Origin: a virus
Lineage: Duplodnaviria; Caudoviricetes
IMG/VR virus record: IMGVR_UViG_3300022173_000041
Span: 1-64,000 of that record
DNA: 64,000 nt
Strand: one strand, 5' to 3'
Below the pieces are notes generated by a model that worked only from the letters and a program-made list of their open reading frames with translations, was not told the origin of the DNA and did no database searches. The translations under genes were made by a program, and so were the position numbers. Below are positions 1 to 64,000 of this stretch, one piece after another. Within the stretch, counting starts at the first letter, position 1, and each line of letters begins with the position of its first letter.

Positions 1-1
1 C

Positions 2-1540
2 ACTCCAGTAGACCAAGAGAAGTCAGAGATATCTGGCATCAATCCTCAGGCTCAGCGCCCGGCAGATGCTGAGCATGAAATCTATGAATGCTATTGCGAG
101 CTGGATATCTCTGGTTTTGAACATAAGCACAAAGGGAAGATTAGTGGCCTCGCGGTTCCTTACGTTGTTACGATCCACAAAGAGAGCCGAAAGGTTTTAC
201 AGGTTCGACGTAACTGGGAAGAAAAAGACAAGCTCTGCATCGCCAAAGAATACTTCGTCAGCTTCCCATTCGTTAACGCTATGGGGTTCTACGGCATCGG
301 GCTTATCAATATTCTCGGAAATACTGCGGCAGCGCTGACTGCTGCTTGGCGAGAAAGCCTCGACGCTGGGATGTTCGCCAACTTCCCGGGCTTCATCTAT
401 CAGAAACAGTTTGGGCGCCAGCTCACTAACCAATTCCGCGTGTCTCCGGGTTCAGGCGTTGGTATCGACACTGGTGGTATGCCCATCGGTCAAGCCGTCA
501 TGCCGCTTCCTTACAAGGACATTGGCGCCGCTTTTGCTGGCTTCATTGTCCACATGGAAGAAGTTGGTCAGCGAGTTGGTGGTGCAGCCGATATCGGCGT
601 TGGCGAGGGCAAGCAGGACGCTCCTGTAGGCACTACGCTGGCTCTTATTGAGCAAGCCACCAAGGTCATGGACGCGGTTCACAAGCGCCTGCATTCGTCA
701 CAAGCGAAGGAATTCAAGCTTCTTAAGGAGCGCTTTAAGGAAGACCCTGACGCTTTCTGGCGCTTCAACAACCATCCGGCAATGCCTTGGAAGAAACAGC
801 AGTTTCTGAAGGCTCTCAATGACTGCAACCTTGTGCCGGTTGCTGACCCCAACAACCCCACCAGCATGCATCGTATTGCCAAGGGCGCCATCATTCAGGC
901 GCTGGCCGCTGCCAAGCCGCAGCTTTACGATCCAATCGCTGTAGACGTTCGCACACTGCGTATTGCTGGTATCGATCCTCAGGGCCTGTTCCGCCCGACC
1001 CCGGCACCGGGTCAACCCGATCCGGGTATCTTGGCTGCACAGGCCAAGAAGGAAGCCAACCAGATGCAGGCGCAGGCTGCGATGATGCAGATGCAGCTCA
1101 AGATGCAAATCCAGCAAGTCCAGTCTGAGGACAAGAAGGCTGATCGCGAAAGCCGCGAGCGCGTCGAGCAGATGAAGATCGTGCTAGAGCGCCTCAAGAT
1201 CATCGAAGAGCGTATCATCCATGGTGGAGAGGATGATGGTAGCGAGCATGAAGCCATGCAGAACGCTGCTGAGCTGATTGCCAGCCAATACCAGCATGCA
1301 AACCAGCTTCGCGCTGATCAGACCCAGCATGTGCAGTCGCTGGCGTCAGACCATATGCAAAGCGAGCGTGATCGTCAGGCAGAAGCCGCCAAGCATCAGC
1401 GAGAGCTGGAGCATGCGCGAGAGATCGCGACTATCCAAGAAGAGAACAAACGGCACATTGCGGGTCTCAACAATGAGGCCAAAGTGACGGTTGCAAAGAT
1501 GAAACCAAAACCCAAGCCAGCAGCCAAAAAAGGGAAGTGA
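2..1540 (+). CDS. Portal protein, P22-like (5'-truncated by window edge)
   Basis: Frame is open from position 2 (TPVDQEKSE...HEIYECYCELDI...KEYFVSFPFVNAMGFYGIGLINILG). The FYGxGL...LDAGMFANFPG motif, coiled-coil C-terminus and position at the head of the structural operon fit this portal family. Confidence 0.85.
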   Translation, partial: TPVDQEKSEISGINPQAQRPADAEHEIYECYCELDISGFEHKHKGKISGLAVPYVVTIHKESRKVLQVRRNWEEKDKLCIAKEYFVSFPFVNAMGFYGIGLINILGNTAAALTAAWRESLDAGMFANFPGFIYQKQFGRQLTNQFRVSPGSGVGIDTGGMPIGQAVMPLPYKDIGAAFAGFIVHMEEVGQRVGGAADIGVGEGKQDAPVGTTLALIEQATKVMDAVHKRLHSSQAKEFKLLKERFKEDPDAFWRFNNHPAMPWKKQQFLKALNDCNLVPVADPNNPTSMHRIAKGAIIQALAAAKPQLYDPIAVDVRTLRIAGIDPQGLFRPTPAPGQPDPGILAAQAKKEANQMQAQAAMMQMQLKMQIQQVQSEDKKADRESRERVEQMKIVLERLKIIEERIIHGGEDDGSEHEAMQNAAELIASQYQHANQLRADQTQHVQSLASDHMQSERDRQAEAAKHQRELEHAREIATIQEENKRHIAGLNNEAKVTVAKMKPKPKPAAKKGK

Positions 1541-1541
1541 A

Positions 1542-1784
1542 ATGCCTGAAGTTAAGGAAGTCGTCGGCACCAATCTTTTGCTCTATACGAAATTCGACCC
1601 GAAATATAAGATTGGTGATACAGTGCGGCTTAAGAGTGGAAGCCCTTTAATGACTGTAGTCGCCTGCAATGAGAACGAAGTTCAGGTAAAGTGGTTTATT
1701 AAAAACCAGTTACACGGCGATACTCACCCCCTTCAAGCAGTCAAGGAAGCAAAACGTGGCACATCCCTACAAAAGTCAGGCTGA
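1542..1784 (+). CDS. YodC/DUF2158-like small protein
   Basis: KYKIGDTVRLKSGSPLMTV...VKWF motif. Confidence 0.65.
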   Translation: MPEVKEVVGTNLLLYTKFDPKYKIGDTVRLKSGSPLMTVVACNENEVQVKWFIKNQLHGDTHPLQAVKEAKRGTSLQKSG

Positions 1785-2157
1785 CAGCACCAAAGGCAGC
1801 AAGAAGTCATCCATGACCAGCAAGGGTCTGGGCAAGAACACTGACTTCAATGGCGCCTACAAGAAGGTTCAAGGCTCTTCAGCCTCCATGCAGCACATGG
1901 AGCAATCAGCCGTCCCGGGCATGAAGCGCGGTGGTAGGGCTAAGGGCAAATCCAAACTTGCGAAAGAGATGGCGACCGCTGCTCTTCCCTCGGCAGAAAC
2001 CATGATGTCGCAAGCAGGGGCTGGCGCTCCCTCCCCGACGCCAGCCCCGCCACCCCCCGGCCTTCCGGGCATGATGCAGAAGCGTGGTGGCGCCGTTAAG
2101 AAAGCGTGCGGCGGCGCATTCAATGGGGTTAATCGGTTAAAACTCTCAAAGAAGTAA
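1756..2157 (+). CDS. Basic low-complexity protein with KRGG motifs (possible internal head protein)
   Basis: GTG start; K/G/A/P-rich; MKRGGRAK, QKRGGAVKK and ACGGAF motifs. Confidence 0.6.
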   Translation: MAHPYKSQADSTKGSKKSSMTSKGLGKNTDFNGAYKKVQGSSASMQHMEQSAVPGMKRGGRAKGKSKLAKEMATAALPSAETMMSQAGAGAPSPTPAPPPPGLPGMMQKRGGAVKKACGGAFNGVNRLKLSKK

Positions 2158-2160
2158 TAC

Positions 2161-2343
2161 GTGGACACTCTATTCGAGAGAGAGCTTGCCAAGCGCCTGT
2201 CTGCTCTTACTGAAGAAAAGACGGCAAGCTTTACACAAACTGTATTGACTCGCGACGATTACATGCGACAAATGGGATACTTTCAGTGTCTCAGAGATGT
2301 TGTTGCATTGTGCGATGAGATCAGAGGCGACATCAAGAAGTAG
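2161..2343 (+). CDS. Hypothetical protein (60 aa)
   Basis: Tightly packed between neighbours; ...DYMRQMGYFQCL pattern resembles small proteins found upstream of phage GroES genes. Confidence 0.6.
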   Translation: MDTLFERELAKRLSALTEEKTASFTQTVLTRDDYMRQMGYFQCLRDVVALCDEIRGDIKK

Positions 2344-2350
2344 GTATTCT

Positions 2351-2746
2351 ATGAAGACTGCGAACGTGGTTTCGATGCCTGATCCTATCAAGGCAGAGAT
2401 TATCAAGGACGTTGGGGACATTTCCCAAGTTGAGGTTATGTTCAATTACATTCTGGTTGGCATCTACAAGCGTCCAGAAAAGACCGCTGGCGGCATTATC
2501 CTGACCGACAAATCTCGCGATGAGGATATCTACCAAGGCAAGACTGGCTTGGTTCTTAAAGTAGGCCCCACGGCATTTCTCGGTGATGATGATGTCGATT
2601 TCAGGGGGCAGTCCGTCAAAGAGGGTGAATGGATCGTTCTTCGCCCGGGTGATGGCTGGCAGGTAAAGGTTGGTAATCGCGACTGCCGTATGGTGGCTGA
2701 TACCAGCATCAAGCTTAAAGTACCGAAACCGGACATGATCTACTAA
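2351..2746 (+). CDS. groES: GroES/Cpn10-like co-chaperonin
   Basis: Mobile-loop motif PEKTAGGIILTD followed by GLVLKVGP; start trimmed to the ATG at 2351. Confidence 0.8.
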   Translation: MKTANVVSMPDPIKAEIIKDVGDISQVEVMFNYILVGIYKRPEKTAGGIILTDKSRDEDIYQGKTGLVLKVGPTAFLGDDDVDFRGQSVKEGEWIVLRPGDGWQVKVGNRDCRMVADTSIKLKVPKPDMIY

Positions 2747-2756
2747 GGAGCTTTGT

Positions 2757-3818
2757 ATGCCGCGTCTTCGACCCGCACCGAACGAAGAAGATCAGCTCCC
2801 TCAGAATGTCGAGGTAGAGCTTGAGCCGCAAGACGAAGTAGTCATTGAGGCTGATAATGAGCTTGCTTCCGATACAGATGATCAGCGCCAAGCCAAGCGT
2901 GACGCTGCCCGCGCATATCGGCTCCAGAAGAAAGAAGAGGAAGACCAGCGCCTCAATGAGAATGCTGATCTTAAGAAACAGCTTGAGGATATGCGCGCTG
3001 CTGTAGAAGACAGCCGCAAACAAGCTCAGATCGCTCAGCAATCAGCTCAAGAAGAGCAGAACAGAGCGTCCCAGCGAGAACGTGAAAGTCATCAGTATCT
3101 CTCGCGCGCTGAAGAGGCTGAGTACAATTCCGTACTTACTGCCATGGCAGCCGCTGAGAATGAGGCTGATAGCAGCCAGCGCGATCTGGAAGCCGCCCAA
3201 ACCAATGGCGACTTCAAGTTAGCGGCGGAAGCCCAGCGCCGTCTTTCTCGCGCTGAAGCCAAGATGGTCCAGCTTGAAGAAGGCAAAACCATTCTTGAGC
3301 AGCGCAAGAACACTGCGATTGCTCGCGCTGAAGAAGCCAGACGAAATCCGCCTGCGCCGCGAAATGTTACGCCTGAACAACAGATTGACGCTGTAAATAC
3401 ATTGTTGCCAAGTCAGAAGGAATGGCTCAAAGCTCATCCTGACGCTTGGACTGATCAGCGGAAGAACCTGCGTCTTCAGGGCGCCCATGTGGAAGCGGAA
3501 GATAAAGGTCTTCAGCCGGGCACTAAAGGATACTTTACGTATCTTGAAGAGCGTCTTGGCTACAAGGAGGCTGTCTCTGATGTCGAAGAAGATGATGAAG
3601 AGCAACCGCGCCAGCGGCGCTCAGAGCGGAGAACACTAGTGTCTGCACCGGTATCGCGAGATAACCACGCTCCTAGTGGAAAGCCTTCACGGACCAAAAT
3701 CACTCTCAACCCGAAACAGCAGGAAGCGGCTGCCATCGCAGGCATCTCGCAGGCTGATTACGCTCGCAACATGCTCAAGCTTCAGGACCTGAAGGAAGAA
3801 GGATATTACAATGAGTGA
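2757..3818 (+). CDS. Putative scaffolding protein
   Basis: Acidic/charged long coiled coil with conserved helical C-terminus (LNPKQQEAAAIAGISQADYARNML), upstream of the capsid genes. Confidence 0.6.
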   Translation: MPRLRPAPNEEDQLPQNVEVELEPQDEVVIEADNELASDTDDQRQAKRDAARAYRLQKKEEEDQRLNENADLKKQLEDMRAAVEDSRKQAQIAQQSAQEEQNRASQRERESHQYLSRAEEAEYNSVLTAMAAAENEADSSQRDLEAAQTNGDFKLAAEAQRRLSRAEAKMVQLEEGKTILEQRKNTAIARAEEARRNPPAPRNVTPEQQIDAVNTLLPSQKEWLKAHPDAWTDQRKNLRLQGAHVEAEDKGLQPGTKGYFTYLEERLGYKEAVSDVEEDDEEQPRQRRSERRTLVSAPVSRDNHAPSGKPSRTKITLNPKQQEAAAIAGISQADYARNMLKLQDLKEEGYYNE

Positions 3819-4371
3819 ACCCGTAGCTCCCAAGCGCCGTGGCCGTCCCCCGGGTTCAGGCAAGAAGAACACTGAGGCAGAAGTAGTGGAGACCGTGAAG
3901 AAGGCGGCGCCGAAACCTGCCCGCGCCTCTCGTCTTCCGACTGACTTTGTGTACGAGATCGATGAAGATGAGGACCGACTTAAGGTCCCGCCGCATCTGA
4001 TCCCTGACGGAATGTCCTATCAATGGATCACTGACAGCATCTTTGGAATGCTTCAGCCCCAGCGCCGCGCTAGGTTTGAGCGCAAGGGCTGGATGCCTGT
4101 CCCGGCCAAGCGCCATGACGGCATTTGGATGCCCAAAGGCTATGACGGTGAAATCAATGTCGAGGGTTTGGTCCTTATGGAGCGCCCCATTGAGTACACT
4201 AAAATGGCGCAAGACCATGACAAGCGAAAAGCCAGAGAGCAGGTTTGGATCAAAGAACAGCAGCTCCGTGGTGGTGACGTTAACACTACCTTGGATGGGC
4301 GCCATCGAAGTGCTTTGGCCAGCAATAAGATCAACAAGAGCTACGAGCCGATACAAGTTCCTGATGAATAA
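3811..4371 (+). CDS. Conserved phage head-region hypothetical protein
   Basis: IPDGMSYQWI...RKGWMPVP...GLVLMERP pattern; overlaps the preceding stop. Confidence 0.7.
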   Translation: MSEPVAPKRRGRPPGSGKKNTEAEVVETVKKAAPKPARASRLPTDFVYEIDEDEDRLKVPPHLIPDGMSYQWITDSIFGMLQPQRRARFERKGWMPVPAKRHDGIWMPKGYDGEINVEGLVLMERPIEYTKMAQDHDKRKAREQVWIKEQQLRGGDVNTTLDGRHRSALASNKINKSYEPIQVPDE

Positions 4372-4679
4372 TGAGTAACGTATCAGGTGGCTTTCAAGTT
4401 GCGGGCGCCATTCTAGCAATCTGGGGAATGGGCTGGACTTTGTGGGATCACAACGCTGATGCCCCGGGATATTTAATTGGGGCCAGCCTTGTGTCATTGT
4501 TAATTGGCTTGACGCTTAATTGAATTTGTCTTAAGTGTGGCTAAGTTAAGACCTGAGATCAGGTTGGGCACGCGCCCGAAAGTTCACACCATCACGCGCC
4601 GTGATGGCTTCTGTCAGCAAGCAGAGCTTGTTGGCTTCAATGTTCCGGGATGGTCCCGGTGCAATGAGAGGAGCTATCA

Positions 4680-5297
4680 ATGGCTAACGTCACCGCCCCC
4701 TTTGGCTTCCGGCAGCTTCGTCGTCTTGACGGTGGCGCCCCGACCGCTGGTTTTGAAACCTGTGTCATCGCTTCTTCGGACCCCAACCCGTACTTCACGG
4801 GTGATCCGGTAGCGACTTCGACCACCGGTCCCTACATCACTGTCCCCTCAACTGGCTTTGGACAAATTCGCGGCATCTTCATGGGCTGCGAATACTACAA
4901 TGCTTCAGTCAACCAAATCCGTTGGTCAGCCTACTTCCCGGGTTCTGTCCAGACTTCTTCTGGTACCAACGATGTCAAAGCTTGGGTCTGCACCGATCCT
5001 GAAATGCTTTACATCGCCCAGTGTTCAACCAACGCGACTGTGCTTTCCAGCCAGATCGGCTTGAACATCGGCAACACCACGTCGGTTTCGTCTCTCGGCA
5101 ATACCCTGTCAGGCATCTCAGTGGTGTCTCTGGGTTCTACCAGCGTAGGCACCAGCTCGTCTGGGCCGTGGCGTATCTATGACTTCTATTCGAACTACGC
5201 ACCTCCGGGCACTAATGGCACGGACAACACCTCTGCTGGTAACATTCTCGTTGTTGCGCCGAATAACTTCGACCGCAAGAACTTGACCGGCATCTAA
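4680..5297 (+). CDS. Capsid-associated (cement/minor capsid-like) protein
   Basis: MANVTAPFGFR N-terminus typical of the gene preceding this MCP type; strong RBS GAGAGGAG. Confidence 0.6.
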   Translation: MANVTAPFGFRQLRRLDGGAPTAGFETCVIASSDPNPYFTGDPVATSTTGPYITVPSTGFGQIRGIFMGCEYYNASVNQIRWSAYFPGSVQTSSGTNDVKAWVCTDPEMLYIAQCSTNATVLSSQIGLNIGNTTSVSSLGNTLSGISVVSLGSTSVGTSSSGPWRIYDFYSNYAPPGTNGTDNTSAGNILVVAPNNFDRKNLTGI

Positions 5298-5308
5298 GGA
5301 GTAGCACA

Positions 5309-6223
5309 ATGCCCGTCGCACTTAGTCAAATCCGCGATCTTCTGCTTCCCGGCCTGTGGGGTATTTCTGGTAAGTATGACCAGATTGAACGCCAATGGCC
5401 GAAAATCTTCAAGCAGACCAATTCCCAGATGGCGGTGGAGCGACGTGCTTCCATGCGTTATCTCGGTCTTGCTCAGTTGAAGCAGGAAGGTGGACCCACC
5501 TCCTTCGACAACTCGGCGGGCGAGCGCTACGTCTACAACCAAGAGCATAACGAAATTGGTCTTGGTTACGCCATCACGCGCAAGGCAATCGATGACAACC
5601 TCTACAAGGCAGAATTTGGACCGTCCAACGATGGTCTGATGTTCTCCTTTGCCCAGACTGAGGAAATCTACGGCGCCAACGTTCTCAACAGCGGCACCAC
5701 TTATAACGCCTCAGTCGGTGGTGATGGTGTCGCGCTCTTCTCTTCCGCGCATCCCATCGATGGCACCACCATCGCCAATATCCCCAGCGTTGCTGTGGAC
5801 TTGAACGAGACTTCACTTCTGAATGCTGGCATTCAGGTGCGGTCTACTTGGAAAGACAACGCGGGCCTCAAAATCTACGCTCGCGGCAAGAAGCTGGTTA
5901 TCCCGGTTGGTCTTGAGCCGGTAGCGCTTCGTCTCTTTAGAAGCGAGCTTCGTCCCGGCACGGCGTCGAACGATACCAACGCCATTCTGGGCATGAATGA
6001 CTCCTTCAAGGAGGGGTTCATCGTCAACGACTACCTTACCAGCTCGTATGCTTGGTTCCTGACCACCAACATTGATGGTCTGATCTACATGAACCGCAAG
6101 CCTTACGAGATGGATATGTCGGTGGAGTTCACGACTGACAACCTGCTTGTGAAGGGCTACCAGCGTTATAGCTTCGGCTATTACGATTGGCGTGCCATCT
6201 GGGGCTCATTCCCGACCAGTTAA
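5309..6223 (+). CDS. Major capsid protein (Mu gpT-like, HK97 fold)
   Basis: MPVALSQIRDLLLPGL...GLGYAITRKAIDDNLY...LVKGYQRYSFGYYDWRAIWGS; 304 aa. Confidence 0.85.
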   Translation: MPVALSQIRDLLLPGLWGISGKYDQIERQWPKIFKQTNSQMAVERRASMRYLGLAQLKQEGGPTSFDNSAGERYVYNQEHNEIGLGYAITRKAIDDNLYKAEFGPSNDGLMFSFAQTEEIYGANVLNSGTTYNASVGGDGVALFSSAHPIDGTTIANIPSVAVDLNETSLLNAGIQVRSTWKDNAGLKIYARGKKLVIPVGLEPVALRLFRSELRPGTASNDTNAILGMNDSFKEGFIVNDYLTSSYAWFLTTNIDGLIYMNRKPYEMDMSVEFTTDNLLVKGYQRYSFGYYDWRAIWGSFPTS

Positions 6224-6249
6224 GCGGGAAAGGAAAAGGAGAACCAGAT

Positions 6250-7221
6250 ATGGCAATTACCCCATTTCCCGGCAACATCGTTGTCTTCGGGCAAGCGGCG
6301 CCGGGAGCTGCTGTAACAGGCGCTCAGACCTACTCTGACTACAACACCACTGTAGCGCCCTCCGTGTTCAACATGGGCACGATCCTGCTTGATCCGCGCA
6401 GCTTCTATACCTACGCGCCGGGCAATGCTTACAACTACGTGACCATGGGCTGGTTCGGTAACAGCCCCAGTCAGGTTATCGATCAGGTCCCCACGGTTGT
6501 TTCGTCTAACTCGGTAGCACAGGCTCAGTCATTCGTGGCTGGTACTGCTCTTACCCTGACGGCATCCAACACCAACAACGTCACTACCGGCGTGTCGATC
6601 ACCGCTCCTGAGAGCGGCGCCACTGTAACTGGTTTGCGTGCCATTGATGGCGCTCAGACCCCGGTTACTTTCGGTTCTGATGGCTCGATTGGTGTCTGGG
6701 ACCCGACTGAAGCTATCTCCCGCAACGTCACCATCACCACCACTGGTGTTGATACTGGTGGCTTCTGGACTGTTACCGGTCGCGATCTGTACGGCTTCAA
6801 GATGAGCGAAACCATCGCCGCTTCGTCTGTGGCTGCGACCGCTGCTGGCAAGAAAGCCTTCAAGTACATCACCGGGATTACCCCGACCACGACCGGCACT
6901 TTCGGTTCTACCATCGCAATGGTGGGTGTTGGTGACGTGTTCGGCCTTCCGCTGTACGTCAGCAACGGCGCCTATGCCCAGATCAACTGGGGCGGTGTCT
7001 CTTATAGCTCAACCAACGTCACTGCCGGGCAGTCTTTGTCCAGTGTGGCTACCAGCACCACTCCTGACGTTCGCGGCACATTCGCCTCCAGCGTTGCGAG
7101 CGATGGTACCCGCCGCTTGGTCATGATGGTCTTCCCGTCTGTTGCTGCTACGGCGGCATCCATTACTGGTGGCAACGCTGGTCAGGGTGTTGTAGGTATC
7201 AGTCAGTACAGCTCGGTCTAA
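6250..7221 (+). CDS. Virion structural protein, Ser/Thr/Gly-rich
   Basis: RBS AAGGAG before the ATG at 6250; beta-rich composition; directly after the MCP. Confidence 0.7.
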   Translation: MAITPFPGNIVVFGQAAPGAAVTGAQTYSDYNTTVAPSVFNMGTILLDPRSFYTYAPGNAYNYVTMGWFGNSPSQVIDQVPTVVSSNSVAQAQSFVAGTALTLTASNTNNVTTGVSITAPESGATVTGLRAIDGAQTPVTFGSDGSIGVWDPTEAISRNVTITTTGVDTGGFWTVTGRDLYGFKMSETIAASSVAATAAGKKAFKYITGITPTTTGTFGSTIAMVGVGDVFGLPLYVSNGAYAQINWGGVSYSSTNVTAGQSLSSVATSTTPDVRGTFASSVASDGTRRLVMMVFPSVAATAASITGGNAGQGVVGISQYSSV

Positions 7222-7232
7222 GGAGATAGATA

Positions 7233-7421
7233 ATGGCTAAGGGTAAGAAGAGTGGCGGCAAGGTCGCTGGTGGTATCGGCAAAGCGGTTGCTTATGACGG
7301 CGCTTCCAGCAAGACCATGAAGGCAGCCAAGAGCAAGAGCTACGCCAGCGGCGGCAAGGTCGGCGGCGGCGGTAAATCTCCGTTCTCTGCTGCTCATATC
7401 AAGACCAACGGTGACGCTTAA
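7233..7421 (+). CDS. Small basic K/G-rich protein
   Basis: RBS AGGAG; YASGGKV motif. Confidence 0.6.
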   Translation: MAKGKKSGGKVAGGIGKAVAYDGASSKTMKAAKSKSYASGGKVGGGGKSPFSAAHIKTNGDA

Positions 7422-7440
7422 TACCTAGCAGGCAGGGTCC

Positions 7441-7779
7441 ATGCCGATTACCACGCTATCGTCTGTCGGCGTTTCAGGGGCTCTCAATCTTGATTGGATG
7501 GGGTCCAAGCCCACTACCTGTGTAGTGACGCTTGGCTCCACCACCATGACTTCAGACTTTACCGTCCAGTACACACTGGATGATCTTCAGACTTCTACAT
7601 CTCCGGTCTGGTTTGGCGTCAGCTCAGCCATTGGTTCTTCTGTAACCCACTATTCGGCGTCCAATGCTGATGGTGTATCTCTTACTTTCCTCAACCCTAT
7701 TGCTGGTCTCAGACTGTCGAGTACCGCTATCAGCTCCAGTTCTTTGACCATGAAAGTGTTGCAGGGTCCGGGGGGCTAG
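7441..7779 (+). CDS. Small Ser/Thr-rich structural protein
   Basis: In-operon ORF; roughly one third Ser+Thr by hand count. Confidence 0.65.
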   Translation: MPITTLSSVGVSGALNLDWMGSKPTTCVVTLGSTTMTSDFTVQYTLDDLQTSTSPVWFGVSSAIGSSVTHYSASNADGVSLTFLNPIAGLRLSSTAISSSSLTMKVLQGPGG

Positions 7780-7785
7780 TTTCCC

Positions 7786-8160
7786 GTGATTAACTACAAC
7801 ACCGCAACAGTCAATCAGCGCCTAGATGTAGTGGTCAATAACATTGACGCTGGGTCTTCCAATGGCGTCCTTAGGCTGCTCGACGCCAGCGCTCAGACAG
7901 TAGCGACTATCGCTCTGGTGAAACCATGCGGGACAGTATCCAACAAGGTACTGACCTTCTCTGGCCTTCCACTGCCGTGCCCACTTACTTTGGTAAGCGC
8001 ACAAATTGTGGCTGCTGATATTGAAGACAGTACGGGTTTAGTGGTAGCTTCCGGCCTAACGGTAGGGCAATCAACTGCCTCAGATATCGTTATGGGAAAT
8101 ACGATTGTCAGCTCAGGTCAGATCATTACATTGACCTACGCGACTATCACGGGAGTTTAA
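7786..8160 (+). CDS. Hypothetical structural protein
   Basis: GTG start, in-operon, beta-rich. Confidence 0.6.
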   Translation: MINYNTATVNQRLDVVVNNIDAGSSNGVLRLLDASAQTVATIALVKPCGTVSNKVLTFSGLPLPCPLTLVSAQIVAADIEDSTGLVVASGLTVGQSTASDIVMGNTIVSSGQIITLTYATITGV

Positions 8161-8161
8161 C

Positions 8162-9010
8162 TTGGATAACGAAGCAAAGCTTACCCCGCGCAATACCGAT
8201 CTACTTCTCAAGAATGGGAAGGCGCCTCCGTTCAAGATGCTGCCTGAGATGCCTACTACCCCCCCCACCCCCCCTACACAAAAGGCCGAACCCAATCTGG
8301 GTACGCCGCTATCAGCAATTAAGCCGCTGAAGATCGCCATGATTGGCACCGCGCCATCTTCGCGCGATCTGGCGCCGTTTAATGATCCTTCTTGGACCAT
8401 TTGGGCATGTTCTCCGGGTAATATGAACGTTTTGCCGCGAGTTGATGCTTGGTTTGAAGTTCACAGCAACCTGCTTTGGCCTGAGTGTATTTCCTACGGT
8501 GCGCCGTATGTTGAGTGGCTCAAGAAGCAGACGTTCCCGATCTACATGCAGGACAAGAACCTTGTCCCGTCAGCCATCCCGCTTCCGATCAAGGAGCTGA
8601 CCGACGAGTTCGGCAAGTATTTCTTCACCTCCAGCTTCGCCTACATGATTGCTATGGCGATCAAAGCTGGCGCCTCTGAGATCGCCTTGTTCGGGATCGA
8701 TATGGCTTCGAAGGATGAGTACATTCTTCAGCGACCGGGTGGTCACTACTTCATGCAGGAAGCTGCCAAGCGCGGCATTCTTGTAAACATTCCCTTCGAA
8801 AGTGATCTTGCTCAGCCTCCTGCACTTTACGGGTATTCTGACAGCACGCCGTTTGGTCGCAAGATGCACATTCGCGAGCAAGAGATCAGAGGCCGCGTTA
8901 ACGGAATGAAAGCTGAGCGCGACAAACTAAACCACAGCATCACCTATCTTGAAGGTGCTTTGGAGGATATGGACTATATCAAGGGGATATGGGCTGGAAT
9001 TCAGACCTGA
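8162..9010 (+). CDS. Sialyltransferase-fold protein (CstII/GT42- or Maf/DUF115-like glycosyltransferase)
   Basis: KIAMIGTAPSS...WTIWAC and FTSSFAYMIAMAIKAGASEIALFGIDM parallel the CstII motifs KKVIIAGNGPS and TSGVYMCAVAIALGYKEIYLSGIDF (recalled, not aligned by software). Confidence 0.6.
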   Translation: MDNEAKLTPRNTDLLLKNGKAPPFKMLPEMPTTPPTPPTQKAEPNLGTPLSAIKPLKIAMIGTAPSSRDLAPFNDPSWTIWACSPGNMNVLPRVDAWFEVHSNLLWPECISYGAPYVEWLKKQTFPIYMQDKNLVPSAIPLPIKELTDEFGKYFFTSSFAYMIAMAIKAGASEIALFGIDMASKDEYILQRPGGHYFMQEAAKRGILVNIPFESDLAQPPALYGYSDSTPFGRKMHIREQEIRGRVNGMKAERDKLNHSITYLEGALEDMDYIKGIWAGIQT

Positions 9011-9048
9011 CTTGGGCTAATGTCCGGTCATGATTATGGAGATGGGTA

Positions 9049-9531
9049 ATGGCTAAATACGCAATCACTAACGGCAGCACTTCTGGTGCTGGTACCCAGC
9101 AATCCATGGGCACGGCTTACGCTGGATCGATGATCGGTCTGACCGGCGCCAACTCGGCTCCTAGGCGCATCAAGGTTTACGATGTGCTGATTGGCACCAA
9201 CGGCACCCCGGCTGATAACTTCGTTGAATGGGATATCAGCCGTATCACCACCAACTCCACCGCTACTTCCGCCACCCCCCAGCCGCTGGATTTGGCAGAC
9301 GCCACTTCTCTCACAACCACCACTGTCAACAGCTCCACCTTCGGCACCATCACGGCTAACTCCAACGTATTCTACGTTGGCGTCAACCAACGTGCTTCGT
9401 ATCGTTGGGTAGCTGCCCCGGGTGGCGAGCTGGTATCACCGGCCACTTCATCTGCTGGCTTCCAGCTTCGTGCAAGGTCAGGTGGTTATACCGGTACCGC
9501 AACTGGAACGCTGCACTTTGAGGAACAATAA
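9049..9531 (+). CDS. Ser/Thr-rich structural protein
   Basis: RBS GGAG; about a quarter Ser+Thr. Confidence 0.7.
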   Translation: MAKYAITNGSTSGAGTQQSMGTAYAGSMIGLTGANSAPRRIKVYDVLIGTNGTPADNFVEWDISRITTNSTATSATPQPLDLADATSLTTTTVNSSTFGTITANSNVFYVGVNQRASYRWVAAPGGELVSPATSSAGFQLRARSGGYTGTATGTLHFEEQ

Positions 9532-9534
9532 GTT

Positions 9535-9792
9535 GTGCGGAATGCTGGCGGCTATGCTTATACATTCGATGTAGGCGGCATTCGTCAGGAAGCCGACACT
9601 TTCACTTGCTTCCATTGCAATACGATTGTCGTCGTAAAGCCAAAGTGCGATCCTTGCGATCTTGGTGGACTATGCCGCATCTGCGATAAGATGATATGCC
9701 CAAAGTGCGTTGACTTGGGCTCCTGCACGCCATTTGAAAAGAAGCTTGAGCGCCAAGAGGCCATCTACCACAATAGAAGGTCATATGAGTAA
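9535..9792 (+). CDS. Cys-rich zinc-finger protein
   Basis: CFHC...CDPC...CRIC...CPKC. Confidence 0.65.
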
Positions 9793-10976
9793 TGGCCCTT
9801 CTATATAATCTCGTCAGGGTAAGAACGGCTACCACTGGTACCGGCACTGTAACGCTTGGCGCCGCAATCCCCGGATATCTAACGTTCGCTCTTGGTGGCG
9901 TCACTGACGGTCAGACCGTTGACTACGCCATCAACGATGGACCCAACAGTGAAATAGGCACAGGCGTTTATACGTCTGCTGGCACCACTCTTTCCCGATC
10001 AGTTACCAGCTCTACCAACGGCGGTTCGGCCATATCGCTGTCTGGATCGGCGCAGGTTTTCATTACACCTCGCGCTCAGACGCTTAACGACGCCTCAATC
10101 ATCACGACTGGCACAATGGCCACTGCCAGACTTGGTTCTGGCTCAGCCGTCTCCACGACTGCTCTGTTTGGTGATCAGACGTACAAGACGCTTGCTACTA
10201 TTGCTCAGTCGGGTAGCGCCAGCGATCTAAGCACAGGTACTGTCCCGACAGCCAGACTAGGCTCGGGCTCTCCCGGCTCAACGACTGCTTTATTCGGAGA
10301 CCAGACTTATAAGACTGTCACGCAAACTGGACGGCTCATCAGTCGCCAGACATTCTTCGCGACCAACTCAGCAATCACCCCGCCAGCAGGCGCAACGTCT
10401 GCCATTGTCCGAATGCAGGCGGCAGGCGGTGGCTCTGGTGGCACCTCGGCTGGTATCTGCGCTCCGGGCACTGGAGGCCCGGGTGGCGGCGGGGCGTACC
10501 TTGAAGCATACGTCGCGACACTATCTGGCAACTTTAACTACACGCTAGGCGCCGCTGGAGCTGCGGGTACGGCTGGTAATAATGCGGGTGGCGCTGGTAC
10601 AGCCAGTACGCTGGCAATGACTGGTATTACTACTCTCTCTGCTCCCGGTGGACTTGGTGGCGGTGGATGCTCCTCCACTGGTGGCCAAGCAAACATTGGC
10701 ACTCCCGGTGGTGTCACTGCTGCTCCGACAATAAACAATACAGCCTCAGATTGGGGTACGAAAGGAGGTGGCGGATTAGTCGGAGTTCTCGGGACTTCTG
10801 GTGTTTTTTCCGGCACCGGAGCTTCATTCCGCAGTGCAGGCATAACGCCGTTAGGAGCGTCAGCAACGGCGTCGTTATACGGCGGCGGCGGTCCATCAAA
10901 AGCGACTATCACAAACAGCACACAAGTCGGCATTATCGGAGCAGTAGGTATGCTCGAAATAGAATGGTACTCATGA
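9792..10976 (+). CDS. Tail fibre/spike-like protein with Gly-rich C-terminal domain
   Basis: Conserved N-terminal anchor ([18 protein letters not shown]...EIGTG), duplicated TARLGSG...[12 protein letters not shown] segment, Gly-rich C-terminus ending LEIEWYS. Confidence 0.75.
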
Positions 10977-11212
10977 TGGCAAACTTCCTGATGTTGACAA
11001 TAGATGATGAGCCGATGGGTGTGGCTCAATGGAACGGCGATACCGTTTGGCAATTCCCAGAGGGTTGCGCCAAGATCGTCCAATTCGATGGAGCGTTCTA
11101 TCCCGGTGGCATTTGGGACAATCGCACACTCACCATCCTAGACCCAGACCGTAAGCCTGATGAGCCAACAACGGCTCCAGCGGCAGGGGAGGTTATGCGT
11201 GTCATTGAGTAG
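10973..11212 (+). CDS. Small fibre-associated (assembly chaperone-like) protein
   Basis: ATGA overlap with the fibre stop codon; MANFLML...[13 protein letters not shown]. Confidence 0.55.
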
Positions 11213-11477
11213 CATTGTTATCCCAAACCCCCGTGGAGAACTCTTCACCTTTGAGAAGGCTGGAGATGTGCTTCCTATGCACACTCATGACGAGAACGCT
11301 CATATCACCATGATCATGCGCGGAAGGTTTCGTATTCATGGTCCCGGTATCGGTGACAAAGAGTACGGAGAGGGGGCTTTTATTGATTGGGCGCCGGGCG
11401 TAACTCATGAGTTTGTGGCGCTGACAGACAACGCAAGAATGGCTAACATATCTAAAATTCGGCAGGTGGAAGACTAA
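11205..11477 (+). CDS. Cupin-fold protein
   Basis: LPMHTHDENAHITMIMRGRFRI and WAPGVTHEFVAL cupin motifs; probable TTG start at 11205. Confidence 0.7.
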   Translation: MSSIVIPNPRGELFTFEKAGDVLPMHTHDENAHITMIMRGRFRIHGPGIGDKEYGEGAFIDWAPGVTHEFVALTDNARMANISKIRQVED

Positions 11478-11480
11478 ACA

Positions 11481-12473
11481 ATGCTCGGCTTCGACGCACT
11501 CGGCAGGGAAGCCATCGGCCAACTGCCGATTGAGATCGTCGTTGTCGATTTTATAGCGTCTCTATCTACACCAATAAGAAGGCGTAACTACACCGCTCAG
11601 CAGGAAGACTTCTTCGGCGCCACAGCGCAGACCGGAGAGAATATCTTCGAAGACAAGTGGCACTTTCCTTGGTCTGAGCCTGTAAGAATAAAGCCCCGCG
11701 CTCTGATGGCAGCTTCCGGATACTTCGGAAGCTTGGGCGCTGGCACCTTTGAGATAATTTACGAAGACAAGTGGCACTTCGCTTGGTCTGAGCCAATCGT
11801 AAAGACCAAGGCTGGTCTTGCTACCAGCCGACAGCAATTTATTGCTTGGCAGCCAAACACCTTCACCAAAATGGATTGGTTCAATCCATTGCATGATCCT
11901 GTCAGGGTCAAGCTGGGTCTTAGGGCTGGATTGCAGACGCCTCTATTCGAAGTCTACCAGCAGTCGGTCCTGCTGGAATGGTTTATGAGTTTCAGCGAGC
12001 CTGCCCGCAAGAAAAGGGGTGTGGCTTCTCAAGTACAGCCGTTCTTCAACTTCCAGCCTACGCCTATTATTAACGTCTCTTGGATAGAGAAATTCAGCGA
12101 GCCTGTACGCAAGAAGCCAAGGCTTCTGGATGCAAACCAGCAGTTCTTTCAGTTCTTCCCCAACCCGCTGGTTAACTTCAGTTGGTTCGACAACCTGTCT
12201 GACCCAGTTAGGGTAAAGCCGCGCCTTAGAGAGGGCAGTCAGGTCTTCCTGATCAGGGCTGAATTCATCCCGATCAACTATGACGTTCGACTGGACGCCA
12301 CGGAAACTAGGGATTTCCTGCTGGCCGTTCTGTACCAGTTTAATGTCCCCGCGACGGCCTATGTGGACATCATTTCCAAGGACCCAATGCACCTTGGAAA
12401 CGTCGGTGTCATTGAGAATACTGCACAATCAATTATAGTGCCCAGAGCAAGGGTAGCGATCATTACTGGGTGA
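11481..12473 (+). CDS. Repeat-containing virion-associated protein
   Basis: MLGFDALG N-terminus; six ~33-38 aa repeats with core W-x3-4-[SH][ED]P-[VIA]-[RV]-x-K. Confidence 0.7.
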   Translation: MLGFDALGREAIGQLPIEIVVVDFIASLSTPIRRRNYTAQQEDFFGATAQTGENIFEDKWHFPWSEPVRIKPRALMAASGYFGSLGAGTFEIIYEDKWHFAWSEPIVKTKAGLATSRQQFIAWQPNTFTKMDWFNPLHDPVRVKLGLRAGLQTPLFEVYQQSVLLEWFMSFSEPARKKRGVASQVQPFFNFQPTPIINVSWIEKFSEPVRKKPRLLDANQQFFQFFPNPLVNFSWFDNLSDPVRVKPRLREGSQVFLIRAEFIPINYDVRLDATETRDFLLAVLYQFNVPATAYVDIISKDPMHLGNVGVIENTAQSIIVPRARVAIITG

Positions 12474-12477
12474 CAGG

Positions 12478-12759
12478 ATGCCAACCAATATCGTCTCAGG
12501 AAACACAGCTCAATTCGTTGCTGAGTTTATTGACGCTAGTGGCGTTCTGACAGTCCCCTCTGGCGCCACCCTGAATATAGATTATCCGGTCGGGATCACG
12601 ACATCTTCGACCGCTATCTCCATGACCCTCCAGAATAGCTTCTTTACCGCTACGTGGTCTTCCAGCGTTTCTGACTTAGGGTTGGCGCCGTGGTATATAA
12701 CCTCAGTCGGCAGCACTGCTGCGGCGGCTAGTGGCGAATTGAGGATCATCACTCCATGA
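12478..12759 (+). CDS. Small structural protein (Ig/BppU-like)
   Basis: In-operon, beta-rich, 93 aa. Confidence 0.5.
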   Translation: MPTNIVSGNTAQFVAEFIDASGVLTVPSGATLNIDYPVGITTSSTAISMTLQNSFFTATWSSSVSDLGLAPWYITSVGSTAAAASGELRIITP

Positions 12760-13445
12760 CCCAAGTAACATCAGGCACGTACAATTTCGCACCCAGTTTG
12801 GGTGAGGTTGTTCTGAATGCCTTCGCCAGAATTGGCGTTCGCCGCACTGAGGTTCTGCAAACCCATCTCGCGGACGCGAGAATGGAAGCCAACCTTTTGC
12901 TTGCCAGAATGTCTGATCTGCAACCCAATTTGTGGACAGTTGATCTTCAGACGCTTCCGCTTCTTCAGGGGTCAGCCACCTATACTGTGCCTGCTGAGAC
13001 CGCCATGATCTTGGACGTGTTCATTAGGTATGGGAGCCCAGCCACTGATAGATCGATTTACCCCATAAGCCGTTCTGAGTACGCAACGTACCCAAACAAA
13101 GACCAGCAGGGCTTCCCCACGGTCTACTGGTTCGACAGGCTTATCTCCCCAACCATTACGCTGTGGGCCGTTCCTGACGGGAATGGACCCTATACGCTCA
13201 ACTATTACAGGGTCAGGCAGATACAGGATGCTGACTTCTCTAATGGTCAGAACGTAGAAATCCCGTACCTGTGGCTGGATGCCTTTACGGCTGGTTTGGC
13301 TGCCAGATTAGCCAAGATTTACGCTCCCCAGCTTGAGCAAATCCGCAAAATGGACGCTCAAGAGGCTTGGGATATTGCTGCAAAGCAGGATGTCGAGAAT
13401 GTAAACCTAGTCATCAGCCCCGGATTGTCGTCTTACTTCAGATGA
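12756..13445 (+). CDS. Head-tail adaptor-like protein
   Basis: TSGTYNF...NLWT...QGSATYT...SRSEYATYPNK...GFPTVYWFDR pattern of podovirus connector proteins. Confidence 0.65.
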   Translation: MTQVTSGTYNFAPSLGEVVLNAFARIGVRRTEVLQTHLADARMEANLLLARMSDLQPNLWTVDLQTLPLLQGSATYTVPAETAMILDVFIRYGSPATDRSIYPISRSEYATYPNKDQQGFPTVYWFDRLISPTITLWAVPDGNGPYTLNYYRVRQIQDADFSNGQNVEIPYLWLDAFTAGLAARLAKIYAPQLEQIRKMDAQEAWDIAAKQDVENVNLVISPGLSSYFR

Positions 13446-14158
13446 GCTATCGCCCGCACGGAAGAGCAAAAGTATCGTCCCGAAATCCTCGGGCATGGGG
13501 AGTTTGTGACTTTTGCGGAGCTATCTACAACAGGGATGAACTTCAGTGGCAGTACGAGTGGGCCGGTCCAAGGATCGTTAACCAGAACATGCTGGTATGC
13601 GAGAGCTGCTATGACACACCTCAAGAACAGCTCCGTTCAATCGTTCTTCCTACCGATCCTGTTCCGATAGATGATCCTAGGATAGAGCGATATGTCCTGA
13701 ATGATAACCCCGTTTCCCCGTTGGGCACCAACATTGGCAGCCTCTTACAGGGTGCTGGATTGCAAGCAGCGTTTGATAGCAATGCTAACAAACCATTCGG
13801 AATGTCAGCAGTTTTATTCACTTCCACGCTTCTTGATACCAATTACGTTGGCAAAAGCTGGGTAGGAATGGACCCAAACAACCCAACCCAAGGGGTCACA
13901 GCCAGACGGTTTGTGGCAACGGCGCCGAATAACGCCAGTTTCCTTGGTGCTGGCACTACTGTTTATGCTTTTCAGGGGTCTGATCTGCCGGTCGGTTGGA
14001 CCACGCTTTACACAGGAACAACTACTGGTGTCGTTGGTGAGATCATTGATGTCACACTTACGCCAACTGACGGATACCTATACCATCGGTTCGTTATCAC
14101 TGGGGATGGTATCACTTCAGCATCCGTCGCTCAGTTAATCATAGACAATACGGGTTAG
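13442..14158 (+). CDS. Conserved virion protein: N-terminal CxxC..CxxC module plus C-terminal beta-sandwich
   Basis: GVCDFCG...LVCESCYD; ATGA overlap with the upstream stop. Confidence 0.65.
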   Translation: MSYRPHGRAKVSSRNPRAWGVCDFCGAIYNRDELQWQYEWAGPRIVNQNMLVCESCYDTPQEQLRSIVLPTDPVPIDDPRIERYVLNDNPVSPLGTNIGSLLQGAGLQAAFDSNANKPFGMSAVLFTSTLLDTNYVGKSWVGMDPNNPTQGVTARRFVATAPNNASFLGAGTTVYAFQGSDLPVGWTTLYTGTTTGVVGEIIDVTLTPTDGYLYHRFVITGDGITSASVAQLIIDNTG

Positions 14159-14162
14159 GCTC

Positions 14163-14882
14163 ATGGCATCCACCCTAAACTACACCACCTACGTCAGTCA
14201 GCTCGCGAACTTGACCGTGATCTCGTCTAATGACGCCAGCTTTCAGACCATGCTGCCCGGCGCCATTGATTACGCTGAGCAGCGCATTTACCGCGAGGGA
14301 GACTTCCTTTCTACCTATGTTTACGACATAGGAAACTTCGGAACCAATGATGCCACTCTTACGTACCCGACAAATTTCGGGACCTATTTGGTTGTAGATC
14401 AGGTCTTCGTAAGCACCAGTATAAGCACGGCTGGATACGCCTCAAAGTACACTCCGCTGTCTGTGGTTTCCCAGCCATACATAGCAAACCTGTACCCGGG
14501 CGCTTTAACTGACGTTGGCTTTCCGAAATACTTCTGCCAAGCCACAAACACTTATGGTTTGGTCGGCCCCGTTCCTGATCAAGCCTATAGCTTTTACGTC
14601 TACGGAACTCAAAGGCCGCTGGCTTTGTCAGCAGCTAACTCCAGCACGTTCTTGACGCAGACGCTTCCTGATCTGCTCATAGCGGCGTCCATGGTCTTCA
14701 TATCTGGGTACATGCGTAACTTCGGCTCTCAGGCTGACGATGCTCCCATGGCCACTTCTTGGAGCAAGCAATATGACATTCTGTTTGCGTCTGCCGGAAT
14801 GGAAGAGCAGAGAAAGAAATTCGGCTCTCAGGGTTGGCAGTCTCAGGTACCTAATCCGATTGCTACGCCTACGAGGGTCTAA
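14163..14882 (+). CDS. Connector/adaptor-type tail protein
   Basis: NYTTYV...IDYAEQRIYRE...PVPDQAY...PDLLIAAS pattern. Confidence 0.65.
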   Translation: MASTLNYTTYVSQLANLTVISSNDASFQTMLPGAIDYAEQRIYREGDFLSTYVYDIGNFGTNDATLTYPTNFGTYLVVDQVFVSTSISTAGYASKYTPLSVVSQPYIANLYPGALTDVGFPKYFCQATNTYGLVGPVPDQAYSFYVYGTQRPLALSAANSSTFLTQTLPDLLIAASMVFISGYMRNFGSQADDAPMATSWSKQYDILFASAGMEEQRKKFGSQGWQSQVPNPIATPTRV

Positions 14883-14886
14883 ATAA

Positions 14887-16908
14887 ATGCCTATGACTTC
14901 TGTCACATTGCGTCCGGGTGTTAACACCATGATGACGCTATCGCAGAACGAGGCTGGCGTATCCGCGTCTAATCTTGTGCGCTATCAGCAAGGAATGATC
15001 CAGAAGAATGGCGGCTGGACGCTGTTCTATCCGGTTGCGATTGGCTCAACCATCAAGGAGATATTCGGCTGGGAAGGTCTTCTCAGCAACGAGTATCTTG
15101 GTATTGGGGCAACTCAGTCTCTCAGCGTGATCGTTTCTGGCGCCAATACAGACATCACCCCTCAAACCAGAACTACCAATCCTGCCATTAACTTCTCTAT
15201 CTCAAGCGGCAGCCAGATAGTCACGATTATCGACCCTAATTCCAGCGCTACAGTGTTCACCACGGTGTATCTCAACACCCCTGTGGCTATTGGAAATCTG
15301 CTTCTGAATGGAGCTTATCCGGTCAACTCAGTCATCGGATCGAGTTCATACACCATTCTTTCCAGCGTATCAGCCAGCACTACTATTGCCAGCAGCGGCG
15401 TAGTCCCTCTGTTTGCTGTGTCGTCTGGTAGCGCCAGCATCACTGTTACGCTTCCGAACAACAACTACGCAGCCACGACTGGTCTGTATCAGCAGTTTAT
15501 CGCTCCTACTAACGTTGGCGGCATAAACGTGCAGGGCGCCTATAGCATCCAGACAGTCATTGACTCCACCAGCTTCAAAATCAGCGGAAACGTGCAGTCA
15601 TCTGCGGCGGCTTCAGTGTATATGAACACTGGTCTTGCCCAGATCGTGTACTACTACACTCTTGGCCCTCCCGCGCTTCTTGGTTTCGGTGGTGGCGGCT
15701 TCGGTGATGGTGGTTTTGGTACTGGTACAGCGGCGCCATCAGGCTCTGGTACGCCTATCACAGCAACAGATTGGAGCCTCACTAATTGGGGTGAAGCGCT
15801 TCTGGCTTGTCCGTCAGGTGGACCTATTTATGTCTGGTCTGCAAACAGCGGCTACCAGAACGCTTCAGTGATACCTACGGCGCCGTTCTTTAATGGAGGC
15901 ATCTTTGTATCTCAGCCACAGCAGATTTTGGTGGCGTGGGGCTCTGTGCTTAGCACCGGTGTTCATGATCCGCTTGTTGTTAGGTGGTCTGATGCTCTGG
16001 ATTACACTGTCTGGACGGTAAGTTCGCAGACTTCTGCTGGCTCTTATCACATTCCAACCGGTTCACTTATCAAGGGTGGAATTCAGTCAGCTCAGCAGGG
16101 TATCATTTGGACTGATATTGACTGCTACGTCATGCAGTACATTGGCGATCCACTTATCTTTGGCTTCAATAGAGTTGGTTCTGGCTGCGGACTTGTAGGT
16201 CAGCACGCCTGCGGAATTCTGAATGGTAACGTTTACTGGATGGGTCCTAACAACTTCTTTGTTATGGCCGATAGTGGCGTTAAGCCAATTCCATGCTCAG
16301 TTTGGAACTTTGTCTTTCAGAACATTGATACCAGCAATCTAAGCAAAGTAAGATGTGCTGTTAACAGCATGTTCAATGAAGTGTCTTGGTTCTTCCCTGC
16401 CCTAAACGGCACTGGAGAGAACACGCTTTATGTAAAGATGAATACCATTGAGAACGAATGGGATTACGGCTCTCTTGGTCGATCTGCTTGGATCGATGTT
16501 ACCGCTCTGGGCAATCCTATTGGCACCGATCTTGGCGGCTTCATCTACCAGCACGAACTCGGTTATGACGCTGGTACGGTTGCCATGGATAGCTCATTCC
16601 AGACTGGTTACTGGTCTATCGCTGACGGCAACGAAATGGCCATTGTGGACTGGGTTCTTCCGGACATGCAGTTCACGACATACCCGGGCGGAACCAGCGC
16701 TGGGCTGTCCCTGACATTTTATTCTGCTGATTACCCCGGGGATACCCCTAGGTCATATGGTCCATTTAGCTTTACACAAAGCACGGAGTACATAAACACT
16801 CGCATCCGTGGTAGGCTCATGAGCATGAAGGTCGAGGGGATGGATTTAGCGTCCTTTTGGCGAATTGGGCGTATTCGCTACCGTTTTGCTCCAGATGGAA
16901 GACGATAA
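14887..16908 (+). CDS. Tail nozzle / packaged-DNA stabilisation protein
   Basis: 673 aa beta-propeller-like protein ending FWRIGRIRYRFAPDGRR. Confidence 0.75.
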   Translation: MPMTSVTLRPGVNTMMTLSQNEAGVSASNLVRYQQGMIQKNGGWTLFYPVAIGSTIKEIFGWEGLLSNEYLGIGATQSLSVIVSGANTDITPQTRTTNPAINFSISSGSQIVTIIDPNSSATVFTTVYLNTPVAIGNLLLNGAYPVNSVIGSSSYTILSSVSASTTIASSGVVPLFAVSSGSASITVTLPNNNYAATTGLYQQFIAPTNVGGINVQGAYSIQTVIDSTSFKISGNVQSSAAASVYMNTGLAQIVYYYTLGPPALLGFGGGGFGDGGFGTGTAAPSGSGTPITATDWSLTNWGEALLACPSGGPIYVWSANSGYQNASVIPTAPFFNGGIFVSQPQQILVAWGSVLSTGVHDPLVVRWSDALDYTVWTVSSQTSAGSYHIPTGSLIKGGIQSAQQGIIWTDIDCYVMQYIGDPLIFGFNRVGSGCGLVGQHACGILNGNVYWMGPNNFFVMADSGVKPIPCSVWNFVFQNIDTSNLSKVRCAVNSMFNEVSWFFPALNGTGENTLYVKMNTIENEWDYGSLGRSAWIDVTALGNPIGTDLGGFIYQHELGYDAGTVAMDSSFQTGYWSIADGNEMAIVDWVLPDMQFTTYPGGTSAGLSLTFYSADYPGDTPRSYGPFSFTQSTEYINTRIRGRLMSMKVEGMDLASFWRIGRIRYRFAPDGRR

Positions 16909-17126
16909 TGGCCGGTTTAACCGATATCCTGTCCGCTCTGCAAAACGGCGTGACGGCTATAAACTCATTAAACACCACTCTCGGGCTGGTATTCCCGGGG
17001 GCGACCACGGTCTCTACCACGGCGCCATCTTCGGCTGGCACAATAACCTTTAGCTCAAGTCAGGCTAAAGGCTACATGAGCGTCATCAGCTCATCTGGTG
17101 GCACCTTCAAGATACCGCTTTATTGA
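16908..17126 (+). CDS. Small structural protein
   Basis: TAATG overlap; MAGLTDILSALQNGV. Confidence 0.6.
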   Translation: MAGLTDILSALQNGVTAINSLNTTLGLVFPGATTVSTTAPSSAGTITFSSSQAKGYMSVISSSGGTFKIPLY

Positions 17127-17133
17127 GGAAGCC

Positions 17134-19272
17134 ATGATTGTAAACGGCAAAAAGGTCTCATCCCAGATCGGCGGGCTGTCCTCCAAGAAGCCTTGGAAGG
17201 GCTACAAGCGCGGTGGCAAGGTCAAGAAGGCTGACGGCGGTCCTGTGAAGTTCGACAAGTCAGAGCTTCCGCCTGAGGTCCTTATGAGCCTCATGCATCC
17301 CGACAAGAACTACAAGGACGCGGACAAGAAGGCGCTGGTTGACGTTAACGATCCGGTGCAGTTCCCGCGCGACCGGTCATGGAATTCTCTCCATGGCAGC
17401 CCTGATTATGGCGATACTTACGCAGATGGCGGTGAAATCCCTGACGTTGGCGAGCCTCTTATTGGTAGTGGCGGAACGTTCTCGGAAGGCTCTCCATGGG
17501 CCAATAAGGCTGCTGATATTGGCGGTAAACTGGGTGGTTCTGCCGCTATTAGCGCGGCCACGCTCCTTCCTCGCTATATCAAGGCCACGGTAGACGCTGC
17601 CAAGCAGCCTGCTGGCTCTGAAGAGGCTCATGAAGCCTATGGTGATGTCGGTGATGTCACTGGCGAAATGGGCATGAATATGATTGGTCCAAGGGGTGGG
17701 CCAAAAACTACCGCTGGTGTGTTTGTTGGTCCTTGGGGCGCTCATATGCTTCGTGACGCGGATCGTGGCGCAGTTAAGCCTCACCCTGTCATCGGTGAAG
17801 AGATTAAGCAGAGAGCTTCCAGCCTTCGTCCAGAATTCCAGAATATCTACAAGAGTGGCGCCCAAGACTTGCGTGATGCTCAAGCTCGCGGTGTTCTTGA
17901 GGCTAGGCAGGGATCACTAAATCCTCAGACAGATCGTGACGTGTTTAATAAGTCTGGCTGGAGTTATGGTCCTGCTGGCGATGTTACAAAGGAAATTCCT
18001 GATATTGGCGCCAAGCTTGTACCGTTAAAGGGAACCAATAAGTTCGTGCTTGATCACCCCGCAGGTGACTTTCACAAATTGTACGAAGTCCCACCGATTG
18101 AATTCGACCCTAAGATGAAAGTAGGTAACGGTGGATTTAATCCAGAAACAAACCAGATTACTATTGGCGGATACCCTTCGGAGAAAAACCTAAAAGCTTC
18201 TATCAGCGTAGTTCTTCACGAAATTCAGCATGCTATTCAGAAGAAAGAGGGCATGGCTCATGGCGCCAATCCGTATATGGCGCGAGAGCGACCTGAAGTT
18301 ACTCAAGAATTTTTCCCTGAAAAAGGCGCTCCTGAAGAACTTATCCATAGAGGAGGCGGTACTTCTCTAGCTGAACTTTTGGGAATTTCTGAAGGGCCAA
18401 AGAGAAATGCCCATATACCGTCTTGGCACGAAGAAATGGTATCCAAGCAGGCATCTCGCGGTGAAGACCCGTTTGATATGGACGCTGCCATTAGGCGAGC
18501 TGTATTTGAAACGTACAGAAAATCTGCTGGAGAAACGCAGTCAAGGAATGTTCAAGACAGACGCGCCAAGAGCTATCGATACGGTATGCACCCTGCCGAT
18601 ACTGAAGACGTAACTCGTGGCTTGCAGTGGGTTGACGACCGAAATAAGCCTCGTGCCCGAAAAGATATTCAGATCGAAGAGTTAAGGGCTGGCGCCATAG
18701 ATAAAGAGTCGCAGGAGATTTTGAATAATATATATGGCGCTCAAGGCAAGCACTACATCGCCAAGGCTGGTGGTGGTGAAATTAGCTCCCCGCCTTGGTT
18801 TGTGAAAAACGAGGGCCGGTCAACGTCTGGGATGCTTAAATCTTCCATCCCGGGGCGCACTGACAAGATACCGCTTCAGGTTGGCAGCGGAAGCTATGTG
18901 CTGCCTGCTGATATCCCCAGCGCCTTGGGTCAAGGCAATACCATGGCTGGAGGCTCTATTCTGGACAAGATGTTCAATAAGGGTCCCTACGGCATGAACC
19001 TGCCGCGATCCAAATCAGGCATGTCCACAAAGATGGGGCGCATGTCTTCTCTCACTAAGGTTCGCAAGTCTGGATACGCAGATGGTGGTGATGTCGAACC
19101 AACCGACATCATCGCTGCTGGTGGTGAGTATGTCTTGACGCCAGAGCAAGTCGCTCATGTCGGCGGCGGCAACATGGATGCTGGCCACAACATTCTTGAC
19201 GCCTTTGTTAAGCAAGTACGAAACGATCACATCAAGACACTTAGAAAATTACCCGGTCCAAAAAAGGATTAA
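17134..19272 (+). CDS. Putative internal virion polyvalent protein (LPD23-like plus zincin metallopeptidase)
   Basis: SGWSYGPAGDVTKEIPD segment; VLHEIQHAIQKKEG HExxH; YRKSAGETQSRNVQ; multiple ADGG motifs. Confidence 0.65.
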   Translation: MIVNGKKVSSQIGGLSSKKPWKGYKRGGKVKKADGGPVKFDKSELPPEVLMSLMHPDKNYKDADKKALVDVNDPVQFPRDRSWNSLHGSPDYGDTYADGGEIPDVGEPLIGSGGTFSEGSPWANKAADIGGKLGGSAAISAATLLPRYIKATVDAAKQPAGSEEAHEAYGDVGDVTGEMGMNMIGPRGGPKTTAGVFVGPWGAHMLRDADRGAVKPHPVIGEEIKQRASSLRPEFQNIYKSGAQDLRDAQARGVLEARQGSLNPQTDRDVFNKSGWSYGPAGDVTKEIPDIGAKLVPLKGTNKFVLDHPAGDFHKLYEVPPIEFDPKMKVGNGGFNPETNQITIGGYPSEKNLKASISVVLHEIQHAIQKKEGMAHGANPYMARERPEVTQEFFPEKGAPEELIHRGGGTSLAELLGISEGPKRNAHIPSWHEEMVSKQASRGEDPFDMDAAIRRAVFETYRKSAGETQSRNVQDRRAKSYRYGMHPADTEDVTRGLQWVDDRNKPRARKDIQIEELRAGAIDKESQEILNNIYGAQGKHYIAKAGGGEISSPPWFVKNEGRSTSGMLKSSIPGRTDKIPLQVGSGSYVLPADIPSALGQGNTMAGGSILDKMFNKGPYGMNLPRSKSGMSTKMGRMSSLTKVRKSGYADGGDVEPTDIIAAGGEYVLTPEQVAHVGGGNMDAGHNILDAFVKQVRNDHIKTLRKLPGPKKD

Positions 19273-19273
19273 A

Positions 19274-19822
19274 ATGACCGCTACTATATCAACAGTTCGA
19301 ACAGCTACTCCTGCTGACGAGGCTGAGATTTGGCGCCTATTCATGATGGCGCATAGGGAAAATGGAATATTCAGGCTTTCACCGCATAAAGTATCTTACT
19401 TCCTGCAAAGAGCCTTACACCCAGAAAGTATCCTGCCTACTGATCTTGGCCCCAGAGGCCAGATCGGAGTTATTGGCGTCCCCGGTAAAATCGAGGCCAT
19501 TGTATTCCTGATCCTTGGAGAATTCTGGTACTCGGACGAAATCCATCTGGAAGAGCTTCTGGTTTATGTAGACCCAGAATGTAGGAAGTCTGTCCACGCG
19601 AGAAGCTGCGTGGCGTGGATGAAGAAGAAATCTGACGATCTGGGTATTAAATTGGTGACTGGTATCATTTCCAAGCACCGTACCCAGAGCAAGATCAAGC
19701 TTTACGATTTGCTTCTTCCGCGAGCTGGAGCTTTCTATATTTATCCTCTGGATGATCCAGACATTAAACGCATGAACCACAGCATGGAAAAACAAGCGTG
19801 GCTTGATGCGAAGAGGGCATAA
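19274..19822 (+). CDS. GNAT-fold acetyltransferase-like protein
   Basis: VRTATPAD...ELLVYVDPECRKS; usual position before pilot proteins. Confidence 0.65.
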   Translation: MTATISTVRTATPADEAEIWRLFMMAHRENGIFRLSPHKVSYFLQRALHPESILPTDLGPRGQIGVIGVPGKIEAIVFLILGEFWYSDEIHLEELLVYVDPECRKSVHARSCVAWMKKKSDDLGIKLVTGIISKHRTQSKIKLYDLLLPRAGAFYIYPLDDPDIKRMNHSMEKQAWLDAKRA

Positions 19823-19862
19823 CTGTATAGAGATAGCGGGGAATTATTGAAGGACGCCTGAA

Positions 19863-22800
19863 GTGGGCTCTAAAGGCAGCCAAACCACAACCAACCAAAC
19901 GCAGACATATACTCCCAATGCTGCGATTGGTGGGGCGGGTAATCAGGCCATTAGCATGGCCCAAAGTGCTGCCAGTCAGCCTTTTAATCTGCCTCAGGCT
20001 CCTGTTGCTGGATTTCAGGGGGATCAAACCCAAGCTTTCCAGCAATATCGCGATCTTCAGGGCATGGCTCAGCCCTATTACAATCAGGCCAGCGGCTACA
20101 TCAACAATAGCGCCCAGCCAATTACTGGGGCCGATGTAAACCAGTATTACAATCCAATGGCGTCCAGTGTGCTTGCCAACCTGCACGAAAGTCAGGGTCA
20201 GCAAATGCATGACCTTACTGGCAGGATGACACAGGCCGCTGGTGGTGTTGGCGCTGATCGTATTGCTGTGGGTCAGGGCGAACTTGGGCGCCAGCAGAGC
20301 TTGGCAGAGGGCCAGACACTTTCTGGGTTGTACCAGAACGCTCTTAACGCAGCGCAGCAGAACAAACAGATGCAGGCCAATGCCGGGTACGGCTTGACCA
20401 ACCTTGGTACGACCGCGCAGGGCGCGGCTATCCAAGGCGCTGGAATTCTCAACCAGTCAGGCAACCAGCAGCAGGCTCAGCAGCAGAACGTCCTGAATTC
20501 GCCATACCAGAACCAGCTCGCCCAACTGGCCTATCCGTTCCAGACCGCTCAGTACCTCGCTGGGATCACTGGAGGGCTATCTGGCGCCATGGGTGGCACC
20601 ACGACAGGCACCGGTACAAGTCAAGGGCCAGCTCCCAGCATATGGAGCCAAATTCTTGGTGGCGGGACGGCCATTGCTGGCGGTCTGGGGGCCAGTGGTG
20701 CGTTTGGCAACAATGGCTGGCTTGGGAATGCCATGGGCACCAACGCAGCCTACGGCAACGGTAATGGCGAGTACGGCGGTAGCTCCTCCAATCCTCTTCC
20801 CGGTCTTGACGCTGGTGACTACGGCGCTGGGTACGCTGACGGCGGCGGCGTCATGGGTAGCACACCATCGTGGATGGATGCTGCCGACATGATCGTGCCT
20901 GACATGAAGGTGCAGTCTCAGGCCAGCCCCGGCGCTCATCTTGACCTAAACCCCAATAAGGGTGGCGGTGGTGGGGGTGGCGGCGGTAGCGAGCTGGGTG
21001 ACATCGCCAAGATTGCCAGCACTGTAGCGACCATCGCTCCTATGCTTTCTGACAGGCGCGCAAAGGAAAACATCAAGGAAGTCGGCAAGACCCACGATGG
21101 TCAGAAAATCTATCGCTACAATCTAAAGGGCTCTCCTCAGACCCAGATGGGGCTGATGGCGCAGGAAGTAGAGAAGGTTCATCCGGAGGCTGTTGGTAAG
21201 CGCGGTGGGTACAAAACCGTCGATTACGCAAAAGCTCTGTCCAGTGGTGGGATCGTCAACGGCCCCGGCGCCTATGCTTTTGGTGGCTCAACCTTCGATG
21301 AAAGGTTCAACGGCGGTGAAGACAATAGCGGGCCTTCTTTTGACGATAGGTTTAGTGGCTCCAATCCTCTCACTGGTATGTTTGCTGCTGATGGGGGCGA
21401 TGGCTCTTTCAATACTCCTCTTGGTGATCCTCCATCTGATTTTGCAAACCGGTTCGCTGGCGACGGCGGCGGCTCAATGGGTGATATGTCGCGCGGAACG
21501 GCTCTGGCGCACTATCTGAATGATCCTAACGCCAGCAAAGGCACTAACGACTTTGAGACCGCTGGATCGATCAACCCTGATGATCCGGTTCGTCTTGACC
21601 CGTCAGCTACTGATAAGTGGCGTCAGGACAATCCTCTTCCTGTTGTGGCAGCCTCTGATGTTAATCCTGCATCGCCATCTTCTCCAATGAAGAACCCTGC
21701 TGCTGCGGCTGCACCTCGCGCTGGCGCTCCAACGTCTTTGGCTGCGCCTCAGGTAAAACCAGACGACTACACCAGCTTGGATAAGGGTCTCCCGTATCCC
21801 GATCTTGATCCCAAGAACGATGTGTCGCGCAACTTTGCCAAATCGCCTTGGATGGCGCTGATCAGTGCTGGCGCCGGAATGATGTCTGGCACTTCTCCGT
21901 ATGCTGGCATCAACATCGGCAAGGGTCTTCAGTCTGGCGTAAAGACGCTTGAGGAACAGCGTAGCGCATTGGCCACGGAGGAAGGCGTCAATCAGCGTGC
22001 CAAGCAGTTGATGCAACAGGCTCAATTCCATCTTGATCAGTACACCAAGATGACGCCTTACCAGCAGGCTGAGATCGCTAACCGCAAAGAGATGACTGAG
22101 ATCGCCAAAGCCAACGCCAACCTTAAGGGGTGGGTGGCTGGCCCTGAGAATATGGTTAACGGCGAAAAGACTTTTATGAAGCCTTCTACCGGCGAGGTTC
22201 GCATCATTAAGTCTGATGGGTCGGTCATCAGCGGCAACATTGATGATCCCTCCAGCTTCACCAAAACTGGTAAGTCAGGCGCGGCTGTTCCTGTCTCAAA
22301 AGAAGAACAACCCCCGCCGCCTATGGGTCAGAAAGAGCTGTCTAGCGACCTTAAGCCGCCTGAGAACGCCATCAACCCTTCGATCTATCGCAAGGGCTCT
22401 CCTGCTTTGGCTCAAGCCACTCAGGAAATGAAGAACGTTACACAGCTTCACACCAAGGAAGCCAACAACCTTGGTAACGAGAAGTTGCTGGTCGATAACA
22501 GTAAGCAGGCTTACGGCGTGCTTATGAAGGATCAGGATCAGGACGGCTTCCTGACGAAACTGGCTACCATGCGCGGCAACAACGTCGATGAGCGCGTAAG
22601 ATATGCTAGGTCATTGAACGAAGCGGCTCGCGCTGCTGGCAAGCCTCCTGTGATTAATCCTGAGAAGATCGCGGCGATGGAAGTCATCTCCAAGGATCAG
22701 AAGACCCTTGGTATGTTGTTCGCCTCCAATCTGTCTTCCCGTGAGGCTTTCGCTGGTCAGCAAGTAGGTATTGAAAGCACTCCCGGCTTGACACAAAGCC

Positions 22801-23135
22801 CGTTGGGTATGCTGCGGTTGCTGGCCGGTTATGACGCGCAACTTCAGTACACCACTGACAAGCACGCCTTCTTCACCAACTACATCAAGAAGTACGGCGT
22901 TGCGACCGGCTGGGAACAAGCGTTCGACAAGCAGAACCCGCCTGATCGCTATGTCGTGCGCTCAATGATGGAGAACCTGCCCAACCGCAGAGCTGCTGAG
23001 AAGCTTCCTGAGGCCGTTAAAATCCTGCGCGAACACAGGAATAACCCTGACGTTGTTAAGGGCTTCAACAAGAACTACGGCAACACTGCAAGCTTCTGGT
23101 TGAACGGCAAATTGGACCTTCTGGGGGCGCAGTAA
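19863..23135 (+). CDS. DNA ejection/pilot protein with internal peptidase-S74-like domain
   Basis: MGSKGSQTTT N-terminus, Q/G/A-rich; SDRRAKENI...IYRYNLKG...MGLMAQEVEKVHPEAV...VDY. Confidence 0.7.
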   Translation: MGSKGSQTTTNQTQTYTPNAAIGGAGNQAISMAQSAASQPFNLPQAPVAGFQGDQTQAFQQYRDLQGMAQPYYNQASGYINNSAQPITGADVNQYYNPMASSVLANLHESQGQQMHDLTGRMTQAAGGVGADRIAVGQGELGRQQSLAEGQTLSGLYQNALNAAQQNKQMQANAGYGLTNLGTTAQGAAIQGAGILNQSGNQQQAQQQNVLNSPYQNQLAQLAYPFQTAQYLAGITGGLSGAMGGTTTGTGTSQGPAPSIWSQILGGGTAIAGGLGASGAFGNNGWLGNAMGTNAAYGNGNGEYGGSSSNPLPGLDAGDYGAGYADGGGVMGSTPSWMDAADMIVPDMKVQSQASPGAHLDLNPNKGGGGGGGGGSELGDIAKIASTVATIAPMLSDRRAKENIKEVGKTHDGQKIYRYNLKGSPQTQMGLMAQEVEKVHPEAVGKRGGYKTVDYAKALSSGGIVNGPGAYAFGGSTFDERFNGGEDNSGPSFDDRFSGSNPLTGMFAADGGDGSFNTPLGDPPSDFANRFAGDGGGSMGDMSRGTALAHYLNDPNASKGTNDFETAGSINPDDPVRLDPSATDKWRQDNPLPVVAASDVNPASPSSPMKNPAAAAAPRAGAPTSLAAPQVKPDDYTSLDKGLPYPDLDPKNDVSRNFAKSPWMALISAGAGMMSGTSPYAGINIGKGLQSGVKTLEEQRSALATEEGVNQRAKQLMQQAQFHLDQYTKMTPYQQAEIANRKEMTEIAKANANLKGWVAGPENMVNGEKTFMKPSTGEVRIIKSDGSVISGNIDDPSSFTKTGKSGAAVPVSKEEQPPPPMGQKELSSDLKPPENAINPSIYRKGSPALAQATQEMKNVTQLHTKEANNLGNEKLLVDNSKQAYGVLMKDQDQDGFLTKLATMRGNNVDERVRYARSLNEAARAAGKPPVINPEKIAAMEVISKDQKTLGMLFASNLSSREAFAGQQVGIESTPGLTQSPLGMLRLLAGYDAQLQYTTDKHAFFTNYIKKYGVATGWEQAFDKQNPPDRYVVRSMMENLPNRRAAEKLPEAVKILREHRNNPDVVKGFNKNYGNTASFWLNGKLDLLGAQ

Positions 23136-25159
23136 TGGCTGAGCCCACTGATTTCTTCAACGAACTATCAATGCCTCCAGCACAGGCTATTCCGCCTGAG
23201 GTTAAGCGCGTTCCTGTCACCAAGCAGGATAACCCGGCTGACTTCTTTCAGACCCTAGAACCTCCTCCTCCTGAAGGTCCTCAGTACGGTGGTCTTGAGA
23301 CTGCTGCTCGTCATGGTTTCCAAGGCGTCACCATGGGGTTTGGTGACGAGCTGAAGGGATTGGCCGCAGCCAGCGGCAAGGAGCATTCGCTACCTATTCC
23401 CACAGATATCGCTCATGGTCTGGCTAGACTTGGCTGGCAGAAGCTTACTGGTGGAACAGATGCCTCTGAGGCTTACACCAAGGCTCGCGACGAAGATCGC
23501 CAGACGCTTGAGCAATCTCACATTCAACATCCTATTATCGGCACTGGCGCTGATGTTCTTGGCTCTATGGCTGTTCCGGGCGGCTCCATGCTTAAGGGAG
23601 CGACGATGGGCGCCAGAGCGCTTCGTGGCGCCGGTCTTGGTATCCTTCAGGGTGGCGCGCGTGGTGCTGGTGACGCGCCTGAGATGGAAGACGTTCCGAA
23701 GAGTACAGCCACGGGGTCCATTATAGGTGGTGTTCTTGGCGGTCCAATGAATGCTGTGCTGGGTCCTCGCGTCATGAGCCCGGCACGCAAAGCCCTAATG
23801 GATGTGGCAGACAAATATGGTGTTCAACTTCCTCACTACATGGTCTCTGATAGCCCCATCGTGCAATTCTACGGCAAGGGTATGGATCAACTGCCATTCG
23901 TCGGCGGCGCCATCACCAGAGCGGGAGATAAAGCCAAGGCTGGGATCAAGGACATCAGAGATGAGTTCGTGGACAGCGCGACTGGTTTGTCGGGCACCGC
24001 TCCCACTGAAGCCAGAGAAATAGCCTCTACGGCAGCCACTAAAGCTCGCGATCAGTTTGTTGAGGACGCCAAGAAGGTATCGACGCAAAACTATGACGAC
24101 ATTACTAATCTTATGGCTAATCCAAGAGCGCGCATCTCTCCTTCCAATCTACAGAATGAGATTGCCGATCAAGCCGCGAAACTAACCACTTACGCTGGTG
24201 ATGCAGGACCTATCCTGCGTCAGGCCCATGAAGCCGCCCAAATGCAGGGTGGCATGACCTATGAAGGTATGAAGAACCTTCGCACCAGACTTTATAACAA
24301 GTGGAAGACCATGGAAGGGCGGTCTGACACAGATCGTGCTGACTACATCGGCATTATCGGCGCTGTATCCAAGGATATGGAAGACGTTATTAATAAGGCT
24401 GGTGGCCCTAGGGCTGTTGCCGCTTGGAAGAAAGCCAACGTCCAGCATGGCGCTGGCAAGGATATGGCTGAAGAGCTTGGAACAGCTATCGGCAAAGGGA
24501 CTGGAGATACGTCTGCCGCAGACGCGATCTTTAGAAATGTCGGCGCCACACGTCCTAATATCTCTGAGATCAACACTCTAAGAAATACAATGCGTCCTGC
24601 TGATTGGGACAAGGTGCAGGCTTCAGTTGTCGCCAGAATGGGTGCTGACGATGCTGGAAACTTCAGCATGCAGAAGTTCATTTCGGCCAACAACAAGATG
24701 GCTGATGCTGGCAGGGATGCACTTTTTGGGATGGCCGGAACACCACGTCGTGATGCTTACGATGCTATCCTGAAGTTGGGACAATCTGTGCAAAACGTGG
24801 AGCGCTTCAACAACGCCTCCAAGACTGCGCCTGTATTGCTTGGCGCTGGCGCTGCACTGCAAGCATATAACGACTTTCGCGAAGGTTCTTACCTTAGAAC
24901 CCCGATGGAGCTTGGCGCCGGTCTAACTCTGGCAGCCATTCTTGCTAGGCCAGCTACAGCGCGTTCCGCGACGAGGTTTGCGAACGCTATGGACAAATAC
25001 ATCAACAACCCAACCGCTTGGGCTGCTGGTAAAGTTCCGCAAGCCGTAGAGGTTGCCGCTCGCAACTTTGCAATTTCACTAGCGAATTCCTCAGGTTTGG
25101 ATAAAGATAAGTTAGTGAATTCATTCATTGCCCCAACCCCCATCTGGGAACAGAAGTAA
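23135..25159 (+). CDS. Internal virion/DNA transfer protein
   Basis: QGVTMGFGDEL...YTKARDEDR pattern; helical, 674 aa. Confidence 0.65.
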   Translation: MAEPTDFFNELSMPPAQAIPPEVKRVPVTKQDNPADFFQTLEPPPPEGPQYGGLETAARHGFQGVTMGFGDELKGLAAASGKEHSLPIPTDIAHGLARLGWQKLTGGTDASEAYTKARDEDRQTLEQSHIQHPIIGTGADVLGSMAVPGGSMLKGATMGARALRGAGLGILQGGARGAGDAPEMEDVPKSTATGSIIGGVLGGPMNAVLGPRVMSPARKALMDVADKYGVQLPHYMVSDSPIVQFYGKGMDQLPFVGGAITRAGDKAKAGIKDIRDEFVDSATGLSGTAPTEAREIASTAATKARDQFVEDAKKVSTQNYDDITNLMANPRARISPSNLQNEIADQAAKLTTYAGDAGPILRQAHEAAQMQGGMTYEGMKNLRTRLYNKWKTMEGRSDTDRADYIGIIGAVSKDMEDVINKAGGPRAVAAWKKANVQHGAGKDMAEELGTAIGKGTGDTSAADAIFRNVGATRPNISEINTLRNTMRPADWDKVQASVVARMGADDAGNFSMQKFISANNKMADAGRDALFGMAGTPRRDAYDAILKLGQSVQNVERFNNASKTAPVLLGAGAALQAYNDFREGSYLRTPMELGAGLTLAAILARPATARSATRFANAMDKYINNPTAWAAGKVPQAVEVAARNFAISLANSSGLDKDKLVNSFIAPTPIWEQK

Positions 25160-26106
25160 TGGTAGACCCAACCACCACGAACCTGATCATGGCCCAACCG
25201 ATACGCGCGAGCGATGTAGGTACGTGGGACGTTCCCGTCAATGGAAATACAGGCATTCTGGATCAAGCCTTTGGCGGCGTCACCACTCTGGCGCTGACCA
25301 ATTCGCCAGTTACCTTAACAACCTCTCAAGCTCAGAACTCGGTCATCAGGCTTACTGGGACGCTCACTGGTAACGTCGCTATTACCATGGCGTCTATCTA
25401 TAAGTTCTGGACGGTAGACAACCAACTGGTGAATAGCCCATCAAGCTATTGCGCTACAATTCTGTCTACTGGTGGCTCTGTGATCATTGGTTGCCCTCCG
25501 GGCAACACGGATATCTACTATGACGGAACCAGCGTCAAATATCGCAACCTAGACAAATTGGGTGAGTATTGGGATTACGTTGGAAGCACAGTCCCAAGTT
25601 GGGTAACTGCATGCACGAACAAACCGTATCTCAACTGCGACGGCACTGTAATCAGCTCCGCTACTTATCCGCAGCTTGTGAACCTGTTGGGCACGACTAC
25701 TCTTCCTGATAGTCGCGGCAGATATCGCGCTGCTCTTAACCAAACCACTGGTCGAATAACCTCGTCTGGTGGTGTTGACGGCAACACGGCTTACGCTGCT
25801 GGCGGAATACAAAATCAAAGTGTCACTATCGGAACAAGTAATCTTCCAGCAAGCATCCCGTACAAAGACCCGGGGCACACTCACGCACTAACTGGTGCCT
25901 CTAACAGTCTGAACGCCAGTATTTCAGGTGTTACTTGGCCGGGCGGCACTGGCGGCGGCACCCTTACTATTGGTATCTCGTCTGCCACTGTTGGCATTAC
26001 CATCAACCCAAGCACGTCAGCAGTGGGTACTGGTAACGCTGTGTTCCTTGCCTCACTGCCTCCGTCATACGTTGGTGGTATCACCATGGTCAGGACCGGT
26101 TTGTGA
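25159..26106 (+). CDS. Tail fibre protein with tail-collar-like domain
   Basis: YLNCDGTVISSATYPQLVNLLG...LPDSRGR; DPGHTH; ends GGITMVRTG. Confidence 0.75.
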   Translation: MVDPTTTNLIMAQPIRASDVGTWDVPVNGNTGILDQAFGGVTTLALTNSPVTLTTSQAQNSVIRLTGTLTGNVAITMASIYKFWTVDNQLVNSPSSYCATILSTGGSVIIGCPPGNTDIYYDGTSVKYRNLDKLGEYWDYVGSTVPSWVTACTNKPYLNCDGTVISSATYPQLVNLLGTTTLPDSRGRYRAALNQTTGRITSSGGVDGNTAYAAGGIQNQSVTIGTSNLPASIPYKDPGHTHALTGASNSLNASISGVTWPGGTGGGTLTIGISSATVGITINPSTSAVGTGNAVFLASLPPSYVGGITMVRTGL

Positions 26107-26531
26107 TGATGGAAATGGTTGTAGTAAAACCAACGCCATATCCGACCGGATTTATGTGGTGGTTTCGAAACGGTGATAGCTGGCATGCGCCTGACTACAA
26201 TCAGGCGAACGATGGTCCGCAGCCGTATCTTCCTAATATCAAGAACCAGTTTCTTCGGGACTTCTTGTGGTTTTGTAGAAATCCAATTGGCAACTTCATG
26301 GGATTTGTTATTGGATTTGAAGGTTCCGGTTACACAGTAAGGGGGCCGTCGCCGGTCCTTATGACAACTCTATATGACGCCTCTCCTCGCCAATATGGCT
26401 GGAAGTGGACTTTGATAAATGGCTGGGCGCCATTTGTATCCTACTCGGGGAAGTTTGTGCTTTGGTACCTTGGCTGGCGTCCTGCCAGTGGAGGTTTTGG
26501 CTTCAAACTCAACTTCCACACGGGTGGCTAA
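26103..26531 (+). CDS. Aromatic-rich hypothetical protein
   Basis: WFCRNPIGNF...GWRP motif; overlaps neighbours. Confidence 0.6.
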   Translation: MMMEMVVVKPTPYPTGFMWWFRNGDSWHAPDYNQANDGPQPYLPNIKNQFLRDFLWFCRNPIGNFMGFVIGFEGSGYTVRGPSPVLMTTLYDASPRQYGWKWTLINGWAPFVSYSGKFVLWYLGWRPASGGFGFKLNFHTGG

Positions 26532-27694
26532 TGGTTACTTGGCCTAAGGATAATCAATCCTCGCGCAACGCCTTCTATGGTGATCCCGGTAAGGGAGAGA
26601 TCGGCCCTCAGATGGTGCCGGTAGTTCCTCCGTTTGCCATGTACTATGAAGGCAAGCGCATCAAGAACATTCAGTTTCATCGCAAGGCAGCTTCTTCATT
26701 GCTGGCAGCCCTGAATGAGATTTGGGACTACTATGGTCGAGATCAGAAGAAGATCGATGCTGCTGGTCTGTCCAGATACAATGGCGCCTACAACCATCGC
26801 ATGGTTCGTGGATCATCTACCAAGTGGTCCAACCATGCATACGCTGCCGCGATAGATATCAACGCAGATGAGAATGGTCTGTTCGCACAAGGCAATATAC
26901 CTCAACCAGCAATCGACGCTTTCTTAAGACAGGGGTGGATGTGGGGCGGTTACTATTCAGGACGCAAAGACCCTATGCATTTCGAGGCTGTAGACAATGG
27001 AGGACGAAAGCCAAAGTCTCCTCCTCCTGCTTGGCCAGCCGCAATTACTCCTGTTGCTTTCATGGAAACGACATCGGCGCCGGAAGACGAGTTCGAAGAC
27101 GAAGAAGCTCCTCATCCGTCCTCGTCTCAGATCAATGATCAGGGCATCAACGTCCAGCCTAAGAACAGCACCTATGACGTTGACATTGAAATCCTACAGC
27201 ACAAGCTGATCAAACTTAACTACCACGAAGTTGGTGATCCTGACGGGTACTGGGGCGGCAAGACGCGCGGCGCCGTCACCGCTTTCATGAGTGACCGTGG
27301 GCTAACCACTGACGGTGCATTCACTACGGCGGTATCCTCTGAGCTTAACAAGGCGCTTGCTGAGAACTGGTCTCGTCCGATATCTCCGCAACGGGCGAAT
27401 GCTACCGCTAGAGATATCGCTCCGAAGGTGGATGTTGTAAGGCAGACGCTGCTGCAAAAGTTCTGGGCCAAGATCGCTGCTGGTTTCGCTGCAATTGGTT
27501 TTACCGGATCATCGATCAGTAGCTGGTTTCACGAAGCAAATGAGAAGTTGGCGCCGGTCAGGGATTTCCTTAAAGGGGTTCCTCCGGAAGTCTGGTTTAT
27601 CATTATTGGCGCTGTAGCTGGTCTTGCTTGGTATGCGTCTAGCCGCGCTACCAAGGCAGCCGTGCAGGATTACAACACAGGAAAGATCAACTAA
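26531..27694 (+). CDS. Endolysin: M15 peptidase plus peptidoglycan-binding domain plus C-terminal membrane segments
   Basis: WSNHAYAAAIDIN and DPMHFE (M15); LQHKLIKLNY...DGYWGGKTRGAV (PG-binding); two hydrophobic helices; start trimmed to 26531. Confidence 0.8.
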   Translation: MVTWPKDNQSSRNAFYGDPGKGEIGPQMVPVVPPFAMYYEGKRIKNIQFHRKAASSLLAALNEIWDYYGRDQKKIDAAGLSRYNGAYNHRMVRGSSTKWSNHAYAAAIDINADENGLFAQGNIPQPAIDAFLRQGWMWGGYYSGRKDPMHFEAVDNGGRKPKSPPPAWPAAITPVAFMETTSAPEDEFEDEEAPHPSSSQINDQGINVQPKNSTYDVDIEILQHKLIKLNYHEVGDPDGYWGGKTRGAVTAFMSDRGLTTDGAFTTAVSSELNKALAENWSRPISPQRANATARDIAPKVDVVRQTLLQKFWAKIAAGFAAIGFTGSSISSWFHEANEKLAPVRDFLKGVPPEVWFIIIGAVAGLAWYASSRATKAAVQDYNTGKIN

Positions 27695-27972
27695 TGCCAG
27701 TGATCCTGTTCATAGCCAACCTATTCGGCATTAGCGTCATTCGCCTAGCGATCTACGCTGCCATCGCTGTAGCTGTGGTGACTGGCGCATTGGTTATTCG
27801 GCAGCACTACGTCAATCTTGGCTGGGCTAAGCACAAAGCCGCTGTTGAAAAGCAAGACAACAAAGCCGTCGAGGCTGGCAAGGAAGTTGAGCGCAAGGTC
27901 AAAGCTTGCCTTGATAACAGCTACTGGGATGTGATTACGCAGAGCTGCAAACTGGATGAGGAAATTCAATGA
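27694..27972 (+). CDS. Inner-membrane spanin-like protein
   Basis: N-terminal TM helix plus coiled coil. Confidence 0.55.
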   Translation: MPVILFIANLFGISVIRLAIYAAIAVAVVTGALVIRQHYVNLGWAKHKAAVEKQDNKAVEAGKEVERKVKACLDNSYWDVITQSCKLDEEIQ

Positions 27973-28199
27973 AAAATCTTGGGTGTATTGTCCCGGTATC
28001 AATGATCTTTTTGATTGCTGTTTTGTTGTCAGGATGTGCTGGGCACGGTCCCGGCAGCGTTATGGGCGGCGAGTGCAAGGTTTTTAATGACCCCGGTTTC
28101 GCTGTTCAAGGCAAGCGTCACAAGGACAAAGCTTGGATAGGAGAGACCCAAGAGAAGGGTATTGATGTCTGCAAGTGGAAGAGGCCGACGCACATCTAG
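27969..28199 (+). CDS. Outer-membrane lipoprotein (o-spanin-like)
   Basis: Lipobox VLLSGC; ATGA overlap. Confidence 0.6.
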   Translation: MKNLGCIVPVSMIFLIAVLLSGCAGHGPGSVMGGECKVFNDPGFAVQGKRHKDKAWIGETQEKGIDVCKWKRPTHI

Positions 28200-28230
28200 T
28201 GTGGTCGGCTTTGAAGATTGGATTTCGGAC

Positions 28231-28497
28231 ATGCCCGGAGCATCAGGCGGCGGATCACCACCAGAGTACGGGTATCACCCTGTAAAGACGATGCCAGAGC
28301 GTCTCGCGGCGATGGAAGTCCGCGTGGACGTTATCCGTGAAGACGTGTCCGAAATGAAGGAAACTCTTGCGGAGATACATGAGATTATCCTGCAAGGAAA
28401 AGGCGCCAAGTGGGCGATCATTACCTTTGTAGGCGTCGTGGCCAGCATGGTAGGCGGTGCTATACAAAAGTTTTTCCCCGGTTTTCCGAAGTTATAA
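28231..28497 (+). CDS. Holin-like membrane protein
   Basis: Coiled coil then C-terminal TM helix (KWAIITFVGVVASMVGG); start uncertain. Confidence 0.45.
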   Translation: MPGASGGGSPPEYGYHPVKTMPERLAAMEVRVDVIREDVSEMKETLAEIHEIILQGKGAKWAIITFVGVVASMVGGAIQKFFPGFPKL

Positions 28498-28569
28498 AAA
28501 CTTCCATGTCAAGACTACAATCTCGGTTTAGTGGATGCTAACTGCCCTATATCAATTGGGGCAGATACA

Positions 28570-28968
28570 ATGAAACGCATCACACTAACTCTAGTTGCCG
28601 CACTTACTGTGTTTTTTATTTCTTCCAATGCGGAAGCCAAAAGGTACCACCAAAGCTACTCAAGCGGAACAGTTGTTTCGCATCCACCGGGATGTCCGCG
28701 TAGAGCCTTCTGTGGCTGCGGTGCCTCCGTAAAGGTGTTTGGAAGGCCCGTGAGGGACCTTTATCTGGCAGCCAACTGGATGAGGAAGTTTCCAAGAACT
28801 CACCCAGCGCCCGGTATGGTTGCTGCACGGCGCCATCATGTTTTCGTCCTCCAAAGCCATGTCGGCGGCTCCGTATGGATCGTCTATGACGCCAACTCTG
28901 GGGGCGGTCGCACAAGGGTCCACGCGCGAGATATCTCGCCCTATGTAGTTGTTAATCCTCATGCTTAA
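28570..28968 (+). CDS. Secreted CHAP-like protein (Rhizobiales type)
   Basis: Signal peptide; AFCGCGAS...AANW...PGMVAARRHHVFV...YDANSGG. Confidence 0.6.
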   Translation: MKRITLTLVAALTVFFISSNAEAKRYHQSYSSGTVVSHPPGCPRRAFCGCGASVKVFGRPVRDLYLAANWMRKFPRTHPAPGMVAARRHHVFVLQSHVGGSVWIVYDANSGGGRTRVHARDISPYVVVNPHA

Positions 28969-29293
28969 GATATTTGTAGCAATCCTTTTGCTGGGCATAA
29001 CGCCTGCTTCAGCAAGTTCCGGCCTCGCAAGTTTCTATGGAAATGAGAGCGGAAACAAGACTGCATCCGGTGAGCGTTTCAACCAGTACGCCATGACGGC
29101 AGCCCACAGGACGCTACCTTTTGGTACGCATCTTCTGGTCAGCTATCAGCACAAGACAGTTTGTGTAAAGGTCAATGACCGTGGCCCTTTCATAAAGGGA
29201 AGGGTTCTTGACCTATCTCTTGGCGCCGCAAGAAATTTAGGTCTCATACATAAGGGAGTTGGAATTGTTACTTATCATGTTGGCTGCGAGTAG
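28961..29293 (+). CDS. rlpA: RlpA-like (DPBB) lytic transglycosylase with signal peptide
   Basis: ASFYG...TASGERFNQYAMTAAHRTLPFGT...VNDRGPFIKGRVLDLS. Confidence 0.85.
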   Translation: MLKIFVAILLLGITPASASSGLASFYGNESGNKTASGERFNQYAMTAAHRTLPFGTHLLVSYQHKTVCVKVNDRGPFIKGRVLDLSLGAARNLGLIHKGVGIVTYHVGCE

Positions 29294-29474
29294 CCTGCTG
29301 GCTGCTGATATCGAAGAGCCCAAGATACCGTCGCGGTTTACATGCGCTGTGGTGCGGTCGCTCTATAAGCAATACGCCAAGCATTACTCTCAGGCAGACA
29401 TGGAAGCCTACCTGAGAAGTAAGGGTATCAATGAGGGAAGGATAGAGAGAGCAAAGCTCTGTCTGGTTACTTGA
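29259..29474 (+). CDS. Hypothetical secreted protein
   Basis: Hydrophobic N-terminus; two Cys. Confidence 0.45.
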   Translation: MELLLIMLAASSLLAADIEEPKIPSRFTCAVVRSLYKQYAKHYSQADMEAYLRSKGINEGRIERAKLCLVT

Positions 29475-29853
29475 GAAAAGCCTTGGCTACTTGCTCTGCG
29501 TAATCCAGCTTTCTATCAAGTTCTTTGACGTGGCGCTCATGGCCAATCAAAGCGTCATCCTTGGTGGAGTATCTTTCGCACTCCATCTCGGCGCCAATAG
29601 AAGCAACAGAGTTACCGCCATCGCCCGGCTTTTCCCAGCGCTGATCATCGAACACCATTGTTTCAAACAGAACCGGTGGACCACCACAGCCAAATCTTTG
29701 GTCTATGCCCAAAAATACAGTTGATACGAGATACCCGGCACGCTCGTACTTAGCTATGAACCTGTTTTTCTTCTCATAGAACTCAGCCCAAACAAGCGGA
29801 TCACTAACCTCAACCGGGATACCATCCTTATCCAGTATCCAGTACATGCTCAT
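29467..29853 (-). CDS. Conserved phage hypothetical protein
   Basis: VSTVFLGIDQRFG...PVLFETMVF...RYST motif. Confidence 0.7.
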   Translation of the reverse strand: MSMYWILDKDGIPVEVSDPLVWAEFYEKKNRFIAKYERAGYLVSTVFLGIDQRFGCGGPPVLFETMVFDDQRWEKPGDGGNSVASIGAEMECERYSTKDDALIGHERHVKELDRKLDYAEQVAKAFLK

Positions 29854-30914
29854 CCCCTTGTTCCAAATCCAATTGTTCTGAGTTGTATATTCTTGCCCTG
29901 ATTGAACAGCTCGGCAACGGTGTATTCGCGCTTCTCAATAGGGATCGGCAGCTTCGCTACCTTGGCAGCCGCTTGTGCCTCGGTCAGGTTCAATGGTCTG
30001 GTGTGCATGACGCCAAAGCACCTACCCGGTCGGATCAACGCATGATCCACGCGACCAAAGTCAGTGATATTGGTTGTGAACACCATCTTCTTGTTCGGTA
30101 GTTTAATCAGGCCGTCAGACACGTTCAAGAAGCGAGACATCAGCTTGTTCCCGTCCTTCTCTCGGTCAGACAAGATGGTGTCAGCGTCTTCGATGATCAT
30201 GATATCGCTATCGTCATCGAACAAGAAGTCCTGAAAGATGCTGTCCTTCTGCATCAGGCTCTCGTCATAGATCACATGCGCGGTCAGCTTATGGTCGCTG
30301 ATCAGATGCCGCAGCAACGTGGTCTTCCCAGTGCCGGGGGGGCCAGCAAGCATCAGCACAGCCTCGTCTGAGGCCATGAAGTCTGCCAGATACTTCCTTG
30401 GGTCCCCAAGGTCGGGGTAATACTCAGGATGGATATCTGTACGAAGCGGCGGCAGGTAGACATCCTTGCTGTCCAGCCCGTGCTTGCCAACGAACCACCA
30501 CTTCACAGAGCCAATCTTCTGGGCTTCGAAGTCCGCGCTGATCGCCTTCTTGAGGAACTCAGCAACGTCAGGCCGGGAGACAATATCGATCTTGATTTCC
30601 CAGACTTCCTTATGCTCCTCGGCATTTAGGAACATAATCACAGGGGCGCCAGTGATCTCACCACCGGTAAAGACCATCTCATATAGGTCAACGCGATGGC
30701 TAACGATGGATACGGCGCGCGGAGACCCAGCCAAGTGGGATTTAGTCCTAGAGATAATATCAGCGATGGACATGGTTTTAGCGATAACGACTTCAATCTT
30801 AGCGTTGAAGAGATCGCCCGGGGTTTCAGCAATGAACTGTGTAGTAAGCTGATGGTTAAGACTGGTATCGACCGCAGACATATGCTGCATGTCGAAGAAA
30901 TTCTTGCCTGACAT
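29850..30914 (-). CDS. AAA+ ATPase (classical clade, BCS1-like core)
   Basis: Walker A GPPGTGKT, Walker B IIEDAD, FLNVSDG, TTN, ALIRPGRC; start placed after the genome-typical RBS AAGAGGGAAA. Confidence 0.85.
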   Translation of the reverse strand: MSGKNFFDMQHMSAVDTSLNHQLTTQFIAETPGDLFNAKIEVVIAKTMSIADIISRTKSHLAGSPRAVSIVSHRVDLYEMVFTGGEITGAPVIMFLNAEEHKEVWEIKIDIVSRPDVAEFLKKAISADFEAQKIGSVKWWFVGKHGLDSKDVYLPPLRTDIHPEYYPDLGDPRKYLADFMASDEAVLMLAGPPGTGKTTLLRHLISDHKLTAHVIYDESLMQKDSIFQDFLFDDDSDIMIIEDADTILSDREKDGNKLMSRFLNVSDGLIKLPNKKMVFTTNITDFGRVDHALIRPGRCFGVMHTRPLNLTEAQAAAKVAKLPIPIEKREYTVAELFNQGKNIQLRTIGFGTRG

Positions 30915-31012
30915 TTTCCCTCTTACGTATTTTAGAGAATGCCAACGATCCCTGTAACGCCCCTTAGGACGTATCGTGGCTGGATCAATATTGTACTCTT
31001 CCCCAAGAAGCT

Positions 31013-31369
31013 CTATTGCCTCTTCTTGACTTCCCCGTTCATCATCTTCTTCCATCCTGAAGCCTTTGATCCCGGGAACGGTTTCTTTGCTTTAGCGATA
31101 CCGTATGTCTTTTTTAAGACCCGATCAGCTTTCTGCATTCGAGGGTTATCTTCGGTGAAGGTCTTCTTGTTGTGGCAAATCTTTATACAAAGCACCTTGC
31201 AGTTCTCAAGCGTGTTATCCCCGCCAAGACCGTCAGGTGTGTCGTGATCGTAATGGATGTTCCCAGCGGTAAGCTCTATCCCGCAACCTTCACAGTGCGG
31301 GATACCCTTCTCGTTGCAGCAGCGCTTGAAGGCTAAGAACTTAACCCTTTTGGGGAATTCTTTCCGCAT
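31013..31369 (-). CDS. HNH endonuclease
   Basis: CEGCG...YDHD...GGDNTLENCKVLCIKICHNKKT. Confidence 0.85.
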   Translation of the reverse strand: MRKEFPKRVKFLAFKRCCNEKGIPHCEGCGIELTAGNIHYDHDTPDGLGGDNTLENCKVLCIKICHNKKTFTEDNPRMQKADRVLKKTYGIAKAKKPFPGSKASGWKKMMNGEVKKRQ

Positions 31370-31532
31370 CGCGATACACCGGCACCGTTTCTAGAAAGAA
31401 CTCCTTAGAGCTTTGAGAAAAAACAAGAAGGTCCATATCCTCACTAGCTCTACCAATGTCGGTATACGCGCGGATCACCCCGCAAGATGAACCGTCGCCT
31501 TCTTTCCACCAAAGGACATGAACATCTTCCAT
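31341..31532 (-). CDS. Hypothetical protein
   Basis: In-operon ORF. Confidence 0.5.
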   Translation of the reverse strand: MEDVHVLWWKEGDGSSCGVIRAYTDIGRASEDMDLLVFSQSSKEFFLETVPVYRDAERIPQKG

Positions 31533-31533
31533 G

Positions 31534-31848
31534 TCACTTCTTCCAGAATTTGCTGCGCTTCGTGTACTTGCGCTTCTTCTTGGCGCCAGTCTTTGCTGGT
31601 TTCGCTACAGAGCTAAACGGCTTCGCAGCAATCTTCTTGACGGGCTCCTCAGTCTTCAGGCCAGTCTCAATGAACGAACAAATCCGGTCGGTTTCTTCCA
31701 AAAGCGGACTGCCAAGAACGTGCCCGCTTCTGATCAAGTCGGTGATTACCTGATGACGATAGGATCGCTGAGTGCCAGCAAGTTTGTTTTGAAGTTCATC
31801 GATCTGGCTAAACAGCTCATCGATGAGATTTTGATTTTGTCCGCTCAT
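31534..31848 (-). CDS. Hypothetical protein with basic tail
   Basis: In-operon ORF; KKKRKYTKRSKFW. Confidence 0.6.
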   Translation of the reverse strand: MSGQNQNLIDELFSQIDELQNKLAGTQRSYRHQVITDLIRSGHVLGSPLLEETDRICSFIETGLKTEEPVKKIAAKPFSSVAKPAKTGAKKKRKYTKRSKFWKK

Positions 31849-32174
31849 AACCTACTCTCCGCTCTGTGTGTTGCCTCTATGGATTGCTGCTCGGAATGTC
31901 TCATTCGAAGGTATTCCATTTCCACCTTGAACCTGTTGGCTTGGCGCCGGGCCTCAACCATACTGGTTACGTGGGTCTTCCATTGTGGCGAAGACTTAAC
32001 CAAAACTTCAGCGCGATTTACAGCAAGCCTCATGTTGTCGCTGAGAAGCGCACTGGTCATCTCAGCGAATACGGCGCTCTTGGTCTCTTCCAGTATCGAA
32101 GCAGCCGCGTCAGCGTCAACCCACTGGTTGGCGGCAACGCGGTACTGTTCGGATATGGGGCGGTTGTCTATCAA
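31845..32174 (-). CDS. Conserved helical phage protein
   Basis: RPISEQYRVAANQWVDADAAASILEETKSA. Confidence 0.65.
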   Translation of the reverse strand: MIDNRPISEQYRVAANQWVDADAAASILEETKSAVFAEMTSALLSDNMRLAVNRAEVLVKSSPQWKTHVTSMVEARRQANRFKVEMEYLRMRHSEQQSIEATHRAESRL

Positions 32175-32635
32175 CCCTTGTTCGCCAAATATTTGTCGAT
32201 CTGGTCGGCAACCATATCAGGTGTTATCGCGCTATGGTTTGCTTGACGGGTAGTCTTCTTCCACCAGAGATACCCATTGGTAATCTCAGTGGTTGGCTGC
32301 CATTTACCATGGCCCATAAAGATGTTTTGAGCTTCACTGTAAGGCATTGCAAAAGTTTGCGCCATAAATGAGGCTCCATTGTCTTGATTGGCTACCGGTA
32401 CTTCATCCCAGAGCTTTCTGGCAAGCCCCATCGCGCAGTGTTTGCAATCCCCGTAGTCCCAAACAAAGCCTTTCGGCCAAAACTCAGGGTGCCTCAGGGC
32501 ATAAGAAAGAGCCCGCAAGGATGGCTTGGAAGCCGCATCCAAAAAGTTCGTGTTGGAAGCCTCTTCTGGAGTGGTCTTTGCAGCAAGCTCATTGGCTTCC
32601 CGCAACATCTTATCGATAGTGTCCTGATTACTCAT
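32171..32635 (-). CDS. Hypothetical protein
   Basis: FVWDYGDCKHCAMGLA; overlapping stop/start. Confidence 0.65.
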   Translation of the reverse strand: MSNQDTIDKMLREANELAAKTTPEEASNTNFLDAASKPSLRALSYALRHPEFWPKGFVWDYGDCKHCAMGLARKLWDEVPVANQDNGASFMAQTFAMPYSEAQNIFMGHGKWQPTTEITNGYLWWKKTTRQANHSAITPDMVADQIDKYLANKG

Positions 32636-32650
32636 GGTGTTCCCTCTTGG

Positions 32651-32938
32651 TCAAAACGGAATGTCGTCGTCCATATCCGCGTTGGGCTTTGGTTGAGGTA
32701 CATTTGGGGTCGGACGCTTGAATTTGCTAGCCCCACCCCCACCACCACCGCCATCTATTTTCTCTTGGCCGCGCTTATCCTCTGAGATTTGTAGATATTG
32801 GTTTCCTGCGGCAGAAGTCTTCTCCCAGATCGAGATAGCGGTCTTGACGCCATCGATCTCAATCACGCCAGAATAGACAGGCCCATTCTGAGCTGTCTTT
32901 GCGAATAGCGCTCCGCTTACGCGATAGTTACCCGGCAT
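32651..32938 (-). CDS. Single-stranded DNA-binding protein-like
   Basis: OB-like short core plus acidic DMDDDIPF tail, next to ERF. Confidence 0.7.
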   Translation of the reverse strand: MPGNYRVSGALFAKTAQNGPVYSGVIEIDGVKTAISIWEKTSAAGNQYLQISEDKRGQEKIDGGGGGGGASKFKRPTPNVPQPKPNADMDDDIPF

Positions 32939-33776
32939 TTACATTCTCCAGTTTCGGCAACTCGTTGATGGCCTTTGTCATTGAGGCATTGAGATTGGAC
33001 GAAATCTTCGGCGCCGCCTTTTGCAACTCATCAAGAGCTAGCGCGTTCTTTCGAACCCACTCCCGCCCGATAGCATCGTTCTTGCTCGCCTTTACATAGG
33101 CGATGAGGATTTTACCGAAATCCACCCAGTCGCTACCGGTACCGTCTGCCGTCAGGTTCACAGGAACCTGATATGGAGCAATATCCTTAACCTGCGCCGA
33201 TGGCTGGACATTGGTGGTGATGACATCGGGCTTTGGAGATACTGGCTTGCGGTCAACTGCCTGTTCCACCGCATTCCCGTCAGCGACATTGGCGTCATCG
33301 TCTTCCTCGGCTGCGATACCCAAGAGGCTCGTCAGCGAGTACCGCCGCATGAAGGTCAGCGCAGACCCGAATTGCTGGTTGCTACCGCCTTCCACGATCA
33401 GCGGCACCTGACAGGCCAGCCACTGCCCTGAGGAGTGCATCAGGCGCGTATCCAGAATGTACGTCCCCTGATCGTCCTTCATGATCTGAGTGAACCAGAG
33501 GCCATTGCTGGTAAGCGGACCACGGATGATATCGATGATGTGATCCAGCGTAGCGTATTTGAAGGAATACGAAGTCTTGCTTTGGTCGCGCGGCGATACC
33601 TTGACGGTACGATTGCGCTCTGGCGCCTTGATCTCTGACTGGGCCATAGCGAGTGCGGAGACCAACTCAGCGATCTCTTCGCTTCGAGTTGTATCAGTCC
33701 AGCGGGGTGATACGGATTGATCCATTTTTGGCTCGCTTGATTTGTAAGAAGTGTCCGTAGATGCGTCTTGCGTCAT
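32928..33776 (-). CDS. erf: ERF-family ssDNA annealing protein
   Basis: KYATLDHII...GSALTFMRRYSLTSLLGIAAEEDDDAN; start may be at 33725. Confidence 0.85.
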   Translation of the reverse strand: MTQDASTDTSYKSSEPKMDQSVSPRWTDTTRSEEIAELVSALAMAQSEIKAPERNRTVKVSPRDQSKTSYSFKYATLDHIIDIIRGPLTSNGLWFTQIMKDDQGTYILDTRLMHSSGQWLACQVPLIVEGGSNQQFGSALTFMRRYSLTSLLGIAAEEDDDANVADGNAVEQAVDRKPVSPKPDVITTNVQPSAQVKDIAPYQVPVNLTADGTGSDWVDFGKILIAYVKASKNDAIGREWVRKNALALDELQKAAPKISSNLNASMTKAINELPKLENVNAG

Positions 33777-34494
33777 GTGGCATCATTTCCTTTAGGGCAG
33801 CCTGTGCTTCATCGAAGTCCTTGGCTCCCTTCTTGTTGGCAATCCATTGTGACGCCATTGCGGCGTAATGGTTGTTTCCTGAGAAGTTTACCTCAATCAT
33901 TTTGTCATGAGGTAGGTACACTGGCGCCGGTTCTATCACAACGGGCTCAGTCATATCCCAGACGTGGGTCATGAACCTGTTGGCTCTGGCCATCAGCTCG
34001 TCTGCGTAGTCTCTGTTGTAGTTGATGTATTCGATGTATGGTTCGGCGGCGCCAGCAATAATGGAGATGGCGCACTGCTTTGTTGCGGTGCATTCCATTT
34101 GCCAATGCATCTGCGGCATATAGCGCTGAATGATTGTATCAGTCTTCTCCCATCCACCAACGTGCTTAGTCTCCACAGGACACGCCAGCACATTATCGAA
34201 GCCATCAAGAGTAGCAGCGGCCCACCCATAATCAGGATGAACCACAACTGCCCCTCGGTTAACGAGTATGTTACCTGTCTTCTTCTCGTACCAGTCAAGG
34301 TTTAGTTGCTCCGTGGTTTCGCCAAGACGCACAGGCCAATTGTCTGAGAAGTCTGGCTCGACATAATCAGGACTACCAATCATCTCGCGCCAGAGATTGA
34401 GAATGCGATCCTTGTCGCCACTGACCAATGAGCCAATGGCGCTTGCGGTTAGCTTCCCTTCTCTGGCGGTCTTTTGTTCAGGAGTAAGAGCCAC
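33694..34494 (-). CDS. YqaJ/lambda-exonuclease-like recombinase nuclease
   Basis: REGKLTASAI...AATLDG...VETKH...YMPQMHWQM. Confidence 0.85.
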   Translation of the reverse strand: MALTPEQKTAREGKLTASAIGSLVSGDKDRILNLWREMIGSPDYVEPDFSDNWPVRLGETTEQLNLDWYEKKTGNILVNRGAVVVHPDYGWAAATLDGFDNVLACPVETKHVGGWEKTDTIIQRYMPQMHWQMECTATKQCAISIIAGAAEPYIEYINYNRDYADELMARANRFMTHVWDMTEPVVIEPAPVYLPHDKMIEVNFSGNNHYAAMASQWIANKKGAKDFDEAQAALKEMMPHDARRIYGHFLQIKRAKNGSIRITPLD

Positions 34495-34690
34495 GGAGTT
34501 TCTTCACCTTGTCCAAGATGTTGTTGGCGAACTGTTCGGCGCCTTCTGCATTCATCCCAACCCAAGCGACCTTCTCACCAAAGTGGATGATCACATTGCC
34601 CTGATCAATGCCTACAGCAATGACCAAAGCCCCCTCATCGTGTTCGCTGATCTTCCCCTCGGGGAAAGTCCCCGTCTTTCCAATCTTCAT
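34478..34690 (-). CDS. Conserved phage hypothetical protein
   Basis: FPEGKISEHDEGAL...FGEKVAWVGM. Confidence 0.65.
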   Translation of the reverse strand: MKIGKTGTFPEGKISEHDEGALVIAVGIDQGNVIIHFGEKVAWVGMNAEGAEQFANNILDKVKKLRGSYS

Positions 34691-35169
34691 GATCCCCTCT
34701 CCATTGCAAGCTTTGGTAGCTTAAAGTCTTTCTTTTCTCGGTCCCTCACTTTTATGTCCAAGGCATACCAGAACAGAATATCTGATATGTCGCCCATGAT
34801 CCTGAGGTAGCTAGTAACGTCCTTCAATACGGTAACGTGAACCATAAAAAAGAACACGGCCATCGTGACAAAAACGGCACGAAAGGTAGGTATCGCTGGC
34901 TGCGCGAGAACGAACTTGTTGAACACCTCAGGACCAATTGACTGAAGGTAGTATCTCATCCCGGCTATGATAATCAGCAGCAACATAACAAAAGCTGCTG
35001 GCCACATATTTCCTTGCTGGATCAGGAACGTGATACTCCAGAGACCATTCAGGAATATCAGTGTCCCAACGTAGACGCCAGTCCAGTCGAACGCCCAAAG
35101 ATACAGATCATTCAGGCGCGCGACTAGATAGTCATCCAGCTTTCTGTAAAGCTCGAAGGGGCTTTTCAT
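34687..35169 (-). CDS. Multi-pass membrane protein
   Basis: Several hydrophobic segments. Confidence 0.6.
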   Translation of the reverse strand: MKSPFELYRKLDDYLVARLNDLYLWAFDWTGVYVGTLIFLNGLWSITFLIQQGNMWPAAFVMLLLIIIAGMRYYLQSIGPEVFNKFVLAQPAIPTFRAVFVTMAVFFFMVHVTVLKDVTSYLRIMGDISDILFWYALDIKVRDREKKDFKLPKLAMERGS

Positions 35170-35172
35170 GCA

Positions 35173-36300
35173 TCACCCGGTCTTCTTCAGGGCAGCCCTT
35201 TGAGCCTTGCCACGCGCAATGTTGTGCTTGATGATCAGCTCTGACTTGGTGGGCATCTTCCTCGGTTCCAACCGATGAATTTTCTGACCCTTGTCCATGT
35301 GGTCAACTATCAGCCTATACAGCAAGTCTCTTGCGCTTCCACCAGACGCCGCAAGCTTCTGGATGTTCGGATCATTGATGGCGAACGTCTTGAGCTTCTG
35401 GCGCGATCTGGCGTCCACGACCAGCCGCTTACCATCCCAGAAGTTCTCATGGGAGACAAACAGGCGGGCGAGACTTTCGAGGAAGTTGCCGCGAAGATGC
35501 GTGGTCATATCCACGTACTTGACGCCCTTGATACCCCAGATTTCATCCATCACTTCGAAGAAGCGATAGGTGTTGTCGCGCATGGTCTGGATACCGATTT
35601 CTTCAGCCGTGCGCTGAAGGACGCCGGGCACACCAGCAACACCACCGCTATGGGCTGAACCCCGGTTGAGCATGATCGCTGCCTTGCAATAGACAAGCGC
35701 CGTCATCAGTTCGTTGCGGCTCATCTTCTGGTTCCAGCTCACGCGATTATACAGCGCGAAACTGGGATCGTTGTGGGTCAGTCCGTACAGGGTGAGCAGA
35801 CCGTTGCTTTCCTCGCGAGCGTTTCGCAGGATCACATTGGGAGACATGGCTGTGCGGTTAAGGTTCATGGCGGTAAACAACAGCTTCTCGCTTTCGCGAT
35901 CAGTGTTGAAGCGAACCTCGGCGCCAAGGCGGATTGACGCGGCACGTTCCGGGTTCTCTACCGCGAACTTCCGAAAGTGGCTGACGCGCTGAAGGCCGTC
36001 AATGATGTAAACATCATCTTCCAGATGGAAGGAACCGCCGCGCGTAGTGAAGTGCTGTCCACGCATACCAAGCATAATGTCTGGAATGCGCTCATTCTGT
36101 TCGATGGCGGCATAGAGTTTGGACTTTCGACCACGCCCGTGAATATCCAGAACTTCGCGCTGATAGTCGCCAACGCGCAATTCCAGAAGTGCAGGCAGAT
36201 CAAGCCAGCCGTGTGCAACGATTGATCCGTCCGCACTCTTTTCATCCAGAGTAGCGTTCTGAAGGCGAACGGAAATGATATCCCTATCAGGCTTAACCAT
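35173..36300 (-). CDS. ParB/Srx-superfamily (DGQHR/DndB-like) protein
   Basis: DYQRE...IPDIMLG...YIIDGLQR...EKLLFTAMN. Confidence 0.65.
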   Translation of the reverse strand: MVKPDRDIISVRLQNATLDEKSADGSIVAHGWLDLPALLELRVGDYQREVLDIHGRGRKSKLYAAIEQNERIPDIMLGMRGQHFTTRGGSFHLEDDVYIIDGLQRVSHFRKFAVENPERAASIRLGAEVRFNTDRESEKLLFTAMNLNRTAMSPNVILRNAREESNGLLTLYGLTHNDPSFALYNRVSWNQKMSRNELMTALVYCKAAIMLNRGSAHSGGVAGVPGVLQRTAEEIGIQTMRDNTYRFFEVMDEIWGIKGVKYVDMTTHLRGNFLESLARLFVSHENFWDGKRLVVDARSRQKLKTFAINDPNIQKLAASGGSARDLLYRLIVDHMDKGQKIHRLEPRKMPTKSELIIKHNIARGKAQRAALKKTG

Positions 36301-36428
36301 AGTATTTCCCTCTTGTTAGATTGTAGCGGTGGAGAAGGATGGGTACGACCCATCTATGGCGCCATCCTCGGTTATGGCACGGCTGTTATCCCAAGCGGCT
36401 CCCCCCGCTTCGGCTTCCCCGTAAATGA

Positions 36429-36863
36429 TTACTCCATAGTGAATTCGCGAACGCCTTCGATGATGTGGTACGGAGAACGCTTCTTGGCGGGACCCGGCTT
36501 AACTTTCTTCTTGGCAATTGACTTGCTCTGCGACTTTCCACTTGCCCGATGGGAAGGCTGCATTGGAGCAAGAACGTAAACGCCCGGGAGAAAATTCGCG
36601 CCGCGATCAAAGGCGACGACTTCAAGTCGCATAGATGGAGGAGTGTGATAACGAAACCACTTTGCGCCAACTTTCAGATAGGTGCGGCTCTTAAAAACAC
36701 GAACTGAAGTACACTTTGGTACTTGTCGCAAACAGGCTCGCGCAGCAGCACAACTGGAAGGGTCTTTAGTTTTTCCGCCAGAGATATCCTGACGGCTGAC
36801 TTCGATCACAAGGCGAGACTTAGCGTCATGAACCGGCATTCCGTCGATCTTCAAATTCCGCAT
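36429..36863 (-). CDS. Hypothetical protein
   Basis: RBS GAGGGAA; CAAARAC motif. Confidence 0.65.
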   Translation of the reverse strand: MRNLKIDGMPVHDAKSRLVIEVSRQDISGGKTKDPSSCAAARACLRQVPKCTSVRVFKSRTYLKVGAKWFRYHTPPSMRLEVVAFDRGANFLPGVYVLAPMQPSHRASGKSQSKSIAKKKVKPGPAKKRSPYHIIEGVREFTME

Positions 36864-36895
36864 TTTGAGTTCCCTCAATTGGGTTTCGATATCCT

Positions 36896-36937
36896 CAGAT
36901 ACATACTGGGTATCTGACTGTCAAGCACAATCTGTGT
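36896..36937. promoter_or_regulatory. Two operator-like sites, A[CT]ACA-N3-TG[TG]GT family
   Basis: CAGATACATACTGGGTATCTG (36896-36916) and GCACAATCTGTGT (36925-36937); TTGACA on the minus strand between them. Confidence 0.55.
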
Positions 36938-36961
36938 GTTTACTATTATGGGACACGATGT

Positions 36962-37174
36962 TTACTTTTCTGGGCCATGTCCAAGTAACATTGCGACGAC
37001 GCTTTCGGCCCATAGGTTCTCACCACCGCGAGACCTTAGCCAGAACATCAGGCTTGGCCGGTCAAGATCAGCAATGTCCACACTATCCCACTTACCATCG
37101 GAGTTGATGGCTCGGACATAAATCCCAGTCTCCATCGCCCCGACGCGATCACCCACCTTCAGATCATCACTCAT
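36962..37174 (-). CDS. Hypothetical protein
   Basis: RBS AAGGGGAAAA. Confidence 0.6.
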   Translation of the reverse strand: MSDDLKVGDRVGAMETGIYVRAINSDGKWDSVDIADLDRPSLMFWLRSRGGENLWAESVVAMLLGHGPEK

Positions 37175-37201
37175 GGTTTTTCCCCTTGTGGTCCTTGCCA
37201 A

Positions 37202-37218
37202 TATACATTATGGGTATA
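37202..37218. promoter_or_regulatory. Operator-like site in the divergent promoter
   Basis: TATACATTATGGGTATA between divergent genes. Confidence 0.55.
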
Positions 37219-37219
37219 G

Positions 37220-37441
37220 ATGCAATCTGCAAGGAGGCTGCTAGTGCTTTTACGTGAATGGATGGATCAGAAGAACGTAGACGTTCTTGCTCTAGCTGGC
37301 GCCCTAGGCGTTTCGCCGCATACGGTCAAAAAGTGGCTTAGATGTGGCCAAAAAGACGGAAGAACCCCAAGACCAGTGATGCAATCCAAGATAAGAGAAT
37401 ACACTGGAGGGGAAGTAATGCCAAATGATTGGGTAGCCTAG
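37220..37441 (+). CDS. Cro-like HTH regulator
   Basis: VLALAGALGVSPHTVKKWL...PRP...KIREYTGGEVMPNDW. Confidence 0.75.
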   Translation: MQSARRLLVLLREWMDQKNVDVLALAGALGVSPHTVKKWLRCGQKDGRTPRPVMQSKIREYTGGEVMPNDWVA

Positions 37442-37442
37442 A

Positions 37443-37985
37443 ATGTCAGACGTGGAAGTTGGCTTAGTTCCGAAGGTTAAGAGGATCGGTAACTACAAGA
37501 GAATTCAACCAGACAGTCCGTGGGATGAAGGAAGCATGGAGCTTCTTACTAGATGGTGGGAGCTTGGTAGGACCGCTAAGGAGATAACCGACAAGCTAGT
37601 AGAGTTGGGGTATTCTATTACCCGTAACGCCGTTATTGGTAAGGCGAATAGGATGAACATCAAGCAGCCGCCTCGGGACTTTTCCCCGAAGGACAAAAAG
37701 AACAAACCCCGGAAGCGGATCATTGTCCCCGCCACGGACCCGCGCGCCAAGATTTGGGGCAGGAAGAAGACTGTTCTCCCGACGTTCATTGAGACCAAGA
37801 AGCTTGATCCCAATAACCCGGGCATTCCGATCACGGAGCTGACTGACGGGAAGTGCAAGGCCATCGTTCGGGACGGCACGTTCAATTCGCTTGCTACATA
37901 TTGTGGTGAGCCGGTTGACCGACGCTCGTTCTGTGCTGGCCATGCTGAGATTTACTACCAGCCGCCAATGCTACGGCGCCGGTAA
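37443..37985 (+). CDS. gcrA: GcrA cell-cycle regulator homolog
   Basis: WDEGSMELLTRWWELG...ITRNAVIGKANRM; ITELTDGKCK...YCG...FCAGHAEIYYQP. Confidence 0.85.
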   Translation: MSDVEVGLVPKVKRIGNYKRIQPDSPWDEGSMELLTRWWELGRTAKEITDKLVELGYSITRNAVIGKANRMNIKQPPRDFSPKDKKNKPRKRIIVPATDPRAKIWGRKKTVLPTFIETKKLDPNNPGIPITELTDGKCKAIVRDGTFNSLATYCGEPVDRRSFCAGHAEIYYQPPMLRRR

Positions 37986-38152
37986 TGAAACTGATCAGAG
38001 TTGTTGCACCGCACTTCGTCGCTGGTTTTGAGAGTGACGGCACCATCAAACGCGCGGCTCCTATCATGAGCTATATGGTTGGATGGTCGGACGACAAAGC
38101 CCGCGAGTACATCCTTTCAAAAGGATGGAAAGCCAGTGTTATAGAGAATTAA
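37985..38152 (+). CDS. Small conserved phage protein (55 aa, not in ORF track)
   Basis: MKLIRVVAPHFVAGFESDGTIKRAAPIMSYMVGW...KGWK; TAATG overlap. Confidence 0.6.
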   Translation: MKLIRVVAPHFVAGFESDGTIKRAAPIMSYMVGWSDDKAREYILSKGWKASVIEN

Positions 38153-38308
38153 CGAGGCAGACGAACTGGCACGTCGTTCACGGTGAGACCTTAACCCTCC
38201 TAGGTGAGAGCTTAGGAGGAAGGGCCTACACCATGTCAGTGACAACTCGGGAGAGACCGGGAGAACCCGGCTGGAGGGCCTAACTCACTCCCCTCAAAGC
38301 CGGGAACT

Positions 38309-38396
38309 GGAAGGGTGGCAGAGCGGCTTATCGCAGCGGTCCTGAAAACCGAAGTGGGGCAACCCACCGGGGGTTCAAATCCCTCCCCTTCCGCCA
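38309..38396 (+). tRNA. tRNA-Ser(UGA), CCA encoded
   Basis: GGAAGGG/CCCTTCC acceptor stem, anticodon loop CCTGAAA, long variable arm GTGGGGCAACCCAC, T-loop GGTTCAAATCC, 3' GCCA. Confidence 0.9.
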
Positions 38397-38397
38397 A

Positions 38398-38604
38398 TTA
38401 CTTCCAGTGTGGAAACGCCGTGGCTGGCAAGAACCCAGTCAGTATCTGGATGAGCCATAAGCACACGATCACGATCAGGATCACCTTGACCACGGTCATG
38501 AAGGGCTCTGGGATGGGCAAGACACCCAAGATGGTAGTCACAGCCCAATAGAGAAGCCCGCAGACAAGTATCGCAATCAGTAGGGAAATTAGCGAACTGG
38601 CCAT
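38398..38604 (-). CDS. Two-TM small membrane protein
   Basis: LISLLIAILVCGLLYWAV...LPIPEPFMTVVKVILIVIVCLWLIQIL. Confidence 0.7.
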   Translation of the reverse strand: MASSLISLLIAILVCGLLYWAVTTILGVLPIPEPFMTVVKVILIVIVCLWLIQILTGFLPATAFPHWK

Positions 38605-38638
38605 TCCAAAACCCTCCATTGGATATATGTTAAGGGGC

Positions 38639-39043
38639 ATGGCACCAAGAAGTTCCATTACCCTAGACCTACCCTTACCACCAAGCGTGAACCGTTTGTG
38701 GAAAATCGGCAAGAACAGAGCGACCGGCAAAAGCCAGATGTATCGCTCTCCAGAGTACGTGGAGTGGGTTCTGGAGGCCGGGCTGGAGATTATGGCCCAG
38801 AAGCCAAAACTCACCACGAAGGCTCTCAGCGGCTCCTACAGCATGATTATCAAGATGGCGCCCAGAAGTAGCTTGGCAGACGCTGATAACTTCCTGAAGG
38901 CCATCTCTGATCTGTTGCAAAAGCACAACATCATCGAAAACGACAAGCTTTGCAGAAAGCTTCTTGTGGTTTGGGACGAGAAGCTACCGGTAGCGTGCCG
39001 GGTAACGGTGAGGTCTACATCTAGCAGCTTGACGATTGCATGA
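38639..39043 (+). CDS. rusA: RusA-like Holliday junction resolvase
   Basis: LPLPPSVNRLW...DADNFLKAISDLL...IENDK. Confidence 0.85.
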   Translation: MAPRSSITLDLPLPPSVNRLWKIGKNRATGKSQMYRSPEYVEWVLEAGLEIMAQKPKLTTKALSGSYSMIIKMAPRSSLADADNFLKAISDLLQKHNIIENDKLCRKLLVVWDEKLPVACRVTVRSTSSSLTIA

Positions 39044-39189
39044 CAGCCATGCAGAAATGAAGAGGCCCCAGCGCGAGAGGGAACACACGCTGGGGCCAGA
39101 AACACGTCGCTAACTCTTGGAAGGCAGCGCCATGCTTGATTTCCAATATACATACGGTCTTTTCGTTCCGCAAGCCATGCGTGAATTGC

Positions 39190-39957
39190 ATGCTTGATCC
39201 CTCATCCATTGATGCTCTCGTCGCCGCTGGTGTCACCACTGAGCAGCTCGCCGCTGTGATCAAAGCGGAGATGGCGGCTGACCATGAAAAGCTGCTGGAA
39301 CGGAGAGTGTATGAGAGAAATCGTAAGCGAATTCAACGATCACGTCCCCGGGACATCGCGGGACAACCGGGGACAACCCTCCCCCCTTGTCCCCCCCTTG
39401 ATAAAGAAAAGGTCCCCACACCCCTAAAAGAAATTAATCCCCCCCTTAATCCCCCCACCCCTATAAATTTAACTATCACCGAATTTTCGGAATTCTGGGA
39501 AGCCTACCCGCTCAAAACCGGCAAGAAAGCTGCTTGGAAAGCCTTCGACAAGGCTAGAAAGTTCGCAAAGACACCCCAGATGCTGGATGGTTTGCATCGG
39601 TACATCGCCAACAAACCGCCTGACCAAGCCTTCTGCCACGCCTCGACTTGGCTCAACGGGCATCGCTGGGAGGATGAAAATCCGCCACTGGTGCAGACCA
39701 CCAACCACATTTCTGCCAAGCCACTTACACCCCGACAGCAGATACTGCTCAACAACATGGAGATAACCCGTGCCCTCCAGAACGGAACCCTCAAGCCAAG
39801 CGCTTACCACCCTTCAGCAGAGCGCGACCTTGGAGGCCAAGAGGAAATCCTGCGCCCACTGGGCCTCCCAGCTCCAAAAGATGTTTCCCCAGACGGAAAG
39901 TCCGATTACCCCAGAATTCATGCTGGCAATGGCAGCGACCATGGAGAGCTATTCTGA
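39190..39957 (+). CDS. Replication initiator (lambda O-like)
   Basis: FSEFWEAYPLKTGKKAAWKAF...HASTWLNGHRWEDE; internal iterons. Confidence 0.75.
   Translation: MLDPSSIDALVAAGVTTEQLAAVIKAEMAADHEKLLERRVYERNRKRIQRSRPRDIAGQPGTTLPPCPPLDKEKVPTPLKEINPPLNPPTPINLTITEFSEFWEAYPLKTGKKAAWKAFDKARKFAKTPQMLDGLHRYIANKPPDQAFCHASTWLNGHRWEDENPPLVQTTNHISAKPLTPRQQILLNNMEITRALQNGTLKPSAYHPSAERDLGGQEEILRPLGLPAPKDVSPDGKSDYPRIHAGNGSDHGELF
39344..39480. repeat. Putative replication origin: GGGACA iterons plus A/T- and C-tract region
   Basis: GGGACA at 39350, 39360 and 39370; inverted GTCCCC at 39344, 39389 and 39412; followed by A/T runs. Confidence 0.6.
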
Positions 39958-40384
39958 GAAGGTCTTGGCAGAGGTTTGCGGCTACCACGGCATCGTAACC
40001 AAGCAGAAGTTCCTCCCGACAGTCTCTGAGCTGAAAGCCGCCTTGGACGAAGCAGCTAGACCGGAAGTCGAAGAGGCTGCCAGACTAAAGGTCCGGGTTG
40101 AGGCAGCTCAAATCAGAGCAGAGGTTAACCGGATTGCAACTGAGAGGGAAACCAGACCGACTTACGAAGAGCTGATTGCCACTTTGCCGCCGTCCCTGCG
40201 ATTGAATAAAAACAATCACGTAGTTCCTATGACGCGGGATGAATTCTTCACAAAATTCCCGCATGTGACATCAGAACAATTAGACGCTGTACCTGACGCA
40301 AAGGACTTTGACTGGAAGACATACCGATCAACATTGCCGACATTGCCAGCGCCAGAAGAAAAAAATCCATTCGAGGACTTGTAA
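39770..40384 (+). CDS. Replication accessory protein (helicase loader-like position)
   Basis: KFLPTVSELK motif; follows the initiator gene. Confidence 0.55.
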   Translation: MPSRTEPSSQALTTLQQSATLEAKRKSCAHWASQLQKMFPQTESPITPEFMLAMAATMESYSEKVLAEVCGYHGIVTKQKFLPTVSELKAALDEAARPEVEEAARLKVRVEAAQIRAEVNRIATERETRPTYEELIATLPPSLRLNKNNHVVPMTRDEFFTKFPHVTSEQLDAVPDAKDFDWKTYRSTLPTLPAPEEKNPFEDL

Positions 40385-40427
40385 CATTCCACCCCAGACA
40401 CAATCTGTGTCTGACTGGAAATGTTAC
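40381..40427. promoter_or_regulatory. Nested palindrome containing an operator-like site
   Basis: GTAACATTCC..CAGACACAATCTGTGTCTG..GGAAATGTTAC. Confidence 0.55.
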
Positions 40428-40439
40428 AAAAGAGGGAAA

Positions 40440-42260
40440 ATGACAACCGCAAAGAATACAATTGTCAGCATTGAGCTGGAAACTTCTCTTCACAATGAGA
40501 AGCTCTTCACCAAAGATGGTGTAAACAAGCTTCTCGTTGAGAAGGATATCCCGGGATCGTTCGAATACTTTCGTCATGGTGGCGTCGAGGGTATCGACAT
40601 CTCTCGCGGCGATGCTCACTTTCGGAATGCACTTTCGAGGGTAATGCAAGAATGTATTGGCCACGCCAAGAATTCTGCACTGGGTCATCGCTACCCTCTG
40701 GACCTTCTTGCCAGAAACAAGAACCGCTGGGTTTCTTCATTGGCTCAGTATGGTTATGGCTACATCGAAGGTGGCTATGATCATGATGGTGATCCGGTCG
40801 ATGAGAACAAGGCTCCTCAGATTGAAGTCATCCTGAAGCTTCTGGAAACTCGCCTAAAGGAAATCGAAAGCGCGGTCGCAAGACAGGTTGCCAACGGGCA
40901 AATCTCTTTTGACGATCTTCCGTTCTTCTATTCTCGCGGCAAGGAAGTGTATATCTCTGACGATGATGGAGAAGTCATCGCCGGTACGGTAGACGCTGCA
41001 AGCATCCAGAAGACTTGGTTCGGCTCTCAGTATCTGGCTGTTTCTCTGAATATCATCCATGGCGTCAATGGAGCGTTGGCGCCGGGCAAGTATCAGGCAA
41101 CACTGCCTGAATACAACGGAACCATCAGCCTCAATGAACTTGCTATCAAGCCTATGTCAGATGAGCTTCGCTTGAGGCTTATTGAGCGTGGCAAGTTGGC
41201 AAAGCGTTGTGCCATTGGCCCGACTTATCTGTCTTACTCTGGACATCTCTCTCGCTCTACGTGGTGGAGTAATGAGACATTCAGGGCAGACGGTCGCGTC
41301 ATGGTCGATGTCGGCTCATTCAAGCGAGTGGACAACGATCAGTTCTCCAAGGAACAGCGCGCGACTGGTATCGCTGGAATGCGAGACAGTGACGGGAATG
41401 TTGGAGCTTCTCTCAACTTCAATCCTTCCGATGCTGATCTGTGGAGGTGCTATCCGTATGTTTACGGGTTTAGCTTCCGCGCCAAGCGCTGGGGCCGGTT
41501 GGCTCTAAGTGGCTTGACAGATATCGCATGGCGATCCGACAGCTTCGACAAACTGGTTCTGCCTGAAGACGAGAAGGCCATGGTCAGGGCTCTGGTCGAG
41601 CATAACGATGGCTCGTTCGAAGACTTGATCGATGGTAAGGGTGGCGGCTGCATCTTCTTGCTGCACGGTCCTCCCGGTCAGGGCAAGACGCTTACTGCTG
41701 AGACAATTGCAGAGCTTCTCAAGAAGCCCCTGTATGCGATCTCGGTGGGTGAGCTTGGGGTTACGCCAGACCAACTGGAAGAGCGCCTGAGAGCGATCTT
41801 GGACGTGGCTACAGTCTGGGACGCTGTGATCCTGCTGGATGAGGCAGACATCTATCTGGAAGCCAGAGACGAGAAAGACATCACGCGAAATGCCATGGTT
41901 GGCGTATTCCTGCGGTTGCTTGAATACCATCACGGCGTTCTGTTCCTGACCACGAACCGGGTGAAGAACATCGATACGGCATTCTATTCCCGTATCTCGG
42001 TTGCGCTTCACTTCGCTCATGGTGACAACAGCAAGCGTGAGAAAATCTGGAACAACCTTCTGGATAGTGCTGGTATTCAGGGGATCAACGCGAAAGAGCT
42101 TTCGTTGATCGACATCAACGGGCGCCAGATCAAGAACGCTATCCGATTGAGCCAGACACTGGCTAAGTCTGAAAGCAAAAAGGTTGACATCAAGACCTTG
42201 GAAAAGGTAATAGAATTGATGACGGCTTTCGACAGAGAGCGGTCACAGGGCAGCGTATAA
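40440..42260 (+). CDS. Large AAA+ ATPase resembling the fungal-expanded GKGxG..LLHGPPG family
   Basis: GKGGGCIFLLHGPPGQGKTLTAE; LLDEADIYLE; FLRLLEY..GVLFLTTNR..ID.AFYSRI. Confidence 0.85.
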   Translation: MTTAKNTIVSIELETSLHNEKLFTKDGVNKLLVEKDIPGSFEYFRHGGVEGIDISRGDAHFRNALSRVMQECIGHAKNSALGHRYPLDLLARNKNRWVSSLAQYGYGYIEGGYDHDGDPVDENKAPQIEVILKLLETRLKEIESAVARQVANGQISFDDLPFFYSRGKEVYISDDDGEVIAGTVDAASIQKTWFGSQYLAVSLNIIHGVNGALAPGKYQATLPEYNGTISLNELAIKPMSDELRLRLIERGKLAKRCAIGPTYLSYSGHLSRSTWWSNETFRADGRVMVDVGSFKRVDNDQFSKEQRATGIAGMRDSDGNVGASLNFNPSDADLWRCYPYVYGFSFRAKRWGRLALSGLTDIAWRSDSFDKLVLPEDEKAMVRALVEHNDGSFEDLIDGKGGGCIFLLHGPPGQGKTLTAETIAELLKKPLYAISVGELGVTPDQLEERLRAILDVATVWDAVILLDEADIYLEARDEKDITRNAMVGVFLRLLEYHHGVLFLTTNRVKNIDTAFYSRISVALHFAHGDNSKREKIWNNLLDSAGIQGINAKELSLIDINGRQIKNAIRLSQTLAKSESKKVDIKTLEKVIELMTAFDRERSQGSV

Positions 42261-42287
42261 CTTCTCCGGGTACGCAACCCAAACTTC

Positions 42288-42325
42288 AGAGCCCGACGCT
42301 GTTATGGCGCCGGGCTCTTTCTTTA
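42288..42325. terminator. Probable intrinsic terminator between convergent units
   Basis: AGAGCCCG...CGGGCTCT hairpin followed by TTCTTT. Confidence 0.6.
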
Positions 42326-42586
42326 TGAGTTTATGATCTCTTCAGCTTTGCATATATCTTCTTCTGAGAATTCATCATCGCTCATCCTGTTACTTTCAAA
42401 CCAAGATGGCCTCTCGTAAATTTTATCCCAGCCGGTATTGTCGATATCCAGCCAATGATCTTTCGTTCCTGTGTGATATGCATATAGCTGCTTACAATCA
42501 GGGGATACATACAAGGAGTAGATGTTTCCGTCCATGCATGCTATTCTGTGAGCAATCCAACTCGGGTAGCTTTTTAGAATATTCAT
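42323..42586 (-). CDS. Small protein with C-terminal acidic tag (subtype 2)
   Basis: Ends FSEEDICKAEEIINS. Confidence 0.65.
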   Translation of the reverse strand: MNILKSYPSWIAHRIACMDGNIYSLYVSPDCKQLYAYHTGTKDHWLDIDNTGWDKIYERPSWFESNRMSDDEFSEEDICKAEEIINS

Positions 42587-42876
42587 TTGAACGGGTTCTC
42601 CTCTTCAGCGCTGATCATGCTCATGGCGGCTTCCACTTCCTCCAAAGAGAAATCGCCTCCCGGGTCACGCTTGATCGGCTGGCGATAGACCATGACACTT
42701 CCCATGACTTGCTTACGGATATCTGCCAAGCGAGAAACAATGGTCCTGACGCTCTCAACGTTCTTGGCATTAGGATATGCAGCAAGCTTATTGATAAGCT
42801 CTTCCTCGTAAGCCTTGATGATATTGCTGGCGCGGGTCCGTTCAAAAGAACGGATCATGTCTTTAGTCGTGCCCAT
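42583..42876 (-). CDS. Small protein with C-terminal acidic tag (subtype 2)
   Basis: Ends FSLEEVEAAMSMISAEEENPFK. Confidence 0.65.
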   Translation of the reverse strand: MGTTKDMIRSFERTRASNIIKAYEEELINKLAAYPNAKNVESVRTIVSRLADIRKQVMGSVMVYRQPIKRDPGGDFSLEEVEAAMSMISAEEENPFK

Positions 42877-43177
42877 AGATAATCTCCTCCGCGCTCATCA
42901 TGTCCTCATCAGAGAATTCAGGCTTGGGAAGCCTGCCAACCTTATCCAGATCGACCATTAGATGAGGGTCAAGCCATTCAGGGATGGACTTACTGTGGTC
43001 CCAGTATTTCTTTTTTTTTGCACTGGCTTCTCGCCAGATAAACGCAGCGACCCTCCCATACATGACGTGCTTCCCTTTAATTGGGATAGAGACGATTGTG
43101 TCCCTTTCTGGGAAATAGGCGCATTTGGCACCGTCCAGTTCATCATCAACGATGGTGTCGATCTCATCTCTAGTCAT
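42863..43177 (-). CDS. Small protein with C-terminal acidic tag (subtype 2)
   Basis: Ends FSDEDMMSAEEIIYGHD. Confidence 0.65.
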   Translation of the reverse strand: MTRDEIDTIVDDELDGAKCAYFPERDTIVSIPIKGKHVMYGRVAAFIWREASAKKKKYWDHSKSIPEWLDPHLMVDLDKVGRLPKPEFSDEDMMSAEEIIYGHD

Positions 43178-43209
43178 GGTTTCCCTCTTACGTTCTTTGT
43201 GTTAAATAA

Positions 43210-43222
43210 ACCCAGATTGTGT
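43210..43222. promoter_or_regulatory. Operator-like site
   Basis: Reverse complement ACACAATCTGGGT between divergent genes. Confidence 0.5.
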
Positions 43223-43239
43223 CACTCTCAAGGGGTCAA

Positions 43240-43746
43240 ATGGGCGTCCTTCGCAACATCAACGATGAGCGGTTTTGTCAGTTAGTGGTCTCGGGCATGG
43301 AACCGGGAGAGGCTTACAAGACGGTCGGGTATACTGCCAAGAACCCGGGTTATGCAGCCAGCCGCAAGATGGCCAAGCCCGTGGTTAGGAAGCGCATGGA
43401 GGAGCTTCTGGACGTTGGCGCCAGAAAGGCCATGCTAAGCCGCTCCATGATCCTACAGCGCATTTATGAGGACTGGGAGCTATCCCGAAAGCTGGGCCAG
43501 ATGGCCAGCGCCATCTCTGCTGGCAAGCTTATGGGCATGGAGCTGCATAAGATGTTCATTGAGCGCAAGGAGATTGGCGGGCCGGGAGACTTCGACGCCA
43601 AGAGCCCTGAAGAGCTTCTTGAGTATATCAAGAAGGAACTAGGGGAGTTGGGGATGGACGCGAAGGACGTAACCAAGACACTTGGTATAAATCTGGATGA
43701 TCATCAAGCGCTTACACTAATACCGCCAGAGAAATCCAAGGTCTAA
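43240..43746 (+). CDS. terS: Terminase small subunit-like protein
   Basis: LRNINDERFCQLVVSG...EAYKTVGY...ASRKM...VRKRMEEL; ERKEIGGPGDF. Confidence 0.7.
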   Translation: MGVLRNINDERFCQLVVSGMEPGEAYKTVGYTAKNPGYAASRKMAKPVVRKRMEELLDVGARKAMLSRSMILQRIYEDWELSRKLGQMASAISAGKLMGMELHKMFIERKEIGGPGDFDAKSPEELLEYIKKELGELGMDAKDVTKTLGINLDDHQALTLIPPEKSKV

Positions 43747-44063
43747 CTTTGTATAAATTCAATTGCTTTGGTTATTTCGTCTTCTTCGAAATCAATATTC
43801 CTGAGTTCTCTCAGTCTGGTTGGGTCAATATCACCACTTTCCCAACGTGGAATGAGTTCGCCAAACTCATTGATTGATGAGCTGGTGGAAAACCAAGTCT
43901 GTATCCTTCCTGTTGGATGATCATAATCCTTTGTCACGCAGAGTTTGCCGCGAAGAGTATTATGCCAAGTTTGTTTCTGGTTAATCCAGCTTTGCATATT
44001 CTCCTGACCGGTCAAATTCCAGACACGATCAGGATCAAGCAAGAGTTCATTTTTGTAACCCAT
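43743..44063 (-). CDS. Small protein with C-terminal acidic tag (subtype 2)
   Basis: Ends FEEDEITKAIEFIQS. Confidence 0.65.
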   Translation of the reverse strand: MGYKNELLLDPDRVWNLTGQENMQSWINQKQTWHNTLRGKLCVTKDYDHPTGRIQTWFSTSSSINEFGELIPRWESGDIDPTRLRELRNIDFEEDEITKAIEFIQS

Positions 44064-44457
44064 TTCTCTCCTCCTCTATTTCATCCATGATGATCTGAGC
44101 CAGCTCAATGTCGTCACCATCTAGCTCACCTTCCATGTCGATCATGGTATTGGAACTAAGGTACGGCGCTACATACAAATCCCATTCTTCTTGGGACGTA
44201 ATTCTATACTGCCAGAGAGGAAGCCCAGATATCATTCCGTGTGATATGTGGATATCCCTAACTGAGCCATCAACGAAATGTCTTACCATCTTTGCAAACC
44301 AACCCCTTTTGGTTTGGTAGAAAGATATTCCTACAAGTCCCTGATCATCACCATTGGCGCCCCAATGTTCCTCGCACCGACGAATTAAGTAGTCGGAAGG
44401 CTCAAGGTCCCATATGCGCTCACTATCTGTACCAAACTCCTCTATATTTAACATCAT
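44047..44457 (-). CDS. Small protein with C-terminal acidic tag (subtype 2)
   Basis: Ends LDGDDIELAQIIMDEIEEERNGLQK. Confidence 0.65.
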   Translation of the reverse strand: MMLNIEEFGTDSERIWDLEPSDYLIRRCEEHWGANGDDQGLVGISFYQTKRGWFAKMVRHFVDGSVRDIHISHGMISGLPLWQYRITSQEEWDLYVAPYLSSNTMIDMEGELDGDDIELAQIIMDEIEEERNGLQK

Positions 44458-44475
44458 AAGTTTCTCCCTCGTTGT

Positions 44476-44514
44476 CGCTTATCACTAGCGCTCGAAAGCG
44501 CTAGGACATAAGCG
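44476..44514 (-). repeat. Intergenic hairpin element, copy 1
   Basis: CGCTTAT-GTC-stem(TTCG loop)-TG-ATAAGCG on the minus strand. Confidence 0.65.
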
Positions 44515-44772
44515 TCAAGTCTTTAGCTTAGCCTCAATTCGATCCAGTTCTGCTCTGGCACCAGCAATGCTGTAGTGATTGCTGTACTGGCTGAAACCAC
44601 GCTGGATAATGCTGCATACGAACAGCACTCCAGCGATCCACTGCAACGCAGAGCTATCCAAAAGATAACCAATGTAGCAGGAGGCTATCAGACATCCGAA
44701 AGTGAAAAAGTCGCAGACTATACTTTCTGCGACTGTCTCATGCAGGATCATGATCTTAATTTTCTCACTCAT
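44515..44772 (-). CDS. Small membrane protein
   Basis: RBS GGAGGGAAAA; two hydrophobic segments. Confidence 0.6.
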   Translation of the reverse strand: MSEKIKIMILHETVAESIVCDFFTFGCLIASCYIGYLLDSSALQWIAGVLFVCSIIQRGFSQYSNHYSIAGARAELDRIEAKLKT

Positions 44773-44782
44773 TTTTCCCTCC

Positions 44783-44831
44783 TTGAGCAAAGGCGCTCAA
44801 TGCTAGGGCTCGTAAGCCCTAGTGTTTGAAC
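44783..44831 (-). repeat. Intergenic hairpin element, copy 2
   Basis: GTTCAA-ACA-stem-CA-TTGAGC..GCTCAA. Confidence 0.7.
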
Positions 44832-44914
44832 GTCTGCGACGAATGCGGGGCGGCAAGTTCGCAAGACCGTGAGGATTTATATGCTGTTCTCACCGCCCCT
44901 ACCTCGCGCGAGGA

Positions 44915-46192
44915 TTACTTGTAGGGAACAGTCCTGCCATATGGCGCCTTAGCGCCACTGCCAGCCCAGTCCACCCACACCACCGGAAAGTCAGGCTGTG
45001 GCCCAAAGCTTGAGGTATACATATCGGTCAGGAAGATACAGCCGATAACGTCTTCCATCTTGCCGATTTCTGTCATGGCGGAATTGAAATCGGTTCCACC
45101 ACCACCACCAGCATTCCAGCCAATGATGTCCTCTTCTGACTTCGCTTCCAGAGTGTTCTGGATTTGTGTATCGACCGAAATCAGAGTGACGTGCGATACC
45201 AAGTCCTGATTGAGAAGGCTTGCAGCCTCTTCGCACATTTCTTGGATCATCTTCTGGCTAACTGAGCCAGACACGTCCAGACACATCACAAGCTTGTATA
45301 CGTTATCGTTGCCATAACCGGGCATGTATTCGTCATTGCCCAGTCGGCGTCGATTAGGACGGGTCCACGTTCGCGTTGCCTTAGACTTGGCATCGCGAGA
45401 CATATCGCGGATAAGGTCCTTCCAGTCGATCTTCTCCTTGGGGAAAAGATCACCGATCAGACGCTGGAGATTGCCCGGCAATGTACCGGGAGGAGACTTC
45501 TCCAGAGCGCTTGCGACAGTTCGCTTCCACTGCCGGTCGGCAGCTTCGCGTTCTTCGGGCGTGGTTTCGAACATGGTGCCGGGAGCTTCCCCATCACCTT
45601 CTTCGTCGCCATTGCCCTCGCCTTCACCCTCACCATCCTGATCTTCTTCTTCGTCACCTTCACCATCCTGAGGCTGGCCTTTCCCCTTTCCTTTCTGGGG
45701 TTTGCCTTTGCCTTTCTCGGACTTTCCTTTGCCGCCGTCCTTGCCTTCCTTGTCTTCCTTTTTCTGCTGCTTTTCCTCCTGCTGTTGCAGGATTTCATAG
45801 ACAGCTTCGGCAGAAAGTTCGGCAAGCTTGTTATCGCGCAATGCATCACGTGGCATTGGGAAATAGTCTTCGACCACCTTGTTGACAGGGAAGTCGCAGG
45901 CTTCATTCCACATCTTATTGTCGCGATATCGGCGCCGGGCAGGATGCATCATAGCGCAATGCAGGACGGTATGCAGAAGCACACCTTCCATGTATTTATC
46001 GTTCGCGGCATCGTCCACATATGCGGGATTGAAGAAGATATCGACCCCATCGGACCATACCGTCTTGTGAGATTTACTCTCAACAAGATTTGCGCCAAAC
46101 AGAATGGATGCAAAGAACGGATTGCGCTTTGCTACACGTTCCCGTGCAGTAAGCATTCGTCGCATTGCAGTTGGTTTCGTTATTCCAAACAT
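44915..46192 (-). CDS. DUF2201-like peptidase-fold plus vWA protein
   Basis: PFFASILF...LLHTVLHCAMMH...WNEACDFPVN; acidic linker; MIDAS LDVSGSV; GGGGTDF. Confidence 0.8.
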   Translation of the reverse strand: MFGITKPTAMRRMLTARERVAKRNPFFASILFGANLVESKSHKTVWSDGVDIFFNPAYVDDAANDKYMEGVLLHTVLHCAMMHPARRRYRDNKMWNEACDFPVNKVVEDYFPMPRDALRDNKLAELSAEAVYEILQQQEEKQQKKEDKEGKDGGKGKSEKGKGKPQKGKGKGQPQDGEGDEEEDQDGEGEGEGNGDEEGDGEAPGTMFETTPEEREAADRQWKRTVASALEKSPPGTLPGNLQRLIGDLFPKEKIDWKDLIRDMSRDAKSKATRTWTRPNRRRLGNDEYMPGYGNDNVYKLVMCLDVSGSVSQKMIQEMCEEAASLLNQDLVSHVTLISVDTQIQNTLEAKSEEDIIGWNAGGGGGTDFNSAMTEIGKMEDVIGCIFLTDMYTSSFGPQPDFPVVWVDWAGSGAKAPYGRTVPYK

Positions 46193-46210
46193 GAATTCTC
46201 CCTCTTGTTG

Positions 46211-46272
46211 TGAAGCAGATGTATTGGCGCTTCGTGCTGGGGGCGTGGGAAATCCGCCCCCAGTGTCGAAAC
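46211..46272 (-). repeat. Intergenic hairpin element, copy 3
   Basis: GTTTCG-ACA-stem-CA-CGAAGC..GCTTCA. Confidence 0.7.
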
Positions 46273-46286
46273 GTCAAGAGGTACCG

Positions 46287-47333
46287 TCAGACACCCTTGG
46301 ACGCCTGCCCTTCGATCAGCAAAGCGGCGAGCGCTTCGTTGGTCTTCAGGGACTTGTCGCGACCCATGGCATCGGTAACGCACATGGAGGCAACATCCGG
46401 TGACATACGTCCCAGATACTTTGCGAACGCGGCGGCATTCTTGGCCGTCAGGTTGCGCGCGATGGTACCAGCCATCAGATACTGGAAGTGAGCGTCACCG
46501 GGCATTTTGGCCTTCATCGGGTCAGCCAAGATGTCTGCGATCTTCGGCAGACCAGCCGCAAGCCGGTCCAAGAAAGCCGCAAACTGCCTTGAGAAGCCCT
46601 CACCCAGAATAGCCAGCGCGGCATTCTCCAAGACACCCTTCAGTGCCTTCGGGTCCATACCAGACGCCTCGGTGTCGCGCAGAACCTTGTTGAAGTTCTC
46701 CAGCGAGCGGGGCGTAGGAAAGGACGGATGATTGACATCGACCTTGTGGATCAGTTCAGGACGCAACTGGAGAAACGCAATCAGGCGCTTGTCCCAGCCC
46801 CACAGCTTGGTCTTTTCAGTGAAGCCGATTTCATCGACCTCGACCGTAATGTGGGCCATGCGGTTTTCCAGAGGCTTCAACATCTTGTTGTCGCCGCCTC
46901 CATCCTCACGGGTGTTTGAGCCCAGAATGATCCGGTTTTTCTTCGGAAGCGGATACCCACCGCACGAACGGTCCAGAACCAACTGATAAGACATCTGCTG
47001 GAGCTGTACGTTCGCATGACCGAATTCGTCAAAGAACATGACGTGCATTTCGTCATCGTCCTTCGGAACGAACGCGGGCCGGGTCCAATGGGTAGACATT
47101 TCCTCGCGGTTGATCAGCGGCATACCGGTGCCGTCCACAATATCCTTTGTAGAAAGCCGGATGTCGTGCAACTGAGATTTGGCGCCAAAGTCCGTTCGGA
47201 TTTTGGTCATGATCTCAGAGTTGATCACCGCTGACTTGCCGACGCCGGTCGGTCCCTTGATCATGACCGGAATATCCGCATGGATCAGGGGATAGACAAC
47301 GTTAGCAAGTTGGGTAATTTTGCACTTCAACAT
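46287..47333 (-). CDS. MoxR-like AAA+ ATPase
   Basis: GPTGVGKS; FFDEF; LGSNTRED; PLENRM; PTPRS. Confidence 0.85.
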   Translation of the reverse strand: MLKCKITQLANVVYPLIHADIPVMIKGPTGVGKSAVINSEIMTKIRTDFGAKSQLHDIRLSTKDIVDGTGMPLINREEMSTHWTRPAFVPKDDDEMHVMFFDEFGHANVQLQQMSYQLVLDRSCGGYPLPKKNRIILGSNTREDGGGDNKMLKPLENRMAHITVEVDEIGFTEKTKLWGWDKRLIAFLQLRPELIHKVDVNHPSFPTPRSLENFNKVLRDTEASGMDPKALKGVLENAALAILGEGFSRQFAAFLDRLAAGLPKIADILADPMKAKMPGDAHFQYLMAGTIARNLTAKNAAAFAKYLGRMSPDVASMCVTDAMGRDKSLKTNEALAALLIEGQASKGV

Positions 47334-47403
47334 AAATAGGTCTCCCTCTTAGAGCAGGATTGCTCAATCATGGACAGAAGTTACTCTGCCCATGGGTCAA
47401 CAA

Positions 47404-47499
47404 TCAGTGGCCTTCATCTGGTAGTTTGGCTAGACGCGATATAGAAGCGATTAAACATACCGCTACCCATAAAGCGTATAGGATAAAGAATATTTCCAA
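47404..47499 (-). CDS. 31-aa membrane micropeptide (not in ORF track)
   Basis: RBS AAGAGAGGGAAA then TTG; MEIFFILYALWVAVCLIASISRLAKLPDEGH. Confidence 0.5.
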   Translation of the reverse strand: MEIFFILYALWVAVCLIASISRLAKLPDEGH

Positions 47500-47573
47500 T
47501 TTCCCTCTCTTACTCGCGCCTTTGTAGAAAGCACGATTATGGGGCGTTTTTTAGGCGCCCCATAGGCTTGCTC

Positions 47574-48497
47574 TCAGAAGTCGGCGTATTCGCCTGCATC
47601 TGCAACCATATCAGCCACTTGCAAGTCCAAGTGATCTAGCTCAATTGTCTTTGCAAGTATTTTCTTGCCCATTCTGATATAGTCCTTGCGGTCAATCTCA
47701 GAATTTCGCAATTGATCGGCGGTTATCCATGACAGTCTGGCAATTTGGTTAGCCATCTCATTGATCTCTTTATTGTTGGTCACGTTCATGGCAAAGAGTA
47801 TCGTGGATATCTCACTTAGATTGATGAGAAGACTGTCACGAATGATTTTGCCGTCTGCCTTGGTTTTGAAAGCTTCAAGGCGTTCGACAAAGTTTTCGAC
47901 CATGCCTCTGGCACGTTGGACCGCATCATGAGCGGCGCCTTTTAGGCGCGTTTCAATCTCCAGCCTCATTGTGTCAGTGGCTCTTTTGACCGCATCTTCT
48001 GCAATGTTTGCTACGAAGTTGGAAGTTTGCGGAATAGGCCAATAGGTCAACTTGTAGGAAAACATCTCGCGAGCCCTCTTGATTGAGGGATATTCCTGAC
48101 GATCAAACAAATCGCCAAGTTCTCGCTCACTGTCTGCGACAAGCCCGGGATAGACCTGTAGATATTCTTCCCATGCTGCACGCAATTCCGCTTCAGCATC
48201 GATCATTTTCGTGCGGAACATTTCTTCCAAGTCAGTTGGCAGCAATCGTGACTTATCGTCACCCCATGGCATGGTGTACTTATACAGTACCTCACGAACA
48301 CGCTGGGACGCGGCCACAACCGCTTTGACCTTTGGCTGTTTACGGTCAATCAAGAACTTGCTGGCTTTGGCGCGATTGGTATTAAGCTTGAACTTTCTTT
48401 CCACATATCCTGTGGCTGTCTTATCGCGCCTTTCACCTAGCAAGCCGCCGTTAACAATGGTTACAGATACAAGCATTGCGGATTTGGCTAGGTCCAT
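47574..48497 (-). CDS. DUF3150-like protein
   Basis: AMLVSVTI...KFLID...YKYTMPWGDDKSRLLP...LGDLFDRQEYPS; linked to MoxR/vWA. Confidence 0.7.
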   Translation of the reverse strand: MDLAKSAMLVSVTIVNGGLLGERRDKTATGYVERKFKLNTNRAKASKFLIDRKQPKVKAVVAASQRVREVLYKYTMPWGDDKSRLLPTDLEEMFRTKMIDAEAELRAAWEEYLQVYPGLVADSERELGDLFDRQEYPSIKRAREMFSYKLTYWPIPQTSNFVANIAEDAVKRATDTMRLEIETRLKGAAHDAVQRARGMVENFVERLEAFKTKADGKIIRDSLLINLSEISTILFAMNVTNNKEINEMANQIARLSWITADQLRNSEIDRKDYIRMGKKILAKTIELDHLDLQVADMVADAGEYADF

Positions 48498-48511
48498 TTG
48501 TATTCTCCCTC

Positions 48512-48561
48512 TTGAGCGTAGGCGCTCATCACTGAGGCTTGTAAGCCTCAGGACATGAACG
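48512..48561 (-). repeat. Intergenic hairpin element, copy 4
   Basis: CGTTCAT-GTC-stem-TG-ATGAGCG..CGCTCAA. Confidence 0.7.
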
Positions 48562-48726
48562 TCATATTTGAGCAGTCATTGCGCCTGCTACGGCGGCAAA
48601 GAATACTGTGCTGTAGTATTCTCGTTGATGGGTCCATCCAAATAGGTAGTCAAAACCTAACCAGACAACCATTACAAAGCCGCCCCAGAACAAGCTTCTG
48701 CCTAGTCTTTCAAAGAACGGCGCCAT
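48562..48726 (-). CDS. Small membrane protein
   Basis: TAATG overlap; two hydrophobic segments. Confidence 0.55.
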   Translation of the reverse strand: MAPFFERLGRSLFWGGFVMVVWLGFDYLFGWTHQREYYSTVFFAAVAGAMTAQI

Positions 48727-49127
48727 TAGTGCAACGTTCGCGCTGCTACTGGGGATTTCTTTTTCCCGCATTTGCAGATTGCGTCGTGGCACTGGAGCGC
48801 GATGTCTCCAGCGTCTTCCTCATCCAGATTGCCCAGTTGGGCAGCCATGGCCATGAATGCAGGTATTGCATCATGGGGAAGCTTGAGGCTTTCCAGCAAG
48901 CGCTTTGATTTGGCGATTGCGTAATTGCCTACCTTGGTAGGAGCGTCACCGATTTCCTTGGTTTCTGCAAAGAACGGCATGATAACAAGGAAGCGATAGA
49001 AACTCTCATCAGTGGCGCCCCAGATAGGGAACAACTCTGCGAGACAACGCTTTGAAAACGTCACGCCATTAAGGCGAAACGCATGCGCTGTTTCGTGAAT
49101 ATCAACCTTGATTGCACTTGTAGTCAT
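48726..49127 (-). CDS. Hypothetical protein
   Basis: RBS AAGAGGGAG. Confidence 0.6.
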   Translation of the reverse strand: MTTSAIKVDIHETAHAFRLNGVTFSKRCLAELFPIWGATDESFYRFLVIMPFFAETKEIGDAPTKVGNYAIAKSKRLLESLKLPHDAIPAFMAMAAQLGNLDEEDAGDIALQCHDAICKCGKKKSPVAARTLH

Positions 49128-49142
49128 GATATCTCCCTCTTA

Positions 49143-49190
49143 TTGAGCAAAATGCTCACCATTACAGCCCGTAGGCTGTAAGCCGTGAAC
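49143..49190 (-). repeat. Intergenic hairpin element, copy 5
   Basis: GTTCAC-GGC-stem-TG-GTGAGC..GCTCAA. Confidence 0.7.
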
Positions 49191-49191
49191 A

Positions 49192-49629
49192 CTAGCGAAA
49201 CTTTGAGCGGCCCTTGATGAGCTTCTCAATGGTTTCTTTGGCGTAGTATGGATCAAGTAACCCATAATAACCGTTGAGCAGTGTGGCCCGCTTCAGGTAG
49301 CGAGTAGAGAATTCAACTCCGAAATAGTCAGAGTGAATTCGCTTCTCTGGATTTGTTTCTGACCATGTTGGGTCAATGATAAATCCATTTTCATCAACGA
49401 CCCAAGCATGCTGCAAAGCCACGCCATGAACGCACGCATAGCCTTCAACGTATTTGAGCTTACTATTGTCGATAGCCATTAGCGTTGCATTCATGAAGCA
49501 TAACCCCGCTTCCATGCGCTTGCCCTCATACGTCTTTGGGCCAATTTCAAATGGCCTTCCGTGTTTGAGGACAAAACGATCTATAGGGGAATGCTGTGCA
49601 GTGAACGCAAGATATTCTTTCGTGTTCAT
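49192..49629 (-). CDS. Conserved phage protein (Cys/His transglutaminase-like pattern)
   Basis: GLCFMNA...YVEGYA...QHAWVVD...IDPTW...YFGV. Confidence 0.7.
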
Positions 49630-49795
49630 CTATGGATTGCTCCAATCTTGATGAGTTCATTCGCGCGCCGTCCATACATACCCTGTAGAGACCACGCTAG
49701 GCCGGTATCGACAAGCTTCTGGAAGAACGTTTCTTCACGTTCCTCGTGTCCATCTCGCCGTTTTCCCAAGCCATGATATCGTCAATGTCAGGCAT
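49626..49795 (-). pseudogene. Frameshifted small conserved phage protein
   Basis: 170 nt span; [16 protein letters not shown] then, one base out of frame, [40 protein letters not shown]. Confidence 0.7.
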
Positions 49796-49994
49796 CGGCC
49801 TTCTCCTCAGGAACGCCACTTGCTTCAAGGAAGCGAGCGCGATCAAAGTTGGAGTTGGTCAATTCCAGTGCATCAGCGAATGCGCGTGCAACAACTGGGG
49901 TTAAGCCTTCCATATCTTCATATGTAGAAAGCTTCGCTAGGACATCCGCGATTATTTCGAAATGCCCGCGCTGCATATTTACACTTCTTGCCAT
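49788..49994 (-). CDS. Conserved phage small protein
   Basis: HFEIIADVL...NSNFDRARFLEASG. Confidence 0.7.
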   Translation of the reverse strand: MARSVNMQRGHFEIIADVLAKLSTYEDMEGLTPVVARAFADALELTNSNFDRARFLEASGVPEEKADA

Positions 49995-50012
49995 AATGGT
50001 TTTCCCTCTCAT

Positions 50013-50067
50013 TGAAGCATAAGCGCTTCGTGCTGGCGCCGGGATTATTCGGCGCCAGTGTCGAAAT
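50013..50067 (-). repeat. Intergenic hairpin element, copy 6
   Basis: TTTCG-ACA-stem-CA-CGAAGC..GCTTCA. Confidence 0.7.
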
Positions 50068-50069
50068 GC

Positions 50070-50240
50070 TTACTTGTGATTTGGTTCCCAAAGCCAAATC
50101 AGGTTTGTTAGAGCATTCAAAATTCCAGCCTCAATCATAAGACTGGGATTATGAATGCTGATAATCGTGGTCGATGTTATTCCAATCGTAACGAGCAACT
50201 GGAATGCACGATGCTTGCGAACAACCATGAGAAAGCGCAT
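50070..50240 (-). CDS. Small membrane protein (56 aa, not in ORF track)
   Basis: MRFLMVVRKHRAFQLLVTIGI...LIWLWEPNHK. Confidence 0.5.
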   Translation of the reverse strand: MRFLMVVRKHRAFQLLVTIGITSTTIISIHNPSLMIEAGILNALTNLIWLWEPNHK

Positions 50241-50450
50241 TCATGCCTCCCCACCATCGCCTAGCACGACCATTGCAATACCCATGATGAGCAGAATTCC
50301 GCCCATACCAGAGTAAAAGCCGTGGCCCTCGTAAAACACCCCGCCGAAATAGGCGAGATGAGCATAGCTGTGGCCTTCATGAAGCCACTTATGGGCATGG
50401 TGCCGATAGGCCCTGATCCTTGCCCGGGCGCGATCAATGAGCATGCTCAT
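50241..50450 (-). CDS. His-rich small membrane protein
   Basis: HHAHKWLHEGHSYAHL plus a TM segment. Confidence 0.55.
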   Translation of the reverse strand: MSMLIDRARARIRAYRHHAHKWLHEGHSYAHLAYFGGVFYEGHGFYSGMGGILLIMGIAMVVLGDGGEA

Positions 50451-50536
50451 TTGATAGCCTCCAGAACAAACATCAGGACAATGAAAGCGAACCATGCGGG
50501 CGCAAGACGCCAGCTCAAGTCCATCAAATCATCCAT
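50447..50536 (-). CDS. 29-aa membrane micropeptide (not in ORF track)
   Basis: RBS AAGAGGGAAA; MDDLMDLSWRLAPAWFAFIVLMFVLEAIK; ATGA overlap. Confidence 0.5.
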   Translation of the reverse strand: MDDLMDLSWRLAPAWFAFIVLMFVLEAIK

Positions 50537-50696
50537 GACAAGTTTCCCTCTTGTGGAGCACTAGCGCTCCTTGATGCAATCCAGAATGTTACAAGTCCTC
50601 GCCTGCCATTTCGTTGGCCATACTGAGAAACTAGAAAAATCAGCATGTTGACTATGCACATTGCGTCTAGTTGACACTGGATTGCACTTAGGAAAG

Positions 50697-50918
50697 CTAT
50701 GCGGCGCGACCGTTCGCTAAAACGGTGCGGCGCGTGGTATCGCCTTCCAAAGCTTCGATTTCCGCTGCAAACTTTTCAGCCTGCAATTCAGCCTCTGATA
50801 CAGGCCGGTATCCATTGGGCGCACCATTGACAATGTTGCGTCGGGATACACGCGCGCCGTGTTCTGCCTGTTGAGCATTCACAACGTCACGATATGAAGC
50901 ATTGGTATTGACGGTCAT
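50697..50918 (-). CDS. Hypothetical protein
   Basis: RBS AGAGGGAAAA. Confidence 0.6.
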   Translation of the reverse strand: MTVNTNASYRDVVNAQQAEHGARVSRRNIVNGAPNGYRPVSEAELQAEKFAAEIEALEGDTTRRTVLANGRAA

Positions 50919-50934
50919 AACGGTTTTCCCTCTA

Positions 50935-50984
50935 TGAAGCTTAATTGCTTCATGCTGGGGCTTATTAGGCCCCAGTGTTGAAAC
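50935..50984 (-). repeat. Intergenic hairpin element, copy 7
   Basis: GTTTCA-ACA-stem-CA-TGAAGC..GCTTCA. Confidence 0.7.
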
Positions 50985-50986
50985 AA

Positions 50987-51256
50987 TCAGATTGCAGCGC
51001 TAGTCCCTGTGACTTCAGGGGCATTAGCTTTTGCAAGCTTTCTGACCTTTGCGCGTGCGGTGTTGAGCATGCTGAAAATCCGTCGTTTGGTCTCAGCATG
51101 TCCAACTGCATTTGCGTGCGGTAGCGCCAATTCGAGCGCTAGCTTTGACGCGCGCCAATCTTCATTGGCTGCCAGACGATCAGCCGTAGAAAGATGAATT
51201 TGCATCGTCATGCGGTGACTGTCTCGCATTGCGTCAGTGAGCAGTGGCTTGGACAT
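50987..51256 (-). CDS. Hypothetical helical protein
   Basis: RBS AGAGAGGGAAA. Confidence 0.6.
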   Translation of the reverse strand: MSKPLLTDAMRDSHRMTMQIHLSTADRLAANEDWRASKLALELALPHANAVGHAETKRRIFSMLNTARAKVRKLAKANAPEVTGTSAAI

Positions 51257-51273
51257 GATATTTCCCTCTCTAG

Positions 51274-51322
51274 TGAAGCGTAAATGCTTCGTGCAGCGCT
51301 ATTGCTAGCGCTGTGTCGAAAC
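51274..51322 (-). repeat. Intergenic hairpin element, copy 8
   Basis: GTTTCG-ACA-stem-CA-CGAAGC..GCTTCA. Confidence 0.7.
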
Positions 51323-51324
51323 AT

Positions 51325-51516
51325 TCAGGAATGAGTGTAACCGTCCAGCTCAATTCCAAGCCACATGCCTGCCCATTTAATCATGGCGTAGTCGCGCCCG
51401 ATTTGAACAGACTTGCGGAATTCGCGGTATGAAATGCGCTTATCGTTTTCGATGATAGGCGCACGGTCAAACACTCGTTTGAGCGCTTGTTGCTGGGGTT
51501 TGTTGAGGGTTGCCAT
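51325..51516 (-). CDS. Conserved phage small protein
   Basis: Ends WAGMWLGIELDGYTHS. Confidence 0.7.
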   Translation of the reverse strand: MATLNKPQQQALKRVFDRAPIIENDKRISYREFRKSVQIGRDYAMIKWAGMWLGIELDGYTHS

Positions 51517-51611
51517 TAGTGCAACGCCATAACCAGAGCAACGAGAGCGCCCAGATAGAGCGCCAGCGCAAACCAGTGCGTGCGTTCGGTGGGTATCTCT
51601 GAGATTTTCAT
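51516..51611 (-). CDS. 31-aa membrane micropeptide
   Basis: MKISEIPTERTHWFALALYLGALVALVMALH; RBS AGAGGGG. Confidence 0.5.
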   Translation of the reverse strand: MKISEIPTERTHWFALALYLGALVALVMALH

Positions 51612-51624
51612 GGTTTTCCCCTCT

Positions 51625-51677
51625 TGAAGCGTAAATGCTTCGTTCTGGCGCCCATAATTGAGCGCCAGCGTCGAAAC
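51625..51677 (-). repeat. Intergenic hairpin element, copy 9
   Basis: GTTTCG-ACG-stem-AA-CGAAGC..GCTTCA. Confidence 0.7.
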
Positions 51678-51678
51678 A

Positions 51679-51786
51679 TTAGCTTGGGAGATTGTTACCA
51701 ATGCGCGGATTAGTTGGCTGATTGAGCCAATAAAGCACGCGATTAGTCGCCTTAATGCGGCGTTTGGTTTGTTCCTTGCGCGTCAT
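51679..51786 (-). CDS. 35-aa basic peptide (not in ORF track)
   Basis: MTRKEQTKRRIKATNRVLYWLNQPTNPRIGNNLPS. Confidence 0.4.
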   Translation of the reverse strand: MTRKEQTKRRIKATNRVLYWLNQPTNPRIGNNLPS

Positions 51787-51790
51787 GGTA

Positions 51791-51976
51791 TCAAACCGCG
51801 TAGTCTGACGCGGTAAGCTGCCATGCATTCCGCAAGGCGTTGGGCTGACGGTATACCGTCACGCTACCGTGACGGTGCAACACTTCCTTAGCGCCGTATG
51901 TCCTGACGGGATTGTGAAACGTCCTGCCATGATCAGAAGCGCTAGAAAGGTTCGCTAAGCCGTTGTCCGTTGTCAT
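51791..51976 (-). CDS. Hypothetical protein
   Basis: RBS AAGAGGGAAA. Confidence 0.55.
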   Translation of the reverse strand: MTTDNGLANLSSASDHGRTFHNPVRTYGAKEVLHRHGSVTVYRQPNALRNAWQLTASDYAV

Positions 51977-52059
51977 GATAAGTTTCCCTCTTATCGGCAA
52001 AATTGCCTAATAGCTTGCCCTGCTAGCCCCTTGTGAGGGCTAATCAGAGCAAGCCAATT

Positions 52060-53460
52060 GGTAGTTTAGAAGAGGAAAAGGAAATGAGGGGCCGCTAAGC
52101 CCCTCCCATGTTATGCCAAGTGCAATGCTTGATAATCATCCTAGACTATCAACGAAGCGATGGTTTGCCCCGCCCGGCTTACAAGCTATTGTCTGGTTAG
52201 CGTCACGCCTTAAGCGCTAAGCCTGCCATATCGTCGCCTTGCGGCTGATAATCAGGAGAAGGTCGCGCCCGCCATGGTTACTTTCGGACCGCTACACTGG
52301 GACGCTATGCCCATATCGCGAAAGGCTTGATGCCTGTCCTATCCTAGCCACGGTCCAGAGTTGGCACGTTGCTTGCGAAATTATGGTAAGTCTCAAACGG
52401 TTATCTGTCCCATTTGTCCGGTCCTCCGGATATCAGTAGCCACTCGCTATGGCCCCGATTTGCCAGCGCCTTGTCAGGCTGGCGGCGTATTCTCAGAAGC
52501 GTCTATCTCAGTACCTCAGTTCGTTTCAGTCCTCAGAACATAAGGCTTGGTACCAATCCAGTTAGTGGGTCTAACGCATGGCTGATATGCATTCCCGCAT
52601 ACCTCCATTGCCAAGCCTCTATCCATGCCAAATGAAAAACCGCAACGTTCCCCAATGGATAGACGCGCTCCACAAGCCCCTAGGAAGCCCATAGAGAGGG
52701 ATAAACAAGACAGACTGACCTAGATCGCCCTAAAGAAATATCGCCCTCACAGCCTTACGCCCGCCATATGCACGATACCGGGCAGATGGACCATAATCCT
52801 AGCGATAGGAATACAAGGCAGAAAGGCTAGGAAAACCGCCTCTCGTCGCACGTTCCCCTGATACCCACATGCGAACCATTCGCATGTGGAACAGCCCCTA
52901 GAACGCGATACGACGCGCGCCCATGAGCGATCATGTCGGCGCTACCTAGCATCGCCCGAAATGCCCAACTCACCCATGGCCACGCCACGCAATGTTGCAC
53001 CGCAACACCTATGCACCTAGCGCATAGCTCTGCCTAGATTGTGCCACAGTTCCAATGCGTTAGACGCATAGCTCTGGTATGCATAAACCGCATGGCTACC
53101 TGCGAACCACTCGCAACAAGGACCATGCCAAGCCCCCCTCCCCCCATGCATAGCTGGTATGCGTATATGCATGGCTCATCCACATGCGAACCATTCGCAT
53201 CAAGCATCGTGCCACTAGCTATGCACTGCACGCACTGCACCTATGCGCTCCACGCATGGCTAGGTGCTAATGAGAATCATTCGCAAGAAGGGACCCGACC
53301 GGGTGGGGGGCCGCTATCGGAGAGGCCGGGCCGGGGCTGAGCCTTCTCTGCCCTCTCTCCTTTATGAGAAATTTTAGATCAACCCCCATTGTATTGTAAC
53401 GCCATGTAACACATCTTGTAACGCAACGTAACGCAAACTGTAACGCGGTGTAACAGGGGT
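52060..53460. other. Long non-coding divergent control / candidate genome-terminus region
   Basis: No credible CDS; gene strands diverge from here; repeated TGCGAACCATTCGCA hairpins; GC-rich tract at 53290-53345. Confidence 0.6.
53395..53454. repeat. Six helically phased TGTAAC repeats
   Basis: Copies at 53395, 53405, 53417, 53427 (CGTAAC), 53439 and 53449; spacing 10/12/10/12/10. Confidence 0.75.
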
Positions 53461-53469
53461 TTAGAGGTA

Positions 53470-53709
53470 ATGGATTACGAGAAGGAAGTGGAGCTTATAG
53501 CTCAGCTACGAAGGGATATGCCTCGTAATGGGGTGGTGATGTCGTTGTGTGATTTTGCGGAAAAATGTTTGGGGTCGAAACCCAAGATGTCTGAGGTTGA
53601 GCGGCGCCAGAAGAATGCTGAGCGGGTGAAGCGGTGGCGACGGAGTAAGGGTCTTGTCGGGGGAGAGGTTATTGAGATTTCTACAAATCCGTTTGAGGGG
53701 GACACGTAA
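53470..53709 (+). CDS. Hypothetical protein with basic helix
   Basis: RBS AGAGG; ERRQKNAERVKRWRR. Confidence 0.6.
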   Translation: MDYEKEVELIAQLRRDMPRNGVVMSLCDFAEKCLGSKPKMSEVERRQKNAERVKRWRRSKGLVGGEVIEISTNPFEGDT

Positions 53710-53975
53710 TGTCTTTGGCTTCACCGCCTGAGATTTGGGGTCAGGTTCATGGGCGGTTTCAGGAGATTTATGCTGCTGACAATGTTGCTGGGAACCGTAT
53801 TGCGGAATTGTTTAGGGCTGCTGTGCTGGCTGACAAGAAGAACGAGCGTTACCATCATGAGATTATGTTGGAGGCGATAGAGGCTGTGTGCCCGATCCGG
53901 GATGGGTTGGCTGATGCAGCTGACGAGTACGAGGAGTATTTGCGGGATGCAGAGGTAATGGAGGGGTTGGACTGA
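53709..53975 (+). CDS. Tagged paralog family member
   Basis: Ends DEYEEYLRDAEVMEGLD. Confidence 0.7.
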   Translation: MSLASPPEIWGQVHGRFQEIYAADNVAGNRIAELFRAAVLADKKNERYHHEIMLEAIEAVCPIRDGLADAADEYEEYLRDAEVMEGLD

Positions 53976-54241
53976 TGCCAGTGTTATCACCACCGGGGGA
54001 CTGGAGGAGGGCATACAACCGTTTTATGGAGCTGCCTGATGATGTCCGTGAAGAGGTCTCGGCTTGTTATCGCGAGTTAACGGATACTCCAGCGAACCTT
54101 CAGAGGATGAACCATGAGCTGATGCTGGAGGCTCTGAGCCTTGTTATTATTCCGCCCGAAAATATCAGTGGGCTGGATGCTGCGGCGATTGAGTACGATG
54201 CAGCGATGCTGGAGCTTGAGGTAATGGAGGGGTTGGGCTGA
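53975..54241 (+). CDS. Tagged paralog family member
   Basis: Ends IEYDAAMLELEVMEGLG. Confidence 0.7.
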   Translation: MPVLSPPGDWRRAYNRFMELPDDVREEVSACYRELTDTPANLQRMNHELMLEALSLVIIPPENISGLDAAAIEYDAAMLELEVMEGLG

Positions 54242-54525
54242 TGATTAGTGACGATCTAGCCGATATCCGGAAGCGGATACTCAACAGCAACGAATATATA
54301 AAAATTGTTAGGAAGTTGGTTGAGGACGCGGATAAAGCGAACAGCCTTCATGGGGGAATTACCGCGTCTGAGGTTAACGACATTATGGAAAAGGCGCTGA
54401 CCGGGTTTATGGCAGCCGCTTTTAACAGATCGTCTGCGGAGGAGAGGGCTGTGGAATACGACGAGGCGATGCGAGCGCAGGATATTATAGAGGGATTAGG
54501 CAATGCCGAGAACATCAAGTCCTAG
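54241..54525 (+). CDS. Tagged small protein
   Basis: Ends VEYDEAMRAQDIIEGLGNAENIKS. Confidence 0.7.
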   Translation: MISDDLADIRKRILNSNEYIKIVRKLVEDADKANSLHGGITASEVNDIMEKALTGFMAAAFNRSSAEERAVEYDEAMRAQDIIEGLGNAENIKS

Positions 54526-54769
54526 TGACTGGGAGCCGCCGTTTCAGGCAGCGATGGCTATCCGGAGGGATGATTTCAATACGTGGGTTAAGATCAGGGA
54601 CGCCTACGCAGCTAAGTGCCGGTTGGATGTAAACAACGAAAAATACCATCACGAGCTGATGTGGGAGACATTGAACGAATATTCGGCTGGGGTTCCGACC
54701 GGGTTTGAAGTAGCCGCGCTGGAATATGACGAAGCCATGCGCGCTGAGAAGATCATGGATGGGTTGTGA
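54503..54769 (+). CDS. Tagged paralog family member
   Basis: Ends LEYDEAMRAEKIMDGL. Confidence 0.7.
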   Translation: MPRTSSPSDWEPPFQAAMAIRRDDFNTWVKIRDAYAAKCRLDVNNEKYHHELMWETLNEYSAGVPTGFEVAALEYDEAMRAEKIMDGL

Positions 54770-54984
54770 TGACGGAGACATGGAACTGCGATGGATGCGG
54801 TACCCATCGCAAGAGATTGGGGAGCGGGGATTATTGCCGGGATTGCGTGAAGAGGTTCAGCGCTGCCAGACGATACAATCGGCGCCAAGAGCAGTTTGAG
54901 ACTGAGCTTCTTACAAAGCAGATTGATACGAGGGATTACGAGGACGCGATGCGAGCCGAAGAAATCATGGAGGGGCTGAAATGA
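54766..54984 (+). CDS. Zinc-ribbon protein with C-terminal tag
   Basis: CDGC...CRDC; ends RDYEDAMRAEEIMEGLK. Confidence 0.7.
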   Translation: MMTETWNCDGCGTHRKRLGSGDYCRDCVKRFSAARRYNRRQEQFETELLTKQIDTRDYEDAMRAEEIMEGLK

Positions 54985-55103
54985 AATTAGATGTGGTTGG
55001 CGTCTTGATGGTCTTAACCGCGCTACTCGCCAGCGCCTACATAATTACCTTGGCAGATAGATCGTATTCAGAACGACGCATGGAGATAAGTAAATGCCGT
55101 TAG
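54981..55103 (+). CDS. 40-aa membrane micropeptide (not in ORF track)
   Basis: ATGA overlap; MKLDVVGVLMVLTALLASAYIITLADRS... Confidence 0.5.
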   Translation: MKLDVVGVLMVLTALLASAYIITLADRSYSERRMEISKCR

Positions 55104-55159
55104 TGGCGTCGGCGGGAACAAAGCCAAATAATAAACACAATTAAGGGGGAGTGTGCGTG

Positions 55160-55444
55160 ATGAATGGAATGTCTGATCGCTGGTTTACCCTGTGCAAACA
55201 GTACAAGAACTATTCGGTCGAAATCAGGAACCGAATAGACGATATCTATGAACCGGAACGCGAGGAAATTCACAAACTCTATGAGACCGGCGGAAGAAGC
55301 GCGAGGTTCGATCTGTACTCAAATGCTTTGGAGAAAGCCATCTGGTCAGTAACCGGTACTGGACCTGAAGCCGTATTCGGTACTTCTCATGAAGAATACG
55401 AAGAAGCAATGCGAGCTGAAGAACTCATGGAGGGCTTGAAGTGA
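55160..55444 (+). CDS. Tagged paralog family member
   Basis: Ends EEYEEAMRAEELMEGLK. Confidence 0.7.
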   Translation: MNGMSDRWFTLCKQYKNYSVEIRNRIDDIYEPEREEIHKLYETGGRSARFDLYSNALEKAIWSVTGTGPEAVFGTSHEEYEEAMRAEELMEGLK

Positions 55445-55704
55445 CAGTGAGAGAGCCAAGCGAGAAGTGGGGGCGGGCAGTGACCCGGTACAGCGCCCTA
55501 CCTACAATTCTCCAGCACAAAATTGCAGATGCATACAAGCCATACCATGACGGCAATGATGATCATTTCTATGACAAGTGCGCCGACAATCTGGAAGCCG
55601 CAATCAATGCTCACTTTGGCGAGCTGATAGTATCTTTAACGCAAGAAGCCGACGCATACGATGAAGCTATGCGAGCTGACACCATCATGGAAGAACTAGG
55701 GTGA
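55441..55704 (+). CDS. Tagged paralog family member
   Basis: Ends DAYDEAMRADTIMEELG. Confidence 0.7.
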   Translation: MTVREPSEKWGRAVTRYSALPTILQHKIADAYKPYHDGNDDHFYDKCADNLEAAINAHFGELIVSLTQEADAYDEAMRADTIMEELG

Positions 55705-55708
55705 TACC

Positions 55709-55945
55709 GTGGCTAACGAGGGACTGAGTAGGTGGTATCTGGACGGATACCGCGCCCGCATGAAGAGAACCCCAAGAGAGAACAATCCAAGACATAGATA
55801 CCGTGGAAAACCTAACTCAGTGAAGGCTGTTCGTTGGGATCAGGGCTGGCAAGCCGCTGACGATCATCTCCAGCCAGTTATTAAGTGGGATCAAGAACAG
55901 GATATTATCGATGCCCTCCAAGAAGAAGCGACTTCCTATACTTGA
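55709..55945 (+). CDS. Rmf/CrpP-fold-like protein with degenerate tag
   Basis: WYLDGYRARM...NP...WDQGWQAA; EQDIIDAL. Confidence 0.55.
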   Translation: MANEGLSRWYLDGYRARMKRTPRENNPRHRYRGKPNSVKAVRWDQGWQAADDHLQPVIKWDQEQDIIDALQEEATSYT

Positions 55946-56264
55946 ACCAATTCCGGCGCCGGATGGAAAGACCAAAGCTTTCTTGAAGGGATGGGATGCC
56001 AGAATGGCTAACAAGCCACGTTCTGTCGCGCCTGAATCAACTATTTACAAAAGGGTCAGGGTGGGTGGAATGTTAACTTGGGAATTTAATAATGATACTA
56101 GGGTGAGGTCATCCCGCGTCAGGAAACAATGGATCACTGGATACACCTCTGCATCCCGCGAGATAGGCAAGCAGCACAGAGCAATCGCTCATGCCGCTGA
56201 AACCAAGCGCATGAATGAAGAGAACGATATCTTTGCCGAGCTTGGAGAGGAATTCGCTGCCTGA
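55911..56264 (+). CDS. Rmf/CrpP-fold-like protein with degenerate tag
   Basis: AFLKGWDARM...QWITGYTSA; ENDIFAEL. Confidence 0.5.
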   Translation: MPSKKKRLPILEPIPAPDGKTKAFLKGWDARMANKPRSVAPESTIYKRVRVGGMLTWEFNNDTRVRSSRVRKQWITGYTSASREIGKQHRAIAHAAETKRMNEENDIFAELGEEFAA

Positions 56265-56275
56265 TCCTTGAATAG

Positions 56276-56288
56276 ACACAAATTGTGT
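56276..56288. promoter_or_regulatory. Operator-like site
   Basis: ACACAAATTGTGT upstream of the gene at 56325. Confidence 0.5.
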
Positions 56289-56324
56289 TTACGTAACTTA
56301 ATACGCCAATCAAGAGGGAACACC

Positions 56325-56594
56325 ATGTCGAAAGAAGAAGAGAAGAAGATCATCACGCTCAAGCTGGATCAGGCTGAGCTGGCTGTTCGTATTGTCGAGG
56401 CCATGACGGATACCGCGCGACCGGAGGGACGTACCCCGGAAGAGTGTCTTGAAGACATCTCCGAGGAAGGAAGACAGTCTGCCCTGAATGCTGCCTTCGC
56501 GGCTGCCACTTACTTTGTGGAAGTCATGAAGGGGGAAATCCCCAACGTCACCAGCGAGAAGATCAAAAAGAGCGACGGTCGTTGGTCTAACTGA
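56325..56594 (+). CDS. Hypothetical protein
   Basis: RBS AAGAGGGAA. Confidence 0.65.
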   Translation: MSKEEEKKIITLKLDQAELAVRIVEAMTDTARPEGRTPEECLEDISEEGRQSALNAAFAAATYFVEVMKGEIPNVTSEKIKKSDGRWSN

Positions 56595-56866
56595 TGGGCT
56601 CCAAGGGATCATCTTCCGCTGTGTCCACTAGCAATGCTCAAAGCCTATTCCAGACAGTGGAAGGCTGGCGCGAATACTGCCGTCGTGTGGAGCTGCTACA
56701 CAACATGCCAACTGATGGCCAGAGGCAGGCCATCATCAATGAAATACACCAGCAGGAAAACGGCCATCTTTCTGGCCTTATTAACGCGCAAGAATACCAA
56801 GACATCATGAAAGCCAACGAGCTTTATGAAAAGCTCATTAACGAGGGAAACGAAAATGACGAGTAA
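56594..56866 (+). CDS. Tagged small protein
   Basis: QEYQDIMKANELYEKL near the C-terminus. Confidence 0.65.
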   Translation: MGSKGSSSAVSTSNAQSLFQTVEGWREYCRRVELLHNMPTDGQRQAIINEIHQQENGHLSGLINAQEYQDIMKANELYEKLINEGNENDE

Positions 56867-57164
56867 GGAAGAATTCGAAGCGATGGCGAAGCTTGGTGGC
56901 CTTTGTGATCCCAAGGTCCCGCAGAGCGCGCGGGACGCCACCTTCGCGATGATGAAGATCATCCAAGACAGCCAGAACCCGGCAGATGTCTCTTTGGCCG
57001 TCTGTATGGGTCTGTCTTATGCCTTGGCGGTATCCAAGGACGAAACCAAGACCATGGAGGTAATCGTAGCGACTGCCCTCCAGATGAAAGAGGAACTTCT
57101 GAAACTGAAGCCCACCATCGACAAGCTCTTCTCTGAGATGGTCAAGAAGGGAGAAGTCCAGTGA
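56856..57164 (+). CDS. Hypothetical helical protein
   Basis: RBS GAGGGAAA. Confidence 0.6.
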   Translation: MTSKEEFEAMAKLGGLCDPKVPQSARDATFAMMKIIQDSQNPADVSLAVCMGLSYALAVSKDETKTMEVIVATALQMKEELLKLKPTIDKLFSEMVKKGEVQ

Positions 57165-57637
57165 AAAGCGCAAAGCAAATGCTGGATCACATGGCTGGTT
57201 TCGCCAAGCACATCTTCGATAGCACTTCAGATCATGAAGTGATCCCGATGTGGGTGGTCGAAAGCGAAACCGAAGTGGTGCCGATACTGGCGCCATTCTC
57301 CGGTGATGACGAGAAGAACGCTTCAATTGCATTCGTCCGCGAGAAGGCCAAAAGCATGAATGCCAATGTCGTTGGCTTCATGTGCGAGGCTTGGGTGGTC
57401 GAGAAGATCGGCGCCGATATCGATGAGGCTGAGAAGATCATCCCAAGTGAACACGATGACCGACGTGAGATTATCCAAATCCACGCGGAAGATCGTGACG
57501 GCAACGTGGCGATTGGTTCCTATTACATTCTTCGCCCCGAGCATGGAACGCCAAAGCTTTCTCCCTTCAGGTTATACGATGATGACATGAAGATTGGTGG
57601 CCGCTTCACGTCAATTCTGGAAAAGGTAAAGCATTAA
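57161..57637 (+). CDS. Conserved hypothetical protein
   Basis: GFMCEAWVVE...IPSEHDDRREII..HAE. Confidence 0.7.
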   Translation: MKSAKQMLDHMAGFAKHIFDSTSDHEVIPMWVVESETEVVPILAPFSGDDEKNASIAFVREKAKSMNANVVGFMCEAWVVEKIGADIDEAEKIIPSEHDDRREIIQIHAEDRDGNVAIGSYYILRPEHGTPKLSPFRLYDDDMKIGGRFTSILEKVKH

Positions 57638-57638
57638 C

Positions 57639-57926
57639 ATGGCCGACAAAGTGGACGTGAAAGAAAGCGTTTTGCATATTCTGGAAGACCTGAAGGGAGG
57701 GCCGGGGGCTTCCGGTCTCATCAATGATGTCTCCAGTCTATTTGATAATCTTCCAATGGATTACGTTCAAGATACGTTGAGTGTGCTGCTCGCATTTGCC
57801 ATCGACAACGCGGAGGACAAGCAAGCCGCCTACGCGAGGGTCAAGGAAGTCATTGAGACACTGGCTCACTTTGGCGAGCCTTCTTTCAGGGAAACGTTGA
57901 GGAAAATCAAGGAAAGGCCGCACTAA
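57639..57926 (+). CDS. Hypothetical protein
   Basis: In-operon ORF. Confidence 0.6.
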   Translation: MADKVDVKESVLHILEDLKGGPGASGLINDVSSLFDNLPMDYVQDTLSVLLAFAIDNAEDKQAAYARVKEVIETLAHFGEPSFRETLRKIKERPH

Positions 57927-58207
57927 TGAAAGCTGGACCACAACAGGACCTGAAGGCGTTCTCCTGCCCTGTGTGCGAGAAGGTGCTGGACGCTTGCTCC
58001 GTTATCAACGAAGATGGCAGTAAGGCGTTGCCAGCCAAGGGTGACGTGTCGGTGTGCGCCTACTGCGGCAACCTGATGATCTTTGATGGCAAAAGCCTCG
58101 AACCGAGAGAGCTGACCCAGAAAGAACACGCCACCGTCATGGCCGATCCTTACTTTCACAAGAGCATGGAAGTGATCGATGTTTTCAAAAAAAGGTTTCG
58201 GCATTGA
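57926..58207 (+). CDS. Zinc-ribbon protein
   Basis: CPVC...DVSVCAYCG. Confidence 0.65.
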   Translation: MKAGPQQDLKAFSCPVCEKVLDACSVINEDGSKALPAKGDVSVCAYCGNLMIFDGKSLEPRELTQKEHATVMADPYFHKSMEVIDVFKKRFRH

Positions 58208-58223
58208 TTATAAAATTCAATCA

Positions 58224-58436
58224 ATGGAAGATAAGCAAAGAATTCAGCGCATCCTGATCGAAATCGAGCAAGATCGCGCAAGGAATAAAAAAGAAACCGC
58301 CGCCAAGATGGAGATTGAGCTTAAGCTTTCTCTTCTGGAAAAAGAGTATCGCGAGGCTCTAAAGGCTCAAGAGATCATGGACGGACTTGATGAAGAAGAA
58401 ACCACGCCGCCTAGCCCCTCCGAAACTCCCAAGTAA
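58224..58436 (+). CDS. Coiled-coil protein with tag
   Basis: KEYREALKAQEIMDGL. Confidence 0.65.
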   Translation: MEDKQRIQRILIEIEQDRARNKKETAAKMEIELKLSLLEKEYREALKAQEIMDGLDEEETTPPSPSETPK

Positions 58437-58638
58437 AGAATACCGAGCGATCTGGAGGGTGGTGGATGGCGCCATCAGAAATGCGCTTGACATGCATCCT
58501 GACTACCTTACGAAGAAAGGGTCGGACCGATCCGCCGCGCGTATGTCTATCGCGAAGCGTGTTGTCGGTGCGGTACTGGGCTTCCAAGCCGAAAGGCTTA
58601 AGAAGGGTCGCTCTGGGGGAGCCTCCAGCGACCAATAG
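58387..58638 (+). CDS. Conserved alphaproteobacterial-phage-type hypothetical protein
   Basis: IWRVVDGAIRNALDMHPDYLT...AKRVVG. Confidence 0.65.
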   Translation: MMKKKPRRLAPPKLPSKEYRAIWRVVDGAIRNALDMHPDYLTKKGSDRSAARMSIAKRVVGAVLGFQAERLKKGRSGGASSDQ

Positions 58639-58846
58639 GAGTGTTGGGTTAGTTACGGCCCCACCTCCAGTCGTCGTGGTCTATACACCCATGACGGGCA
58701 GTCGTGTTTTGCTATGGACGCATGACTGCCAAGCCATCGCTACGCTAAATGGCGATGACGATTGCCATCTGCGACGATGGCGATAAAGAGAGCGGAGGGG
58801 GCGTTGTAAGGCGCCCCCTCTACCTTGAGAGAAAGGATCAGAGGGA

Positions 58847-59296
58847 ATGCCCGAGAGTTACCTCCAGCAGCTTCAAAAAGAGCGCAAAGCCAGACTTAAA
58901 CGCTTCTCAGATGCCTCAGTCGAAAAGCCACCACCGCCCAAGCAGGTTGTTACAAATCCTACAATCGAAGAAGAGAACCCCACCGAAAGCATCGAACAGG
59001 TTCTGACCCGGCTAGAGGGGAACTTCAAAACTATCTTCAAGGAGGTTTGTAGATATTACAATATCTCCATGCTGGACGTGATGTCTTCGCGCCGCACACT
59101 AAAGATAGCCATGGCCCGCCATGTTGTTGCCTACATCGCCAGTCAACATACCAACCTGTCCCTGTCTCAAATCGCACTTAGATTGGGTCGGGACCGCAGC
59201 ACCGTAAGCCACGCGATATCGCGGGTGAAGGAGCTGATGCATACTGATAGGTTGCCAGCAGACATCGCCACCATCAAGCAAAGGCTTGGGATATGA
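58847..59296 (+). CDS. DnaA C-terminal (domain IV-like) HTH protein
   Basis: VCRYYNIS..DVMSSRR...ARHVVAYI...SLSQIA..LGRDRSTVSHAI. Confidence 0.8.
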   Translation: MPESYLQQLQKERKARLKRFSDASVEKPPPPKQVVTNPTIEEENPTESIEQVLTRLEGNFKTIFKEVCRYYNISMLDVMSSRRTLKIAMARHVVAYIASQHTNLSLSQIALRLGRDRSTVSHAISRVKELMHTDRLPADIATIKQRLGI

Positions 59297-59604
59297 GCGC
59301 CTTTCAAATCGTCGTATGGGGATTTTTTGCTCTAGGAATTCTTGGCGTATGCATTGCCTTTACTAAACTGGCGATAGACTATCGGCGCCATCTCAGGGAA
59401 GAGCAAGAACATGAACGCATTATGTCTGAGATGCGAGACCGTGTTTTCGAGCAGCATGAAGCCAAGAGAATAAAGAAAGAAGAGAGCGACCGGCTGATAG
59501 CCAAACGTCAGTTGGATAGAATGAACTACCGAGAATACACAGACGCCATAAAAGCAGAAGAGATTATGGCAGCTTTAGAGAGGGAACAAAATGTCAAAGG
59601 ATAA
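59293..59604 (+). CDS. Membrane-anchored coiled coil with tag
   Basis: N-terminal TM helix; REYTDAIKAEEIMAAL. Confidence 0.7.
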   Translation: MSAFQIVVWGFFALGILGVCIAFTKLAIDYRRHLREEQEHERIMSEMRDRVFEQHEAKRIKKEESDRLIAKRQLDRMNYREYTDAIKAEEIMAALEREQNVKG

Positions 59605-59953
59605 CTGGAAAGCCGGGATCGAAAACATCGAACAGATGGAGCGCGATGGTCTGGCCCAACTAACAGACGACGAGAGCGTTCTGGATCAATGCTCACATCA
59701 TGTTTGCCTGCGCGTTTCGCCAGAAGCTCTGGCTCGTATCCCAGATGCGTGGGTAGACCAGACAGCATTCGGAGAATGCTCAGAGTGCGGAGAGAAGATA
59801 TTCTTCCGCAACAACGCTCCAAAGAACGCGGTCAGAATATGTTATGACTGCGCTGGCGACTTATTGTCGGCAGATGAGAACCCGATACTGATATCACGCA
59901 AAAGCGCTGTTGATGAGATCAAAGGCTTTATCAAGAAGAAGGAGCAACACTAA
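59591..59953 (+). CDS. Zinc-ribbon protein
   Basis: CSECG...ICYDC. Confidence 0.65.
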   Translation: MSKDNWKAGIENIEQMERDGLAQLTDDESVLDQCSHHVCLRVSPEALARIPDAWVDQTAFGECSECGEKIFFRNNAPKNAVRICYDCAGDLLSADENPILISRKSAVDEIKGFIKKKEQH

Positions 59954-60480
59954 TGCAGACGTTCGATCTTTTGGGACAATTGTTCCTGTACTTCACTGCT
60001 GGCGTCTTCTGGGGATGGAAGACTTATGACTTCGCCACGGACTTTCTGGAGAAGCGCCGCGTCAAGAACAACATGACTGCTTTCATCAATAGGATGAGGA
60101 CTGACGCCGCGCCTACTCTTGATAGGCTGATCAAGGAAGCCAGAGAGCAAGTCAAAAAGCCGAAAGGTGAGCCTGTGGTCCAGACTTTCAAATGGCGCCA
60201 TGGAGGGAAGATCAACGAAGTCAAGATCGTGATCGACCCTGACCTTGATAGCTCCATCCCGGGCACCAGCGATGAGTTTGAGGAGCTGATAAAGAACGGG
60301 GACGCTGGTAAGCTGGAGGACCTTCTAAACAACATTGCCCAGCCTTCCGAGAAGAAGAAGATGGCAGAGGTTGATCAGTTTACCTTCTCGCCTCATTCTG
60401 TGGCCCAGATGAAGCTAGTTGGGATGTCCCCTGACGAGCTGGTGGTCAAGATGCTGAAAGCTGCCGGGAGAATGGATTGA
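59953..60480 (+). CDS. Membrane-anchored hypothetical protein
   Basis: N-terminal TM; ends MSPDELVVKMLKAAGRMD. Confidence 0.65.
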   Translation: MQTFDLLGQLFLYFTAGVFWGWKTYDFATDFLEKRRVKNNMTAFINRMRTDAAPTLDRLIKEAREQVKKPKGEPVVQTFKWRHGGKINEVKIVIDPDLDSSIPGTSDEFEELIKNGDAGKLEDLLNNIAQPSEKKKMAEVDQFTFSPHSVAQMKLVGMSPDELVVKMLKAAGRMD

Positions 60481-60656
60481 GAGACCCACAAGGACGCCCG
60501 ATTAGGCGACCAGAGCTGAAGCGATATAGCCGCGCCAAATTCGTGGAGAGCGGCTATATCATTCCTCGCCTGCAAGACAAGAAGGTAGATACCCATGCTG
60601 TTGGCTTCACGGCTGAACTTCTCGCCCAGTCATATGAAGAGGGCGAGGGGGATTAA
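60477..60656 (+). CDS. Possible 59-aa protein (not in ORF track)
   Basis: TTG start overlapping the upstream TGA; fills the gap. Confidence 0.35.
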   Translation: MRDPQGRPIRRPELKRYSRAKFVESGYIIPRLQDKKVDTHAVGFTAELLAQSYEEGEGD

Positions 60657-60768
60657 GGGGCTCTACAGGGCCAAGGCTCTGGAGCCCCTCACTTCCGGTA
60701 ATGGTATTGACCAAACACCCAGCCCGGGTACAGTAGCCTCCAGTAGTCCATATGGAGGCTTAGTGACC

Positions 60769-61113
60769 ATGAGCAACAACGCCTATACCGGGTACACCGC
60801 AACTCTTCAAAACCTTCAGGCTGTTTATCCCTACAATGGGTCCGTCGCCACCGCTGGGTATCAGCAGGCATATGTGACTGGAACTACCGCCGCTGGAACC
60901 GTAGGAGGGCCGTTCCCTGCCACATGGAGCGGCTGGGTTACGGCGCCTAATACCAACGCGGTACTGGGCCAAGCCGGAAGTTTCCCCGGGGCATACATTC
61001 TGCCAGCAGAGCCTATCTACACCATGAACCCGCCCTCCCGCGAGGACTTCACGGAAGACGAGATTAACCGGGCGCTGGAAATCATTGACGAGCTGGAAGT
61101 CCGGTATGCCTAA
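60769..61113 (+). CDS. Low-complexity (T/G/A/Y) protein with tag subtype 2
   Basis: RBS GGAGG; ends DFTEDEINRALEIIDELEVRYA. Confidence 0.65.
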   Translation: MSNNAYTGYTATLQNLQAVYPYNGSVATAGYQQAYVTGTTAAGTVGGPFPATWSGWVTAPNTNAVLGQAGSFPGAYILPAEPIYTMNPPSREDFTEDEINRALEIIDELEVRYA

Positions 61114-61516
61114 AGGCGTCCCCGGTCCTGTCTACACCAACGAGCATCAGGCGCTTCACCAGCGCCTGCGTTGGCTCCGACAGAACATGCAGCCCTACAT
61201 GACCCAAGAACAGCTCGCCACAGCCTCTGGGGTGAGCCTCTCATTCATTAAATCGTATGAGGTTGGCGGTGTCGCCCATATGAGTACCGACACCATCAGG
61301 AAGCTCGCCCACGGCCTTGGCTGCAAGATGACTATTCGCCTGATGCGAGTAAGTGATCGAGAGATAATCGACTGCCTGACGGAAGGTCCACCTTTGCCCG
61401 CCGTCCCAAAACGTCCGGATAAAATTTCGGTGGAAGCCCGAACGCGGGCCTTATCACGCGAACGTTCTCCTTGGTCAGAAGCTCGCCAGCAGCGATTGGC
61501 GCGACGACGTAAATAG
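61106..61516 (+). CDS. XRE-family HTH regulator
   Basis: LRWLRQ...MTQEQLATASGVSLSFIKSYEVG...TIRKLAHGLG. Confidence 0.8.
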   Translation: MPKGVPGPVYTNEHQALHQRLRWLRQNMQPYMTQEQLATASGVSLSFIKSYEVGGVAHMSTDTIRKLAHGLGCKMTIRLMRVSDREIIDCLTEGPPLPAVPKRPDKISVEARTRALSRERSPWSEARQQRLARRRK

Positions 61517-62384
61517 AACGCCGGAACTTCAAATTAGGCTCTTGGACTTTGGAGAAAGATGGTTGGGTAGCTTGCCAAGCTGCTTTGCAGGAAGCTGCTA
61601 GTTCAGCAAATTCCAAGGGCTCAAGGCTAAAAGCACTATCAGGACCCCCATCAGACCGACGTAGCGTAAGATGCTTTTCAATGATAGTGGCTCCAAACGC
61701 CACGGCAGCAACGCTAACCCCCACACCAAGAGTATGATCGCTAAGGCCGACCACATGCCTACCTCCCATCAGTTCGCTGAGTGGACCCAAGGCCGGTAAG
61801 TTGGACTGGTCTGCTGGCGCCGGATAGGCGCTGACGCAATGCAACAGAGCGATATCCTCGTTGCCTGCGCGCCCCCTAACAGTCCTTACCGCCGTGCAAA
61901 TCTCCGTCGTGTTTGCCATCCCGGTGGATATGATGACGGGACGCTTCGTTTCGGCAATTCGTGCGAGTAGAGGAACATCAGTAATTTCAAAGCTCGCCAC
62001 CTTGTAAGCGTTAGGAGAAAGATGCTCCAAGAGGCTGACCGAGCTTTCATCGAATACGGATGCGAATATTTCCAGCCCGCGAACAGTACGAGCATAATCA
62101 AATACTCGCTCCATCCACTCAAAAGGAGTATGCGCTTCCGCATAGAGATCATAAAGCGTTCGCCCAGCCCACGGTCCTTCCTTGATGAGAAAGTCATCGC
62201 TATCGCTCTTCATGGTCATGGTATCAGGCGTGTAGCACTGAAGTTTTACAGCGTCGGCGCCAGCGAACTTGGCTTCGTCAATCAGCCTGAAGACATTGTT
62301 GATGTCGCCAAGATGATTACCGCTCAGCTCCGCTATCAGGTACGGCGGCTGACTTATCGAGATTTCGCGGTTTCCAATCTTCAT
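61332..62384 (-). CDS. pseI: Pseudaminic acid synthase (NeuB family)
   Basis: IAELSGNH.G; KLQCYTPDTMT; LLHCVSAYPAP; GLSDHT; IEKH; GGPDSAFSLEP; SAF domain RRSIYVV...IRP.FGLPPK. Confidence 0.9.
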   Translation of the reverse strand: MKIGNREISISQPPYLIAELSGNHLGDINNVFRLIDEAKFAGADAVKLQCYTPDTMTMKSDSDDFLIKEGPWAGRTLYDLYAEAHTPFEWMERVFDYARTVRGLEIFASVFDESSVSLLEHLSPNAYKVASFEITDVPLLARIAETKRPVIISTGMANTTEICTAVRTVRGRAGNEDIALLHCVSAYPAPADQSNLPALGPLSELMGGRHVVGLSDHTLGVGVSVAAVAFGATIIEKHLTLRRSDGGPDSAFSLEPLEFAELAASCKAAWQATQPSFSKVQEPNLKFRRSIYVVAPIAAGELLTKENVRVIRPAFGLPPKFYPDVLGRRAKVDLPSGSRLSLDHLLASGE

Positions 62385-62562
62385 CTGCCATAGCCCTCAT
62401 CAGTCTGGACACTTCAAGGTCCATTATTAAAATCTTGCCCAGCGCCTCTTTGGTGGCCTTGGGATTAGCCTTCATGGCTATCTTCAGGATATCCATCCAG
62501 TTCTGGTTATTGTGAGCGCGAACGCGACCTATCTGGTCAAGAATTTGATCGTCTGTTGTCAT
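62317..62562 (-). CDS. Small helical protein of the type found in nonulosonate clusters
   Basis: DQILDQIGRVRAHNNQNWMDILKIAMK; ATGA overlap with the aminotransferase stop. Confidence 0.55.
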   Translation of the reverse strand: MTTDDQILDQIGRVRAHNNQNWMDILKIAMKANPKATKEALGKILIMDLEVSRLMRAMADEDWKPRNLDKSAAVPDSGAER

Positions 62563-63677
62563 CTGAAGATTTTCCTTAATCTTGCTATGTGTTCTGGCTT
62601 GATGTCGTATGAGCAAACCTCAATCATAATAAGTCTATTCAGCGACTTGTATGCTTCACCCTCAATTAGCTCATACATTCTGTCTTGAGTTAACCAAGTA
62701 TTTGAAAGTGGCTTATCCAGAAGATTGCCATCGTATCCAACCTCAACAGGTATGGTGAGGTTCTGATTTCTGAACATCTGGACCATTGATGTCGCTGAGT
62801 AGTCTATATTAACAATAAGAGGAAGAGCGTAGTAGGAATGCTCGCAGTCAGTCCTGACTTCCATCTTTTTGAAATAGGTTCCCTCAACAGCTTCTATAAT
62901 ACCGCGAGCCACTTCCTGCCTGCCAGCAACAATCTTCGGAAGCTTCTTGAGCTGCTCGCGAGCGATGGCTGCGGTAATCTCGGTCATTCTTAGATTAAGC
63001 CCCGGCGCTGCCTGCCCACGGCACTCACCATGGTTAATGGCGCCTGCCAGCTTTACATAAAGCCCTTCATCATTGTCGTTAACAACGCAGACGCCACCTT
63101 CACCGGTCTGGATGTGCTTGTGGACATTAAGGGAGAACACCCCGATATGACCGATGGTCCCGGTGTATTTACCGTTCTCCTTAGCCATGATGGCTTGAGC
63201 GTTGTCTTCGATCAGGTAGATGCCGCGACTATCGCAGATGCTGCGTAGCTGATGCAGCTTGGCTGGATGCCCGAACATATTGGTAGCAATGACCGCCTTG
63301 GTGCTTTCTGTGATCTGATTAGCCACGTCAGAAGGAGATAGACAGAAAGTATCAGGCTCAATGTCTGCCAGAATGATGGTGGCGCCAAGAACGGCAGGAG
63401 CGCATGCAGTGGCCGACATGGTGAAGTAAGGGACAATCACTTCGTCCCCGGGACCAACGCCAATAGCCATACAGGCAGCCAGAAGACCTGAGGTAGCCGA
63501 GTTGCATGGTATGGCGTTGTCTACCTTGAAAAACTTCTCCCACTCAGTCTGCAAACCGCGAACCTCAGGGCCAGCACCCATCTTGCTTGCTACATATCCA
63601 GATAGGTTGCCGCTGCGGATAACCCGCAAAACAGCCGCCTCTTCTTCTTTCCCGATAGTGTTGAATTTACCGATCAT
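62559..63677 (-). CDS. DegT/DnrJ/EryC1/StrS sugar aminotransferase (PseC-like role)
   Basis: NSATSGL; GPGDEVIVP..TMSATA; IEDNAQA; FSLNVHKHIQTGEGG (PLP lysine); start trimmed to 63677. Confidence 0.9.
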   Translation of the reverse strand: MIGKFNTIGKEEEAAVLRVIRSGNLSGYVASKMGAGPEVRGLQTEWEKFFKVDNAIPCNSATSGLLAACMAIGVGPGDEVIVPYFTMSATACAPAVLGATIILADIEPDTFCLSPSDVANQITESTKAVIATNMFGHPAKLHQLRSICDSRGIYLIEDNAQAIMAKENGKYTGTIGHIGVFSLNVHKHIQTGEGGVCVVNDNDEGLYVKLAGAINHGECRGQAAPGLNLRMTEITAAIAREQLKKLPKIVAGRQEVARGIIEAVEGTYFKKMEVRTDCEHSYYALPLIVNIDYSATSMVQMFRNQNLTIPVEVGYDGNLLDKPLSNTWLTQDRMYELIEGEAYKSLNRLIMIEVCSYDIKPEHIARLRKIFR

Positions 63678-64000
63678 AGGTAGCTCTTCAGTTCTTCGAC
63701 CGTCAGGAATTTGCTGTTGTTGATGCTGGTATACTCTTGTGGATTTGTTATGTTGGACACGCCATCGCTGTTGATTATATACCGGTCCCATGCTTCCAGC
63801 GCTCCTCTAGCTTCTTCCTCCGTCATGAGGATTTCGTGAAGTTTCTCGCCCGGCCTGATGCCAACGATGGTCTGCGGCAGTGTCGGCGCCATAGCTCTGG
63901 CTAGATCGACTACGCGCATGGATGGAAGCTTCGGGATGAAAATCTCCCTTCCCTTCATCATTCCTAGCGAGGAAAGAACAAGATTTACAGCTTCGTCCAT
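63674..64000 (-). CDS. pseB: UDP-GlcNAc 4,6-dehydratase (PseB/FlaA1-like), C-terminal part only
   Basis: MKGREIFIPKLPSMRVVDLARAMAP...VGIRPGEKLHEILM...YTSINNSKFLTVEEL. Confidence 0.85.
   Translation of the reverse strand: MDEAVNLVLSSLGMMKGREIFIPKLPSMRVVDLARAMAPTLPQTIVGIRPGEKLHEILMTEEEARGALEAWDRYIINSDGVSNITNPQEYTSINNSKFLTVEELKSYL

Follow-up and report, generated by a model that had tools for sequence, protein, structure and literature searches.

An uncultured phage with a genome of 74 kb (G000), known from metagenomes only, carries a set of small genes whose products seem to have little in common in their N-terminal domains and nevertheless share one short acidic helix at their C-terminal ends. 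The original prediction, made on the window (the whole stretch of DNA that was analysed, 64,000 nucleotides long), had read it as a docking tag shared by five proteins of one block (block A) and a sixth protein further away, and related to the tag of a second block (block B). The tag was analyzed here within the genome and in four relatives (G001-G004), and we infer that it is a putative portable docking helix, with a probability of roughly 0.55.

Gene layout and the C-terminal tag

The features on which the argument is built are as follows:

40308..42260, plus strand: 650-aa AAA ATPase, convergent with block A
42288..42318: GC-rich hairpin where the 3' ends of the AAA ATPase gene and 42323..42586 face each other, read from the sequence and unlisted by the consensus scan; a probable two-way terminator
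42323..42586, minus strand: tagged gene (87 aa) that ends the leftward operon; tag E-F-S-E-E-D-I-C-K-A-E-E-I-I-N (type A) at 42329-42373, stop one residue later
42583..42876, minus strand: tagged gene (97 aa); tag D-F-S-L-E-E-V-E-A-A-M-S-M-I-S at 42610-42654
42863..43177, minus strand: tagged gene (104 aa); tag E-F-S-D-E-D-M-M-S-A-E-E-I-I-Y at 42875-42919
43219..43746, plus strand: terminase-small-subunit-like helix-turn-helix gene, within block A on the opposite strand
43743..44063, minus strand: tagged gene (106 aa), paralog of 44047..44457; tag D-F-E-E-D-E-I-T-K-A-I-E-F-I-Q at 43749-43793
44047..44457, minus strand: tagged gene (136 aa); tag E-L-D-G-D-D-I-E-L-A-Q-I-I-M-D at 44083-44127
44915..46192, minus strand: DUF2201_N + vWA protein, upstream in the block A operon
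46287..47333, minus strand: MoxR-class AAA+ ATPase, directly upstream of the vWA gene
53709..59604, plus strand: block B, ten genes with a type B tag
60595..61113, plus strand: 172-aa gene that closes block B; tag D-F-T-E-D-E-I-N-R-A-L-E-I-I-D (type A) at 61045-61089

All six C-termini quoted in the original prediction, including that of 60595..61113, were found as written. The five block A ORFs on the minus strand had positive codon-usage scores and occupied the best-coding frames, and a 158-aa plus-strand ORF overlapping the block had a negative score. The tagged genes lie in two divergent accessory operons near GcrA-like and DnaA-domain-IV genes, and both the placement of the helix-turn-helix gene inside block A and the presence of a type-A-tagged gene at the position of 60595..61113 are conserved in all five genomes. 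In G000 the tag is found on 16 of roughly 105 proteins, about 1 in 7.

The motif was scored with a leave-one-out PSSM over 101 proteins, using 2000 shuffles as control. Four of the six tags ranked first of the 101 proteins with 19–30 bits and were equalled by 0 of 2000 shuffles (among them 42323..42586, at 30.1 bits), the tag of 42583..42876 scored 10.9 bits (reached by 2 of 2000 shuffles), and that of 44047..44457, in which F is replaced by L, was weak when taken alone (6.7 bits, 106 of 2000 shuffles); its ortholog in G001 bears the canonical E-F-D-E-E-D-I-E-L-A-Q-I-I-M. An unbiased all-against-all comparison of C-terminal 30-mers gave 46 pairs scoring at least 35, with 9 pairs for the preceding 30-mers and 1 pair for shuffled C-termini as controls. 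The motif is not due to chance. The hydrophobic moment of the tags (0.27) was no higher than that of ordinary C-termini of this genome (0.28), and exceptional amphipathicity is therefore not claimed.

The 27 copies of type A give the consensus P-[ED]-F-[STD]-[LE]-[ED]-[ED]-[IM]-E-x-A-[EQ]-x-[IL]-[IM]-[ED]-x-L, and the type B tag of block B reads A-x-E-Y-[ED]-E-x-[ML]-[RK]-A-[QE]-E-[IL]-M-[ED]-G-L, the half common to both being A-x-E-[IL]-[IM]-[ED]-x-L. The core proposed originally for the two blocks, A-x-[ED]-I-[IM]-[ED]-x-L, was recovered in the logos of 62 tags, which share A10-x-[ED]12-[IL]13-[IM]14-[ED]15-x-L17. The proposed kinship of the two types was supported as well: with the block A matrix, the block B tags were the next-best matches in the proteome in an ungapped register, MAFFT aligned both types on one nearly invariant Ala, and intermediate forms exist (P0010; 40401-40892 in G001). 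Each of the five genomes has both types, and in two of these genomes the types are interspersed downstream of MoxR-vWA. The tag is a predicted helix of ~16 residues with a net charge of about -4 (-4.4 per 15 residues) and a conserved aromatic residue at the N-terminal end of the motif, and the start of type A, F-[STD]-x-x-[ED]-[IM], is consistent with a hydrophobic-staple plus capping-box helix start.

Glu-rich ends could also be a by-product of translational coupling, if they merely embedded the GAGGAG ribosome-binding sites of overlapping genes. The codons for A-E-E in 42863..43177 (GCGGAGGAG) do double as GAGGAG 8 nt upstream of the ATG of the next gene, the 8 residues beyond the tag of 42583..42876 include the GAGGAG ribosome-binding site of the gene downstream, which begins at an ATGA overlap, and the 11 residues beyond the tag of 44047..44457 hold the ribosome-binding site and the start of the next gene. 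However, 42323, 43743 and 60595 keep the full motif without a coupled downstream gene, purines are not enriched at the conserved F, I/M, A and I-I positions, and third codon positions are random. A Shine-Dalgarno by-product is hardly credible and was rejected because operon-final genes retain the tag.

Turnover of the head domains and persistence of the tag

In the four relatives, none of which was used in training, the block A matrix gave 46 matches of at least 12 bits as against 0–2 in shuffled ORFs, and 45 of these 46 lay at most 21 aa from the stop (background 31%; P = 3e-22). Small, fast-changing tagged proteins number 7 to 16 per genome across the five genomes, with 10 tags counted in G001 (100% complete), 16 in G004 (100%), and 14 in G003 (82%). 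Among 62 tags, 61 are located within 21 residues of the C-terminus (range 0–21), and the residues that follow them vary in number (0–21) and sequence; one copy is internal. A 181-aa G003 protein consists of two head-tag units in tandem.

Tag codons show ~25% identity at the third position vs. ~66% at positions 1 and 2, and where tag residues are identical their codons agree in 34 of 81 cases, as often as chance would give. Third positions are random both within the genome and between orthologs, in agreement with the earlier claim that the codons differ and selection acts on the peptide, and a DNA repeat or recombination linker was rejected on these grounds. The orthologs of 44047 share 23% identity in the N-domain and 12 of 15 residues in the tag, the G001 ortholog of 42323..42586 retains the tag at 36% identity, and a G003 homolog of 42583..42876 has the same tag and tail at 28% identity. 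For the majority of tagged G000 proteins BLAST finds no homolog in G001, although core proteins are 60–90% identical and tags stand at the same places in G001 as in G000. The helix is maintained by protein-level selection while the heads diverge past recognition or get replaced.

The N-terminal domains had been described as mutually dissimilar, which applies to some of them only. Those of 43743 and 44047 still match when the tags are removed (hhalign P = 1.6e-4) and belong to one 13-member family, so the five block A genes, two of them being paralogs, give at most four N-domain classes. The tag-less profiles of the other classes have no mutual match (P 0.37–0.59), although, built from two sequences each, these profiles are thin enough for a deep common ancestry of the heads to be possible. 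Tagged proteins measure 54–233 aa, and 46 of them fell into 37 N-domain BLAST clusters. In the AF2 models the predicted folds differ: 42583 is a helical hairpin (two long helices, linker 61-73 with pLDDT <50, tag helix 78-92) and 44047 a 4-stranded sheet plus helices (linker 100-113 with pLDDT <50 at 103-107, tag helix 114-133 with pLDDT 77-87), while SH3-like 'GDRV' heads were found in L012 and G004. The linker before the tag is short and of low confidence in both models, and often ends in Pro. A Foldseek search of the 44047 model against the PDB gave nothing below E = 0.2, and 42863..43177 was an orphan in a homolog search over 5.8 billion protein clusters. No Pfam or PHROG family matched the five block A proteins, 60595 or 54241, the same search with ten larger tagged proteins of G001-G003 gave none above cut-off, and the ESM Atlas held no usable match for 60595.

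These data bear on an explanation by common descent only, in which a tandem-duplicated, fast-evolving family would have kept its C-terminal helix as the most constrained element, with no tag function. The genes do form tandem arrays of similar size (54–233 aa), 43743 and 44047 are paralogs, block B contains small clusters of related heads, and few sequences underlie the profiles that speak against homology. We consider this explanation unlikely, given that the predicted folds differ and SH3-like heads occur elsewhere, that a low-confidence linker separates domain and helix, that the tag-less profiles reach only P 0.37–0.59, and that different heads occupy one syntenic slot with the tag retained (a 158-aa protein in G001 where G000 has 42863).

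Outside this group of genomes, degenerate DNA patterns of the canonical type A and B tags recovered only G001 and chance matches from IMG/VR, a search for family A6 across IMG/VR, metagenome contigs and GTDB genomes recovered G001 and two short contigs alone, and megablast of 41000-47500 against phage records gave no match. The tag alignment itself offered no conserved stretch that a search for related loci could use. Erwinia phage S6 (N4-like, with a related ATPase) has no tags near this ATPase (best score 4 bits), and the tag as a general trait of phages with MoxR-like ATPases was rejected. No described equivalent of the tag system was found in the literature searched.

Putative docking and candidate receptors

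Under the docking reading, block A would supply five small accessory proteins in a host-takeover region, each made of a variable N-terminal domain, a short linker and the C-terminal acidic helix. The helix would plug many different effector heads into one conserved putative receptor, which it may contact via an F/Y-I/M-A-I-I/M face flanked by carboxylates. The tags could instead bundle mutually into homo- or mixed oligomers. Packing of helices against each other typically shows an a/d-like spacing, as in I7, A10, I14 and L17, and a small residue like the nearly invariant Ala, and the tag profile's only matches outside the lineage are repeat proteins, of which one has TPR-like helices. Yet with a net charge of about -4.4 per 15 residues the tags would hardly self-associate unless a basic or metal partner took part, and the helix is only about two heptads in length; oligomerisation, too, is an unlikely explanation.

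As for phage-encoded partners of the docking helix, the original prediction had noted the large AAA ATPase beside block A, and this ATPase does flank the block but is not a fixed member of the system. It is present only in G000 and G002 and absent from G001, G003 and G004, and because it is missing in three of five tag-bearing genomes, two of them complete, it was rejected as an obligatory partner. PHROGs groups it with 'ATP-dependent protease', which, together with the C-terminal position of the tag and the phage-encoded AAA+ ATPases, would suit a degron by which a host protease (ClpXP, Lon) or a phage AAA+ machine clears early proteins on schedule. A conserved extreme C-terminus as in ssrA-like degrons is not seen in the tags, which lie 0 to 21 residues from the end and in one case internally, and with the 650-aa ATPase missing from three of the five genomes a degron appears quite improbable.

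Among the phage-encoded proteins, the best candidate receptor for the docking helix is the vWA adaptor, whose MIDAS is invariant, acting together with the MoxR AAA+ ATPase; we put it forward tentatively, a host hub protein being about as likely. In each of the five genomes, tagged genes come next after MoxR-vWA with the same orientation, an adjacency that is not independent evidence since these genomes are syntenic relatives mostly retrieved via MoxR or vWA. Most tags (block B) lie in a divergent operon away from MoxR-vWA, and the N4-like phage has no tags near its related ATPase; both points count against the candidate. The MoxR ATPase shows 61–82% identity among the five genomes, and 726 phage records match the MoxR-class ATPase. 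Further proteins conserved in all five genomes are the product of 47574-48497 and an AAA protein (29850-31055). No account of the role of this gene pair in phages was found in the literature searched, and we know of none. In the vWA protein itself, the MIDAS residues DVSGS, GGGGT and FLTD are invariant in five of five genomes while the zincin HExxH motif has decayed. In MoxR-partnered vWA adaptors, MIDAS sites bind a substrate carboxylate (CbbQO-Rubisco, PMC4660213), and in Mdn1 two different substrates (Rsa4/Ytm1) are bound at the MIDAS through one shared domain type (PMC8837202). A more far-reaching reading, which we regard as doubtful, is that the MoxR ATPase and the MIDAS-vWA adaptor form a remodelling machine programmed by 7–16 interchangeable small proteins, docked via the acidic helix (two subtypes, perhaps two sites), each head bringing a different host target.

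Among these relatives the accessory proteins turn over completely apart from the tag, the sole part that is conserved. The shared module points to a single hub for fast-evolving host-takeover or counter-defence proteins. Once the receptor is found, dozens of orphan proteins could be annotated together, and there would be a handle on proteins beyond the reach of sequence comparison. If the receptor were MoxR-vWA, the tagged proteins would be the first substrates for a gene pair carried by many phages, and if the remodelling-machine reading were true, the phage would possess a modular, fast-evolving host-takeover arsenal on one motor.

Comparison with known systems

The encapsulation peptides of microcompartment proteins (PduP, PduD, EutC) are short terminal helices with a hydrophobic face and acidic residues; a linker of poor conservation ties them to enzymes that differ in fold, and a single receptor reads them. 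The phage tag likewise is a short terminal helix after a low-confidence linker (AF2, 42583 and 44047), but the phage has no shell gene, PF00936 (BMC domain) having no match in the complete phage genome while control genomes matched, and the tag profile finds no such proteins outside the lineage. The capsid targeting sequence (CTS) of T4 internal proteins is N-terminal, cleaved by the prohead protease and not an acidic helix. In both phages the same short peptide is found on several unrelated proteins, in T4 for one destination; unlike the CTS, the tags are C-terminal (61 of 62 within 21 residues) and their genes lie in accessory operons. A cargo-loading signal that sends proteins into the procapsid or onto the virion, comparable to the T4 CTS, encapsulin loading peptides and microcompartment peptides, is suggested by the general resemblance of unrelated cargo, linker and short terminal helix to encapsulation peptides, and co-injecting many accessory proteins with the DNA would be biologically sensible. 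We find it improbable, as the two divergent accessory operons are situated outside the structural module, structural-module proteins bear 0 tags, and the phage lacks a microcompartment shell gene.

The tails of SSB and of T7 gp2.5 and gp4 are disordered and acidic, with an aromatic residue at the end and a key hydrophobic residue, one tail mediating protein-protein contacts with many partners during the replication of phages and bacteria. The tag resembles them in being acidic, C-terminal and equipped with a key hydrophobic residue, but it is predicted to be helical, occurs on many proteins, and carries its conserved aromatic residue on the N-terminal side of the motif; D-D-D-I-P-F, the end of the SSB that the phage itself encodes (32651-32938), is not tag-like. 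In the dockerin-cohesin system of the cellulosome, many catalytic heads share one C-terminal docking module that joins them to a common scaffold. Different heads share one C-terminal module in the phage as well, whereas a dockerin, with its roughly 70 residues, forms a Ca-binding domain, the tag has ~16 residues, and a scaffold with repeated receptor modules was not seen. Known MIDAS ligands are carboxylates on a folded surface or a UBL domain (PMC4660213, PMC8837202), whereas the phage tag, a candidate ligand, would present them on a free terminal helix; what the phage has in common with these MoxR/vWA systems is a vWA protein with an intact MIDAS adjoining a MoxR ATPase.

Genomic setting and coding status of block A

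The IMG/VR record of which the window is the first 64 kb (73,677 bp, with direct terminal repeats) carries its structural and lysis genes on the plus strand (0.3-29.5 kb), followed by a minus-strand replication and recombination module and by two divergent accessory operons that start near 52-53.4 kb and, from their layout, may be early ones. The leftward operon runs from small genes through a MoxR-class ATPase and a DUF2201_N/vWA protein into block A (44457-42323), and the rightward one (53.5-61.1 kb) is block B. The following features are relevant here:

37443-37985 (+), GcrA-like cell-cycle regulator (Pfam E = 1.6e-15)
40308-42260 (+), 650-aa AAA ATPase
42288-42318, GC-rich hairpin (11-bp stem with one G-T pair)
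42323-42586, 42583-42876, 42863-43177, 43743-44063 and 44047-44457 (all -), block A genes, named by first coordinate
43219-43746 (+), terminase-small-subunit-like helix-turn-helix gene
44915-46192 (-), DUF2201_N/vWA protein
46287-47333, MoxR-class ATPase of the leftward operon
58847-59296 (+), small protein within block B consisting of DnaA domain IV (E = 5.8e-20)
60595-61113 (+), tagged gene at the end of block B

Codon-usage log-odds were positive (8 to 41) for all five block A minus-strand ORFs, compared with -14 for the competing plus-strand ORF of 158 aa, and there are head-to-tail overlaps between genes (ATGA, 14 nt, 17 nt). The terminase-small-like gene splits block A on the opposite strand, a long way from the gene for the large terminase (genome coordinates 70817-72427), and its position is kept in 5/5 related genomes at 49-67% identity. 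The AAA ATPase gene and 42323-42586 are convergent, with the hairpin between their stops; it is likely a two-way terminator, and a consensus scan did not pick it up. In one relative (G001), two HNH endonuclease genes that look like homing endonucleases are inserted opposite-strand in block A, adjoining tagged genes (10678-11310 (-) and 11828-12370 (-) of its stretch L002). The GcrA-like regulator and the DnaA-domain-IV protein suggest that the host is an alphaproteobacterium whose replication or cell cycle the phage interferes with, and both, together with a RusA-like resolvase gene in the same neighbourhood, are consistent with a host-takeover region.

Recurrence of the tag within the genome and in four relatives

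A regular expression fitted to the six tag sequences had seven matches across all six reading frames of the genome; six were the reported sites, all 2-12 residues before a stop. Since this expression was post hoc, leave-one-out matrices were used instead: four tags ranked first of 101 proteins at 19-30 bits, a score reached by no shuffle, while that of 42583 was significant (matched by 2/2000 shuffles) and that of 44047 was marginal when taken alone (106/2000). The acidic C-terminal motif of the original prediction thus exceeds shuffle expectation, least clearly in 44047. When the C-terminal 30-mers were all compared with one another without bias, one large component took in the five genes of block A along with 60595 and block B; 46 pairs scored at least 35, vs 9 among the 30-mers just before them and 1 among shuffled C-termini.

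The proposed kinship with the block B tag, through a common core, was borne out as well: block B tags were the next-best matches in the whole proteome for the block A matrix, in an ungapped register, and logos of 62 tags (27 type A, 35 type B) have positions 10-17 in common (A-[QE]-E-[IL]-[IM]-[ED]-[GE]-L). The first halves differ (P-[ED]-F-[STD]-[LE]-[ED]-E-[IM] in type A, A-x-E-Y-[ED]-E-x-[ML]-[RK] in type B), and a MAFFT alignment brought 27 tags of both types into register on one nearly invariant Ala. Both types are present in 5/5 genomes, interspersed in G003 and G004 in the operon downstream of MoxR-vWA, and intermediate forms were found; at the sequence level, types A and B represent two subtypes, both long-lived, of a single module.

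The related genomes were located via vWA and MoxR and scored with a matrix trained on the tags of the phage under study (G000) only.

Tags scoring 12 bits or more in the five phage genomes
Genome; length; completeness; MoxR identity to G000; tags
G000; 73.7 kb; 100%; reference; 16
G001; 74.2 kb; 100%; 82%; 10
G002; 73.4 kb; 98%; 81-82%; 7
G003; 60.9 kb; 82%; 61%; 14
G004; 76.6 kb; 100%; 62%; 16

The four non-training genomes yielded 46 matches vs 0-2 in residue-shuffled ORFs, and 45 of them lay at most 21 residues from a stop (background 31%, P = 3e-22). In the N4-like Erwinia phage S6, 42 small proteins encoded around a related ATPase scored at most 4 bits. The gene 60595-61113 and its positional equivalents are the last ahead of a pseudaminic-acid-type operon and carry a type A tag in 5/5 genomes; the head (the N-terminal domain before the tag) is barely alignable to that of G001 (28% identity, E = 0.013) and had no match in the other relatives.

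A tag profile searched against 1.84 billion representative proteins gave ten matches with E no higher than 0.001, seven of them small proteins matched at the C-terminal end (six from G000 or G001, one from a relative outside the five genomes) and three long repeat proteins, one with TPR-like repeats. Scanning IMG/VR, metagenomes and GTDB genomes by pattern and by family added only short contigs. On these searches, in which a 16-residue motif has limited power, the module is lineage-specific.

Selection on the peptide and divergence of the heads

Among the G000 tags, codon agreement was ~66% at first and second positions and ~25% at third, identical residues used the same codon in 34/81 cases, which equals the codon-usage expectation, and synonymous differences occurred inside the tag in ortholog pairs too. 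Some tags contain, or directly precede, ribosome-binding sites of coupled downstream genes; a by-product of these sites was rejected as an explanation, as 42323, 43743 and 60595 retain the motif without any coupled gene. Such tags, the random-like third positions and the synonymous ortholog differences show that the peptide is under selection, as the differing codons had first suggested.

G000 and G001 share 60-90% identity in their core proteins; for most of the tagged G000 proteins BLAST found no homolog in G001, yet G001 has tags at syntenic places; in the 44047 ortholog pair the head is 23% identical and the tag 12/15. A set of 46 tagged proteins formed 37 BLAST head clusters, an overcount because known orthologs separate once the tag is removed. 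As far as these alignments reach, the tag outlives the head, being conserved as heads diverge. A 181-aa protein of G003 (38698-39243, equal to 15191-15736 (+) of its stretch L020) has two tags, one terminal and one 88 residues before the end, and its second half opens with I-G-D-K-V, typical of SH3-like heads; it looks like two adjacent head-tag genes joined by stop-codon loss.

The claim that the N-terminal domains are mutually dissimilar stood only in part. Without tags, pairwise comparisons reached a z of 3.5 at most, short of strong similarity, but the profiles of 43743 and 44047 match (P = 1.6e-4), with R-[VI]-W-[ND]-L, T-K-R-G and P-x-W in common, and a search retrieved one 13-member family of two subfamilies, so the five genes represent four head classes at most. 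The remaining classes had no profile match to each other (P 0.37-0.59, with thin profiles). The architectures modelled with AlphaFold also differ: 42583 has two long helices and 44047 has helices and a 4-stranded sheet (mean pLDDT 69 for each), and in both a low-confidence linker precedes the tag helix, the best-predicted part of the 44047 model (pLDDT 77-87). In a relative, the slot of 42863 is occupied by a 158-aa head. Several tagged G004 proteins (L030 13408-17971 (+)) and a protein of a 1-kb metagenome contig (L012 671-961 (+)) open with M-K-[IV]-G-D-R-V, by sequence the signature of a small SH3-like beta-barrel, which was not seen among the G000 block A heads.

A putative docking helix and its candidate receptors

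The comparisons show that many small, fast-evolving proteins, of more than one modelled fold, carry close to the C-terminus a predicted-helical acidic module that is conserved at the protein level. We infer that it is a portable docking helix, through which many proteins would reach a common receptor. Mean tag charge is -4.4 vs +0.6 for controls, and a helical wheel places F2 or Y4, I/M7-8, A10, I13, I/M14 and L17 on one side and the carboxylates opposite; the computed hydrophobic moment was not above controls. An acidic tag near the C-terminus might instead be a degron read at the C-terminal end, which the variable distance between tag and C-terminus argues against.

As for the receptor of such a docking helix, the 650-aa AAA ATPase was ruled out as a required partner by comparison across the five genomes. 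In the vWA protein, the zincin HExxH position reads HTVLH, KTVLH, HSVLH, ECVMH and EVIMH across the five phages, and a basic segment (R-D-M-S-R-D-A-K-S..R-x-N-R-R-R) is invariant; the protein is probably a non-catalytic adaptor. The vWA-MoxR pair is the best phage-encoded candidate, a tentative and rather improbable one given that operon adjacency is confounded both by common synteny and by the route through which the relatives were identified, and a host hub has about the same likelihood. The pair is preferred among phage proteins because the residues of the vWA metal site (MIDAS) are invariant in the five phages while its zincin motif is decayed, because the pair lies in one operon with tagged genes in 5/5 genomes, and because recognition of substrate carboxylates by the MIDAS is established for MoxR-vWA machines (PMC4660213, PMC8837202).

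Follow-up and report, generated by a model that had tools for sequence, protein, structure and literature searches.

A family of structured RNAs, previously undescribed and without an Rfam match, is repeated between the genes of a leftward operon in an uncultured phage of alphaproteobacteria. The window analyzed, the whole stretch of 64,000 nucleotides, belongs to a genome of 73,677 bp (~74 kb). Copies were located by a structural scan and by a covariance model, R1, with which the strong copies score 54–71 bits. The operon from 52058 to 44464 carries eleven copies, nine of them strong, one degenerate and one a divergent head copy, all in gene sense; the rest of the 73.7-kb genome contains no copies, and nothing beyond the nine strong copies scored above 24 bits with R1. 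Both methods confirmed the family of at least nine intergenic copies proposed in the earlier note, and the location given there, between a stop codon and the RBS, holds for each copy. The operon and the copies are as follows.

43743–52058, minus strand: leftward operon of ~20 genes that contains all copies
51986–52058, minus strand: divergent head copy before the first gene, without an upstream ORF; a 12+8 bp (20-bp) hairpin, then a GGCAA/TTGCC hairpin (structural scan; fold −41.9 kcal/mol, z −6.4)
51618–51683, minus strand: strong copy; TAA stop, lower helix GTTTCG/CGAAGC, ACG/AA internal loop, upper stem, X' GCTTC, SD (R1 69.2 bits and folds)
51267–51328, minus strand: strong copy; TGA stop inside the lower helix, ACA/CA internal loop, X' GCTTC (R1 66.2 bits; fold −27.8 kcal/mol, z −5.2)
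50928–50990, minus strand: strong copy GTTTCA/TGAAGC/GCTTCA (R1 68.8 bits and fold)
50006–50073, minus strand: strong copy ATTTCG/CGAAGC/GCTTC (R1 65.6 bits and fold)
49136–49196, minus strand: strong copy GTTCAC/GTGAGC/GCTCA, GGC/TG internal loop (R1 59.5 bits and fold)
48505–48566, minus strand: strong copy GTTCAT/ATGAGC/GCTCA, GTC/TG internal loop (R1 67.1 bits and folds; the two folds are almost isoenergetic)
47343–47407, minus strand: degenerate copy 5' of the AAA ATPase gene (R1 20.8 bits; fold −28 kcal/mol, z −3.1)
46201–46278, minus strand: strong copy 5' of the vWA/DUF2201 gene; true stop 14 nt before arm X, X' retained (R1 58.3 bits; z −5.4)
44776–44837, minus strand: strong copy GTTCAA/TTGAGC/GCTCAA; no upstream ORF ends there, X' retained (R1 71.3 bits)
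44464–44519, minus strand: strong copy CGCTTA/TAAGCG, without X' (R1 54.3 bits)

Structure, covariation and distribution of the element

The ground fold is a single bipartite hairpin of ~19 bp (median 19; mostly 15–25 bp) and is very stable (z −3.6 to −5.4). Its lower helix starts at the upstream stop codon and, at 9–11 bp, incorporates that codon on its 5' side and the loop of the alternative hairpin on its 3' side. The lower arm of 6–7 nt given in the earlier note is too short by this measure. The upper stem is GC-rich, 8–11 bp long and free to vary in sequence, with apical loops mainly of 4–9 nt, and in most copies it is separated from the lower helix by an asymmetric 3x2 internal loop, the commonest type. 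Among the nine strong copies this loop is ACA/CA (5), GTC/TG (2), ACG/AA (1) or GGC/TG (1), exactly the set reported previously, and the X/Y arm pairs reported with it are correct. Several internal-loop types occur side by side in each genome. The flanks of the loop are conserved as UUUCG/CGAAG and CUG/CAG, a U.G wobble at columns 8:88 is present in 73 of 83 copies, and the first 5' and second 3' loop bases covary as A..A or G..G. A K-turn was rejected by inspection: covariation of the pairs on either side of the loop is of the Watson-Crick type, and there is no G.A/A.G signature.

Y, the 3' arm of the lower helix, has a possible partner other than X: with an arm X' further downstream it can form a hairpin of 5–7 bp and ~−7 kcal/mol that begins at Y nucleotide 1–2 and stops 2–8 nt short of the SD. 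It was described as usually present, and was found in eight of the nine strong copies in the window, the one at 44464–44519 lacking it. Of the 70 copies followed by an SD and start codon, 67 have a Y-to-SD segment that forms a hairpin of −3 kcal/mol or lower (median −7.0 kcal/mol, z −4.4 against shuffles), and X' covaries with the class of Y. Of 17 copies whose stop codon is distant, 16 retain the alternative hairpin, as do all four that lack an upstream ORF. Because the long fold is favored by ~4 kcal/mol (median 4), the alternative fold requires arm X to be removed or occupied.

Covariation within the genome, as claimed in the earlier note, was borne out by RNAalifold on a plain MAFFT alignment of the nine copies, which returned 18 pairs, 15 of them with compensatory changes. 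The covariance model recovered 97 further copies on 26 related IMG/VR contigs and seven on one further contig, as well as a few in Bradyrhizobium and other alphaproteobacterial genomes. The 83 distinct copies taken from relatives have pairs in 96.8% of cells, compared with 34–50% when the partner columns are slid, and double changes in 396 cells; these pairing counts are inflated by the fitting of the alignment (A3) to the model. G.U exceeds A.C by 122 to 13, or by 49 to 13 when the conserved wobble at columns 8:88 is excluded. Together with the paired cells and the double changes, this excess indicates, from sequence comparison, that the fold belongs to RNA of the sense strand.

A match to a described Rfam family had been named as a finding that would count against the proposal, and the family itself matches none: in the window and 12 related loci, Rfam 15 gave no match to the elements, whether at the gathering threshold or with E values of up to 1, and the sole match there is a separate Atu_At1 RNA. 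A pattern scan of bacterial genomes, taking R1 E values of 1e-4 or better as real copies, gave four real loci in three alphaproteobacterial genomes and a fifth, marginal one among the 80 stretches listed of 109. One native locus is in Bradyrhizobium sp. SRL28; the Bradyrhizobium locus has no detectable protein in common with the phage. A second pattern scan of IMG/VR added one true relative (L158), its other matches being mostly due to chance, and blastn with one element returned chance matches only.

In the operon the core trio consists of a 307-aa protein, a MoxR-like AAA ATPase and a DUF2201 peptidase/vWA protein. The phage also has genes for an Erf-like annealing protein and a RecE-like exonuclease. 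An ORF end adjoins 81 of 92 copies and an SD with a start codon follows 75 of 92. The stop codon occupies model positions 2–4 or 3–5, two adjacent offsets, in 55 of the 81, and ORFs almost never run into the hairpin. The SD is placed just outside the structure in every case, with only ~20 nt between hairpin and SD. Elements separate the conserved core genes and likewise lie at the edges of shuffled small genes, and gene order and content diverge from those of relatives exactly at the elements. This synteny supports the cassette-shuffling junctions suggested earlier, as an evolutionary correlate. No close cultured relatives were found by Megablast; the best structural-protein match is 41% identical, to an uncultured Caudoviricetes record, and the best relatives of the operon's ATPase are N4-like phages.

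A proposed processing site that refolds, and its alternatives

The reading we favor, to which we give somewhat less than an even chance, is by analogy that of an RNase III-type processing site with the architecture of the T7 early sites, in which refolding caps the downstream fragment. The polycistronic mRNA would then carry a cis-acting module with two mutually exclusive folds. A host double-strand-specific endonuclease of the RNase III type would cut at the internal loop, as at the T7 early sites, leaving the upper hairpin to terminate the upstream cistron and shield its 3' end. The freed Y arm would snap onto X', and the refolded hairpin would begin 1–2 nt from the cut in the loop. The downstream cistron would open with this hairpin and 1–3 unpaired nt, its 5' end shielded and its SD open, and the operon would become a set of separately stabilized cistrons whose expression is independent of neighboring sequence. 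As a side effect, the short conserved arms could provide homology for Erf/RecE single-strand annealing to exchange the genes that they flank. A search for a phage-encoded RNase III found none.

The T7 early sites (R0.3, R0.5, R1, R1.1 and R1.3) are likewise hairpins repeated between the cistrons of one phage operon, and when R0.3 to R1.3 were folded in the same way they showed a lower stem and, beyond an internal loop, an upper stem of 9–13 bp, together spanning about two helical turns. The element shares the asymmetric internal loop between stems and the intercistronic position in a polycistronic phage transcript, and its median of 19 bp is close to the roughly two helical turns (~20–22 bp) of RNase III substrates (PMC3867540), of which the idealized form has 22 bp (PMC3867540). 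Single-strand cleavage at internal loops leaves stabilizing 3' hairpins (PMC3867540), and the predicted cleavage products of the element would similarly bear protective terminal hairpins. T7 R1.1 has an asymmetric 4/5-nt internal loop (PMC6121014), whereas the loop of the element is smaller (3x2 rather than 4x5), the stop codon is part of a lower stem that is stronger than in T7, a second arm X' is built in for refolding into a 5' hairpin, and its hosts are alphaproteobacteria. The likeness is one of architecture, not of sequence: the proposal of T7-like sites in the earlier note agrees with the element in helix length, loop asymmetry and position, but R1 found no match in the T7 early region, where the best sense-strand score near a T7 site was 2.8 bits (E 8.5). 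Points against processing include these differences in loop and lower stem and the lack of an R1 match. A processing site also does not require the stop codon to sit at two adjacent offsets, and conservation of the pairs beside the internal loop exceeds the known needs of bacterial RNase III. A further point is that the RNase III of S. meliloti cuts R1.1 at atypical positions and favors dsRNA substrates of greater length (PMC6121014).

Translational coupling actuated by the ribosome, which the earlier note had also suggested, seems unlikely. In this model a stopping ribosome melts arm X, so that Y takes X' off a weakly masked SD and downstream translation would depend on upstream translation. 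The fixed place of the stop codon in the lower helix, and the rarity of ORFs that enter the hairpin, argue for such a switch, and masking arm X raises the predicted unpaired probability of the SD from 0.50 to 0.60, lowers X'–SD pairing from 0.19 to 0.045 and makes the SD more accessible in 40 copies and less so in 6. However, the predicted effect is small and the copies in the window do not show it, the X'–SD pairing comprises just ~4 bp with wobble, the spacer is often too short, and the alternative hairpin is retained where the nearest upstream stop is 14–40 nt away or absent, as well as in the head copy. The conserved 3x2 internal loop and the long upper stem would also be left without a role. 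X' as a strong anti-SD was rejected, the predicted change in SD accessibility being only 0.1. A passive, uncut insulator or stabilizer, whose hairpins block exonucleases and whose self-contained folds make the SD behave alike beside any gene, appears less likely still; the high stability of the folds, the SD always lying directly outside the structure and the association with shuffled genes are consistent with it, yet in uncut RNA the long fold would win and the near-universal, covarying X' would rarely be used, and the conserved internal-loop geometry would go unexplained.

A phage RNA-binding protein was also among the options of the earlier note. Recognition of the helix ends and internal loop by a protein of phage or host dedicated to this task, whether one for which the element is a translational operator or a hairpin endoribonuclease of the Cas6/Csy4 style, is improbable. 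It is suggested by the conserved sequences around the loop, the fixed wobble at columns 8:88 and the covarying loop bases; against it, every genome carries several loop types, the operon proteins scanned contain no RNA-binding or nuclease domain, and the Bradyrhizobium locus has copies without a protein shared with the phage. An element acting at the DNA level, either an attC-like folded single-strand recombination site or a mere homology patch for cassette exchange, is very doubtful. The attC sites of integrons are imperfect palindromes, conserved in structure and variable in sequence, that lie right after the cassette ORF in one orientation and have an unpaired spacer between two helices; the layout of the element (basal helix, unpaired spacer, variable top) recalls them, and the gene differences between relatives at the elements and the Erf-like and RecE-like proteins point the same way. 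By contrast, attC folds on the bottom strand, antisense to the ORFs, whereas the fold of the element is favored on the mRNA-sense strand, as its G.U excess indicates, and the element is tied to an SD and start codon. Both its constant placing relative to stop codon and SD and the covarying X' speak for mRNA, and homology alone does not explain the compensatory changes in the upper stem. Tyrosine recombinase (PF00589) was not found in the complete genome by a search that detected the family in 14 of 14 control genomes, and integron-like attC sites were rejected for want of an integrase and for the wrong strand preference. At the lowest probability that we assign, the elements would attenuate or terminate transcription in the manner of the stem-loop in the PeSLs of T4-type phages; they are GC-rich hairpins between genes, and a PeSL stem-loop cut reporter expression as much as a strong terminator (PMC2839356), but no copy was flagged as terminator-like, and without promoters between genes eleven serial terminators would be expected to starve the conserved distal genes.

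The promoter and terminator scan ruled out sigma-70 promoters and intrinsic terminators at the elements: no promoter or T-tract was found there, and the terminator-like sites (a stem followed by a T-run) include no element, so that the U-tract of an intrinsic terminator is lacking. Only one of the nine copies overlaps a weak 9-of-12 promoter match, and the region has fewer promoter-like sites than its shuffles. Hairpin promoters of the N4 type (a stem of 5–7 bp, a loop of 3 nt and a gene for a giant virion RNA polymerase) were also rejected, since the loops are not of 3 nt and there is no ORF for a giant RNA polymerase, the largest in the window being 1090 aa; a PF00940 search gave no match, and neither did its control.

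Related phage cassettes and significance

The PeSLs of T4-type phages are similarly conserved cassettes from stop to next start, with a stem-loop and an SD, set among small orphan genes at boundaries of insertion, deletion or replacement between relatives (PMC2839356, PMC4122927). The element likewise combines stem-loop, SD and start codon beside orphan genes at such boundaries, but it does not contain the strong sigma-70 early promoter of the PeSL cassette, it is bipartite with an alternative fold, and the phages are unrelated. The SAS/ESAS of Cluster K mycobacteriophages, suspected of acting in translation, likewise mark the translation starts of some non-structural genes with a box that is conserved and asymmetric (PMC3203893); ahead of about half of the SAS boxes lie imperfect inverted repeats whose spacer varies (PMC3203893). 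The ESAS arms are 17-bp repeats conserved in sequence, whereas the element conserves the helix ends only and varies in the upper stem, and it has both a stop-codon anchor, which ESAS lacks, and an alternative hairpin, which has not been described for ESAS (PMC3203893).

With more than 100 copies on ~27 uncultured phage contigs and a few more in Bradyrhizobium and other alphaproteobacterial genomes, this new structured-RNA family shows covariation strong enough for an Rfam entry, and it marks gene boundaries and the hyperplastic accessory region of phages without cultured relatives. Cutting and refolding, if true, would give a phage a way to standardize the expression of freely exchanged genes, and operon construction in rhizobia and Agrobacterium would gain a compact insulator of natural origin; since a cultured Bradyrhizobium strain carries copies, the prediction can be tested directly. 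More speculatively, and with a low probability, the element might be a portable punctuation mark that ends a cistron, is cut or opened by the ribosome and then refolds, thereby capping both RNA ends and insulating the next RBS, while also serving as an Erf/RecE exchange point for accessory genes. It would then be an RNA counterpart of the integron attC combined with a synthetic RiboJ or Csy4 insulator.

Other structured RNAs in the operon

The degenerate copies listed in the earlier note fared unevenly. The one near 47351 stands at 20.8 bits and the one near 51995 stands as the divergent head copy, while those near 47528 and 50555 proved to be different structures, given below.

47497–47573, minus strand: a different double hairpin after the stop of the 307-aa gene, not a scoring member (earlier copy near 47528; fold; no R1 match)
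50579–50686, minus strand: homologue of the Atu_At1 sRNA (Rfam RF02496) at an intercistronic junction, not a member (earlier copy near 50555; full length, 83.4 bits, gathering score 60)

Nothing useful on Atu_At1 emerged from the literature searched. A short hairpin lies 3' of the Atu_At1 homologue.

A repeated hairpin in a fluid leftward operon

The window covers 64 kb from the start of a complete virus record of 73,677 bp that has direct terminal repeats. Megablast against phages gave zero matches for the window, which has no close cultured relative, and the best relative of a virion protein was 41% identical and came from an uncultured Caudoviricetes record. The element-bearing operon runs leftward from about 52058 down to 43743 and comprises about 20 genes, most of them small. 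No Pfam or PHROG family was matched by the small operon proteins that were scanned. The recognisable members, the third member of a core trio and an sRNA homologue between two operon genes are listed here.

47574-48497 (-): gene of a 307-aa protein, the third member of the core trio
46287-47333 (-): gene of a MoxR-like AAA ATPase
44915-46192 (-): gene of a DUF2201 peptidase/vWA protein
50579-50686 (-): full-length homologue of Atu_At1 (RF02496), 83 bits against a gathering score of 60

Both strands of the whole genome were scanned for a pattern in which a 6-nt arm and its complement enclose a stem of at least 7 bp, set off by bulges of 2-4 nt on the 5' side and 2-3 nt on the 3' side. Nearly all matches followed by a ribosome-binding site were on the minus strand and fell between 52052 and 44477. 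Nine copies were aligned with MAFFT and folded with RNAalifold, which gave 18 pairs, and for 15 of them at least one copy had both sides changed with pairing kept, confirming the within-genome covariation reported in the earlier note. The arms of the lower helix, X on the 5' side and Y on the 3' side, had been put at 6-7 nt. This is too short, as minimum-energy folds extend the helix to 9-11 bp by pairing the stop-codon region to loop nucleotides of the alternative hairpin.

The covariance model built from the nine-copy alignment scored these copies at 54-71 bits and found weak sites at 47343-47407 and 50547-50593, with nothing above 24 bits in the remaining genome. Four further copies had been described as degenerate. 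The one near 47351 is a true weak member, and the one near 51995 belongs to the family as a divergent head copy lacking an upstream ORF. Near 47528 there is a double hairpin of another kind, and the site near 50555 turned out to be the Atu_At1 homologue. Atu_At1 is an sRNA of Rhizobiales, and the core of the phage copy shares 74-80% identity with unannotated intergenic stretches of plasmids and chromids from Sinorhizobium, Shinella, Rhizobium and Agrobacterium, a hint that the host belongs to the Rhizobiaceae and that the phage carries a copy of one of its sRNAs.

A clade-wide structured RNA family

A search of IMG/VR with a single exact pattern derived from the helix ends yielded 33 loci on 30 contigs; in 29 of these loci the covariance model found 97 matches (83 distinct), the richest locus having 11. 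One further relative, with 7 copies, came from a second pattern, whose other matches were due to chance. Nearly all pattern matches in bacterial genomes were likewise chance, and copies confirmed by the model were found in Bradyrhizobium sp. SRL28, a Bradyrhizobium MAG and an alphaproteobacterial MAG. SRL28, a cultured bacterium, carries three consecutive copies separating small genes with signal-peptide-like N-termini; the proteins of these element-flanked genes have no detectable similarity to those of the phage.

L150 (label of the SRL28 locus) 9041-9770, corresponding to about 607040-607770 of NZ_JAHEAG010000001: the SRL28 copies

Across the 83 distinct copies, standard pairs filled 96.8% of cells, compared with 34-50% when partner columns were slid, both sides were changed in 396 cells, and double changes occurred in every one of the nine pairs of the upper stem and in six of the nine in the lower stem. 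This alignment was fitted to the model, so that its counts lean towards structure; independent evidence comes from the MAFFT alignment folded with RNAalifold. The element matched no Rfam family in the window or in 12 related loci, so the check for an already described family came out negative. The element is a real, clade-wide structured RNA family that was previously undescribed.

The position of the element is regular. Its 5' edge coincides with the end of an ORF (30 codons or longer) in 81 of 92 distinct copies, with the stop codon at model positions 2-4 or 3-5, within the lower helix, in 55 of the 81, and a Shine-Dalgarno (SD) sequence and start codon follow in 75 of the 92, usually 8-12 nt past the model end. 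In the 83-copy alignment, G.U cells outnumbered A.C cells by 122 to 13, or by 49 to 13 once one conserved wobble was left out (columns 8:88, U.G in 73 of 83 copies), and the reverse strand scored about 45 bits lower under the model, indicating that the fold is selected on the mRNA strand. Together with the fixed register to stop codon and SD, this strand selection makes an RNA element the simplest reading of the sequences.

The second fold and its possible triggers

In 56 of 83 copies, Y is followed 4-7 nt downstream by its exact 5-nt complement. This arm, X', can pair with Y in place of X and tracks the Y class (GAAGC-GCTTC, AGAGC-GCTCT, GGAGC-GCTCC) with no cross-class matches. The stretch from Y to the SD forms a hairpin of -3 kcal/mol or better in 67 of the 70 copies with a downstream SD and start codon (median -7.0 kcal/mol, median z -4.4), its 5' base being nucleotide 1-2 of Y. 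Compared with the two-hairpin state, the long hairpin is more stable by 4 kcal/mol in the median (range -11 to +1.4), so that the second fold would form only once the 5' arm is removed or occupied.

Either a terminating ribosome or a cut at the internal loop is a plausible trigger. A ribosome covering the 5' arm would allow the second fold and predicts an SD masked in the ground state. The translation-coupling switch proposed earlier is plausible to this extent, but the predicted effect is small: with the 5' arm covered, the SD is unpaired with a probability of 0.60 instead of 0.50 and X' pairs with it at 0.045 instead of 0.19, while no consistent change is seen among the window's own copies. 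Moreover, 16 of 17 copies with a stop codon 5-57 nt away and all four copies without an upstream ORF retain the alternative hairpin. A cut at the internal loop would account for more of the design, including why the hairpin measures about 19 bp in all, why its asymmetric loop is conserved and its upper stem long, and why the refolded hairpin would begin 1-3 nt from the new 5' end. RNase III substrates are about two helical turns long, and loop cleavage of a single strand leaves 3' hairpins that stabilise (PMC3867540). The early RNase III sites of T7, when folded likewise, show the same plan as the element, and the internal loop of T7 R1.1 is asymmetric (4/5-nt; PMC6121014). The earlier suggestion of a T7-like processing site thus holds for the architecture, whereas the covariance model has no match in the T7 early region. 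The likeness is one of architecture only, cleavage being a putative step that we infer by analogy, and the phage genome has no RNase III gene of its own.

A strictly sequence-specific reader of the element would fit the covariation of the first 5' and second 3' loop bases, which are A..A or G..G, but the coexistence of several internal-loop types in each genome argues against it. Terminators were rejected, as no copy was among the terminator-like sites, and so were promoters, a weak promoter-like match overlapping only one of the nine copies. Eleven serial terminators without internal promoters would presumably starve the conserved distal genes.

Cassette junctions and neighbouring motifs

The trio of 307-aa protein, ATPase and vWA protein is kept in six genomes with one element between each gene pair. 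Its identity is 38-62% to the four closest relatives and 24-30% to two that are more distant; within an otherwise fluid operon, the trio is the fixed core. The small genes around it differ or are relocated across the six genomes and have elements at their boundaries, in agreement with the cassette-shuffling junctions suggested earlier. Adjacent genes for an Erf-like single-strand annealing protein and a RecE-like exonuclease (32928-34494, minus strand) would make a recombination system able to use short homologies. Given this pair and the boundary position of the elements, gene exchange at their short conserved arms is plausible. No tyrosine recombinase was found in the complete genome, the control search being positive in 14 of 14 control genomes. 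The same junction behaviour has been described for the PeSLs of T4-type phages (PMC2839356, PMC4122927), which contain a promoter, whereas the element has none. The SAS/ESAS repeats of Cluster K mycobacteriophages are a partial analogue of unassigned function (PMC3203893). Judged from sequence, the element would be a variant of the intercistronic phage processing or stability signal that also serves as a cassette junction, by a mechanism that we infer.

A terminator-like hairpin whose tail is T-rich is found at 52086-52105 (-), directly upstream of the head element of the operon. An ORF-free stretch of about 1.4 kb (52060-53480) may be an origin or regulatory region. It contains four copies of the palindrome TGCGAACCATTCGCA (52869, 53100, 53184 and 53270; stem 6-8 bp, loop 3-nt), spaced mostly by about 85 bp, and three 22-bp repeats in tandem with a GTAAC core at 53394-53459. 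At two start regions, 51974-51996 (-) and 50534-50554 (-), the SD lies within the loop of a small inverted repeat (GATAAG-AGGGAAA-CTTATC-ATG and ACAAG-AGGGAAA-CTTGT-CATG), a start motif distinct from the main element.

What the first reader, a model, noticed from the sequence alone, without database searches (positions are those of the whole stretch)
53709..59604. Block B: ten proteins end in the same helix, EY-x-[ED]-A-[MIL]-[RK]-A-x-[ED]-[IL]-M-[ED]-G-L - a candidate new modular tag system
Seen: DEYEEYLRDAEVMEGL (53709), IEYDAAMLELEVMEGL (53975), VEYDEAMRAQDIIEGL (54241), LEYDEAMRAEKIMDGL (54503), RDYEDAMRAEEIMEGL (54766), EEYEEAMRAEELMEGL (55160), DAYDEAMRADTIMEEL (55441), QEYQDIMKANELYEKL (56594), KEYREALKAQEIMDGL (58224), REYTDAIKAEEIMAAL (59293), with weaker copies in 55709 and 55911. 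The attached N-domains differ: a helical paralog family, a zinc ribbon, a coiled coil, a TM anchor and Rmf-like domains. Synonymous codon variation shows protein-level selection. The terminal ATGGAGGG doubles as a Shine-Dalgarno for some downstream genes but cannot explain the upstream EY..AM.A part. Inference: an F-box-like logic with a variable client-recognition domain plus a constant docking helix. The helix would deliver many host targets to one hub (a phage ATPase, host protease or RNA polymerase), or act as a common capsid-loading or localisation signal. I know of no described family with this motif.
Basis: partly seen in the sequence, partly recalled or inferred. Interest (0 to 1): 0.9.

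Follow-up and report, generated by a model that had tools for sequence, protein, structure and literature searches.

The report
Shared C-terminal helix on phage proteins
In an uncultured 74-kb phage and its relatives, many small proteins with unrelated front parts end in the same short acidic helix, which looks like a common handle for a partner that has not been found.

Summary
There are none elsewhere in the 73.7-kb genome, and shuffles give zero. Synonymous codons are fully randomised (120 identical pairs against 117.7 expected), so selection acts on the peptide.

A model built only from these ten copies finds 28 more copies in six related metagenomic phage contigs. Every one lies 0-16 residues from a C-terminus in the same gene block.

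Six of the ten window proteins share one new ~60-residue three-helix N-domain. The other four are a zinc ribbon, a coiled coil, a membrane anchor with coiled coil, and one more type, and they share only the helix. A distant relative has the helix on six proteins and lacks that N-domain altogether.

AlphaFold folds the N-domain confidently (pLDDT 94-98). It leaves the linker and helix unplaced (pLDDT 51-57).

Pfam, PHROGs, NCBIfam, PDB and the literature search gave no match.

The most likely reading is a portable docking helix for one constant partner.

Only the last codons (Glu-Gly) are also shaped by the Shine-Dalgarno site of the next gene.

This scan has noted comparable tags, with different sequences, in other uncultured phages.

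The parts
53709..53975 (+). 88-aa member of the three-helix N-domain family; motif at 53925-53969, 1 residue before the stop
   Evidence: N-domain E 9e-17
53975..54241 (+). 88-aa family member; motif at 54191-54235
   Evidence: E 1e-21
54241..54525 (+). 94-aa divergent family member; motif at 54454-54498, followed by an 8-residue extension
   Evidence: E 7e-6
54503..54769 (+). 88-aa family member, the protein modelled with AlphaFold; motif at 54722-54766, ending at the stop
54766..54984 (+). 72-aa four-Cys zinc-ribbon protein carrying the motif at 54934-54978; no family N-domain
   Evidence: N-domain E 9
55160..55444 (+). 94-aa family member (a GTG start at 55151 is also possible); motif at 55394-55438
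   Evidence: E 2e-9
55441..55704 (+). 87-aa family member of the Y-D-x-C-A-D subtype; motif at 55654-55698
   Evidence: E 5e-15
56594..56866 (+). 90-aa protein with a different N-part; motif at 56792-56836 plus a 9-residue extension; orthologues in L005 and L009 keep the motif
58179..58436 (+). 85-aa charged coiled-coil protein; motif at 58344-58388 plus a 15-residue extension; orthologues in L002, L005 and L009 keep the motif
59293..59604 (+). 103-aa protein with an N-terminal membrane helix, a charged coiled coil and the motif at 59533-59577; orthologues in L002, L005 and L009 keep the motif
55709..55945 (+). 78-aa RMF-like protein ending in a shorter, distinct acidic helix (W-D-x-E-Q-D-I-I type), conserved in five relatives; a related variant, not the motif itself
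55911..56264 (+). 117-aa second RMF-like protein with another acidic C-terminal helix variant
60595..61113 (+). 172-aa protein at the end of the block; its C-terminal helix is of the 'Block A' type (F-x-E-E-E-I-x-x-A), which scores just above noise with the motif model

Best explanation
The motif is L-x3-A-D-E-Y-[ED]-E-[AT]-[MLI]-[RK]-A-[QE]-E-[IL]-M-[ED]-x-L. It is a portable, protein-level interaction helix of about 17-22 residues with a net charge near -4. It sits on a variable-length linker at the C-terminus of many small proteins in one co-directional, tightly coupled gene block. I infer that this is the early or host-takeover block. The phages that carry it form a lineage of uncultured genomes of about 72-77 kb. 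The front modules differ and turn over between phages: a new three-helix domain present in 3-7 paralogs per genome, a zinc ribbon, coiled coils, two kinds of membrane anchor and others. The helix stays constant. The most likely mechanism is that the helix docks in trans on one constant surface of a shared partner, which could be a phage or a host protein, so that different modules are brought to, or controlled through, the same site. The membrane-anchored carriers would place that site at the cytoplasmic face of the inner membrane. Shown here: the motif, its protein-level conservation, its modularity, its independence from the N-domain, and that no known family matched. Inferred: binding in trans, a single partner, and early expression. 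The last two or three codons are additionally constrained because they hold the ribosome-binding site of the next gene.
For: Ten copies against 0 expected. Synonymous sites are randomised. A model built from the window's copies alone finds 28 further copies of at least 8 bits in relatives L002, L005, L008, L009, L011 and L014. All are on the + strand of the syntenic block and 0-16 residues from the C-terminus. Noise scores 6 bits or less. With proteins from the library search there are 42 unique instances: Tyr is invariant and Glu(-1), Glu(+2), Ala(+6), Glu(+8), Ile/Leu(+9), Met(+10) and Leu(+13) are nearly so. With the helix removed, the N-parts fall into one 26-member family plus many unrelated groups. 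An HMM of the N-domain alone finds that domain in six window proteins and in none of the ORFs of L014, where six proteins still carry the helix. The AlphaFold2 model made with 27 sequences gives pLDDT 94-98 for residues 1-61. The linker and helix 62-88 reach only pLDDT 51-57, yet residues 70-87 are helical. The linker region varies in length in the alignment. Motif variants follow the orthologue class rather than the genome (identity 0.55 for same class in different genomes, 0.42 for different classes in the same genome). This means long vertical purifying selection on every carrier.
Against: The helix is not classically amphipathic: its hydrophobic moment at 100 degrees is 0.62, against 0.67 for the background. 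Its hydrophobic positions follow a heptad-like spacing continuous with upstream leucines, which would also suit helix-helix bundling among the carriers themselves. Low pLDDT for the helix could also reflect a shallow alignment rather than true detachment. The most conserved neighbour, 58390-58638, at first looked like a hub. It belongs to a far wider family (more than 570 proteins, also in unrelated phages), so it is not specifically linked to the motif.
Confidence: 0.5

Rival explanations
1. Co-assembly helix. The helices bind one another in homo- or hetero-bundles. This would gather the soluble paralogs, the zinc-ribbon protein, the coiled-coil proteins and the membrane-anchored carriers into one complex at the membrane, with no separate hub.
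For: The hydrophobic positions -7, -4/-3, 0, +3/+4, +10 and +13 have heptad spacing. In the coiled-coil carriers they continue the register of upstream leucines. Two carrier classes are themselves coiled coils and two are membrane anchored. The hydrophobic moment is not one-sided.
Against: The net charge of about -4.4 per helix, with only one conserved basic residue, makes self-association electrostatically unfavourable. The conserved stretch covers only 2-3 heptads. AlphaFold gave no confident packing of the helix. Oligomer prediction could not be run.
Confidence: 0.2
2. Timer or degron. The shared helix is a recognition element for a protease or unfoldase, either host-encoded or one of the phage's own AAA+ or MoxR-vWA proteins. 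All tagged early proteins would then be removed or remodelled together.
For: The genome encodes an AAA ATPase at 40308-42260 whose best PHROG is 'ATP-dependent protease'. It also encodes a MoxR-type ATPase at 46287-47333 and a DUF2201 metallopeptidase-like/vWA protein at 44915-46192. The MoxR/DUF2201 pair is kept next to the block in L005.
Against: In four of the ten copies, and in many orthologues, 4-16 extra residues follow the helix, so it is not a free C-terminal degron. MoxR/DUF2201 pairs are widespread in elements without this motif (own knowledge). There is no direct evidence of any kind.
Confidence: 0.1
3. Cis-acting structural element. The helix merely completes or stabilises each small protein, for example as a solubility or folding cap. 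It looks 'shared' because all carriers descend from one ancestor.
For: Six of the ten carriers are full-length paralogs. All outside relatives found by the library search with E below 0.001 are full-length family members.
Against: The helix is kept on carriers with no detectable N-domain similarity, including a four-Cys zinc ribbon and membrane proteins. It is also kept in L014, which lacks the family domain. AlphaFold does not pack it on the N-domain although that domain is modelled at pLDDT 94-98. The helix is the most conserved segment of every class.
Confidence: 0.12
4. Nucleic-acid-level element. The repeated 45-nt segment is kept as a ribosome-binding or translational-coupling cassette, an RNA structure or a recombination site at gene borders, and the peptide is a by-product.
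For: Every copy ends within about 20 nt of the next start codon. GGAGG-like codons for Glu-Gly serve as the next gene's Shine-Dalgarno site in six copies. Where the site lies further downstream, these two residues are relaxed (copies at 59533 and 56792).
Against: Synonymous positions are at the random expectation (120 against 117.7). DNA identity between copies is only 65-82% and no long exact matches were seen. The upstream 12 residues have no such role. Position +12 is variable in relatives while the rest is kept.
Confidence: 0.03

Closest known systems
C-terminal sliding-clamp-binding tails of phage T4 gp43, gp33 and gp55 (own knowledge)
   Same: A short C-terminal peptide shared by otherwise unrelated phage proteins, which plugs them all into one hub.
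   Different: The T4 tail is a short hydrophobic peptide at the extreme C-terminus and its hub (gp45) is known. Here the element is a 17-22-residue acidic helix, sometimes followed by up to 16 residues, on 10 or more small proteins, and the partner is unknown.
F-box, SOCS-box and poxvirus PRANC adaptor proteins (own knowledge)
   Same: A variable recognition module plus a constant docking module, expanded into many paralogs.
   Different: Those boxes are folded domains of 40-50 residues that bind Skp1 or Elongin. Pfam found none here. The constant part is a single helix, and bacteria have no such ligase scaffold.
Capsid-targeting sequence of the T4 internal proteins (own knowledge)
   Same: A short shared address peptide on unrelated phage proteins.
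   Different: The T4 sequence is N-terminal, is cleaved by the prohead protease and sits on late, packaged proteins. This motif is C-terminal and lies in the block next to the regulatory region, with replication-type genes.
Shared C-terminal helix tags noted by this scan in other uncultured phages (e1-5660278, e1-5355048, e1-5682696, e1-5665326, e1-5407493, e1-5779871)
   Same: Arrays of small, fast-changing, probably early proteins that end in one lineage-specific helix. In one case the tag DNA also holds the next gene's start signals.
   Different: The motif sequences are different. Those cases are mostly huge phages with 17-100 carriers. Here the genome is 74 kb, with about 10 carriers and a well-defined paralog N-domain. 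None has an identified partner either. These are unchecked AI notes.
'Block A' acidic helix of the same genome (42323-44457, minus strand, plus the C-terminus of 60595-61113)
   Same: A C-terminal acidic helix with an aromatic residue, an acidic run, Ala and an Ile-Ile/Met pair, on unrelated small proteins of the same phage.
   Different: The spacing between the aromatic residue and the Ala differs. It scores only 3-5 bits with the Block B model. It lies on the other strand in another region.

Membership tests
Any curated protein family (Pfam-A, PHROGs v4, NCBIfam 20) | A profile match at or above the family threshold | tested here: not met
   None of the ten proteins reaches a curated cut-off. 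The best Pfam E-values are 0.009-0.3, for unrelated families. PHROGs E is at least 0.012. NCBIfam E is at least 0.0056, at 15.6 bits against a cut-off of 650.
Any solved structure or known fold | Significant sequence or fold similarity to a PDB or BFVD entry | tested here: inconclusive
   Profiles of the family and of the 30-residue motif region against PDB sequences gave best E 0.43 and 0.1. Foldseek against PDB and BFVD gave best E 4.6 and 2.5. VIA-align gave a best Z of 7.0, within the range expected for unrelated helical bundles.
MinD/FtsA-type membrane-targeting amphipathic helix | A C-terminal helix that is basic or neutral and has one strongly hydrophobic face | tested here: not met
   Mean net charge is -4.4. 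The hydrophobic moment is 0.62, against 0.67 for the background.
C-terminal degron (ssrA-like) | A recognition peptide ending at the free C-terminus | tested here: not met
   Four of the ten copies carry 8-15 further residues, and orthologues carry 3-16.
T4-type capsid-targeting sequence | An N-terminal position and removal by the prohead protease | tested here: not met
   The motif is always 0-16 residues from the C-terminus. Cleavage is not testable with these tools.
F-box / SOCS-box type adaptors | A folded box domain that binds a ligase scaffold | tested here: not met
   No Pfam F-box or SOCS match. The constant element is a single helix. The functional analogy itself was not tested.
Translational-coupling / Shine-Dalgarno cassette | Conservation at the DNA level, with a purine-rich site 5-13 nt before the next start | tested here: not met
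   This holds only for codons +11 to +13 in six copies. Over the whole motif the synonymous sites are random.
Ribosome modulation factor (PF04957), for the two 'weak-copy' proteins | A profile match above the gathering score of 27.9 bits | tested here: inconclusive
   Five of nine orthologues match below threshold, with best E 3.6e-4. The G-Y-x-A ... N-P ... W-x-x-G-W pattern is conserved.

The most novel reading that the evidence does not exclude
A lineage of 72-77-kb phages runs a modular adaptor system. One constant acidic docking helix plugs a changing set of client-binding modules into a single hub. The modules include a fast-duplicating three-helix domain, a zinc ribbon and membrane anchors, with a sister helix type on RMF-like ribosome binders. 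This would be a bacterial-virus counterpart of F-box or dockerin logic. Together with the similar tags this scan has noted in other phages, it would point to a general, undescribed way of organising phage early proteins.
Probability: 0.3. Interest if true: 0.85.

Novelty: new variant of a known kind. Interest (0 to 1): 0.62.

Why it matters
Most small early phage proteins have no known function, and they are usually studied one at a time. A conserved handle shared by many of them gives a single experimental entry point: one bait peptide could reveal the partner through which a whole set of takeover or anti-defence proteins works. The case is clean. The copies are old, selection is on the protein, orthologues exist in several phages, the N-domain model is confident and the helix is tethered. 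It also defines two undescribed protein families: the three-helix N-domain, and the widespread 83-residue basic protein at 58390-58638. If other phage lineages have independently evolved comparable tags, as unchecked notes from this scan suggest, the principle may be general.

Tried and rejected
**Searches for the phage and the motif elsewhere**
- Megablast of the block and of 20 kb of the window against 50,697 phage records gave no match.
- tblastn of one paralog against the same records gave no match.
- A word-indexed search of 5.8 billion proteins with one paralog found only itself.
- A back-translated motif search in IMG/VR gave 30 pattern matches but no confirmed relative. I estimate that number is about what chance would give.
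- Strict DNA patterns gave 0 hits in viral contigs, genome contigs and metagenome contigs. The motif was therefore not found in the representative bacterial genomes, either in prophages or in host proteins.
- The ESM Atlas gave nothing usable.
- Five literature searches found no description.

**The neighbour 58390-58638 as a possible hub**
- It is the most conserved protein of the block (71-79% identity) and strongly basic.
- I set this idea aside. The family has more than 570 members, including one in an unrelated 72-kb phage beside a portal gene and others in Rhodobacter phages.
- Scans for it in bacterial genomes and in IMG/VR found no confirmed relative.

**Other ideas tested and dropped**
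- I tested for genome-wise concerted change of the motif, which would mark co-evolution with a genome-specific partner. It was not seen.
- The resemblance of the N-domain to a J-domain (PDB 1IUR, E 0.43) was not backed by the fold search and is dropped.
- The first AlphaFold run, with five sequences, gave an unusable model (pLDDT 56).


Full report
**Context**

The window is the first 64 kb of a single 73,677-bp contig. The contig encodes a portal, a major head protein, tail-fibre-like proteins, an endolysin and Erf/RecE-type recombination proteins. It also encodes AAA and MoxR ATPases and a nonulosonic-acid sugar operon, so it is a phage genome. It has no near relative among 50,697 deposited phage genomes. 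The closest cultured matches of one virion protein are at 27-31% identity, in phages of Roseobacter, Pelagibacter, Ochrobactrum and cyanobacteria.

The finding lies in a block of about 24 small, co-directional genes on the + strand, at 53470-61113. Stop and start codons in the block overlap or nearly touch. The block begins after a 1.4-kb ORF-poor region from which genes diverge in both directions.

**The observation**

A loose pattern for the motif hits ten places in six frames of the whole genome. Shuffles give none.

The conservation is in the peptide, not the DNA. Where two copies have the same residue, they use the same codon 120 times out of 308, against 117.7 expected from local codon usage. 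DNA identity between copies is only 65-82%.

Each copy ends within about 20 nt of the next start codon. In six copies the Glu-Gly codons spell GGAGG-like sequences at the right distance. Where the ribosome-binding site lies further downstream, those two residues are relaxed.

**Relatives**

Word-based and pattern-based searches found nothing at first. A profile of the ten proteins, run against 1.84 billion representatives, found 17 outside proteins of 78-99 residues. All are full-length relatives of the 88-residue paralogs.

Their contigs are syntenic pieces of related uncultured phages: L002, L005, L008, L009 and L011. A more distant one, L014, was reached through a conserved neighbour gene.

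A motif model built only from the window's ten copies scores 28 further proteins in these contigs at 8-26 bits. Everything else scores 6 bits or less. All 28 are on the block's coding strand, and in all of them the motif ends 0-16 residues from the C-terminus.

Pooled, there are 42 distinct instances. They give the consensus L-x3-A-D-E-Y-[ED]-E-[AT]-[MLI]-[RK]-A-[QE]-E-[IL]-M-[ED]-x-L, with the Tyr invariant. This fits its second job as part of a ribosome-binding site.

**Modularity**

With the helix cut off, an HMM of the N-terminal 63 residues finds that domain in six window proteins: 53709, 53975, 54241, 54503, 55160 and 55441. It finds 2-5 such paralogs in each of the five closer relative contigs.

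The other window carriers lack the domain. They are:
- the four-Cys zinc ribbon at 54766;
- the protein at 56594;
- the coiled coil at 58179;
- the membrane-anchored coiled coil at 59293.

The last three have orthologues in two or three other phages, and these keep the motif while the rest of the protein diverges to 30-50% identity. A further class, a membrane protein with a basic juxtamembrane stretch, carries the motif in L002, L008 and L011.

L014 carries the motif on six consecutive proteins. Their front parts match neither each other nor the family domain. The helix is therefore an independent module that outlives the domains it is attached to.

Motif variants track the orthologue class rather than the genome. 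Identity is 0.55 for the same class in different genomes and 0.42 for different classes in the same genome. This means long vertical purifying selection. There is no sign of gene conversion or of genome-specific co-variation.

**Structure**

With a 27-sequence alignment, AlphaFold2 models residues 1-61 of the 54503 protein as a compact three-helix domain at pLDDT 94-98. Residues 62-69 form a linker, and residues 70-87 form a helix at pLDDT 51-57 only. The linker varies in length across the family.

Neither the family nor the 30-residue motif region matches any PDB sequence. The model has no convincing fold neighbour in the PDB or among predicted viral structures.

The helix is strongly acidic, with a mean net charge of -4.4, and it is not one-sidedly hydrophobic. 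This argues against a membrane-binding helix. It fits a helix buried in a groove or a bundle. The membrane carriers have their basic residues after the membrane helix, so by the positive-inside rule their motif faces the cytoplasm. This is an inference from the sequences.

**Interpretation**

The facts fit a portable docking helix that brings different modules to one constant partner surface.

Neither the partner nor the effect of docking is shown. I considered the neighbour at 58390-58638 as a hub because it is basic and by far the most conserved protein of the block (71-79% identity). It belongs to a family of more than 570 proteins found in many other phages, so nothing ties it to the motif.

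The heptad-like spacing of the hydrophobic residues keeps a helix-helix co-assembly model alive. A shared degron is possible but fits poorly with the variable C-terminal extensions. A purely cis structural role fits poorly with the zinc-ribbon, membrane and L014 carriers and with the AlphaFold result. A nucleic-acid explanation is excluded except for the last codons.

No binding statement in this report rests on a computation.

**Novelty**

No curated family, solved structure or paper that I could find describes the motif, the N-domain or the design. The idea of a shared short docking peptide is well known, for example in the T4 clamp-binding tails and in F-box-type adaptors, so I rate this a new variant of a known kind.

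This scan has recorded similar shared C-terminal helices, with different sequences, in several other uncultured phages. Those notes are unchecked and I did not test them. If they hold, the phenomenon is broader than this lineage.

The same genome also has a second, distinct acidic-helix type, in 'Block A' and on the 60595 protein.

Noticed in passing
window 58390-58638 (+): An 82-83-residue, strongly basic protein is the most conserved gene of the block (71-79% identity to relatives). It belongs to an unannotated family with more than 570 members in metagenomes, in Rhodobacter capsulatus phages and in an EBPR siphovirus. In an unrelated 72-kb phage (L013) a 139-residue form sits just upstream of the portal gene. 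No Pfam or PHROG family matches it.
   Followed up: partly
window 55709-55945 and 55911-56264 (+): Two adjacent proteins and their orthologues share the G-Y-x-A ... N-P ... W-x-x-G-W signature of ribosome modulation factor. Five of nine match PF04957 below threshold (best E 3.6e-4). Each ends in its own conserved acidic helix. They may be phage-encoded ribosome-hibernation-like factors.
   Followed up: partly
window 42323-44457 (-) and the C-terminus of 60595-61113 (+): Five small proteins on the other strand, plus the last protein of Block B, end in a second acidic helix type (F-x-E-E-D-I-x-x-A-x-x-I-I). The 60595 orthologues in L002, L005 and L014 keep it. It scores only just above noise with the Block B model.
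   Followed up: partly
window 52100-53470: A 1.4-kb ORF-poor region lies between the leftward genes and Block B. It holds a three-copy repeat family (52867, 53098 and 53182, partly palindromic) and a tandem 22-nt repeat at 53394-53437, just before the first gene. Gaps without called genes lie at the same place in L005 and L009. It is probably the regulatory or origin region.
   Followed up: no
window 58847-59296 (+): A 149-residue protein consists essentially of the DNA-binding domain IV of DnaA (PF08299, E 6e-20) without the ATPase part. It is conserved in L002, L005 and L014 but absent from L009.
   Followed up: no
window 44915-47333 (-): A MoxR-type ATPase sits next to a DUF2201 protein (metallopeptidase-like domain plus vWA-like domain). 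A further AAA ATPase carrying DUF7025 lies at 40308-42260. These are candidate remodelling machines and possible readers of the tags. This was not tested.
   Followed up: no
window 61332-63791 (-): NeuB-type nonulosonate synthase and DegT aminotransferase genes are part of a sugar operon that continues past the window. The operon is conserved next to the block in L005, L009 and L014.
   Followed up: no
L005 6099-6665 (-): A relative encodes a protein with the T7-type protein kinase domain (PF27024) in the leftward gene set facing the block. This fits a host-takeover region.
   Followed up: no
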